Shown here piece by piece: positions 1 through 32,000 of a DNA stretch of 32,000 nt (positions within the stretch are counted from its first letter, which is position 1; the number at the start of each line of letters is the position of its first letter). The translations under genes and the position numbers were made by a program. The DNA is from Promethearchaeota archaeon. Lineage in GTDB: Archaea; Asgardarchaeota; Lokiarchaeia; Sigyniarchaeales; SOKP01. Where the stretch lies: the NCBI GenBank assembly GCA_030606485.1, contig JAUWGH010000009.1:74266-106265 (forward strand), in the 5' to 3' direction. The notes beneath the pieces were generated by a model that saw only the letters and a list, made by a program, of their open reading frames with translations, made no database searches and had not been told where the DNA came from.

Positions 1-1
1 C

Positions 2-691
2 ATCGGTTTTCCATATTTTCTTAAATTTATCAAAGATATGCCACTTTCTTCCCCAGCACTTCCCATATTTGCTACATTAAATTATGGTGGGAGATTTTTA
101 AATCGATTAAGAATTAAATTAGACTTATCTTTTAGAAATTTTTCATATGAAATCGTGCATAACAACAGACATTGGGAAGTTATGGATGTCATAAATCGAA
201 TTCTTTCAAAAAATTATACCGGTTTTTATCCATATGATCGAAAGATATATCGATGGATGCGAATCAACGTTCCCAATAAAGATTATGAGCCAACCTATGT
301 TCTCATCAAAAAAAATGGTAATATAATTGGAGGAGGTACTCTTACAAGTTCTCGATTGGTCTCAAAAAAACTAAAATTCAAGTTTGGATTCTCCGTTCTT
401 CATGAAATTTATCTTGATAAATCATTTTTCTTGAATAAAAGGGAATTGCATTTTGGGTATCTATATTTAATTGATAAAATTCTTAAAGCGGCAGTTCAAC
501 GGAAAGAAGGAGCTTTTTTTTATCTAAGTATAAAATCTGATGTTGATTTAAGAAGGGCATTTACTAGTATAGGACTTTTACAACATCCCATGGAAGTTAT
601 TATGTTAAAACCTATGAAAAATGGTTTATCAATCCCGAAATTTGAAAAACCTCTTTATTGTCCAACCTATTTATCAATGGGATTACCATAA
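2..691 (+). CDS. 5'-truncated protein, possibly the C-terminal part of a GNAT-like acetyltransferase
   Basis: Frame is open from base 2 (IGFPYFLKFIKD before the ATG at 38), so the gene starts outside the window. The alternating beta/alpha pattern (TYVLIKKNGNIIGGGTL...LHEIYLD) is only loosely GNAT-like. Confidence 0.35.
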   Translation: MGFPYFLKFIKDMPLSSPALPIFATLNYGGRFLNRLRIKLDLSFRNFSYEIVHNNRHWEVMDVINRILSKNYTGFYPYDRKIYRWMRINVPNKDYEPTYVLIKKNGNIIGGGTLTSSRLVSKKLKFKFGFSVLHEIYLDKSFFLNKRELHFGYLYLIDKILKAAVQRKEGAFFYLSIKSDVDLRRAFTSIGLLQHPMEVIMLKPMKNGLSIPKFEKPLYCPTYLSMGLP

Positions 692-761
692 CTTTTTTTA
701 TATTTAATCTCAAATTATAAATAAAATTCCTTTTGTAAATTTAATTTTTGAGAAAATTATA

Positions 762-1808
762 ATGACACTCATAAAAGCAGGAATAATTGGAGCTGGAGTT
801 GCAGGGGGTTGGCATGCATTATCCTTAAAAAAAATTCCTGAAAAAGTGCAATTAGCCTTTATTTGTGATATTGATGAAAAAAAGGGAAAACGTTTAAAAA
901 GAACAAATAAAGAAGCTAATATTTTAACAGATTATAAGGAATTACTAGCGCGTGATGATATTGATACCGTTCACATCTGTTTACCCCATTTTTTACATGC
1001 AGAAGTAACAGTTGAGGCTGCAAAATATGGAAAACATATCTTATGCGAAAAACCAATCGCAAATACGTTGGAAGAGTGTGATAAAATGATCGAAGCAACT
1101 AAAAAAGCTGGAGTTAAATTAATGATTGCCGAAAATCAAAGATTCTTACCAGCACTAATAAAAATAAAAGAAATTATTGGAAAGGGGACAATAGGAGATA
1201 TTAAACTTGTTCGAACTTATGAGGGAGGTTCTGAAGTCGCCAGTATGTCTGACCCTAATTCTTGGAAATGTAAATGGATTGAAGGTGGTGGGGGTGCGTG
1301 GATGGATAGTGGAGTTCACAGGATTGCAGTGCTTAATTATTTAATAGGTGATATTAAAAGTATTAGTGGTCACGCAGAAAAATTGTTATCACAATGTGAA
1401 GGTAAGGCAGATGATAATTGCGTTATGAATGTCCAGTTTGAAAGTGGAGCATTAGGCGAGATCGCAATTAGTTTCACGGTTGCAAGTGATTGGAATTGCA
1501 GTTTAGAGCTATATGGAACAAAGGGAACAATTTTGGAAAATCATAATTGGGAAAAACCAATAAAACTATATTCAACATTACCGGGACCAAATAGATGTGA
1601 ATGGGTTGAACCTGAAGTATTTCATGAACCTTATCCTGGCTATTATCGAATTTCATTTCTTGAAGAAATAAAACATTTCTATGATTGCGTAATAAATAAT
1701 AAAGAACCTGAAATGAGTGGTGAAGATGGTAAAAAAGCATTGGAGATTGTTTTATTAGGTTATGAATCTGCAAAATCTGGTAAACGAATTTATAGAAAAA
1801 ATAAATAA
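762..1808 (+). CDS. Gfo/Idh/MocA family NAD(P)-dependent oxidoreductase
   Basis: GIIGAGVAG Rossmann motif, HILCEKP signature, DSGVH catalytic motif, LELYGTKG C-terminal strand. Confidence 0.93.
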   Translation: MTLIKAGIIGAGVAGGWHALSLKKIPEKVQLAFICDIDEKKGKRLKRTNKEANILTDYKELLARDDIDTVHICLPHFLHAEVTVEAAKYGKHILCEKPIANTLEECDKMIEATKKAGVKLMIAENQRFLPALIKIKEIIGKGTIGDIKLVRTYEGGSEVASMSDPNSWKCKWIEGGGGAWMDSGVHRIAVLNYLIGDIKSISGHAEKLLSQCEGKADDNCVMNVQFESGALGEIAISFTVASDWNCSLELYGTKGTILENHNWEKPIKLYSTLPGPNRCEWVEPEVFHEPYPGYYRISFLEEIKHFYDCVINNKEPEMSGEDGKKALEIVLLGYESAKSGKRIYRKNK

Positions 1809-1855
1809 AAAACATAAAAATAATAAAACTTAATCAACATTTAAAGGTGATTTTG

Positions 1856-2229
1856 ATGGCTCCCACTGAAAAAATTAAAAATGCATTGAATAATTGGGCA
1901 AAAATGTTAGAAAACACTGAAATTGTAGATGAATTTGAAGAATATAATAATACCTTGCATTTATCTTTAATGATACAGATCTAAAATTACAATTAGTTTT
2001 TGAGAATAAAAAAGCTCGAATTGAAGATGGGTTTAATGAGAATGCTGATATGACTTTAGAAATGAGTTCTGAACTTTTTGGAGGTATTGTTAATAGAAAT
2101 GTTGCCCCAATAAAGGCTTTTATGGAAGGACATCTCAAAACAAAGGGAAATATGGCTGATTTACAGAAATTAGAAATATTTAATTTTCTGCTTAAAATAA
2201 TGTTCAAATCTTTACTATATTATTATTAA
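1856..2229 (+). pseudogene. Frameshifted SCP2 (sterol carrier protein 2) domain gene, paralog of 6235..6576
   Basis: GGTGAT RBS at 1846-1851 and ATG at 1856 give MAPTEKIKNALNNWAKMLENTEIVDEFEEYNNTL. One base is missing at ~1959 (ttgca-ttt vs atgcaattt in the paralog), giving a TAA at 1982-1984. The shifted frame continues FIFNDTDLKLQLVF...AFMEGHLKTKGNMADLQKLEIF to TAA 2227-2229. Could be an assembly error. Confidence 0.85.
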
Positions 2230-2558
2230 TTTTTCCTGGAGATAATAGTGATATATAAGGATTTGCAAGAATCTGACTTTTTTCTTTTTTTCCTTATCCC
2301 AAATTCGTGAAGTAGATAATTTCATAAAATTGACCCGCAATTTTTAAAAGAACCACCTGAAGGAAGATATAATGATTATAGAAAAAATTTAAAATATTTT
2401 GAAAAACGAAACAAATTATTGAATAAATAGCTCACTTGATTTCACTCTTAAATTTCTTCTAAGATTTATGAAAGTATAATCTCCAGAAAGCATTCTTGAT
2501 TTAAGTCTGTTATTTTCATGTTTGGTCATTTTTGAACTGGGAGAAGAAAAAACCTAGA

Positions 2559-2590
2559 TCGATATTTTTGTCGATATATTTATATAAAAC
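2559..2590 (+). promoter_or_regulatory. Putative archaeal promoter (TATA box TTTATATA at 2579-2586) with an upstream TCGATAT direct repeat
   Basis: TATA lies ~26-33 nt upstream of the ATG at 2612 and there is no RBS, consistent with a leaderless transcript. TCGATAT occurs at 2559-2565 and 2571-2577. Confidence 0.55.
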
Positions 2591-2611
2591 ATTAACAAAT
2601 TAGTATATGTT

Positions 2612-5600
2612 ATGTCTACTAAAAAATTAACAGCATCAATTTTATTATTAGTAATTGGTGGTCTTTTAATAACGAGTGGATTTGTGACAAACGATTACCT
2701 TCGTAGTGAAGTCTCTAAAGGGGTTCCTGATGCTCTTTTGGCTATTAAAGATCAAGTAGAACTTGAAATAGAAGAAACTGTTAAGATTAATGGAGTTCCT
2801 GTGGTTCTTTTGGGAATTAAAGAAGGAGCTCTCCCAGAATTTGAAGATAATGTGGAGACTGAAGCAATTCTTGAAGTTCTTAAGACAGTAAAAGGAATGG
2901 CAATTCCAGAATTTGATGATAATATCAAGACCCAAGCAATTCCTGAGGTTTTAGCTGGAATTAAAACTCAAATTATTCCAGAAATTGAAAAAATGGTCAA
3001 TTTTACAGCATATCTTAATACTCTTATTGAAACTAAAACTCAATTCATTCCAGAAATTGAAAAGATGGTTAATTTTACAGCTTATCTTGAGACTTTAAAC
3101 GAAACTAAAAACAAAGCATTGGAATTTTTACCTGATATAGTCAATGGTTCAACCGCAGCAAAACTAATTAATCAAACCATAGATTTTTTATATTACTATA
3201 ATTTTTCGGACTGGACTCTTGCCAAAGAACATTACTTCAATAATTATACTATCCAAGTAAATACAACGTGTCCAGTTATGGGTGTTTCAGAATATATGCA
3301 TTCTATTGTCCCAGTACTCACTAACCTCTCCTATACGACTGCTGCTCAAGATTATTTATTATACGGAAATGCACCTTATAATTTACCAGGAATAATAACG
3401 GATACTGAATTGGGTAAGGGACTCTTAGAATTTATGGGATACTATGCGTTAGGAGCAGCTGGAAATCTCACGATACAGGGCTTAATGACATTAGGTTACA
3501 ATGCTACTTGGGATCAAATTACGTATCTAGCAGGATATATAAACAACTATTTGTGGACAACCATAGTTCCTGCGGTGATTTGGGCTCAATACGGAATGAC
3601 AACCTCTGATTTTGCAATATTTATGTTCCATGCGCAATGGGCTAATGCCACGTTTGCCGAAGCTGGACTTGACTTGAGTCTTTTTATTGAAGGATATGAT
3701 GACCCCCTCTATGGATTTGAAGCGGGTATTCCGATCAAAACTAATATTTCTTATATGACAGCTTTAGATCTCTGGGATCATATGAATTCCTCATCCTTTG
3801 TGAATGATACTGGACTTATGCTATGGGTTGGTGCATTAGCTGGGGATCCTGCTAGTTATACTAACTTAAAAACAACTTTTGGTCTGAATGATACTCAAAT
3901 GGGAATAGTGCTTTATTGGTTACATGATTGGATGACAGATGTTGCCCCAATTCTTTTTGAGACTGAAAAAGGGATATCACTGGAGGCAGCTCCAGAAATT
4001 ATATTCTATGAGCAATGGGCTAATGGTACAATTTTCGGTGAGGTTATGTTTCCACCACCAGGAATTAACTTTAATGAATTTCTTGGCCTCCCTGGTTACC
4101 TCTATGGGTTTGAAGTGGGTATTTATCCATATGGATCTAATATTTCGCTTACGACGGCCATAGATCTCTGGAATCCGTCATACTCCTATTCACTTATCAA
4201 TAATGTTGGACTTATGCTATGGCTTGGTGCATTAGCAGAATTACCCACCCCTGGTGCTAACTATACTTTCTTAAATACGACTTTTGGTTTGGGAAATGAT
4301 AAAATGATGGCACTCCTTGGCTGGTTATATAATTGGACAGTCATTGTTGCACCAACTCTCTTTTATTATGAATATCTCATAACATTGGATGTTGCTCCAG
4401 AATATATGTTCTATGAACAATGGGCAAATGGTACGATGCTTGGGGAGGAAATGTTTCTAGGCGGACTTGATTTCAGTGATTTTATTGAGGAGTTAGTTGG
4501 ACCTGTCATTGGATTTGAAGTTGGACTTCCACCCAATCCATCAAATATTTCGTTTACATCTGCTAAGGCTCTATGGAATATTTCAAATCCATATTCATTT
4601 ATCAATACAATCACCGGATTTGGATCTTGGTATTTAGCAGGAGTTGAAGAAAATGCAACAATAGTGAGTTTATTAAACGTAACTTTTGGTCTGGCTTCGG
4701 GGCAAATTGAATTAATTATCGATTGGTTATTTAAAACAGTTAAGGAAAATATTGTTCCACCATTCTTTGCACTCCCAGAGGCTTTAGGAGGAAAAGGAAT
4801 GACAACAACGGTTTATGCAGAAATTTTATTATATGAACAATGGGCTAATGCAACTATTGAAGGTCAACCTCAATATCCAGATGGAATTGATCTCCCAGTT
4901 CCAGGAGGGGAAGCACTTAAAGGACTCTTTGAAGTAGGTGTTCCAACCTCCTCTGGTATTTCGCTTACGGCATGTTATGCTCTTTGGGATGATACAAATC
5001 CCTCATCATTTATAAATGATACTGGACTTCAGAAATGGCGCGATGCAGCTACAGAATTTGACGTTTTGTTAAATTTAAGTGGAACATTTGGGCTGGATAT
5101 ATCCCAAATGGGATTAATGCTCAACTGGTTAGATGATATTATTGATATTTTCGTTCCAGCTCTTTTTGCTGATCCAACATTGGGAAAAGGAATGACAATA
5201 CCAGCATATGCAGAAACTCTGTTCTATGAACAATGGGCTAATGGTACGATTCTTGGTGAAAAAGAATATCCACAAGGATTGGATCTAGGTGAAGGTCTTA
5301 CCGGTTTTGAAGTAGGTATTCCAACAGCATCAAATATTTCGCTTGCGATATGTGAACTTCTCTGGAATGAGTTAAATGTCTCAACATTTGTCAATGATAC
5401 TGGAATTGGTAAATGGCTTGATGCAGCTACAAATACTACAGTTCAAGCTGAATTACGCACAACCTTTGGTTTGAATGCAACCCAAATGAGTTTAATCCTT
5501 AATTGGCTATGGGAGAATTCATTTAAAGACGATGTTGTCCCAATTCTCGCAGCAGAAGAGTTAGGAATGTCCTTATCGGATTATGCAGAAGATCTATTCT

Positions 5601-6055
5601 TTGAACAGTGGGCTAATTGTACGATTCTTGGTGAGAAAATGTTTCCAGAAGGAATTGTACTCCCAATTGGTGATCTCACAGGAGTAGAAGTAGGTTGTCC
5701 GACAGCATCAAATATTTCGTTATCAGTTGCTGAAATTCTTTTTGATGATACAAATCCCTCATCAATAGTTGACCCCAGTGGTCTTCAGAAATGGTATAGG
5801 GCAGCGGATTCAAACTCTAGCGAATATTCTGAATTAAAGGTAAAATTTGACTTAACAGATACTCAAATGGGAATGATAACCACGTGGTTAAATAACTTTA
5901 GAGACAGTGTTGTTCCTGTTCTTGCAAAAGAACAAATGGGACTACCAGCAGATCCATATACACTAGGTAGTGGGTTATTCCTTGGAATGGCTATAGGAGG
6001 AGTTTGCTTAGCAGCTCTCGGTGTAGTTGTATTATTATTATCTAGAAGAACATAA
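2612..6055 (+). CDS. Large (1147 aa) membrane-anchored repeat glycoprotein of unknown function
   Basis: Hydrophobic segments at both termini (aa ~7-25 and ~1120-1143, ending SRRT). About 38 N-x-S/T sequons by hand count. Six 24-aa N-terminal repeats plus six 125-140-aa QWANxT repeats. Confidence 0.9.
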   Translation: MSTKKLTASILLLVIGGLLITSGFVTNDYLRSEVSKGVPDALLAIKDQVELEIEETVKINGVPVVLLGIKEGALPEFEDNVETEAILEVLKTVKGMAIPEFDDNIKTQAIPEVLAGIKTQIIPEIEKMVNFTAYLNTLIETKTQFIPEIEKMVNFTAYLETLNETKNKALEFLPDIVNGSTAAKLINQTIDFLYYYNFSDWTLAKEHYFNNYTIQVNTTCPVMGVSEYMHSIVPVLTNLSYTTAAQDYLLYGNAPYNLPGIITDTELGKGLLEFMGYYALGAAGNLTIQGLMTLGYNATWDQITYLAGYINNYLWTTIVPAVIWAQYGMTTSDFAIFMFHAQWANATFAEAGLDLSLFIEGYDDPLYGFEAGIPIKTNISYMTALDLWDHMNSSSFVNDTGLMLWVGALAGDPASYTNLKTTFGLNDTQMGIVLYWLHDWMTDVAPILFETEKGISLEAAPEIIFYEQWANGTIFGEVMFPPPGINFNEFLGLPGYLYGFEVGIYPYGSNISLTTAIDLWNPSYSYSLINNVGLMLWLGALAELPTPGANYTFLNTTFGLGNDKMMALLGWLYNWTVIVAPTLFYYEYLITLDVAPEYMFYEQWANGTMLGEEMFLGGLDFSDFIEELVGPVIGFEVGLPPNPSNISFTSAKALWNISNPYSFINTITGFGSWYLAGVEENATIVSLLNVTFGLASGQIELIIDWLFKTVKENIVPPFFALPEALGGKGMTTTVYAEILLYEQWANATIEGQPQYPDGIDLPVPGGEALKGLFEVGVPTSSGISLTACYALWDDTNPSSFINDTGLQKWRDAATEFDVLLNLSGTFGLDISQMGLMLNWLDDIIDIFVPALFADPTLGKGMTIPAYAETLFYEQWANGTILGEKEYPQGLDLGEGLTGFEVGIPTASNISLAICELLWNELNVSTFVNDTGIGKWLDAATNTTVQAELRTTFGLNATQMSLILNWLWENSFKDDVVPILAAEELGMSLSDYAEDLFFEQWANCTILGEKMFPEGIVLPIGDLTGVEVGCPTASNISLSVAEILFDDTNPSSIVDPSGLQKWYRAADSNSSEYSELKVKFDLTDTQMGMITTWLNNFRDSVVPVLAKEQMGLPADPYTLGSGLFLGMAIGGVCLAALGVVVLLLSRRT
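2723..3154 (+). repeat. Six tandem 72-bp (24-aa) coding repeats
   Basis: aa 38-181 divide exactly into six 24-mers, with Leu at position 5 and Lys at position 9 in all six. Units 4 and 5 share KTQxIPEIEKMVNFTA and are near-identical in DNA (aaaactcaa at 2963 and 3035). Confidence 0.85.
3620..5935 (+). repeat. Six tandem ~125-140-aa coding repeats
   Basis: QWAN codons start at 3635, 4013, 4418, 4838, 5231 and 5606 (spacings 126, 135, 140, 131, 125 aa). Each unit follows QWANxT...GFEVGxP..SNIS....LW....SxINDxG...W......TFGL...Q...I..WL....VP. Confidence 0.92.
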
Positions 6056-6100
6056 AGGAATCTACAATAACAATAATAAATAATATAAAAATTAACTTTC

Positions 6101-6110
6101 TTTTTTTTTT
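6101..6110 (+). terminator. U-tract intrinsic terminator (T10)
   Basis: T10 within a longer T-rich run, 45 nt after the stop of the 1147-aa gene. Confidence 0.55.
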
Positions 6111-6234
6111 ATTTTGTTCCTTGACAGATTTAATTATTTTTTGGATTTTCAACCTTTTTTTAAAAGAGAAATATAAAAATAAATAAGAAAACATAAAAAT
6201 AAAAAAACTTAATCAAAATTTAAAGGTGATTTTA

Positions 6235-6576
6235 ATGGCTACTATTGAAGAGATTAAAAATACATTGCATAATTGGGCAAAAATGTTAGAAAACCCTGAA
6301 ATTGCAGATGAATTTGAAGGATACAATAAAATAATGCAATTTATATTTCCTGACATTAATTTAAACTTACAATTGGTTTTTAAAGATAAAACTGCAAAAG
6401 TTGTAGATGGGTTTAATGATAAAGCGGAAATGAGTTTAAAAGTTAATTCGGATCTCTTTATTGGCATATCCACTGGAGATATTGATCCAATGGAAGCATT
6501 TATGAATGGCGAACTAAAACCTAAAGGAGATTTAGCTGATTTGGAAAAATTGGAAATTTTTATGGATATAGATTAG
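6235..6576 (+). CDS. SCP2 sterol/lipid-binding domain protein
   Basis: C-terminal DPMEAFMNGELKPKGDLADLEKL is the typical SCP2 signature. The GTG at 6226 in the ORF track is part of the GGTGAT RBS, so ATG 6235 is the likelier start. Confidence 0.85.
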   Translation: MATIEEIKNTLHNWAKMLENPEIADEFEGYNKIMQFIFPDINLNLQLVFKDKTAKVVDGFNDKAEMSLKVNSDLFIGISTGDIDPMEAFMNGELKPKGDLADLEKLEIFMDID

Positions 6577-6646
6577 AAGAGCTTTTCTCCTCCATATTTT
6601 TTCCCATATTAAAGCACACTTGAAAAAAGGATTAAGAAGTAAGAGA

Positions 6647-7414
6647 TTAATTAAAAAAATCTCCATGTTTTCCTTTCCCTTCTATAAATACCTGAGATCC
6701 TTTTAAGTGTTCTTCACTTGCTAAAGTTTTAAGACCATGTTCAAATTCATTTGCTAATGCATCTTTTAAATTTAATCCAAATTGTTCATATACCGAAAAT
6801 CGATCCTCTCTAAGACATGATTGTGGAAATGAAGCAATTTCTCTGGCTAATTTTTCAGCCTCCTCTCTTGACTTATCAACATCAACAACTTGATTTGCAA
6901 GACCCATCCTAAATGCCTCTTCAGCAGTAATAGGTCGTCCTGTAAGTATCATATCCAATGCATTACTTAATCCAATTAATCTTGGAAGGCGTACCGTACC
7001 ACCGTCGATAAGTGGGACTCCAAACCTCCGGCAAAAAACTCCAAAAACTGCATTTTTTTCAACAATTCGCAAATCACACCATAAAGCGAGCTCTAATCCT
7101 CCAGCAACTGCATATCCAGCAACTGCAGCAATAACGGGTTTTGATAAAACCAACCTAGTTGGTCCCATTGGGCCATCTCCTTTCTTCTCTATTCTATTTC
7201 CATTTCCCATGGCTATTGCCTTTAGATTTGCACCCGAACAAAATATCCCATTTGCACCCCAAAGAACCGCTACACGTGCATTCCCATCCTGTTCAAACTC
7301 TCGAAACGCATTTGCAAGTGAAGTAGCGCTTTTTCGATCAATTGCATTCTTAACTTCAGGATTATCAATAATTACTGTAGTTATCACTCCATCTTTTTCT
7401 ACTCTTATTCCCAT
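6647..7414 (-). CDS. Enoyl-CoA hydratase/isomerase (crotonase) family protein
   Basis: FCSGANL, KPVIAAVAGYAVAGGLELALWCDLR, RFGVPLIDGG, LDMILTGR...AEEA motifs. Confidence 0.93.
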   Translation of the reverse strand: MGIRVEKDGVITTVIIDNPEVKNAIDRKSATSLANAFREFEQDGNARVAVLWGANGIFCSGANLKAIAMGNGNRIEKKGDGPMGPTRLVLSKPVIAAVAGYAVAGGLELALWCDLRIVEKNAVFGVFCRRFGVPLIDGGTVRLPRLIGLSNALDMILTGRPITAEEAFRMGLANQVVDVDKSREEAEKLAREIASFPQSCLREDRFSVYEQFGLNLKDALANEFEHGLKTLASEEHLKGSQVFIEGKGKHGDFFN

Positions 7415-7524
7415 TTTTTGAACCTTTTTTATTATTGAAGATTTAATTAATATATTTCATCAATTAAAAAATCTTTAACTATATTAAAAATTAAATTAAT
7501 TAATATTATTAAGGAGAAATAAAA

Positions 7525-8649
7525 ATGGAACCCATTGGATATAGTAAGAAAAAGGCTAGTGAAGCTCTTGAAAAAAACAACATTGATATTTTAATTGCTT
7601 CTACGCCAGTGAATGTTTTTTACACAACTGGAGTGCCAACGCTCCATGTTGCTCATAATCCTATTCTATATGTTTTATATAATCAGTATCCAACCTTATC
7701 CTTAGTTCGTAGAGATGGAGAGGAAAGTCTAATAATTTGGATGGTATATAGTAGTGTAGAGAAATTTTCTTGGGTAAAAAACGTGAATGGGATTGCTTCT
7801 CCAAAGGCAGCTATGAAAGAAGTTTCAGATAAGATAGAAGAATGGAACTTATCTAACAAAACGATTGGTCTTGAATCCCTAATGCCGAGATATCAATCTG
7901 AATTTTTACAAAAAAAATTTCCGAATGCAACATTTGTTAATGGAGATCAAGCTTTTTTAGATATGCGATTGATTAAAACAGAAGAAGAAGTAAAGCGAAT
8001 AAAAAAATCTACTGAGATCTCCGAAAAGGCAATAATGAATATGATTGATTCCATAAGAGTGGGTATAATTGACAATGAATTACTCAAAATCGCAAGGCGG
8101 ACTATTATTGATGAGGGTGCAGAAGGCTGGGACCACTTAACATTAGGTATTGGTTCATCAGATCCAGAAGCACCTGGAGTTGGAACTATAATGAACCGTG
8201 GGGATATATCAAGATTTGATATTGGAACAATTTGGAAAGGATATGTTTCAGATGTGAGTAGAGAAGCTGTAATTGGGGAAATCCCTGAAGGTGGAAAAGA
8301 AGTAATGGATCGTACGATCCAAGTGCAGGAATATTGCGTTGATAATATTAAACCTGGAATAAATATTAAGGAATTCAATACTAACGCAAAAAAATTTGCG
8401 AAATCACTAAAAAAGAGAGGTTTAACTATTATTACAGGGCATAGTATTGGGTTAGAATGTGAGGAGGTTCATTTGTTCAGTCCTATGAAGACATTAAATA
8501 TCGAATTTGAGGAAAATATGGTTCTTGATATAGAAGTTTGGCAAAATCTTACGGGTGCTGGGTTAGTTGGAATAGAGGATTGTTATAGAATTACTAGTTC
8601 TGGTTGCGAAAGACTTTCAAGTCTTGATAAAAATATCTTTATTAAATAA
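7525..8649 (+). CDS. M24 family (Xaa-Pro peptidase-like) metallohydrolase with creatinase-type N-domain
   Basis: Pita-bread metal ligands present: FDIG, YVSDVSR, GHSIG, DIEVW, GIEDC. AAGGAG RBS upstream. Confidence 0.88.
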   Translation: MEPIGYSKKKASEALEKNNIDILIASTPVNVFYTTGVPTLHVAHNPILYVLYNQYPTLSLVRRDGEESLIIWMVYSSVEKFSWVKNVNGIASPKAAMKEVSDKIEEWNLSNKTIGLESLMPRYQSEFLQKKFPNATFVNGDQAFLDMRLIKTEEEVKRIKKSTEISEKAIMNMIDSIRVGIIDNELLKIARRTIIDEGAEGWDHLTLGIGSSDPEAPGVGTIMNRGDISRFDIGTIWKGYVSDVSREAVIGEIPEGGKEVMDRTIQVQEYCVDNIKPGINIKEFNTNAKKFAKSLKKRGLTIITGHSIGLECEEVHLFSPMKTLNIEFEENMVLDIEVWQNLTGAGLVGIEDCYRITSSGCERLSSLDKNIFIK

Positions 8650-8664
8650 AATAGGTGATTAAAA

Positions 8665-9441
8665 ATAAGATTAAAAGATAAAATTGTAATATTAACTGGT
8701 GCAGCCTCCGGTATTGGGAGATCTACGGCAATTTTATTAGCTAAAGAGGGAGCGATTCAGATTATTTCAGATATTAATGAAGTAGGTTTAAAAGAAACAT
8801 ATGAAATGATAAAAGATGGAAAAGAAAATACAATATTTATGAAAGTGGATGTAACTAAACCCGCTGAAGTTAAAGACATGATTGATACTACCATAAAAAA
8901 ATATGGAAAAATAGATATATTGATATGTAATGCTGGTGTTGTAAGAGTAGGTCCCATTGAAGACTTTCCAGATGAGGATTATGATTTATTGATTGATGTT
9001 AATCTTAAGGGTACCTATTATACATGTAAATATGCTGTTCCATATTTTAAAAATCAAAAATTTGGTTCAATTATAACCTTAGCTTCAGTTGCCGCTCATA
9101 TTGGACAAGTCAATCATGCAAATTATTGCTCCACTAAAGCTGGAATTTTAGGATTCACAAGAGCTTTAGCGTTAGATTTGGCTCCTTATGGAGTTCGTGT
9201 AAATAGTGTGAGTCCAGGAGCCACCGATACTCCAATGCTACAGGGTGATGTGGCTAAACAAGCAAGAGACAGAGGGGTTGATTATGAAGTTATAAAGAAA
9301 GAATTTGAAGAGGAGGGAGTAATAGGTAGATGGGCAGAACCCGAAGAAATTGCTGCTGGAATTCTCTTTTTAGCAACTAATGAGTCATCTTATATGACGG
9401 GAGCTGATTTACGTCTAGATGGTGGTTGGACTACGAGATAA
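8665..9441 (+). CDS. Classical SDR family oxidoreductase (start proposed at ATA 8665)
   Basis: In frame upstream of the tracked ATG 8806 lies (I)RLKDKIVILTGAASGIGRS...SDIN, the Rossmann fold. NAG, S, YCSTK and DGG motifs follow. GGTGAT RBS at 8654-8659. In-frame TGA at 8656 bounds the ORF. Confidence 0.85.
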   Translation: MRLKDKIVILTGAASGIGRSTAILLAKEGAIQIISDINEVGLKETYEMIKDGKENTIFMKVDVTKPAEVKDMIDTTIKKYGKIDILICNAGVVRVGPIEDFPDEDYDLLIDVNLKGTYYTCKYAVPYFKNQKFGSIITLASVAAHIGQVNHANYCSTKAGILGFTRALALDLAPYGVRVNSVSPGATDTPMLQGDVAKQARDRGVDYEVIKKEFEEEGVIGRWAEPEEIAAGILFLATNESSYMTGADLRLDGGWTTR

Positions 9442-9509
9442 ACAAAAATATATTTATAGTTAATTCTTTTTAATTTTTCTGCTTAAATAAAGAGCTTTTC
9501 ATTAAGACC

Positions 9510-9523
9510 AAAAAAAAAAAAAA
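9510..9523 (-). terminator. U-tract terminator (T14 on minus strand)
   Basis: A14 run on the plus strand, 23 nt past the stop of the minus-strand transporter at 9547. Confidence 0.6.
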
Positions 9524-9546
9524 TATATTTAAAAATAATTTTCTCT

Positions 9547-10899
9547 TTATTCTTCTTTTTCCCAATCGAAATCAAGTTTTACAAATTTTCTGGAGTAGAA
9601 ATAAGCAACAATTAATATTAAAGAACATATTGGCCCCCATATTACATGTCCTATAGAAAAGGTTGCCGTCCCAACATCTATTTTGGGTAATTCCAATAGA
9701 ACCCCCATAATAAGAATACCTACTATTTGGAAGAGATTTAGAACTATACTAGGAAAGCCTTTATAAATTCCTGCTTTTAATTCGCCCGTTGTTTTTTCGT
9801 CATCTTCAGTAATATCTGAAATGAAAACAGGAGGAAGTAAAAACCAGCCAGCCATGGCCCCAGCCAATCCTAGGATAAATAATATTCCAAATATAATGGA
9901 TGAATCCATAGGTATCAAACCTAACAAAGAGAATGGAAGGATAATAATTGCTACTAGAAAAATATATAAAAGACTTCTTTTTTTTCCTAATTTGTGTACT
10001 AGCCTCCTCCATATATATAAGAAAGTTAATATCCCTATTATGAAAATAACTGATGCTATAATATTAGTCATGAAGTCAAAAATTAAAACTACTACAATGT
10101 ATTGTAACATTAATGAGCCTATCATTATCCAAGCCACACTAGCGAGACCGATCATTATGATTACTAATATATAATTCTTATTTTTTAGAATTATTTTTAA
10201 ATTCTGAAATATATTAGAATCTATCTTAAAATGTGGTTCTGTAGGCATTAAAAAGGTAGCCAAATAAAATAGTACTACTGGAATAATCCCAAATATTAAT
10301 ACACTATATAAAAATTCTGGTGGAATAATATCTGGGTTTGTTTGGATATCATCAATACAAGCTGTTAAAACTACCATTGAAAAAATCGTAATTACTGCCG
10401 TTCCAATCATACCAAAAATTTGTTGATATTGAGACGATTTGGGTCTATCATCAACTCTAAATTGTTCAGTCATCCAAGATCCATATGGTGTAGTAACACC
10501 ATAACATAGATTAAAAATTTGATACCATACTAATAACCACATAAATAATATGCTGGCATCAGTGATATCTAATACTAAACCTGGCAATAGTAAAAAAAAG
10601 AAGGATACTCCAAGTATTGGACTCAAAATAATTAAATATGGTTTTCTTCTTCCCAATCGTGTATATTTCGCATCACTAATCCATCCAAAAAAGAATTGAG
10701 AGGCAGCAATAGTAAGTTTTCCTAATGCCATAGCAACAGTTGTGATAAATGGAGGTAAACCATAAGCCAAACTATAAAGGGTAAATAAAGCCAAATCTGC
10801 AAATGTCATCAGAACAGATGTTCCGAATTTTGGCATCCCAAAGAAGAGAAATTTACTTGTTTTACTTTTACTCCATAGCTTAATTTCTTTTTCACTCAT
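9547..10899 (-). CDS. GPH/MelB-like MFS transporter (paralog A)
   Basis: About 12 hydrophobic segments, GWISD...LGRRKPY, LGKK and DDEKTTGELKAGIYKG motifs of the glycoside-pentoside-hexuronide family. Confidence 0.9.
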   Translation of the reverse strand: MSEKEIKLWSKSKTSKFLFFGMPKFGTSVLMTFADLALFTLYSLAYGLPPFITTVAMALGKLTIAASQFFFGWISDAKYTRLGRRKPYLIILSPILGVSFFFLLLPGLVLDITDASILFMWLLVWYQIFNLCYGVTTPYGSWMTEQFRVDDRPKSSQYQQIFGMIGTAVITIFSMVVLTACIDDIQTNPDIIPPEFLYSVLIFGIIPVVLFYLATFLMPTEPHFKIDSNIFQNLKIILKNKNYILVIIMIGLASVAWIMIGSLMLQYIVVVLIFDFMTNIIASVIFIIGILTFLYIWRRLVHKLGKKRSLLYIFLVAIIILPFSLLGLIPMDSSIIFGILFILGLAGAMAGWFLLPPVFISDITEDDEKTTGELKAGIYKGFPSIVLNLFQIVGILIMGVLLELPKIDVGTATFSIGHVIWGPICSLILIVAYFYSRKFVKLDFDWEKEE

Positions 10900-11012
10900 A
10901 TCAATTTCACATATTTATTAATAAATTTTTTAAGTAAATTGTAAATAAAATTCTTCCTCATGATTTATAAAGTTTTATTCAAATAGCAACTAAAAAAATT
11001 TTAACTTTATTT

Positions 11013-12365
11013 TTATTGGTTTTTTTCCCACACAAAATCAAGTTGTATAAATTTTCTAATGTACCAATATGTAATAACAAATATTAACGAACATAATGGT
11101 CCCCATAAAACTAAACCTAATGAAAAGGTTAAAGGTCCTACGACAATATCAGGTAATTCTAATATAATCCCCATAATAAACAAACCCAATGCTTGAAAAA
11201 GATTTAAAGTTATACTTGGAAAACCAGTATATATGCCTGCTTTTAATTCCCCTGTTTTTACCTCATCATCTTCAGCAATATCTGCATACATAATTGCAGG
11301 GAATAAAGCCCAGCCGCTCAAACACCCTGCTAATCCAAGGATAAAAAGTATTCCAAATATAAGGGATGAATCCATCGGAATTAATCCTATTAAAGTTAAT
11401 GGGAGAATAAGAAATCCTAACAGAAAAATACATAAAAGACTTTGTTTTTTTCCTAATTTTTGTATCACTCTTCTCCATATATATAAGAAACCTAACATCC
11501 CAAAAATCATAATACCTGCTGCAATAATATAATCCATATCATTAAATTGTAAAACTTCCACGATATATATTAACATTATTCCAGTTATTGTTATAGTAGC
11601 TATACCAGAGATACCTTGCATAATGGCTACTAATAAAAAATTCTTATTTTTTAGAATTGTCTTTAAATTCTGAATTATATTTGATTCTATCTTAAAATGT
11701 GGTTCCTTAGCCATTAAAAGGCTAGCTAAATAAAATAAAACTACTGGAAATATCCCAAATATTATCACACTATATAAAAATTCTGGCGGAATATTTTCTG
11801 GGTTTGTTTGTATTTTTTCAAACACTTCTGTTAAAATTACCATTGAAAAAGCTGTAATTACTGCGTATCCAACCATACCAAAAAATTGCTCGTATTGAGA
11901 CGCTCTGGGTCGGACCTCAACTCTGAATTGTTCAGCCATCCAAGCTCCATATGGTGAAGTAACGCCATAACATATGTTAAAAATTTGATACCAAACTAAT
12001 AACCAAATAAATAATACGTCAAGATTAGTGATATCTAATATTAATCCAGGTAGAAGTAAAAATATGAAAGATAATCCTAGTATTGGACTCAGAATGATTA
12101 AATATGGTTTTCTTCTCCCCCATCGTGTATATTTTGCATCACTAACCCATCCAAAAAAAAATTGAGAGGTAGCGATAGTAAGTTTTCCTAATCCTAAGGC
12201 AATACCAACAAGAAATGGAGTTATTTGATAACCTAAAACATAAAGAGCGAATAAAGCAAAATCAGCAAATCCCATGATAATAGATGTTCCAAATTTTGGC
12301 ATCCCAAAAGTTACTAATTTACTCGTTTTACTCTTGGCCCTAGTAATAATTTCTTCTTGATTCAA
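11013..12365 (-). CDS. GPH/MelB-like MFS transporter (paralog B, tandem duplicate of A)
   Basis: Colinear and highly similar to 9547..10899. Start proposed at TTG 12365 because it sits 7 nt after TGTGA, as the ATG of paralog A does. Confidence 0.9.
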   Translation of the reverse strand: MNQEEIITRAKSKTSKLVTFGMPKFGTSIIMGFADFALFALYVLGYQITPFLVGIALGLGKLTIATSQFFFGWVSDAKYTRWGRRKPYLIILSPILGLSFIFLLLPGLILDITNLDVLFIWLLVWYQIFNICYGVTSPYGAWMAEQFRVEVRPRASQYEQFFGMVGYAVITAFSMVILTEVFEKIQTNPENIPPEFLYSVIIFGIFPVVLFYLASLLMAKEPHFKIESNIIQNLKTILKNKNFLLVAIMQGISGIATITITGIMLIYIVEVLQFNDMDYIIAAGIMIFGMLGFLYIWRRVIQKLGKKQSLLCIFLLGFLILPLTLIGLIPMDSSLIFGILFILGLAGCLSGWALFPAIMYADIAEDDEVKTGELKAGIYTGFPSITLNLFQALGLFIMGIILELPDIVVGPLTFSLGLVLWGPLCSLIFVITYWYIRKFIQLDFVWEKNQ

Positions 12366-12492
12366 AATGTTCTCACATATTTTTTGCAAAAATTTTTTAA
12401 AATAAATTGTAAAATAAATAATCTAATAAAAATTCTGTAAATGAATATAAGAAATTTTTGATTAAATATTAACTATCTTTTCTGTTTATTTT

Positions 12493-12503
12493 AAAAAAAA
12501 AAA
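12493..12503 (-). terminator. U-tract terminator (T11 on minus strand)
   Basis: A11 on the plus strand, 20 nt past the stop at 12524. Confidence 0.5.
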
Positions 12504-12523
12504 TAAAATTTTAGATTAATGAT

Positions 12524-13909
12524 TTATTGAATTTTTTCTAATTCAATTAATCGTTTTTCATGAAGAACCTTTAGTTTTTCTTGTTGTTCGCAGAAGTTTT
12601 TGTAGTTTATTGGGAAGAATTTAAAAATTATTAAAGCACATAATCCTCCAAGAACAGGAACTAGTGATATTAATAATGTTAAACCGAATAAAGCAGAGGG
12701 TGATTGAGTTTCTGATCCCGATTCAAAGCCAGTAAGTAGTTGAACAGTTGTTAGAGTTATAGCCGCGAGCACAAGAGATAACCTTACTATAAATCCAAAA
12801 ACTCCGGTATACGTTCCTTCACGTCTTTTTCCAGTTTTCAATTCATCATAATCTATCGCTGCGCTGACTGCTGGTTCAGTCATCAACATTCCACCTACTC
12901 CAAAACCTGGTATGATTGTTATAAGTATTAGCATGGTAAAATCATTTACAAGAAAAATAGGCCAAATTGTTGCCGTAAATATTCCCATTGATAGGAGTAA
13001 TCCATATTTTGGTCCTTTTTTTGCATACATCCATCTCCAAAATAGCACACTAATAAGAATTCCTAATGCGATTCCCAAGAGACCAACACCAATCAATCCT
13101 ACTTCCACTTCCAGAACAAATAAAGCATATAGAGGAAGAACCATCATGGTTAAGCCAAATATAGTGTCAAGAATTGCATATGTCAATGTAATAATTAAGA
13201 ATGGCTTATTCGTAAGAGTCTCTTTAAATGCAGGAATGTAAGATAAAGGTTTATCTATTTGATACTCTTTTCTTTCTTTAATTCCAAGAAGTGACAAATA
13301 CATAAATATTGGTATTGTTAATCCAAAAATTATTCCAGCCATTGTCCAACTAGTAGCTGAAACAATCATAGGAGTTATTATAACACTAACCATACCTGAA
13401 AGAAATGCAAAGGTATCTTTCATAGCTACCATTGTTGCCCTTTCTTCTTCTTCTTCATACATTTCCGTGTATAATGCAGACCAAGCAGTCATTGCCAATG
13501 TAAAACCAAGATCGAATAGAAATAGCATTAGTAAAGCATGAAAAAATATAGCTGTCTGATCTGTCCATGGAACCCACCATAAAAGTATAAATCCAATAGT
13601 AAATGGAATAGTTCCAACGACAATATATGGAACTCGACGACCCCATTTAGTCACCTTTTTATCCATTAAATATCCAACTAAAGGATCATTAATTGCATTC
13701 CAGACACCATAAATTACCCATAAAACACCAAATAAAAAAGGATCAAGTCCAAGTGTTACTTCATAAAACAATACAATATAAGAACCTATTATTTGATAAG
13801 GAAGTGATGAAGGAATAGCTCCCAGAGAATACAGAAGATGTCCACGTAAGGAATGCACTTTATCTTTTACTTTTTTTTCTTTAATCTTTTTTTCATTCAT
13901 AGTAATCAA
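12524..13909 (-). CDS. GPH/MelB-like sugar:cation symporter (paralog C, more distant)
   Basis: WNAINDPLVGYLMD, WGRRVPY and DYDELKTGKRREGTY motifs. Real start may be ATG 13900. Confidence 0.92.
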   Translation of the reverse strand: MITMNEKKIKEKKVKDKVHSLRGHLLYSLGAIPSSLPYQIIGSYIVLFYEVTLGLDPFLFGVLWVIYGVWNAINDPLVGYLMDKKVTKWGRRVPYIVVGTIPFTIGFILLWWVPWTDQTAIFFHALLMLFLFDLGFTLAMTAWSALYTEMYEEEEERATMVAMKDTFAFLSGMVSVIITPMIVSATSWTMAGIIFGLTIPIFMYLSLLGIKERKEYQIDKPLSYIPAFKETLTNKPFLIITLTYAILDTIFGLTMMVLPLYALFVLEVEVGLIGVGLLGIALGILISVLFWRWMYAKKGPKYGLLLSMGIFTATIWPIFLVNDFTMLILITIIPGFGVGGMLMTEPAVSAAIDYDELKTGKRREGTYTGVFGFIVRLSLVLAAITLTTVQLLTGFESGSETQSPSALFGLTLLISLVPVLGGLCALIIFKFFPINYKNFCEQQEKLKVLHEKRLIELEKIQ

Positions 13910-14032
13910 ATTATATTCTTTCTCTAAGTATAAAAAGTTTTTTCAAATCAGATTAGGCAATATCTAAGTTTTTCTGGTTTTTTAAGGATTATTCTTTTGA
14001 GCTTAGCTTCTAAAAGTTATTTCAAAATCTAT

Positions 14033-15511
14033 TTATTTATCTTCTTCTATAACATTTAATCCAAACAATTTAGCGCCAATTAAAAATTTTTCTTTCCAGT
14101 CTCCAATAAAAGTTACTCTATGCCAGCCAAAGGTCTCCCAGTCATAATTTTCCAAAATCGCTTTCACATCACTTTCTACAAGCATCTTCGAGGTGCATCC
14201 TTTTTTATCTACGACATTATCTATAATTTTTCCTTGACGGATGGCAATTTTTTTTTCAAATACACTGATTTTTATTGTTGTTGCAATCTCACCTATTGGG
14301 AATTTAACGCGCGGAGTCGCTCCTAAAAATCCAGTTTCTCCGTGATATACAATATCATATTCGGCAGAAGGACCATCGACACCATATAATTTATTTGGAG
14401 CAAGGCAATGCATATAAGTAATTTGATTAGTAACTGAATCGAGAGTATGATTTGAAACAAATCCCGGTCGTCCAGTTAAATATAAGCCAAAAATATAACT
14501 TATAGCACAATCCATATCTGATTCACAAATTCCATAAAGACCTTCATTACTTAATTCGAAAAAGGGCATGCAAGGATAAGCTGGAAAAATACCACTTATA
14601 AGAAGAGTTCCGCAGTCAGGAGCAACAAAATCGTATTTCTTTTCTTTTAAGATATTTTTAAACGCCAGATATAATTTTGCAGAATTTAAAATGGTTTTTT
14701 CAGTAGGTTCAATCTCTCTTGCATTTTTAATCCATTTCTCTGCAATTTTAGCAGCTTTTTCTTCACTTATTTCATCATAATACTTTCTAATGTCTTCTGG
14801 ATTTTCTCTTATCATCTCAACACCAAAAATTTCTCTAAGATTTTCTCTGTATTTATCCTCATCTTTCCTCCATTTATGTGCTTGATCAGTTCCAACTAAA
14901 TCGAGATAAAATTCAGATTCTCCCTCTCTCATTTTTCCAACTTGTTCAATGAATTCTGGATGTTCTTTCAAAATTCTACTCCTTTCTGGATTTACTAATC
15001 CCAAGACTCCTTCCCAATTTATCTTTTTTGAATCGGTGGCATAAACTAAGACTTTCTTTCCTTTAATATTTAGGAGATTAATCATATTTTCAATTTGTTT
15101 ATCAAAATCTTCAATATTTTGTGAAGATATAGGAATTACAGGAAAATTCTTATCTTTTATTATGGTGTAAATTTTTGTAAATGTATGATCTCCCCCATAG
15201 ATATAATTTGCTAAAATTGTAGGTTTCCCAATTTCGATAAATTCTATGCCTGCTTTTACTATTCCTGGCTCACCATAGTGCCCAATTGTATAGATTAATA
15301 TCCCATCTGCGTTAAAAATATCTTCTTTGATTTTCTTAACTAATTGCACATCGTCAGTTGTAACCATTTCACTCTGGCTAAACTCAACTTCAGGATATTT
15401 CTTCTTTAGATGGTTGAGAATGGATGTTTTCAAAGGTTCGTTATCATATCCTAAATAAGGCCAGCCAGCCTCCCATTGAGGTTTTCCAATAAAAATTATT
15501 TGTATCTTCAT
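14033..15511 (-). CDS. L-fucose/L-arabinose isomerase-like protein
   Basis: APDCG, AYPCM, CESDMD and HCLAP motifs with a C-terminal beta domain. The GTG at 15520 is probably the RBS (AAGTGA) for ATG 15511. Confidence 0.7.
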   Translation of the reverse strand: MKIQIIFIGKPQWEAGWPYLGYDNEPLKTSILNHLKKKYPEVEFSQSEMVTTDDVQLVKKIKEDIFNADGILIYTIGHYGEPGIVKAGIEFIEIGKPTILANYIYGGDHTFTKIYTIIKDKNFPVIPISSQNIEDFDKQIENMINLLNIKGKKVLVYATDSKKINWEGVLGLVNPERSRILKEHPEFIEQVGKMREGESEFYLDLVGTDQAHKWRKDEDKYRENLREIFGVEMIRENPEDIRKYYDEISEEKAAKIAEKWIKNAREIEPTEKTILNSAKLYLAFKNILKEKKYDFVAPDCGTLLISGIFPAYPCMPFFELSNEGLYGICESDMDCAISYIFGLYLTGRPGFVSNHTLDSVTNQITYMHCLAPNKLYGVDGPSAEYDIVYHGETGFLGATPRVKFPIGEIATTIKISVFEKKIAIRQGKIIDNVVDKKGCTSKMLVESDVKAILENYDWETFGWHRVTFIGDWKEKFLIGAKLFGLNVIEEDK

Positions 15512-15630
15512 ATTTTTCACTTTTTAAATAAATTTAATTCTTTAAATCTTTTTTAATATTAGTTTTATTTAAGCAAAAATTAAATAAATTTTTTTTTAAT
15601 TAGAAAGAAATTGATTTGAAGATATTTAAA

Positions 15631-16428
15631 TTAAATACCTAAAATTTTTCGTGCTTCTGATGGATCTGCTACTTCTCGTCCCATTTCTTTAGATATTCTG
15701 ACCATTCCAGATACTAGTTCTGCATTATCTTTTGCAGGAATCCCCTTCTTAATAAAAGGATAATCTTCAGTTCCTATTCGTACATTTCCGCCATGTGCTA
15801 TGGCTAGAGTTGCAATTTTTATCTGGTTCTCTCCCATAACACTTATTGTGTGCAAACAATTTTGAGGCATATATTTTATCCTATGAAAATATTCATCATC
15901 AGTCGAAGGAGACCATGTCCCTCCGGGCCAATTAAAAAACAAGGTTAACACATGAGGTGTTTCTAATAAATTTTTATTAATTAGATAATTCAAATTCCAA
16001 TAAGACCCAGTATGCCATACTTCCCACTCTGGCTTTATGTTGAACTCCTTACATTTCACGCAATATTTTTCTAATTCCTCAATAGTATGGAGTTGATTAA
16101 CTCTTATTTGCGTGAAATACTCATCATGATGATTTAAAATTATCGAAAGCATATCGGGTTTAGCTTGAAAATCAGCCTCTCTTTCTTCTATTGGATAACT
16201 CGACATTCCAGCTTGAATTATAATATCACATCTTTCCCTAATTTTTTTAACAGTATCAACCTCTTCCCCTCTCGGGAGATGAACATGAGCTATAGAAGCA
16301 CCTACTTCATAGCATTTTACAATTGATTCTATTAAATCATCGGTTGTTTGAGCCCAATTCTTTACATCTGGATAAATCCAGGAATTGGCTGTTGTAGCCG
16401 TTAAAATCATTTTTTTAAAATTTTTCAT
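15631..16428 (-). CDS. BKACE / DUF849 beta-keto acid cleavage enzyme family protein
   Basis: GASIAHVH zinc motif, KPEWEV, GGNVRIGTED (canonical GGxVRVGLED), and DNAELV...GREVAxPxEARxILG tail. Confidence 0.9.
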   Translation of the reverse strand: MKNFKKMILTATTANSWIYPDVKNWAQTTDDLIESIVKCYEVGASIAHVHLPRGEEVDTVKKIRERCDIIIQAGMSSYPIEEREADFQAKPDMLSIILNHHDEYFTQIRVNQLHTIEELEKYCVKCKEFNIKPEWEVWHTGSYWNLNYLINKNLLETPHVLTLFFNWPGGTWSPSTDDEYFHRIKYMPQNCLHTISVMGENQIKIATLAIAHGGNVRIGTEDYPFIKKGIPAKDNAELVSGMVRISKEMGREVADPSEARKILGI

Positions 16429-16679
16429 AAGTTATACATTTTTATTAAGTGTATTTTTTAATTAAAAGAAATTTTTTATTTTAATATAATTTTTGACTCA
16501 AATCATATTTTTTTCACTTTTTTAATGAATATATATTGTTTAGAACAACCAAGTAGCGCTTTCCCAAATATAAGTGTTAACTAGTAATTCTTTGGACTTA
16601 TAATATTATAATATAATCAATTTTCTAATAAAATCAACACTTGAAATGAAGTAAAAAAGAGAGTACCTTGCTTTATTTC

Positions 16680-17003
16680 TTAGAATCTTATTTTTTTTGC
16701 TTTATATAACTCAATATATTCATATAATAGTGCTTCTAAAAAAAACCCAATTTCATCTTCACCGACAATATCACAATATTTCTCAGTGATGGTGGGATCA
16801 TACATAGCATAGGTTTTAGTTTTAGAATCGAAATCAATATTAAAAAATTTTCCCTTAAGTATGTCTAGTTTCTTATTTAATTTTTCAATTAATTCTTTTC
16901 TTAAGGATTTTACTATAGCTTTTGAAATTTTTTTTCTAGAATTAGCATCTGCCTTAATTAAATTTAATTTTAATGGATTCCATTCATTTTTATTATTTAT
17001 CAT
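16680..17003 (-). CDS. Small hypothetical protein (107 aa)
   Basis: GGTGG RBS 7 nt before the ATG and a protein-like composition. No recognisable motif. Confidence 0.6.
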   Translation of the reverse strand: MINNKNEWNPLKLNLIKADANSRKKISKAIVKSLRKELIEKLNKKLDILKGKFFNIDFDSKTKTYAMYDPTITEKYCDIVGEDEIGFFLEALLYEYIELYKAKKIRF

Positions 17004-17257
17004 AAATTATCCACCATTGATTTTCTATCTAATATGGTGTCATTATTATTTATAAATATAATTTCTATTTTTCTAAAAAAAAATAAAATTTATTCTTCTT
17101 TTTACTAAAAAATTTCTTTTAAATTATCTAAGATGATGTATTTTCTAACTTCAAGGAAAAAAATCAAGAACAAATAAATAAAATTATTTAATATATCCAT
17201 TTAAATTAAAAATTAAAAATTAAAATTTTCATATCTATAAATTATTGTGAAATTATT

Positions 17258-18463
17258 ATCTCGCAAGAATCAATAGTATATTGGGCTCCCCCATATGAAG
17301 TCGCTACATTAAGAAACACTGCTGAAAATATGGTAACAAATAATCTAGTAAAAACACGCCTAATTTTAGACAAAATATTGGATAACATCAATTCTGGAGA
17401 TAAAGTTGGAGTAAAAGTTCATGTTGGAGAAGCCTATAATACACGCTATTTGCGTCATGATTATGTACATGAGGTTGTTGATTTTATTAAATCAAAAGGA
17501 GGTATTCCTACGCTTATAGAAACCCAAGGTATTGGAATGAACGTCAAGCACTTAAATATCTCTGAAAATTACTCGATTCGTCTTGGATGCAGAAAAACTG
17601 CAACTGAACATAAAAAAACTGCTAATCTTCATGGATATAATGAGTCTTTAATCGGAGCTCCGCTAAAATTTATTGATGGGGAAAATGGAATTGATGGAAA
17701 AATTATTGAAATAGATGGTATTCACTTAAAAGATGTATCTGTTGCTGCAGGGCTTTTTGATTTTGATAAACTTGTTATTGTCTCGCATTTTAAGGGACAT
17801 CCCCAGGCAGGTTTTGGAGGTGCCTTGAAAAACCTTGGAATTGGCTGTATCACTAAGCGAAATAAGTTTCGAGCTCATTTTGATGGCGATCTAAAAGTTA
17901 ATCCCAAGAAATGCGATATATCAAAATGCAATCAAGAATGTGTTCAAGCCTGTCCGGTAGGGGCAATAAAGATAGTAAATGAAATTGCAGTTATCGATCC
18001 TTCTACTTGTATTGGTTGTTTTGGTTGTAAAGAAAAATGTCCTGTGAGAAAAGCAATAAAAAGTGCAGCATTGGCTAATTTCGATATATTCTGTGGCCGT
18101 GTAATTGATAATGCTAAGGCTGTTTTAACATCCTTTGGTAAAGAAAATATTCGTTGTATTAATTTTGCTTTAGAAATTACTCTCATGTGTGATTGTGTTG
18201 TAAATCCGAGTGTTCCTATTGTGCCCGATCTGGGTATTTTCGGATCAGTTGACCCTCTTGCAATAGATAAAGCTTGTGTTGACGCAGAAACTAATGCCCC
18301 TGGAATTCCAATCTTAAATGAAAATGGGCAATGGACAAAACCTACTGCCCCTGGAATCGAAAAATTTAATGCATTAAATAAGATGGTAAATGTTTCTTGG
18401 CAATTAGACGCTGCAGTTAAAGATAGAATCGGTAATATCGAATATGAATTAATAAAGATCTAA
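17258..18463 (+). CDS. DUF362 domain protein with inserted 2x[4Fe-4S] ferredoxin domain (start proposed at ATC 17258)
   Basis: VKVHVGE, SHFKGH...GFGGALKNLGIGC and CDC motifs. Fe-S motifs CDISKCNQECVQACPVGAI and CIGCFGCKEKCP. Frame is open upstream of ATG 17330 (SQESIVYWAPP...) back to TAA 17207. Start position is uncertain. Confidence 0.85.
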   Translation: MSQESIVYWAPPYEVATLRNTAENMVTNNLVKTRLILDKILDNINSGDKVGVKVHVGEAYNTRYLRHDYVHEVVDFIKSKGGIPTLIETQGIGMNVKHLNISENYSIRLGCRKTATEHKKTANLHGYNESLIGAPLKFIDGENGIDGKIIEIDGIHLKDVSVAAGLFDFDKLVIVSHFKGHPQAGFGGALKNLGIGCITKRNKFRAHFDGDLKVNPKKCDISKCNQECVQACPVGAIKIVNEIAVIDPSTCIGCFGCKEKCPVRKAIKSAALANFDIFCGRVIDNAKAVLTSFGKENIRCINFALEITLMCDCVVNPSVPIVPDLGIFGSVDPLAIDKACVDAETNAPGIPILNENGQWTKPTAPGIEKFNALNKMVNVSWQLDAAVKDRIGNIEYELIKI

Positions 18464-18664
18464 AAATTACGTAGAGAAATTCTCATTAAAATAAAATTAA
18501 ATTATTCCTCTTTTAAATTAGGAATTAAAATCATACAAATACTATTTTTAAAAATTTAAACGCTTAAAGTTCTGAAAAACTATAAAAAGATTTGGAAAGT
18601 TTCAATTATATATTTTAAATTAACCTTTTCTTATGAATTCAATTAACTTTAAAATGCTGTAATT

Positions 18665-19732
18665 ATGAAAGTTCCCCAATATTTGAATTTATATAAGCCC
18701 AAAATAAACGATTCAATAAAAAAAATATACGAAAACAAATTAAATGAAGTCCAAAATCCTTTTTTAAAGGAATATTATAATGAATTAATGGATTATTTTT
18801 TGGTTGGGGGTAAAAGATTAAGACCATTGGTTTGTATAGCCACATATAATGCTTTTAGCTCTGAAAGGGATGATAAAATAGTCTTTCCCAGTGTGGGAGT
18901 TGAATTTCTCCATAATGCTTCATTAATTCACGATGATATAATAGATAAGGATGATTTTAGGCGCAATAATCCTGCATTTCATTATAGATTCGAGCAGTAT
19001 CATTCCAGATTTAATTTAAAAAAGATGAATAAAGAAGATTTTGGTAATTCAATAGGAATTTTAGGTGGAGATTCAGCATTTTTTTTTGGATTAGAGGCGT
19101 TTTTCAATAGTGAGTTTGATAATGACCAGAATCTTAAAGCAATTCAATATTATGAAAACGCTTTTAAGGAGATATGTGATGGTGTATTAATTGAATTGGA
19201 TATGGTAAATAGGCAATCTATACCAATGAAGGATTATATTGAAATGATCTCATTAAAAACCGGTGCATTAATTGAAAAATCTATGTTGATTGGTGCAAAT
19301 TATGCTATGGTTGAGGATAAATATCTTCAAAATATCTCAAAATATGCTATTAATCTTGGAATTATCTTTCAAATGATCGATGATATATTAGGAACTTTTG
19401 GAGATGAAAAAATTACTGGAAAACCTACAAATGGAGATATAAGGGAAGGCAAGAAAACTTGTTTGTTGATAGATGCTCTTGAAAAATTAGATTACAATAA
19501 AAAAGAAAGGATCCTTGATTTAATTGGAAATCCTAATATAAGAGACGAGGAAGTTCAAGAAGTCAAGGATTTATTCCTTGAAGCTGAGGCCGTTTTTTCT
19601 TGTAAGAACATAGTGAATGATTATGCTAAAATTGCTAGGATTCAGCTTGAAGAGTTAATTCCTTATATTAATCAGTCTGAAGCAGAGTTTTTTGAAAATT
19701 TATTAAAATATGTTGTTGAGCGGAACTTCTAA
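18665..19732 (+). CDS. idsA: Trans-isoprenyl diphosphate synthase (GGPP synthase-like; product length uncertain)
   Basis: GGKRLRP, FARM HDDIIDKDDFRR, KTG, SARM FQMIDDILG, GDIREGKKT. Confidence 0.93.
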   Translation: MKVPQYLNLYKPKINDSIKKIYENKLNEVQNPFLKEYYNELMDYFLVGGKRLRPLVCIATYNAFSSERDDKIVFPSVGVEFLHNASLIHDDIIDKDDFRRNNPAFHYRFEQYHSRFNLKKMNKEDFGNSIGILGGDSAFFFGLEAFFNSEFDNDQNLKAIQYYENAFKEICDGVLIELDMVNRQSIPMKDYIEMISLKTGALIEKSMLIGANYAMVEDKYLQNISKYAINLGIIFQMIDDILGTFGDEKITGKPTNGDIREGKKTCLLIDALEKLDYNKKERILDLIGNPNIRDEEVQEVKDLFLEAEAVFSCKNIVNDYAKIARIQLEELIPYINQSEAEFFENLLKYVVERNF

Positions 19733-19738
19733 ACAGAA

Positions 19739-20821
19739 TTATTGATTTAACCACGGATATAATTTACTAAGAAAAATTCTTTTATTTATATTATTCTTTA
19801 ATTCATTTATATTCTTTAAATTCATCAACCATAAACAAGAACGTAATTCTCGTTTTATTGTTTTTATTTCATTTATAGTATTAATATTCGTTTTATTTTG
19901 GTAATCTTTCCATGCAGTTAAGAGGAAATTATAAGCAAACCCTCCAATATCTGCACCTAATGCAATGGATTTAGCAACATCAGCTCCAGTTCTCAACCCA
20001 CCAGTCGCAATAATAATCTTATTTGAAACTTTCCTTACATTAATTACACTTACAGGAGTAGGTATTCCCCAATCCCTGAAAAGCTCTGCTGGGTCACGTG
20101 AATATTTTTCATTAATAAAATTTTTTCGCTTAGATTCAATTGCAGCAAAACTTGTTCCACCAAATCCTCCTACATCAAAACCATCAAATCCAAGGTTTTC
20201 AAGAATTAAAGCCATTTCTTGACTGATTCCTGTTCCAACTTCTTTTGCTATTATTGGAATCTTAATTTTTTCTCTTATTTTTTGAAAATTTGAACGGAAT
20301 AAACTATATGAAATATTACCCTTATCCTGAACTAATTCATGCAATGCATTGAAATGTATTGCCATTACGTCAGCTTTAATCATATCAATGCATTTATTAA
20401 AATTTTCAATATTGAAATTTTTCTCACTTATTTGACCAATACCAATATTTCCAATCAGTGGAATATTAGGCGCAACTTCTCGAACCACTTTAAATGAGTT
20501 CTCTGTTGACAGATCTTCTAATCCAGCGCGTTGACTCCCTACTCCCATAATAATCTTCTCTGACTCTGCGGCTGTAGCAAGAATTCTATTGATTTCTTTA
20601 GAAATCTTGTGCCCACCAGTTATAGCAGCAATACATATGGGTGCCGATATTTGTTTATTAAAAAATTTTGTAGTTAAATCAATATCTTCAAAATTTACCT
20701 CAGGGAGAGAATGATGCATCAATTTAATATATTTGAAGTAATTTTCAGAATGTTGAACATCAAATTCAATTGGGATTTTTAGATGATCCAGTTTTCTCTT
20801 ATTTATATCATTTTCATTCAT
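19739..20821 (-). CDS. fni: Type 2 (FMN-dependent) isopentenyl-diphosphate delta-isomerase
   Basis: RKLDH, TGG, GVGSQR, GNIG, KEVGTG, DVGGFGGTSFAAIE, WGIPT, ATGGLRTG. Confidence 0.95.
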   Translation of the reverse strand: MNENDINKRKLDHLKIPIEFDVQHSENYFKYIKLMHHSLPEVNFEDIDLTTKFFNKQISAPICIAAITGGHKISKEINRILATAAESEKIIMGVGSQRAGLEDLSTENSFKVVREVAPNIPLIGNIGIGQISEKNFNIENFNKCIDMIKADVMAIHFNALHELVQDKGNISYSLFRSNFQKIREKIKIPIIAKEVGTGISQEMALILENLGFDGFDVGGFGGTSFAAIESKRKNFINEKYSRDPAELFRDWGIPTPVSVINVRKVSNKIIIATGGLRTGADVAKSIALGADIGGFAYNFLLTAWKDYQNKTNINTINEIKTIKRELRSCLWLMNLKNINELKNNINKRIFLSKLYPWLNQ

Positions 20822-20831
20822 AATTCTTTGC

Positions 20832-21641
20832 TCATTTTATTGTGGTTGAAATTATATCTTGATTTTTTAATGCTTTAAGTATAAATTCATCTTTTAAACC
20901 ATTTATTATTTGAACGGGAATATTTTGTTGACAAATTTGTTTGATTTTATTAATTTTACCTTTAATTCCGCCTGTTACATCGATTTTACTTTCTAAATCA
21001 GCTATTTCAATTATATCTAAATCTTCAAATTTCAATTCTGTCGCTAGTTTTATATAAAATTTGTCATTATCTCTTTCTCTGATAAATAATCCATCTTTTT
21101 CAATAGCAAAAATAACCTTAGAGATATTATAATTTTTAATTTTCTTACATAATTCCACGATGATTTGGTCCCCTGAAATAATTGAGAATGACCCCTTTGA
21201 ATCAAGGATTATATCTCCATACAAAATAGGTAAAATATCAAGATCTAAGGCAGTTTCAATAACATTAATCGATTGAGTTGAGATATTTTGAGAATCTTTG
21301 ATGAAAATACTGGAAGCTTGAATTGATAATGCAGGATATTTTTTTTCTAAAAATAGATTAATTAAATAGGAATTGAATTTATTCATTGATTGGTGAGTTT
21401 CAGTAAGTCCAAGAATTTGATTTGGAATAGATGCATTTATACCATTTGAAAGGCTATATTTTTTAGCAAGAGGATGGCCAAACGAACCTCCTCCATGAAT
21501 TAATATTAATTTTTCATTAGCATCTATAATTTGTTGAACTGCGCTTTTAACAACATTTTTTCTAATAGAAAAGGGTTTATTTTTATTAGTTAATAAACTT
21601 CCACCCAACTTTAATAGATAAATTTTATTACTGTTATTCAA
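20832..21641 (-). CDS. ipk: Isopentenyl phosphate kinase
   Basis: Amino-acid-kinase fold: LKLGGSLLTNK, IHGGGSFGH (IPK His), SGD, DVTGGI. Operon context. TTG start. Confidence 0.93.
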   Translation of the reverse strand: MNNSNKIYLLKLGGSLLTNKNKPFSIRKNVVKSAVQQIIDANEKLILIHGGGSFGHPLAKKYSLSNGINASIPNQILGLTETHQSMNKFNSYLINLFLEKKYPALSIQASSIFIKDSQNISTQSINVIETALDLDILPILYGDIILDSKGSFSIISGDQIIVELCKKIKNYNISKVIFAIEKDGLFIRERDNDKFYIKLATELKFEDLDIIEIADLESKIDVTGGIKGKINKIKQICQQNIPVQIINGLKDEFILKALKNQDIISTTIK

Positions 21642-21653
21642 TTTAAATCAATC

Positions 21654-22589
21654 TCATCCAATTATGGTTTTCCAGGCATCATAACCCTCTTTTTCGATTG
21701 CCTTGGCTATTTTTTCTTGTATTTCTTTATTTTCAGCTAAAGCAATTACTAAACCACCACGCCCGGTTCCTGTCATTTTAGCTCCAATCGCTCCATTTTT
21801 TAACGCTATTTGAACTAATTTATCATTTATTTCTCCTGAAACCGTAATTTCTTGGAGTAATTTGTGGTTTTGATTCATTAAATTACCTATAGAAATAATA
21901 TTTCCTTCAAGTAAGGCCATTTTTGCTTTATCTGCTATTTCTTTATATTCCTTAAAAATTTTCTCAAATTTATTAGGATTTTCATCTTTTAAACGCCGAA
22001 CATCAGCAACTACTTCTGCTGTAGAGGCAGTTATTCCTGAATTTGCGATTATTAAAATCATTTTTATTGGTGATTGCAAGAGATCCATAGTATTTTTCCC
22101 ACCACTCAAGTTTTTCACAAACCAAATCAATCCTCCATAAGTTGAGGCGGTATTGTCAATACCAGAAGGAGTTCCGTGATATGCTTTCTCTCCTTCATAC
22201 GCAGCTTCATTTATCTTTTCATCGTCCAAATTTAGATTAAAGCTGTCATTTAAGGCTCGAGCTAGTGATGTACATTGAGCCGCTGAAGCACCAACTCCAC
22301 TCGCAGCAATTAAATCTCCAGCAAAAGTTATTTCAAGTTTTTGACTATCTGTATCAATTTTTAGATACTCTAATACATTTTTAATGGATTGTTGTGCTTC
22401 ATCAAATTTCTTTATTTTATAACCTGGCGTTTCAGGTCTCTGATCATCAACAATCCATCCTTTGCCTTCGATAATTTTAATATTAGCAGTCGTAGAAGAA
22501 CCTAATGCTGATGCGATTGCTGAAAACCCATAAATAACAAAATGTTCACCAAATAAAATTGTTTTTCCATAACCTTTACCAAATCCCAT
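21654..22589 (-). CDS. mvk: Mevalonate kinase
   Basis: GKTILFGEHFVIYG, GVGASAA GHMP loop, HGTPSGIDN, GAKMTGTGRGG. Confidence 0.95.
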   Translation of the reverse strand: MGFGKGYGKTILFGEHFVIYGFSAIASALGSSTTANIKIIEGKGWIVDDQRPETPGYKIKKFDEAQQSIKNVLEYLKIDTDSQKLEITFAGDLIAASGVGASAAQCTSLARALNDSFNLNLDDEKINEAAYEGEKAYHGTPSGIDNTASTYGGLIWFVKNLSGGKNTMDLLQSPIKMILIIANSGITASTAEVVADVRRLKDENPNKFEKIFKEYKEIADKAKMALLEGNIISIGNLMNQNHKLLQEITVSGEINDKLVQIALKNGAIGAKMTGTGRGGLVIALAENKEIQEKIAKAIEKEGYDAWKTIIG

Positions 22590-22604
22590 TAGTTTTACCC
22601 CATT

Positions 22605-22994
22605 TTATTTTATCTCTACAGTTCCTTCTGAACCATTAACAATGATTTTTTGTCCAGTTTTAATATTATTAATATCAATTTTGTCCACACAAGGAATTTC
22701 ACTAATTATACAACCTACCGCTATTATCGTGTCAATTTGTTCATTTACTATTGCAGCTGGAGCAGTATTCTTTTTCTTCATCCGATACATCGTATAGGAA
22801 CCTACTGTTGAACCTTTTCCGGTAGGAAAAACTAACACTTTTCCAGTTATTGATTGACCCTCTAATTCATGTCCAACTTCAACCACCTTACCTGTATCAG
22901 GGTCAACGCCTCCATAAAATGAAATTCCATCTTTAGTTACAATCGCCTCTGCTTCTACTATTCCCTTATAAATCTTTCTCCCCTCTAACTTCAT
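22605..22994 (-). CDS. Phosphomevalonate dehydratase small subunit (AcnX swivel domain, DUF126)
   Basis: GKVLVFPTGKGSTVGSY with the catalytic Ser. ATGA overlap with the large subunit gene. GGAGG RBS. Confidence 0.92.
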   Translation of the reverse strand: MKLEGRKIYKGIVEAEAIVTKDGISFYGGVDPDTGKVVEVGHELEGQSITGKVLVFPTGKGSTVGSYTMYRMKKKNTAPAAIVNEQIDTIIAVGCIISEIPCVDKIDINNIKTGQKIIVNGSEGTVEIK

Positions 22995-24190
22995 ATTGTC
23001 GCCTCCTTAACACATTCTTTAATCGTTCCAATTTTTACTTTAAATTTATTCTTAGCGCGGCCATAATAACACGCTTTTGCTGAATCTACCATTATTCCCT
23101 TGAAGCGTCCTTTAATTGGAGCTACAACACAGCAAGTATCTGCTGCGAATTTTGCTCCAGCATCTTCAATTATTTTAGAATAGCCAGCTTCATCAGCGAT
23201 TCTTTTTGTAGGTCGAGCAGTAGTAATCCAAAATTCTTTATTTACTTTATTACCTTTCAATAAACTTGCAATTGTTGCTATTTCGTGAATTGAAGCGTGA
23301 GGACACCCGATACTAACGAAATCAATTTCAATATCATCATCAATAAGATCAGAACGAGTTTTATTAAGGTTATCCTGATTAATTTCAAAAATATCATCTC
23401 TTGGTTTAGGATACATATTATATTCTGGGGTTATGCCTTCCATATGAAATAATGCTGTACCTCCATAAGTAGCCACTGAAGCGCAGAATGATTTAAGTTC
23501 CTCAACTGTTGCTGAAGAAATTCCAGTAATATAAGGTATTTTCTTTCCTAATTCAACCAATTTATCACCAATTATTTTTCCTAACACGCCAAATTCATCT
23601 GTACCTTTCACTGGAACCTTAACTTCAATTAAAACCTGTCCATGACGATTTTTATCTAGATGATAACCATATTTTGGTGTTTTTCCAGTTAAAGCAGCAG
23701 CTAGTGCACTTGGACCACCTTCACGATTTGTTCGAGCACCAATAACAGAATTTGAATAGCAAACAGCACTACTCTCGGCCCAAGCAATATGCTGACCAAA
23801 ATGTGGGGCGTTTCCTATTAAATATGGTGTACAAGAACATGTTGTAATTATTCCCATTTTTGCAAAGGTATCTATAGCACGGTTTTGATTAATAGCAAAT
23901 TCTTTTTCAATTCCTAAAGCTTGCCAATTTTCTCGGTCCATTCCGGCTGGATTTAAAGTTGTTAAGACCCTAACCTTTCCATCTTCTGCCATCTCACCTA
24001 AAAATTCTAGACCTGCTTCCCCTAAATTTGCATAAGAAACTCCTGCTATTTGCACGCTATAAACCTCAATCATACATTCTGCATCGAATATCTCACCTAA
24101 TGTGGTTAATATCTCCATGGATTTTTGAGTTGATCTTCCTTGCTTGCCATCCAACATATCTTTTTCTTCTGATGTTAATTTCAATCTCAT
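22991..24190 (-). CDS. Phosphomevalonate dehydratase large subunit (AcnX catalytic domain, DUF521)
   Basis: TCSCTPY, WAESSA, NSVIGARTNREG, IGCPH and DTCCVV motifs. Flanked by mvk and a UbiD gene. Confidence 0.92.
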   Translation of the reverse strand: MRLKLTSEEKDMLDGKQGRSTQKSMEILTTLGEIFDAECMIEVYSVQIAGVSYANLGEAGLEFLGEMAEDGKVRVLTTLNPAGMDRENWQALGIEKEFAINQNRAIDTFAKMGIITTCSCTPYLIGNAPHFGQHIAWAESSAVCYSNSVIGARTNREGGPSALAAALTGKTPKYGYHLDKNRHGQVLIEVKVPVKGTDEFGVLGKIIGDKLVELGKKIPYITGISSATVEELKSFCASVATYGGTALFHMEGITPEYNMYPKPRDDIFEINQDNLNKTRSDLIDDDIEIDFVSIGCPHASIHEIATIASLLKGNKVNKEFWITTARPTKRIADEAGYSKIIEDAGAKFAADTCCVVAPIKGRFKGIMVDSAKACYYGRAKNKFKVKIGTIKECVKEATI

Positions 24191-24203
24191 CGACTTCTAT
24201 ATA

Positions 24204-25505
24204 TTAAAAATATTTATTTATGTCTACTTTAGGGAAATTTGCTTTATTATAACTCTTTCCTTTAGCTACAAGTGGTTTTGTCAAATCAAAACCAATTTTT
24301 GTAGTCATTTTTGTACCAGGTTCAGCACTAGGATCTAGACTACTTCCTGGTTCTTTATCTTTAATGATCATCCGTGTATCCCCTTGAAAGCGAGTTGCCA
24401 TTGCCCATTCTACAAACAGAGGGTTATAAATATTAATATCCTTATCAACAATAAAAACATGTTTGCAGCTTTTATGACCAGTAAAAGCTTCTTCTATTGC
24501 CATTTTGCCATCTTCTTCTGTTTTTTTATCAATTTGGATGATTGCATGTAACCAGGAACATCCACCAGGATTAATATTTACATCCAAGCATTTCACTCCT
24601 GCTTCATTTATTTTTTTGAAAATAGTTGGTTCTCGTGGCATTCCCATTAATATTTTATGCTCAAGCGCCCCTGGTAATAAAGCTTGCCAAATTGCCTTCT
24701 TTCTATGAGTGATTTTTTTGACTTCAAAAACAGGTTCTTCCCTAATCACGTCATAAGTTTCTGTTAAATCGACAAATGGCCCTTCAGAGTGTTTTTTTTC
24801 CATATAAACGCGACCTTCTAAAACAAATTCTGTTTCTGCAGGAATTAAAAGATCTACTGAATTTGCTTTAACAACTTTAATGGGTTCTAATGCATTTGCT
24901 ATTTGTAATTCATCAACTCCAATATCTACAGAAGTCGCTCCAGCAATTAGAATGTTAGGAGTATTTCCAATACAAAATGCTACATCTAATTCAGCGTTTT
25001 TTTCCAAAAATTTATGAAAATGACGACCACTAACTATTCGAGTAGCAAATTTTTCTTTAGAAAATTGCATTGCTCGATGAAAATCCATATTTTGTCCATA
25101 ATCTGGATCTCTAGTAATAACAACAGCAGAACTGATATAATTCCCACCATCTTTTTCACAATGGAATAAAATTGGAAGTTTATCTAAATCAACGTTCGAT
25201 TCAATTACTTCTTGACAAGGAGCGTTTGAAACAATCTCTGGTTCCGAACGTTCAGATATTGCTTTTGAAAGCAATGGTATGAGATCTACTGGAGTCACGC
25301 CGAAATATGAAGCAATTACATTCTTGGTACAAAATATATTACCAACCACTCGAAATTCCGATTCTTTAACATTATTAAACATTACTGGGGTTGGTTCAAT
25401 CTCTTTTAAAATTCCAGAGATCTCTAATTTCTTCGATACTTCAACATCTACCTTTCGAAGAAGACCTTTCTCATCAATTTGATTTATATATTCTCTAAAT
25501 CCCAT
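24204..25505 (-). CDS. UbiD-family decarboxylase, probable trans-anhydromevalonate 5-phosphate decarboxylase
   Basis: EGPFVDLTETYD, GGCSWLHAIIQI, VDxDINI...VEWAMATRFQ, SSLDPS, KIGFDLT motifs. Adjacent to the AcnX pair. ATG 25505 preferred over TTG 25514. Confidence 0.88.
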   Translation of the reverse strand: MGFREYINQIDEKGLLRKVDVEVSKKLEISGILKEIEPTPVMFNNVKESEFRVVGNIFCTKNVIASYFGVTPVDLIPLLSKAISERSEPEIVSNAPCQEVIESNVDLDKLPILFHCEKDGGNYISSAVVITRDPDYGQNMDFHRAMQFSKEKFATRIVSGRHFHKFLEKNAELDVAFCIGNTPNILIAGATSVDIGVDELQIANALEPIKVVKANSVDLLIPAETEFVLEGRVYMEKKHSEGPFVDLTETYDVIREEPVFEVKKITHRKKAIWQALLPGALEHKILMGMPREPTIFKKINEAGVKCLDVNINPGGCSWLHAIIQIDKKTEEDGKMAIEEAFTGHKSCKHVFIVDKDINIYNPLFVEWAMATRFQGDTRMIIKDKEPGSSLDPSAEPGTKMTTKIGFDLTKPLVAKGKSYNKANFPKVDINKYF

Positions 25506-25599
25506 AAATTTCAATCATCTCAAAGCCTTATTATTAATAATACAATTATCTACATTATTGTTTTTTTTAAGAAAACTTACATGAATAAATTTTAAAAAA

Positions 25600-26880
25600 C
25601 TAAAGGTTTTCACTATCAATTATTTTTTTAAAAATTTCTTTCGCATAATCAACTCTAATTTTTTTATCTTCCACCAATTTTTTTGCAACTTTTTCTATTA
25701 ATTCTTCAGGTACTCCCGCTAGTTTTGCAATATTTCTTGAATGTAGGGACATATGTCCTTTTTGAATTCCTTCTGAAGCTAAAGCTCTTAGAGCAGCTAC
25801 ATTTTGAGCCAAACCGAGAGCGGCTGCTACTTGAGAAAGCTCATTAGCACTTTTAATATTTAAAATTTTTAACGCTAATCGTGCCATAGGATGTATTTTA
25901 GTCATTCCACCTATAATGCCAAGAGCAAGAGGTATTTCTATTTCTCCTGCTAAGTTCCCATCTGAATCAACTTGAAATTTTGTCAATGGAGAATAATGTC
26001 CACTTAATGCTGCAAATGCATGAGCCCCAGCTTCAATAGCGCGCGTATCATTTCCTGTAGCCATAGTTAAAGCTACAATCCCGTTCATTATACCTTTATT
26101 ATGGGTTGTTGCTCTGAAAGGATCAGCGAGTGCAAATTCATAGGCATTTATTATACCCTCAACTACATTATCTCCACCTAATAACTCTTTATTAAAAACA
26201 GCTTTACACCTTGCAAGACGATGTATAGCTAAGTTAGAAACAATTCTAAGAAAAACTTCTCCCTCACAAATTTCTTCAATATAAGGCGCTACAGCTTCTG
26301 CCATTGTATTTACTACATTGGCACCCATTGCATCTAAAACATCTACTAATAAATGGACAATCAGCATAGTACCTTTTCTTGTTGATATTTCATGAATTTC
26401 AAGATCAAATGCCCCCCCTTTTAAACTTGTTAAAATTGGATCTTGTTCATTCGCGATTTTTAAAATTTTATCCTTATTTTTCTCAATATTTTCTTTTGCA
26501 ATATTCATATTTTTTACATTAGTAACTTGTATCTGAGAAAACATTATTGATCTAATTTTTTCAGAATAGAATCCACCATTTTTTCTCGCAATTTTTGCAG
26601 CATTTGAAGCCGCAGCTACGACAGAAGGCTCTTCAATTACCATTGGTATTAAATAATCTTTATTATTAATTTTAAAATTGCAAGCAATACCCATTGGTAA
26701 ATGGTAACTCCCTATAACATTTTCTATTAATGTATCTAGTTGAGAAGGAGAAATATATCCATAATTTTTTAACAACTTGAGTTCTTCTCTATTAAGATTA
26801 ACAAGTTTAGTTATTACTTGTTGACGTTCATCAATTGATAATTTATAAAATCCAGGAATATTAGAGTTGATATCATTCAT
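25600..26880 (-). CDS. mvaA: Class II HMG-CoA reductase
   Basis: IENVIG, EEPSVVAAAS, DAMGAN, THNKGIMNG, NDTRAIEAGAHA, QKGHMSLH: class II signatures. Confidence 0.95.
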   Translation of the reverse strand: MNDINSNIPGFYKLSIDERQQVITKLVNLNREELKLLKNYGYISPSQLDTLIENVIGSYHLPMGIACNFKINNKDYLIPMVIEEPSVVAAASNAAKIARKNGGFYSEKIRSIMFSQIQVTNVKNMNIAKENIEKNKDKILKIANEQDPILTSLKGGAFDLEIHEISTRKGTMLIVHLLVDVLDAMGANVVNTMAEAVAPYIEEICEGEVFLRIVSNLAIHRLARCKAVFNKELLGGDNVVEGIINAYEFALADPFRATTHNKGIMNGIVALTMATGNDTRAIEAGAHAFAALSGHYSPLTKFQVDSDGNLAGEIEIPLALGIIGGMTKIHPMARLALKILNIKSANELSQVAAALGLAQNVAALRALASEGIQKGHMSLHSRNIAKLAGVPEELIEKVAKKLVEDKKIRVDYAKEIFKKIIDSENL

Positions 26881-26897
26881 TATTTTACATACATTAT

Positions 26898-28106
26898 TTA
26901 AGAAATATTAAATTTATTTATATCTTCTTTTAGCAGTTGAGCATTGGGAGAATTAGCACGAATTAACTTGCTTTCTCCTCCAATTTTTCCTTCAATAATG
27001 TCCAAATTCGGATTCAATTCTTTTAAATTATTAATTATACTATTTTTTTCATTTTTATATGTTAATAATACCACTGAAGGACCCGTATCAATTGAAAAAT
27101 ATACATTATAACCAGATGCACGCAGTTCTCGAACTCGAAGCATAATCGCTAGAGTATCTGGCTTCCAAGCAATAATATTTTGCTTTTGTTGTGCGGTCAT
27201 TGTTATTGAATGCAGACACATTGTATCATATTCCGCTAATTCTCCAATTTTATTCAAATCACAATTATTTAATGCCTTAAAGAATTCAAAAACCTTTTTT
27301 TTCCGTTCTTTTAACCAAGAAAGAAAAAAAGGCGATTTTGGGGCAATCTTATGAACTTGTTCGGTTTTTAAATCAGAATTGATTGGAATAGTTATAAGGG
27401 AAATATTATTAACAAATTTTTTGTGTTCTTCTCTATCAAGGCGGATTGCAAAACAGTCAAATGGATCTATTGTAGGATGACTCAACCAAAGTGCGAATCC
27501 ACCTGCGGCACTACGTGTTCCAGATCCAGCTAAATATCTAGAAAATAAGCTAATTAAACGTTTATTTTCAATATATTCTGATTCATTGTTATATAATATC
27601 GAAATTGCAGCTAAAGCAAGAGCTGCAGAACCGGAAGCAGATGTTCCTAATCCTTTACCAGTTAACGATTTATGCGAAGATTTTAAAAAATTACCCGAAA
27701 TTAACAAAGCTTTTGATTTAATTTTTGAATATTCTCTAATTAGATCTAAAGAAATTGCAATTCTCTTTAAATTATCGTTCGATAATTTTTTTCCATTTAA
27801 AAATGCAATATCTTCTCTTAATCGCTTATCAAATTTTAAATAAGAAACTGTAAAGGCTGCATCATTATTAAAAGAAACACTGGGGAAATATGAGATTCGA
27901 TGTTCTTTACTTACCAACCCATGATATTTTAGTACTCCTTGAATAGGATATGCTAATGTATATGATTCACCCTCATCAGATATTGCCTTATTTTTTAATG
28001 GGAGTGTTTGAATATTATAATTCCTTTTAATTAAATAATTTAAAATCTCATCATAATCGTTTTTTAATTGATTCACAAGAGACTTAGGAACAATATTAGA
28101 CATCAT
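26898..28106 (-). CDS. mvaD: GHMP-family mevalonate decarboxylase, probably phosphomevalonate decarboxylase (PMD type)
   Basis: AYPIQGVLKYHG matches the PMD-type start (recalled as HPIQGLVKYHG in haloarchaea) rather than the NIALIKYWGK of diphosphomevalonate decarboxylases. GLGTSASG, SGTRS and SIDTGPS (catalytic Asp) are present. Confidence 0.82.
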   Translation of the reverse strand: MMSNIVPKSLVNQLKNDYDEILNYLIKRNYNIQTLPLKNKAISDEGESYTLAYPIQGVLKYHGLVSKEHRISYFPSVSFNNDAAFTVSYLKFDKRLREDIAFLNGKKLSNDNLKRIAISLDLIREYSKIKSKALLISGNFLKSSHKSLTGKGLGTSASGSAALALAAISILYNNESEYIENKRLISLFSRYLAGSGTRSAAGGFALWLSHPTIDPFDCFAIRLDREEHKKFVNNISLITIPINSDLKTEQVHKIAPKSPFFLSWLKERKKKVFEFFKALNNCDLNKIGELAEYDTMCLHSITMTAQQKQNIIAWKPDTLAIMLRVRELRASGYNVYFSIDTGPSVVLLTYKNEKNSIINNLKELNPNLDIIEGKIGGESKLIRANSPNAQLLKEDINKFNIS

Positions 28107-28111
28107 TGACC

Positions 28112-29755
28112 CTAAATATTAATATAATGATAAGCTGATTTATTTAAGGGAATATAAGTAGGAGTCCAATTTAACAATCCATTACTTACGGATTGATCTT
28201 CAAGCGTACTTTCAACACGACGCATTTCACATTCTAAAAGATTTCCTCTTTCTGGATAGCCTTGGATTCTTACTAGATCTTCTTTTAGGAAGCTAAGGTC
28301 ATTTCCATTTCTATCGATTGGCTCAGAAATTAATACAGCAAATAGTGGAAAAAACTTCGTATAAAAACCAGAATGTCCTTTAGGACAATAATTTAATCCC
28401 TCTATATGTGGAATTATACATCCTTCATTGCAAAAATGAAGTGTAAAACCTTTTGCTTTATTTTTTTTATATTCCTCTATATGTCCTAAGCTAATGTGCG
28501 GTGTTAAAAGACCTTGTTTTATCTGTTCGTATTCTCGAACACTTTTTCGTTCTTTTATTTTAAGATAATCAATAATTTGTGGTCTGTGTCTAACAACTCG
28601 ATTAAATCTTGGCTGAACTTTTAATAAACCTGAGATACAAGTTGCCCCAGAACCATAAGAACCAAAATAAATTGTACTACCCACACGAGCAGTAGTTTCG
28701 AGGATATACAATATTTGAGCCCAAACTGAAGCTGAATACATATTACCGAAATGCATAGGGACTTTCAATTGTGGAATTACTCTATTTTTTATATTTGTAA
28801 GTACCCAATTTTTCATGATGTCTAGTTGAGTTAATTTCAATCCTTTATCTTTTAATTTTACACCTATAAATTCTGGAATGAAACTTATATTTTGCATAAA
28901 GTCATTTATTTTTTTAATAATTGAAGATCTTATATGATGCGGTTCAATTTTTAAAGTTCTACTTATATCCTTAACCCAACGCTTAACGATTATATTCTGC
29001 ATGCATTTTAAAGCTAGCTTACTATATGGAGCATGAAATACATAATAATCTGCGTAAAAATCTCCAATATTTTTAGTTAAATCATCAAATGCAGCTAATT
29101 GAAAATTAAGATAAGAATCAACGGAATATCGTCCAAATACTTGAGGAACTGATTCATTTGCGGGTCTATAAAAATCATTAATATTTCCTGAAATTTTTCC
29201 GAATTTCTTACTGAAGGTTGCTATTCGTGGATTTTTTGATAGAACAAAAGCCACTGCACCTGCTCCTTGTGTGGGCTCTCCTGGACTTTCTAAATTATAA
29301 GAAGATATATCTGCTCCTATTACCAATGCTCTTTTAATTACATCCCCCTCAATTAAAGCAATTGCATTAAGAATTGCAAGTGTACCAGCAGCACAAGCGT
29401 TATATACATCTTGTGTTAAAGAATTTATGTTAATCCCTAATAATTGGGCGAGTATATTTGAAACAGATTTAACAGCATAAGTTATTGTTTCAGTTCCAAC
29501 AAATATTGCATCTATTTTTTTCGGATTGATATTTCCTCGAAGTAATGCATTATAACCGGCTTTTAACCCCATAGATACAATATCTTCACCTACTTCAGGA
29601 AATCTCATCTCTTTTAAAAGCAATCCCTTTTTATATTTATTTGGATCAACATTTCTTATAATGGCAAGATCATTTAAATTCAAATAAAATCTTGGCGCAT
29701 AGAAACCAATTGAGTCTATTCCGATATTACTAAATAAGTGTTTATCACTCTTCAT
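28112..29755 (-). CDS. mvaS: HMG-CoA synthase with a ~130-aa C-terminal Zn-ribbon/OB (DUF35-like) extension
   Basis: VGTET (Glu), NACAAGT (Cys), EPTQGAGAVA, FHAPYSKL (His), GNMYSAS (Asn), SYGSG. The extra C-terminal region carries CNEGC-x10-CPKGH. Confidence 0.9.
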   Translation of the reverse strand: MKSDKHLFSNIGIDSIGFYAPRFYLNLNDLAIIRNVDPNKYKKGLLLKEMRFPEVGEDIVSMGLKAGYNALLRGNINPKKIDAIFVGTETITYAVKSVSNILAQLLGININSLTQDVYNACAAGTLAILNAIALIEGDVIKRALVIGADISSYNLESPGEPTQGAGAVAFVLSKNPRIATFSKKFGKISGNINDFYRPANESVPQVFGRYSVDSYLNFQLAAFDDLTKNIGDFYADYYVFHAPYSKLALKCMQNIIVKRWVKDISRTLKIEPHHIRSSIIKKINDFMQNISFIPEFIGVKLKDKGLKLTQLDIMKNWVLTNIKNRVIPQLKVPMHFGNMYSASVWAQILYILETTARVGSTIYFGSYGSGATCISGLLKVQPRFNRVVRHRPQIIDYLKIKERKSVREYEQIKQGLLTPHISLGHIEEYKKNKAKGFTLHFCNEGCIIPHIEGLNYCPKGHSGFYTKFFPLFAVLISEPIDRNGNDLSFLKEDLVRIQGYPERGNLLECEMRRVESTLEDQSVSNGLLNWTPTYIPLNKSAYHYINI

Positions 29756-30029
29756 AGAAGATTTCTCTATTATTCAAGACTAAGATTTTCTTTTTTTAAG
29801 CCAGTAGGGATTACTTAAATGTTCATTTAATATAATAAATTATTATTTATTAAAAAGTGTAAAAGTTTATAAAATATTTAAAAATTCTCTTAACTTTAAT
29901 AATTTAAATTGTTCATATTCTTATTGATGTTAAAGTACAATATTGAATCAAAAAGTAAATGATTGTTTATTTTTCTAATGATTAAATCAATATAAATTTT
30001 TTTTAATGCAATTTATTTATAATATCTAG

Positions 30030-30767
30030 GTGGGAAATAAGTTGGAAGAATTGAAAAAAGAAGCAAAGGGCAAATTACCTAGACATATTGGACTTATTCT
30101 CGATGGAAATCGCCGATGGGCAAAAAAAAGAAATCTTAATATGAATTTAGGGCATTTAGCGGGATATGAAACTTTGAGGAAAATATTATTTAGTTTCTTA
30201 GATTTGGGTATTAAATATTTAAGCGTCTTTGCTTTATCAAATGAAAATGTTAAAAAAAGAAGTCCCCAAGAACTTCAATATATCTATAATCTGATAATTA
30301 ATGTAATTGATGTTATTAGTAAAGATCCGGTTATTAAAGAAGAGAAAGTTAGAATGAATGTAATAGGTAGATTATCGTTATTACCACCTGATGTGAGAGA
30401 AAAAATTAATTCACTTATTGAGACAACAAAAGATTATGACCAAAAATTTTTGAATATATGTATAATGTATGATGGCCAAGAAGAAATTATAGATGCAGTG
30501 AAAAAAATTTTAGATGATAAAATAAACTCAAAGGATGTAAATATTGATTTAATTAAAAATTATCTATATACTAAAGATTTTCCCGAATTGGATTACATTA
30601 TCCGGACAGGGATGGAAGATGGGGCAAGAATTTCAGGATTTTTATTGTGGGATGCTTCATATGCTGAATTTAAATTTCGAACTGACTTATGGCCGGATTA
30701 TAGTAAAGAAATGGTATTAGAAGATTTACAAGATTACGCAAATAGAAATAGAAGGAAGGGCAAGTGA
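30030..30767 (+). CDS. uppS: Cis-prenyltransferase (undecaprenyl/polyprenyl diphosphate synthase)
   Basis: PRHIGLILDGNRRWA, FALSNEN, YDGQEEI, DYIIRTG...RISGFLLW, C-terminal RKG. Start may be TTG 30042 (GGTGG 8 nt upstream). Confidence 0.95.
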   Translation: MGNKLEELKKEAKGKLPRHIGLILDGNRRWAKKRNLNMNLGHLAGYETLRKILFSFLDLGIKYLSVFALSNENVKKRSPQELQYIYNLIINVIDVISKDPVIKEEKVRMNVIGRLSLLPPDVREKINSLIETTKDYDQKFLNICIMYDGQEEIIDAVKKILDDKINSKDVNIDLIKNYLYTKDFPELDYIIRTGMEDGARISGFLLWDASYAEFKFRTDLWPDYSKEMVLEDLQDYANRNRRKGK

Positions 30768-30894
30768 ACTTTTTTATTAGTAAATATTTAAAATCAATAA
30801 CTTTTATATTGGTGATATTAAGGTAAGATAGCAGTTTTTCACATTTTTTAAAGTATTATTAATTATACTACTAAAACCAAACATCATTTCAATT

Positions 30895-32000
30895 ATGTCT
30901 AACGTAGATCCTAATCATGTAATTTCGATCAGTGTAACCAAGTTTCCTCAAAACCTTTTAATTCCTGACGGTGAAAATTCTGTTTCCTTCCAAGTTATTA
31001 ATCAATCTGACAAGGACGAACATTTTAAATTCGTGTTTGAAGGAGAGAATCTTGAGATCGATGTTAAACCAATTGAATTTCTAGATGAGGTTCTCTTTAA
31101 ATCGGGAGAAACTAAGAAAATTGATCTACTATTGAAGCCAACAACAGACGGGTTTGGTAAATTAACAGTAAATGCCTATTGGATGAAATTAGTTGAATAC
31201 ACGGTAAAAGTTCAAAAAATAAGGGATAAGATTTCCACAAGTAGGATTACCCACATATTAAAAAATAAGCAGTTTCTCCAATCCGTTAAACGTGATAGCT
31301 TTAATCCAAAAGACTTTATAATCACATCAAGTAAAGGCGAAATTAAGAAGATTGAAAAACAAATTAAAGAATCTATAGTTAATTCTACGAAGTCACAAAA
31401 TAATAGTCAATCTTCTAGTGTTCCAAAGGGTGAAATTGATACGAATTTAACTTTACTCGCAAAATCATATCTTTCGATTGGTGAGTTTTATAAAGCGTTA
31501 GAAAGCTCACTACAGTTAACTAATGAAGATGAGAAGTTAGAACTATATTATAACCTAATTAGAGCTAATGCAACTCTTAAACTCGATAGTAGTTTACAAG
31601 TTGTTGAAAAATTAAATGATCTTAAGAAAAAAAATCAAATCGCAAAAAGTATTGCGCTTGATTATGTGAATATTGATCCTGATCAAGTGAGCAAAATTCT
31701 TTCTTTTATCAAAGAGGATTCGATAAAGGAAAATGCCATTTTTGAAGTAATTTTTATGTCTCTTGAAAAGGATTCAAATTTAGCTCTTAAGTTCACAGAG
31801 TTTATTAAAGACGAGATTGTTAAAGTTAAAGTTTTATTTAATATACTTAAGAAACTACACGAGAATAAGAATAATTCGCTAATTCTCGCAATCATTAATC
31901 AAATTAATGAGATTATTCTGAAATCCAAATTAATTAACATATCCACAGATCAAAATTATCACAATCCTGCTTATGAATACTTCAAAGAAACCATATGTAT
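30895..32000 (+). CDS. 3'-truncated hypothetical protein: N-terminal beta-sandwich-like domain followed by helical solenoid-like region
   Basis: Hand-translated, not in the ORF track. ATG 30895 opens a stop-free frame of 368 codons to the window end (MSNVDPNHVISISVTKFPQNLLIPDGENSVSFQVINQSDKDEHFKF...LTLLAKSYLSIGEFYKALESSLQL...). Confidence 0.8.
   Translation, partial: MSNVDPNHVISISVTKFPQNLLIPDGENSVSFQVINQSDKDEHFKFVFEGENLEIDVKPIEFLDEVLFKSGETKKIDLLLKPTTDGFGKLTVNAYWMKLVEYTVKVQKIRDKISTSRITHILKNKQFLQSVKRDSFNPKDFIITSSKGEIKKIEKQIKESIVNSTKSQNNSQSSSVPKGEIDTNLTLLAKSYLSIGEFYKALESSLQLTNEDEKLELYYNLIRANATLKLDSSLQVVEKLNDLKKKNQIAKSIALDYVNIDPDQVSKILSFIKEDSIKENAIFEVIFMSLEKDSNLALKFTEFIKDEIVKVKVLFNILKKLHENKNNSLILAIINQINEIILKSKLINISTDQNYHNPAYEYFKETIC

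Follow-up and report, generated by a model that had tools for sequence, protein, structure and literature searches.

To our knowledge, CD36/LIMP-2 receptors have been treated as eukaryotic, and a search for literature linking them to Asgard archaea found no paper. The CD36/SR-B/LIMP-2 family (class B scavenger receptors, PF01130; PDB 4q4b, 4f7b, 5lgd) is characterized by two transmembrane (TM) helices, very short tails, and a large N-glycosylated ectodomain. On the archaeal side, cultured Lokiarchaeia have no S-layer and carry protruding surface proteins (PMC9834061), and an MK-D1 glycoprotein has been modeled with helices at both ends (PMC11284389). The window analyzed here, a 32,000-nucleotide stretch of contig JAUWGH010000009.1 from a Promethearchaeota archaeon, contains an open reading frame at 2612-6055 (+) that encodes 1147 amino acids plus a stop and is the sole member of its family in its own genome. 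Its product would be an N-glycoprotein on the surface of a Lokiarchaeia-type Asgard archaeon from marine sediment; at a probability of roughly 60%, we read it as a glycosylated, two-end-anchored, barrel-less CD36 offshoot that forms a hairpin rod and serves as a spacer, adhesin, or ligand-capture device.

Hydropathy places hydrophobic stretches only at aa 5-28 and aa 1117-1145, one per end, in agreement with the two-TM hairpin topology given in a preliminary description of this DNA. The TM1 segment (2612-2719, +) comprises the basic N-terminal tail MSTKK, TM1 (aa 5-28), and a juxtamembrane helix, NDYLRSEVSKG; at the other end, a conserved LP.(D/E)PY.LG motif precedes TM2 (aa ~1117-1143, hydrophobic to 1145), which together with the basic tail SRRT occupies 5960-6052 (+). 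That tail has four residues, not the three first reported. The approximate count of 38 N-x-S/T sequons proved exact, and all 38 fall between the two hydrophobic helices, a 4.4-fold enrichment over the 8.7 +/- 2.6 expected from 1000 shuffles (maximum, 18). A sequon-rich ectodomain held between two TM helices whose cytoplasmic tails are short is the layout of CD36/SR-B proteins.

The resemblance at the N terminus reflects homology. A 48-column HMM of TM1 and the following helix matches Lokiarchaeial CD36 proteins at E 1e-11; as background, the window's own genome has 4503 ORFs, none of which does better than E 0.16. For these Lokiarchaeial CD36-family proteins the match to human LIMP-2 reaches E 5e-44, and the helix that follows their TM1 aligns with LIMP-2 helix 1. 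Within the window family, TM1 and its juxtamembrane helix are conserved throughout and homologous to TM1 and helix alpha-1 of archaeal CD36-type proteins, so that the CD36-like start, loosely noted in the preliminary description, can be taken as real. The C-terminal TM region has no significant similarity to CD36-type proteins.

Three kinds of element fill the ectodomain. The strut (2720-3151, +; aa 37-180) consists of 24-residue (12+12) helical units, six in tandem and punctuated by Pro, ending in ..IVNGS, and when folded alone it yields long helices at pLDDT 46-70. The R0 cap domain (3152-3589, +; aa ~181-326, pLDDT >90) is helical and represents a degenerate, seventh QWAN-like copy ahead of the six repeats already noticed from the sequence. 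Those six, ~130 aa each and all on the forward strand, are repeat 1 (3590-3973, aa 327-454), repeat 2 (3968-4378, aa 453-589), repeat 3 (4373-4789, aa 588-726), repeat 4 (4793-5185, aa 728-858), repeat 5 (5186-5566, aa 859-985; the copy used for folding), and the membrane-proximal repeat 6 (5561-5947, aa 984-1112), with QWAN motif starts at aa 342, 468, 603, 743, 874, and 999. They are 37-47% identical to repeat 1 and share 22 invariant columns, far beyond chance, with domain E-values of 1e-34 to 3e-45 under the QWAN repeat profile. Each of the six has a W-x-N-x-T sequon, a feature retained in 88% of 110 QWAN repeats; the glycan in each repeat would probably stack on the Trp as part of the fold.

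The earlier view that the repeat belongs to no recognized family holds at threshold in Pfam and NCBIfam, where the window protein has only sub-threshold matches (HTH_73, E 0.03; EII-GUT, E 0.3), and in PDB sequences, among which the repeat profile finds no match at E <= 10; an ESM-Atlas feature search gave no usable match. Repeat 5 is predicted as six helices and an ordered loop at pLDDT 96.3. With this single-repeat fold, Foldseek against the PDB gave a best E of 4.9, comparison with the Atlas gave TM <= 0.34, and a VIA-wide search gave a best Z of 4.2 (rmsd 3.0, 65 residues) among generic homeodomain-like three-helix matches. For the N-domain model, PDB matches are single long helices and coiled coils only (Z 6.4, rmsd 2.8, 63 aligned), a result that concerns the long helices more than R0. 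Likeness to S-layer proteins was found in none of Pfam, NCBIfam, PDB sequences, Foldseek, or VIA, an absence that is not exclusion.

The repeat HMM search that the preliminary description had recommended leads to Asgard and protist proteins of the CD36 family. Matches to the repeat profile include PF01130 proteins whose CD36 match breaks in two at profile position ~140-155; they come from Hod-, Heimdall-, Kari-, and Lokiarchaeota and from oomycetes, Cavostelium, and Muranothrix, the protist carriers being oomycetes, an amoebozoan, and a ciliate. In these proteins the whole strut, R0, and repeat module is an insertion at the tip: comparison of a Lokiarchaeial CD36 protein with PDB 4q4b puts the insertion in the interval from residue 106 to residue 116 of the LIMP-2 chain, which we take to lie just before the apical helices. 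An R0+R1 HMM that scores 284 bits on the window protein spans the QWAN-bearing CD36 proteins end to end at 109-216 bits, and the alignment shares QWAN(G/A)T, FEVG, LWD..N..SF, and IL.WL motifs with the CD36-type insertions. By shape, the top ESM-Atlas match of strut plus R0 is a 514-member archaeal cluster, 82% of it with PF01130 (TM 0.39, 170 residues aligned). Common to protist CD36 proteins and with no clear structural neighbor, the QWAN repeat stands as a new domain that links Asgard archaea with eukaryotes.

The window protein itself has no PF01130 match at E <= 1. Strut, R0, and repeats take up the entire ectodomain. All parts that were folded came out helical, and the five remaining repeats are homologues of the folded copy, which leaves no stretch for a barrel, in line with the preliminary description, to which no barrel was evident; lipid channeling is thus unsupported. 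We infer from these comparisons that the window family derives, as a barrel-less paralogue, from the long-form CD36/LIMP-2 family of archaea; it would have kept the CD36-type TM1, first helix, and tip module and lost the barrel; the R0+R1 tree is unrooted, and barrel loss is preferred to module insertion into CD36 by parsimony only. Lokiarchaeia accordingly possess CD36-type proteins and would, in addition, have spun off a family of the tip module alone. Both this barrel-less family and the strut/repeat ruler rule described below are new.

Loss of the barrel bears directly on the function first proposed, in which a CD36-like surface receptor captures lipids or lipid particles and feeds neighboring SCP2 and crotonase proteins of beta-oxidation. 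The neighboring genes are real: an SCP2 gene at 6226-6576 (+; PF02036, E 5e-12), a crotonase gene at 6647-7414 (-), and an upstream SCP2 copy at 1847-2229 (+), so that SCP2 copies flank both sides and crotonase is next door, and homology to the CD36 family in TM1 and tip module is likewise genuine. However, the upstream SCP2 is split by a frameshift, and the SCP2 proteins are probably cytosolic, neither frame having an evident N-terminal hydrophobic segment (by reading, no predictor). The SCP2 and crotonase genes are not conserved as neighbors: SCP2 occurs at 0/5 homologue loci, and of the two kinds of gene an 84%-identical orthologue keeps just the crotonase, through local synteny. Given, in addition, the missing barrel with its lipid tunnel and a genome, 100% complete by marker genes, in which no PF01130 gene was found, we regard a receptor that takes up lipid for these genes as very improbable. 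A further upstream ORF at 1875-2207 (-) was considered as an SCP2 gene and rejected as probably spurious, the real upstream SCP2 being on the forward strand.

The search for a conserved neighbor at homologue loci L009-L012 gave nothing in common with the window; upstream lie a ~185-190-aa half-MFS gene at L011 and L012 and, at L009 and L010, ORFs of 203 and 1122 aa of unknown kind. At two loci (L019 and L020; two genomes, one genus), a two-repeat QWAN-type gene divergently adjoins a CD36-type gene. Such an arrangement would suit a co-receptor that presents ligands in trans to separate CD36-type barrel proteins, but adjacency is confined to this genus, the genes otherwise lying on different contigs or 23 kb apart, and the complete genome of the window lacks a CD36-type gene; we consider this, too, very improbable. 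A 185-aa ORF also adjoins the genes at L019 and L020, but its product is soluble and distinct from the half-MFS.

A counting rule bears on the shape of the barrel-less CD36 offshoot that we prefer. The window protein has strut units and QWAN repeats at 6:6, and the 24-mer count equals the repeat count in 29/32 automatically parsed proteins, across several subfamilies (2:2, 3:3, 4:4, 5:5, 6:6, 7:7). There is one true exception (P0008, with 6 strut units against 5 repeats), and the struts of some subfamilies (P0026 and P0037 types) give no clean parse. CD36-type proteins follow the rule roughly, with a strut of the same 24-residue periodicity. Over all 134 proteins, N-region length shows no linear dependence on repeat number (slope -0.24, p 0.98; Spearman 0.29), since that set includes other architectures; direct counting of 24-mers resolved this. 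Equality of the two numbers implies an antiparallel hairpin rod, and since the collinear module sits inside one CD36 loop, its two ends are together there. Complex prediction with a homologue (P0027, stalk 30-96 against 109-640) returned ipSAE 0.36 against a best control of 0.00, with at least 91% of contacts agreeing between runs and partner pLDDT of at least 74. That score counts as "weak support," a mark reached by 58/80 solved complexes and 2/110 mismatched pairs, and values of 0.60 or less include only 7 of those 80 complexes but both of the mismatched pairs. Together, the counting rules, the one-loop insertion logic, and this single weak score from a homologue suggest a hairpin with R0 presumably at its outer bend.

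A conventional type I surface protein would be built otherwise: its N-terminal helix would be a Sec signal peptide that is removed, and TM2 would carry an extended rod whose free distal head is strut plus R0. C-terminal TM anchors are common among archaeal surface proteins (PMC6098224), and the N terminus is signal-peptide-like, with KK, a hydrophobic core, and a possible cleavage site in the window protein at TSG|F. Most homologues, however, have Pro at -3 (IPTG|F). Pro at this position is unfavorable for signal-peptidase cleavage. TM1 and the next helix are, moreover, strongly conserved and specifically like the uncleaved TM1 of CD36-type proteins, an extended rod provides no rationale for 1:1 coupling of strut and repeats, and the module fits one loop of CD36 proteins. 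We therefore judge the type I architecture unlikely and TM1 probably an uncleaved signal anchor.

On the two-end-anchored hairpin reading, both ends would be held in the membrane, N-in and C-in. Six 24-residue helical strut units would run outward from TM1, R0 would cap the distal end, and six QWAN domains would return to TM2, one per strut unit, so that repeat number sets rod length at ~3.6 nm per unit, or ~25 nm in the window protein. Up to 38 sequons could be glycosylated. The least certain step is function: in an envelope with no S-layer, the product may act as a spacer, adhesin, or ligand-capture rod that protrudes from the cell under a cover of glycans, its putative binding site being R0 at the tip; lacking a barrel, it would be unable to hand lipids to the membrane as CD36 does.

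Distribution helps to weigh a purely structural coat, a glycocalyx picket that sets envelope thickness and has no specific ligand. The very many sequons, some at fixed positions, the variation of protein length with repeat number among family members, the single genomic copy, and the S-layer-free envelope of Lokiarchaeia (PMC9834061) all suit it. The family is carried by 95/400 Asgard genomes and by 82/134 within the window's own taxonomic family; its absence from ~40% of the latter, and from the majority of other Asgard families, is not what one would expect of an essential coat. The coat reading overlaps the rod we prefer and does not exclude it; as a full account it is possible but doubtful. 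More broadly, the 101 full-length homologues are all unannotated, with all named sources in the Asgard lineage or subsurface metagenomes, and the repeat profile matches only 304 clusters among 1.84 billion representatives; the full-length alignment is ~5 sequences deep over repeats 2-4. In one metatranscriptome, contigs of a 93-95% identical relative cover 5007-5966 only, and RNA runs X22 and X23 of the source study have no contig on the stretch, which is not proof of silence.

The adjustable-length surface rod predicted by the 1:1 rule can be tested directly by electron microscopy, and the window protein is a named candidate for unidentified surface densities on Asgard cells, thought relevant to cell-cell contact in models of eukaryote origin. 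A broader scenario is speculative and, taken whole, rather unlikely. The QWAN rod would be an ancestral CD36 tip module that Asgard archaea already had, passed vertically into early eukaryotes, was kept in oomycetes, amoebozoans, and ciliates, and was lost in animals; the freed Lokiarchaeial rod would be the "complex surface proteins" of cryo-tomography, making contact with syntrophic partners, with a reach adjusted as strut units and repeats are gained and lost in step.

Among known systems, the CD36/SR-B/LIMP-2 family comes close to the window protein, with TM1 and first helix homologous by transitive profile matches. The window protein differs in having no beta-barrel, PF01130 match, or C-terminal CD36 motif and in being helical wherever its ectodomain was folded, so that no lipid tunneling is expected. 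The long-form CD36 proteins of Asgard archaea (Hod P0159, Heimdall P0204, Kari P0186, Loki L021:1228-3555) and of protists (Aphanomyces, Pythium, Phytophthora, Cavostelium, Muranothrix) share strut, R0, and QWAN, collinear over 250-450 residues, but in them a complete barrel bears the module as an insertion at its tip, whereas here it is joined directly to the TMs and expanded to six full repeats. Marine Group II archaeal CD36-type proteins supply the top ESM Atlas shape match of strut plus R0, yet they keep the barrel and have no sequence-level QWAN match among the named hits. Like the C-terminally anchored S-layer and surface glycoproteins of archaea, the window protein has an anchor at its C terminus and would lie at the surface and be heavily N-glycosylated; it has a second, N-terminal anchor, resembles none of these families in the searches above, and gives no sign of a lattice. 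Exchangeable apolipoproteins, with their Pro-punctuated 11/22-mer helices, recall the Pro-punctuated 12/24-residue units of the strut, but the number of those units is tied 1:1 to globular repeats, which favors a strut within the molecule over a belt that binds lipid.

The rod gene (2612-6055, forward strand) translates to a 1147-residue protein, P0001, whose layout bears out the preliminary description of a two-helix, sequon-rich repeat protein. By hydropathy, its only hydrophobic helices span residues 5-28 (TM1) and 1117-1145, and their flanks, MSTKK and SRRT, fit a topology with both termini inside. All 38 N-x-S/T sequons, the number first described, fall between these helices (8.7 +/- 2.6 expected from same-composition shuffles), as do six ~130-residue repeats with QWAN at residues 342, 468, 603, 743, 874, and 999; these are 37-47% identical to the first and have 22 invariant columns. 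P0001 matches no family in Pfam or NCBIfam. G+C content in the window is ~30%, and related DNA is found in cold-seep and marine-sediment metagenomes.

A word-indexed search recovered 101 full-length relatives of P0001; none carries an annotation, and wherever a source is named, it is an Asgard lineage or a subsurface metagenome. The commonest form is ~675 aa with three repeats, in a range of two to seven. A profile built from 110 repeats matches just 304 clusters among 1.84 billion representatives; within the phylum it matches 95 of 400 genomes, with 82 of the 134 in the window's own family, and the rod gene is the sole family member in its genome. The predicted fold of repeat 5 (six helices and a long ordered loop; pLDDT 96.3, pTM 0.89) has no clear neighbor in the PDB (Foldseek, best E 4.9) or the ESM Atlas (TM <= 0.34), and a VIA-wide comparison gave only generic three-helix matches (best Z 4.2, rmsd 3.0, 65 residues aligned). 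Residues 29-335 of P0001 were modeled as low-confidence long helices until residue ~168, then as a helical domain of high confidence (pLDDT above 90), by sequence a degenerate repeat, R0. The strut that follows TM1 keeps a strict 12/24-residue register of Pro-punctuated units and closes with the conserved motif (I/V)(I/V)N(G/A)S.

The module formed by strut, R0, and repeats is, together with TM1, homologous to the long-form CD36 proteins found in Asgard archaea and protists, in which it is inserted at the barrel tip. The longest matches to the repeat profile are oomycete proteins, some named scavenger receptor class B, in which Pfam finds PF01130 in two pieces; their contigs reach 14.5 Mb, and contamination is therefore excluded. 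Where a match contains one or two repeats, the protein is a complete member of the CD36 family (E 1e-37 to 1e-89) whose CD36 match is likewise interrupted, at profile position ~140-155. Repeat-bearing CD36 proteins come from Hodarchaeales, Heimdallarchaeota, Kariarchaeaceae, Lokiarchaeota, Cavostelium, Muranothrix, Pythium, and Phytophthora. The window family is linked with these proteins in three ways: HMMs of its N-domain and of R0 plus the first repeat (R1) cover the CD36 insertion collinearly (109-216 bits); the aligned families have motifs in common; and 28 of 400 Asgard genomes have PF01130 above cut-off, 20 belonging to the window's own family. One Lokiarchaeial CD36 protein (L021:1228-3555) aligns with human LIMP-2 (E 4.8e-44) and carries its insertion between chain residues 106 and 116 of PDB 4q4b, a site which we take to lie immediately ahead of the apical helices. 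A 48-column HMM of TM1 and the next helix matches long-form Lokiarchaeial CD36 proteins at E 1e-11 (best of the window genome's 4503 ORFs, E 0.16), a specific sequence resemblance. Independently, the top ESM Atlas shape match of strut plus R0 is an archaeal cluster with PF01130 in 82% of members (TM 0.39, 170 residues aligned). No literature connecting CD36 with Asgard archaea was found. In every Asgard PF01130 match, both halves match profile region ~125-190, a pattern suggesting that the tip around the insertion was duplicated locally. One Lokiarchaeial genome carries two tandem CD36-type genes (G264:C33:2974-8298).

In a rapid, unrooted maximum-likelihood tree built from 94 R0+R1 rows, 72 barrel-less proteins, P0001 included, lie on one side of a branch with SH-aLRT 95%, and the CD36-type proteins of Hod, Kari, and Heimdall group apart. 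Although the tree is unrooted, loss of the barrel is favored as the probable origin of the barrel-less family because TM1 and helix 1 occur both in these proteins and in CD36 proteins; the less favored course, insertion of the module into CD36, would leave that common segment unexplained.

The number of 24-residue strut units equals the number of repeats across family types: two in P0130, P0134, and P0140; three in the P0010, P0027, P0040, P0033, and P0082 types; four in P0011, P0018, P0105, and P0022; five in P0004; six in P0001 and its two closest relatives; and seven in P0005 and P0006. An automated count found equality in 29 of 32 proteins (Spearman 0.86), the misfits being a truncated fragment, P0008 (6:5), and P0096, a member of a subfamily in which the repeats can be parsed only partially. 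Different subfamilies show the coupling, as does the window's own clade (5, 6, 7), and it has therefore arisen repeatedly; in CD36-type proteins it holds roughly. Since the collinear module is inserted in one CD36 loop, its two ends must meet there. Coupling and single-loop insertion together argue for an antiparallel hairpin, with the strut running outward, R0 at the turn, and the repeats running back; we infer this rod and its length rule with good support. A split-chain prediction on the homolog P0027 lends weak support, with an ipSAE of 0.36 (best control, 0.00). Among solved complexes, 58 of 80 attain this mark, against 2 of 110 mismatched pairs, yet values of 0.60 or under include just 7 of those complexes and both mismatched pairs. 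At least 91% of contacts agree between runs, with partner pLDDT at least 74.

Of 110 repeats, 88% conserve the QWAN-x-T sequon, and Trp occupies position -2 in 97 of them. In aromatic sequons known from protein engineering, the first sugar packs against the ring, stabilizing the fold; by analogy, the QWAN-x-T glycan probably stacks on Trp and stabilizes the repeat. On the cell surface, the rod could perhaps act as a spacer, as an adhesin, or in ligand capture. Expression is weakly hinted at by RNA-library contigs that cover 5007-5966 and come from a relative with 93-95% identity.

Gene neighborhoods do not support the lipid link once drawn from flanking SCP2 genes and a nearby crotonase: five homolog neighborhoods contain no SCP2 gene, and crotonase recurs solely at the 84%-identical ortholog, where no SCP2 is called at either position (L007). 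The upstream SCP2 (1847-2229, forward strand), a paralog of 6226-6576, carries a frameshift near 1955-1985 that puts its N-terminal 45 aa in one frame and the remainder in another; it represents a pseudogene or else an error of assembly. Both SCP2 copies flank the rod gene in direct orientation. Elsewhere, two Lokiarchaeial genomes of one genus carry a divergent pair (L019:1616-5921, L020:1298-5613) of a CD36-type gene (814-851 aa; PF01130 E 4.5e-91 in L019) and a two-repeat QWAN-type gene (567-568 aa), followed by a conserved 185-aa soluble ORF with no assigned family. A half-size MFS-like membrane protein (~185-190 aa; PF07690 E ~1e-6, below cut-off) is encoded upstream of the QWAN-type gene, in divergent orientation, at two loci distant from each other (L011:5269-5826 and L012:5100-5672, reverse strand), and is absent beside the window's rod gene. 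Two related Lokiarchaeial MAGs have two co-oriented, unannotated ORFs upstream of their QWAN-type gene (203 and ~1122-1126 aa, no Pfam match; L009:1508-5484, L010:1535-5523). Downstream in the window, three tandem MFS_2 (GPH-type) transporter genes (9547-13909, reverse strand) appear unrelated to the rod gene; the trio adjoins M24 peptidase and SDR genes.

The likeness to CD36/SR-B/LIMP-2 receptors noticed at the outset is grounded in the homology of the module and TM1; the barrel, not evident then, is missing. PF01130 finds no match in P0001, whose ectodomain is fully occupied by the strut, R0, and six repeats, leaving no room for a barrel; and profile, tblastn, and phmmer searches found no CD36 gene in its genome, which is 100% complete by marker genes. 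P0001 is therefore related to the CD36 family without belonging to it. A surface lipid-binding receptor, as first proposed, is not supported: the CD36 family has a lipid-conducting barrel, whereas P0001 lacks exactly that part.

Follow-up and report, generated by a model that had tools for sequence, protein, structure and literature searches.

Two described routes lead from mevalonate 5-phosphate to isopentenyl phosphate. In the trans-anhydromevalonate phosphate pathway of Aeropyrum pernix and Methanosarcina mazei, a phosphomevalonate dehydratase (PMDh; AcnX type II) and a UbiD-family decarboxylase (AMPD) are followed by isopentenyl phosphate kinase (IPK). The Haloarchaea/Chloroflexota-type pathway (Haloferax volcanii MvaD, Roseiflexus, and the phosphomevalonate decarboxylase (PMD) of Anaerolinea thermophila, 6n0x) consists of mevalonate kinase (MVK), a GHMP decarboxylase and IPK, without phosphomevalonate kinase (PMK). 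Combinations of the two have been recorded: in Table S3 of Zhu et al. 2024 (PMC11052028), PMD, AcnX and AMPD are tabulated together for 12 genomes, and a DMD-like protein with AcnX and AMPD for four Lokiarchaeia. The same paper also notes CR-4 decarboxylases without PMK, reports AcnX/AMPD alongside PMK/DMD in Hodarchaeales, and assigns only the haloarchaeal route to the MK-D1 type.

Gene content and setting of the operon

The window, that is, the entire stretch of 32,000 nucleotides that we analyzed, comes from a Lokiarchaeial genome of cold-seep or marine-sediment origin. It contains a tightly packed, nine-gene lipid-precursor operon on the minus strand (19739-29755), in which all the genes named in the preliminary description of the locus, including both routes, lie where they had been placed. 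From the first gene to the last, the operon encodes HMG-CoA synthase (HMGS; 547 aa; 28112..29755); a 402-aa MvaD-like GHMP decarboxylase of a long-form Lokiarchaeial clade (P0001; 26898..28106; MVD-like_N domain); class II HMG-CoA reductase (HMGR; 25600..26880; PF00368, E = 2e-106; TIGR00532, 482 vs. cut-off 260); UbiD (24204..25514); the large (22991..24190) and small, or swivel (22605..22994), subunits of AcnX; MVK (21654..22589; TIGR00549, 226 vs. cut-off 163); IPK (20832..21641; NF040647, 209 vs. cut-off 120); and type 2 IPP isomerase (IDI2; 19739..20821; TIGR02151, 356 vs. cut-off 281). The HMGS contains the HMG_CoA_synt_N and HMG_CoA_synt_C domains, and its top NCBIfam match is TIGR01835 (232 bits, under the cut-off); it has a C-terminal extension of ~150 aa, with no Pfam match for residues 400-547, and its full length is kept in relatives.

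The genes are separated by 5-17 nt, except for a single wider gap (85 nt) and the AcnX subunit genes, which overlap by 4 nt; given these short gaps, they most likely form a single operon. A trans-polyprenyl diphosphate synthase gene (18665..19732, plus strand; PF00348, E = 6e-55), which adjoins the operon in relatives as well, is its convergent neighbor, and a gene for a UppS-type cis-prenyltransferase (30030..30767, plus strand; PF01255, E = 7e-62; TIGR00055, 199 vs. cut-off 110) diverges from its promoter region. The arrangement was found again in three congeneric genomes, and most of the window is also present in metagenomes of ~10 other studies, which rules out an assembly artefact.

Two predicted routes to isopentenyl phosphate

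We consider it probable that this operon encodes two parallel routes from mevalonate 5-phosphate to isopentenyl phosphate, the decarboxylase being a vertically inherited accessory PMD. Gene content, operon structure, conserved motifs, distribution and co-inheritance are direct observations; the substrates of both modules are inferred. MVK would make mevalonate 5-phosphate, and IPK would use the isopentenyl phosphate. In between, the first route, which would be ATP-free, would employ the Fe-S dehydratase formed by the two AcnX subunits and then the prFMN-dependent decarboxylase UbiD, with the cofactor supplied by a UbiX encoded elsewhere; the second would consist of a one-step, ATP-consuming phosphomevalonate decarboxylase that belongs to a long-form GHMP clade typical of Lokiarchaeia.

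The AcnX large subunit (PF04412, E = 1e-146) has the type II AcnX of T. kodakarensis (7cnr) as its top PDB match (E = 5e-99, vs. 7e-61 for type I), and its residues C120, C296 and C353 align with the Fe-S ligands C110, C283 and C342 of 7cnr; the small subunit matches PF01989 (E = 3e-36) and exceeds the cut-off of NF003046 (179 vs. 163). The separate subunits, encoded by adjacent, overlapping genes, the three cysteine ligands and the closest similarity to a characterized enzyme all point to a phosphomevalonate dehydratase of AcnX type II. The UbiD protein contains the three UbiD domains (UbiD_N, UbiD, UbiD_C) and exceeds the cut-off of TIGR00148 (363.9 vs. 244.85). Among solved structures, it is nearest to a UbiD of the furandicarboxylate type (6h6v); in all relatives examined, its gene adjoins AcnX within the mevalonate operon, and, judging from this conserved context, we predict that it is an AMPD. 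The genome also encodes UbiX (G000:C13:6979-7515; 218 bits vs. cut-off 109), which makes the prFMN route plausible.

Distribution and inheritance of the paired routes

AcnX is encoded in 123 of the 161 Lokiarchaeia species genomes, and 46 of these 123 also encode a GHMP decarboxylase, either of the Lokiarchaeial type (23 genomes) or of an unrelated, Anaerolinea-like type (23 genomes). The decarboxylase gene usually lies within the AcnX-bearing operon; the non-orthologous, Anaerolinea-like PMD-type gene occupies a slot in this operon in 15 other genomes, sharing a contig with AcnX in 14. The two decarboxylase types were never found together in any one of the Lokiarchaeia species genomes surveyed, and many relatives that are 98-100% complete possess the equivalent operon without any decarboxylase. 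The pairing of both routes is common in Lokiarchaeia and has been partly described already, in the tabulation of Zhu et al. 2024 (PMC11052028); the premise of the preliminary description, under which an organism normally has one route or the other, does not withstand this survey, nor does a high novelty of their co-occurrence.

The gene order of the operon is shared by at least 12 loci from four genera, and the tree of the MvaD-like decarboxylases and the HMGS+HMGR tree have all strongly supported groups in common. These comparisons indicate that, in four or more genera, the genes were inherited together in a vertical manner and the decarboxylase was repeatedly lost or replaced. The archaeal route is the constant core in this Lokiarchaeial family, and the decarboxylase is an accessory gene: it is transmitted vertically as part of the operon, is subject to purifying but less stringent selection, and is often lost or exchanged for a non-orthologous PMD-type enzyme.

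The preliminary description had also suggested an evolutionary intermediate in pathway replacement; in that case, the dual state would be transient, with one module heading for loss or already non-functional. The patchy presence of the decarboxylase inside genera (for example, in 21/54 genomes of genus g11) would fit such a scenario, as would the different states of sister lineages, the fixation of one route or the other in related families, and the dN/dS of the decarboxylase, which is the highest in the operon (0.29-0.37, compared to 0.05-0.13 for the AcnX large subunit). Yet these values are well under 1, and the between-genus identity of the decarboxylase (60-65%) is about equal to that of HMGS, IPK and IDI2. 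Furthermore, 14/14 genomes with both routes retain every catalytic and ATP-site residue, the architecture has lasted in four or more genera whose gene trees are congruent, and a second, unrelated PMD-type gene resides in the equivalent operon of other lineages. Both modules are intact, co-located and under purifying selection. The vertical inheritance of the dual state weakens the notion of an intermediate, which we regard as unlikely.

If the operon indeed encodes two parallel routes, their maintenance most likely reflects the need for either a back-up that does not depend on Fe-S clusters, cofactor or redox state, or an ATP-driven flux route; the combination of an ATP-saving but fragile route with a robust back-up is plausible. 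AMPD requires prFMN, whose prenyl group derives from dimethylallyl phosphate, a product of AMPD's own pathway. A more speculative and distinctly improbable proposal is that the GHMP decarboxylase has been retained as a starter route that needs no such cofactor. Under this scenario, once the prFMN or Fe-S pool is lost, for example following long dormancy or oxidative damage in the sediment, the archaeal route alone could not restart isoprenoid synthesis, and the ATP-driven PMD would break the autocatalytic deadlock. Such a role would explain the repeated recruitment of two unrelated, dispensable PMD-type genes into AcnX/UbiD operons.

It is very unlikely that either AcnX/UbiD or the decarboxylase uses a different compound, for instance a modified form of mevalonate or some other hydroxy acid, which would make the modules complementary rather than redundant. 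The AcnX and UbiD families do contain enzymes with different substrates, several relatives encode additional AcnX paralogues (33-39% identity), and the two decarboxylase types repeatedly recruited beside AcnX/UbiD could supply something that the archaeal route cannot. However, both modules are placed among HMGR and MVK/IPK, each of them alone completes the pathway in relatives, the AcnX is nearest to a structurally characterized mevalonate-5-phosphate dehydratase, and the genome encodes a single AcnX and a single UbiD.

The MvaD-like decarboxylase

We predict that the decarboxylase is an ATP-dependent PMD because it keeps the ATP-site residues lost in BMD, carries the PMD signature as well as R198 and D340, and is represented by the sole candidate in AcnX-less relatives. 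Its top PDB match, by both sequence and fold, is the A. thermophila PMD 6n0x (E = 1.7e-30; TM 0.93), and the structural model (pLDDT 94.9; TM 0.94 to 4du7) adopts the GHMP decarboxylase fold. The motif AYPIQGVLKYHG spans residues 52-63, and K60, R198 and D340, which correspond to the catalytic Lys, Arg and Asp, are intact and conserved; K247, a candidate phosphotransfer lysine in a mobile loop, is not strictly conserved among the orthologues, and an insertion of ~10 residues directly before the P-loop is modeled with a confidence of ~73.

We scanned, in an unbiased manner, for alignment columns that show 85% or higher conservation among ATP-dependent DMD/PMD representatives and loss in BMD-like sequences; in most of these, the ATP-dependent residue is retained by the Lokiarchaeial type. 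S137 and N139 are present in 17/17 Lokiarchaeial-type sequences, and this S-x-N pair presumably binds adenine, as in the S. epidermidis structures. Its retention here and loss in BMD-like sequences match the absence from MBDs of two nearly invariant adenine-binding residues (PMC5177888). The P-loop reads GLGTSAS (T155-S156), completing an intact ATP site. The sequence KYHG is followed by L64, a position taken by Lys in DMD, and the counterpart of H194 in the A. thermophila enzyme is H252; both features point to specificity for the monophosphate, the PMD determinants N20 and H194 being taken from the title of PDB entry 6n0z ('N20K H194M').

Together, S137/N139, T155-S156, KYHG without the Lys, and H252 bear out the initial assignment to the PMD type, as opposed to DMD or BMD. 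In the tree, the protein falls into a long-form superclade together with BMD-like sequences (SH-aLRT 99). It also scores under every NCBIfam equivalog cut-off, including that of the MvaD equivalog NF040704 (152.6 bits vs. 475), a model built on haloarchaeal sequences. In the sister family, three closed genomes have the gene array HMGS-MvaDL-HMGR-MVK-IPK-IDI2, with AcnX and mevalonate-3-kinase (M3K) both absent, and the orthologue (MvaDL) is their sole candidate for the mevalonate 5-phosphate step.

Could the protein instead be an ATP-independent mevalonate-3,5-bisphosphate decarboxylase (Thermoplasma-type BMD), part of a third route with an unrecognized 3-kinase and no duplication of AcnX/UbiD? 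Apart from the position in the tree, its highest-scoring NCBIfam match is the BMD model NF040847 (164.4 bits, under the cut-off of 560), it shares an N-terminal extension and the GSGTRSAAG motif with PtoMBD, and, according to Zhu et al. 2024 (PMC11052028), its identity to MBD is higher than to PMD. Nevertheless, this reading is very improbable: S-x-N, the P-loop Thr-Ser (Glu-Ser in BMD), Y61, G288 and E292 are all kept here and lost in BMD-like sequences; no M3K was found in the genome, where the M3K model matches the decarboxylase alone (32 bits); MVK is part of the operon; and, in the closed AcnX-less relatives, the orthologue must take the MVK product. A DMD was rejected because the protein has KYHGL, not KYWGK, H252, not Met, and DTG, not DAG, scores 106.7 against the TIGR01240 cut-off of 171, and has no PMK partner in this 100%-complete genome, in which, consistent with the preliminary description, the top match of the archaeal PMK model is MVK (44 bits vs. 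cut-off 500). Three other GHMP kinases in the genome resemble pantoate kinase, HddA and galactokinase.

Implications and comparison with known systems

How the mevalonate pathway evolved in Lokiarchaeia, which are closely related to the host lineage of eukaryotes, is relevant to the origin of the eukaryotic route. In a large Lokiarchaeial family, the ATP-free route and the predicted ATP-dependent decarboxylase have long coexisted in one operon rather than succeeded each other, and the decarboxylase slot has been filled twice, by unrelated enzymes; this points to a selective benefit of both routes, be it robustness, flux or restart. For the engineering of isoprenoid pathways that save ATP and include a back-up, the operon offers a compact model from nature, and the long-form decarboxylase, which stands between PMD and the ATP-independent BMD, should be useful for studying the loss of kinase activity.

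The locus is a further case of the co-occurrence already tabulated in 2024 (Zhu et al., PMC11052028). The Lokiarchaeial 'PMD' and the CR-4 'DMD-like' proteins of that study belong to the same clade as the decarboxylase analyzed here, which was taken for a PMD there too given that M3K and M3PK are absent. Neither the main text nor the supplementary captions and Table S3 of that paper mention that the decarboxylase is embedded in the operon, that it is vertically co-inherited, or that two mutually exclusive decarboxylase types are used beside AcnX/UbiD. Of the characterized enzymes, MBD is the nearest in the tree, and the two share the catalytic Asp, the GSGTRS motif and an N-terminal extension; whereas MBD no longer has the Ser and Asn that bind adenine and carries Glu in its P-loop, the Lokiarchaeial protein keeps the ATP-type residues, in a genome without M3K. 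The combination of MVK, a GHMP decarboxylase and IPK without PMK is that of the Haloarchaea/Chloroflexota-type pathway, and the decarboxylase resembles 6n0x in its fold, catalytic Asp/Arg/Lys, S-x-N and P-loop, PMD-type His and lack of the DMD lysine. It differs in its greater length (by ~75 residues), its N-terminal helix and the pre-P-loop insertion, at 27-29% identity, and in falling under the haloarchaeal MvaD cut-off, forming a separate long-form clade, and coexisting with the archaeal route. With the pathway of A. pernix and M. mazei, the operon shares the two-subunit AcnX with its three Fe-S cysteines, the adjacent UbiD-family gene, IPK and MVK, together with a UbiX in the genome; the Lokiarchaeial version additionally embeds a GHMP decarboxylase.

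A mevalonate operon with two predicted routes to isopentenyl phosphate

The genome that contains the window is archaeal (3.75 Mb in 13 contigs, 100% complete), and its 16S gene reaches 776 bits with the archaeal model vs 606 with the bacterial one; this sole 16S rRNA match (G000:C2:450044-450885; locus L001) covers only model positions 4-828 and is thus truncated or interrupted in the assembly. The G+C content of the DNA studied is about 30%, the nearest homologs of the window proteins come from Promethearchaeota/Lokiarchaeia MAGs, and the metagenomes containing this DNA are mostly from cold seeps, marine sediments, and the subsurface.

Nine genes on the minus strand, running from 29755 down to 19739, encode HMG-CoA synthase (HMGS), an MvaD-like GHMP decarboxylase (P0001; 26898-28106, 402 aa), class II HMG-CoA reductase (HMGR), a UbiD-family decarboxylase, the large and small subunits of AcnX, mevalonate kinase (MVK), isopentenyl phosphate kinase (IPK), and type 2 IPP isomerase (IDI2), in this order. 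The spacers measure 5-17 nt, except for a single 85-nt one, with a 4-nt overlap between the two AcnX genes; the run lies between the genes of a trans-prenyl synthase and of a UppS-type cis-prenyltransferase. The gene content and arrangement in the preliminary description, including the motif AYPIQGVLKYHG, were reproduced in every particular by gene calls and domain searches. An assembly chimera is ruled out by the identical gene order in congeners and in independent metagenomes. None of the data sets listed as containing the stretch is RNA. Of four sequencing runs compared with it, two probably-DNA libraries contributed a few short contigs and two metatranscriptomes none, which says nothing about expression.

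The MvaD-like, AcnX, and UbiD proteins are each represented once genome-wide, and UbiX, above its cut-off, is encoded on a different contig from the operon. Phosphomevalonate kinase (PMK), also claimed to be missing, is indeed absent from the genome: the archaeal PMK model finds nothing better than MVK (44 bits), and the remaining three GHMP kinases are similar to pantoate kinase, HddA, and galactokinase. The animal-type PMK profile PF04275 has no match, but it has none in the control genomes either and is therefore no evidence for the absence.

The C-terminus of HMGS is extended by about 150 aa with a Cys/His cluster (28112-28560; residues 400-547 of P0002), in which neither DUF35, suggested in the preliminary description, nor any other Pfam family was found at E up to 0.01. 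The full-length form is kept in all the Lokiarchaeial operons examined, and the tail is thus a fixed fusion. Elsewhere in the window, long ORFs at 2612-6055 (1147 aa) and 14033-15520 (495 aa) are without a Pfam match at the same threshold (E up to 0.01), and three tandem MFS_2/GPH-type transporter paralogs (9547-13909) adjoin a gene for a beta-keto acid cleavage enzyme (BKACE; 15631-16428).

The AcnX/UbiD module

The large subunit of AcnX matches the structurally characterized mevalonate-5-phosphate dehydratase of Thermococcus kodakarensis (7cnr) with E of 5e-99, vs about 1e-60 for type I proline dehydratases, and its C120, C296, and C353 align with the Fe-S ligands C110, C283, and C342 of that enzyme (PMC8184944). 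The small subunit scores above its NCBIfam equivalog cut-off, and all three UbiD domains are found in the UbiD protein. The latter is considered a putative anhydromevalonate phosphate decarboxylase (AMPD) because of its fixed position beside AcnX within mevalonate operons. Several relatives encode a second AcnX large-subunit paralog, 33-39% identical, off the mevalonate operon (G024:C322:436-1578, G023:C239:7602-8741, G138:C11, G142:C126, and others), and a third type, 42-48% identical, takes the place of the operon type in other genera.

Identity of the MvaD-like decarboxylase

P0001 falls under all four NCBIfam equivalog cut-offs: mevalonate-3,5-bisphosphate decarboxylase (BMD, also MBD), 164 vs 560 bits; phosphomevalonate decarboxylase (PMD), 153 vs 475; diphosphomevalonate decarboxylase (DMD), 107 vs 171; and mevalonate-3-kinase (M3K), 32 vs 440. 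The confident AlphaFold model of P0001 (pLDDT 94.9) superposes on A. thermophila PMD, S. epidermidis DMD, and P. torridus MBD (TM 0.89-0.94, target-length normalized). A search of 1.8 billion proteins supplied 120 full-length representatives for a tree, in which P0001 belongs to a Lokiarchaeial clade (SH-aLRT 100) nested in a superclade (SH-aLRT 99) of mostly about 350-410 aa proteins. The superclade also contains a sister group with, among others, a marine Chloroflexota cluster and the Thermoplasma-type BMD-like sequences. PMD-like and DMD sequences, which are shorter, are on the opposite side of the tree. This placement agrees with Zhu et al. 2024, where MBD is sister to the Lokiarchaeial 'PMD' (PMC11052028).

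Tree position being insufficient to assign function, residue patterns were compared. According to Vinokur et al. (PMC5177888), MBDs lack the two adenine-binding residues that are nearly invariant among ATP-dependent enzymes. In our alignment, DMD and PMD-like sequences share an S-x-N shortly before the P-loop (93-96% conservation) that none of the BMD-like sequences has, and all 17 Lokiarchaeial-type sequences have it (S137 and N139 in P0001). An unbiased scan for columns with a conservation of 85% or more among ATP-dependent enzymes that is lost in BMD-like sequences showed that most of these columns keep the ATP-dependent residue in the Lokiarchaeial type (A52, Y61, T86, S137, N139, S158, L163, F204, A278, G288, and E292). 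In the P-loop, the Lokiarchaeial type has GLGTSAS and BMD-like sequences have GLGES. These patterns argue against the BMD function that the tree neighborhood might suggest. A DMD role is rejected given the lack of PMK and the wrong determinants: those that separate DMD from PMD are of the PMD type in P0001, with KYHG followed by Leu, not Lys, and H252 aligned with H194 of A. thermophila (the determinant according to the 6n0z entry title). R198 and D340 are conserved. The M3K model matches nothing in the genome but P0001, so that no M3K is present, and an M3K role of P0001 itself is rejected by the presence of the catalytic Asp.

Genomic context points the same way as the PMD-type residues. In the sister family, to which Promethearchaeum and Lokiarchaeum records belong, three single-contig genomes have the operon HMGS-MvaD-like-HMGR-MVK-IPK-IDI2 and neither AcnX nor M3K, so that their MvaD-like enzyme must carry the product of MVK to the substrate of IPK. 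Taken together, these lines of evidence make it fairly likely that P0001 is an ATP-dependent PMD of an uncharacterized long-form clade.

Distribution and modular organization

We surveyed 161 Lokiarchaeia species, one genome each. Orthologs of P0001 (42-97% identity) are present in 40 genomes, a different GHMP decarboxylase (ORFs mostly of about 340-370 aa, 27-33% identical to P0001) in 23, and the AcnX large subunit in 123. AcnX accompanies the P0001 type in 23 genomes and the other type in all 23 that encode it; 17 genomes, chiefly of the sister family, have the decarboxylase only, and about 77, many of them 98-100% complete, have AcnX only. The operon-type AcnX (at least 77% identity) occurs in 19 of the 23 genomes with AcnX and the P0001 type, and in 18 of these 19 it shares a contig with the decarboxylase, a few kb apart. 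No surveyed genome encodes both decarboxylase types; the genomes being related, this mutual exclusion does no more than hint at functional equivalence.

Twenty loci display one operon frame combined with modules. The window type is HMGS-[MvaD-like]-HMGR-[UbiD-AcnX large-AcnX small]-MVK-IPK-IDI2; genome G065 has this frame without the MvaD-like gene, and the sister family has it without the UbiD-AcnX block. In another version (G090), UbiX and a hydrolase follow HMGS, and a DMD-model-positive gene is located between the AcnX small subunit and MVK; G058 has corresponding gaps in both places. The second, Anaerolinea-like decarboxylase is probably also a PMD because it combines KYWGN/R with the PMD-type His, as in the A. 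thermophila enzyme (see also Zhu et al. 2024, PMC11052028). In its operon at L027:1765-3345 (also L026), HMGS and HMGR are separated by an alpha/beta-hydrolase gene and by UbiX in the opposite orientation, so that the prFMN synthase is inside the cluster, in contrast to its separate contig in the genome of the window.

Two deeply divergent MVK types, 28-36% identical to each other, are found in these operons (L023:8791-9684, L024:7301-8197, L025:2161-3087, and L029-L031 vs window 21654-22589); the window's MVK and two L023/L030 examples scanned pass the equivalog cut-off. One type accompanies the MK-D1-like HMGS-MvaD-like-HMGR frame and the other directly follows the AcnX small subunit, a split by operon frame which suggests that UbiD, AcnX, and MVK moved together as one block.

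Evolution and possible role of the dual state

All strongly supported groups are common to the trees of the MvaD-like decarboxylase and of HMGS+HMGR. An AcnX-only genome is sister to one pair of genomes with both routes (support 99), and Anaerolinea-like-type genomes are sister to another such pair (support 99). From the shared groups, we infer that the dual state was passed on vertically as at least four genera diversified, with repeated loss or replacement of the decarboxylase.

Within the genus, dN/dS is 0.29-0.37 for the MvaD-like gene, compared to 0.05-0.13 for the AcnX large subunit, 0.08-0.15 for HMGR, 0.08-0.33 for UbiD, and 0.14-0.28 for MVK, IPK, and IDI2. The between-genus identity of the MvaD-like protein, 60-65%, is similar to that of HMGS, IPK, and IDI2. 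The gene is therefore functional, albeit the least constrained of the operon, a pattern compatible with an accessory or back-up function next to the core archaeal route.

The PMD route spends one ATP and involves neither an Fe-S cluster nor prFMN, which AMPD requires. The AcnX dehydratase (PMDh) is oxygen-sensitive via its Fe-S cluster (PMC10040528; PMC12547664). Independence from this cluster and from the cofactor, at the cost of the ATP, would be a reason for keeping both routes. UbiX builds prFMN with a prenyl group from dimethylallyl phosphate, which the same pathway yields further downstream; the archaeal route is thus autocatalytic with respect to this cofactor, a point on which our literature search found no discussion. 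It is conceivable, if improbable, that PMD could restart the archaeal route after loss of prFMN.

Relation to known systems

The literature covered yielded no description of the operon embedding of the decarboxylase with AcnX/UbiD, the modular operon architecture, the vertical co-inheritance of both routes, or two mutually exclusive decarboxylase types beside AcnX/UbiD, and no counterpart of the residue-level case against BMD function. The preliminary description held up with respect to the dual lower-mevalonate arrangement in the operon but not to its rarity, and its high novelty has to be given up: 46 of the 123 Lokiarchaeial genomes with AcnX also encode a decarboxylase, and the combination is already present in the published tables (PMC11052028). 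The locus is a clear example of this frequent arrangement, of moderate interest, and its value is mainly that of a defined target for biochemistry. In Zhu et al. 2024 (PMC11052028), the Lokiarchaeial decarboxylases are already inferred to be PMDs, DMD-like genes without PMK are reported for the order CR-4, and AcnX/AMPD share contigs with PMK/DMD in Hodarchaeales. Table S3 of that work lists PMD together with AcnX1, AcnX2, and AMPD in 12 genomes (5 Bathyarchaeia, 5 Thermoplasmata, 1 UBA186, and 1 Lokiarchaeia) and DMD-like genes with AcnX and AMPD in four Lokiarchaeia.
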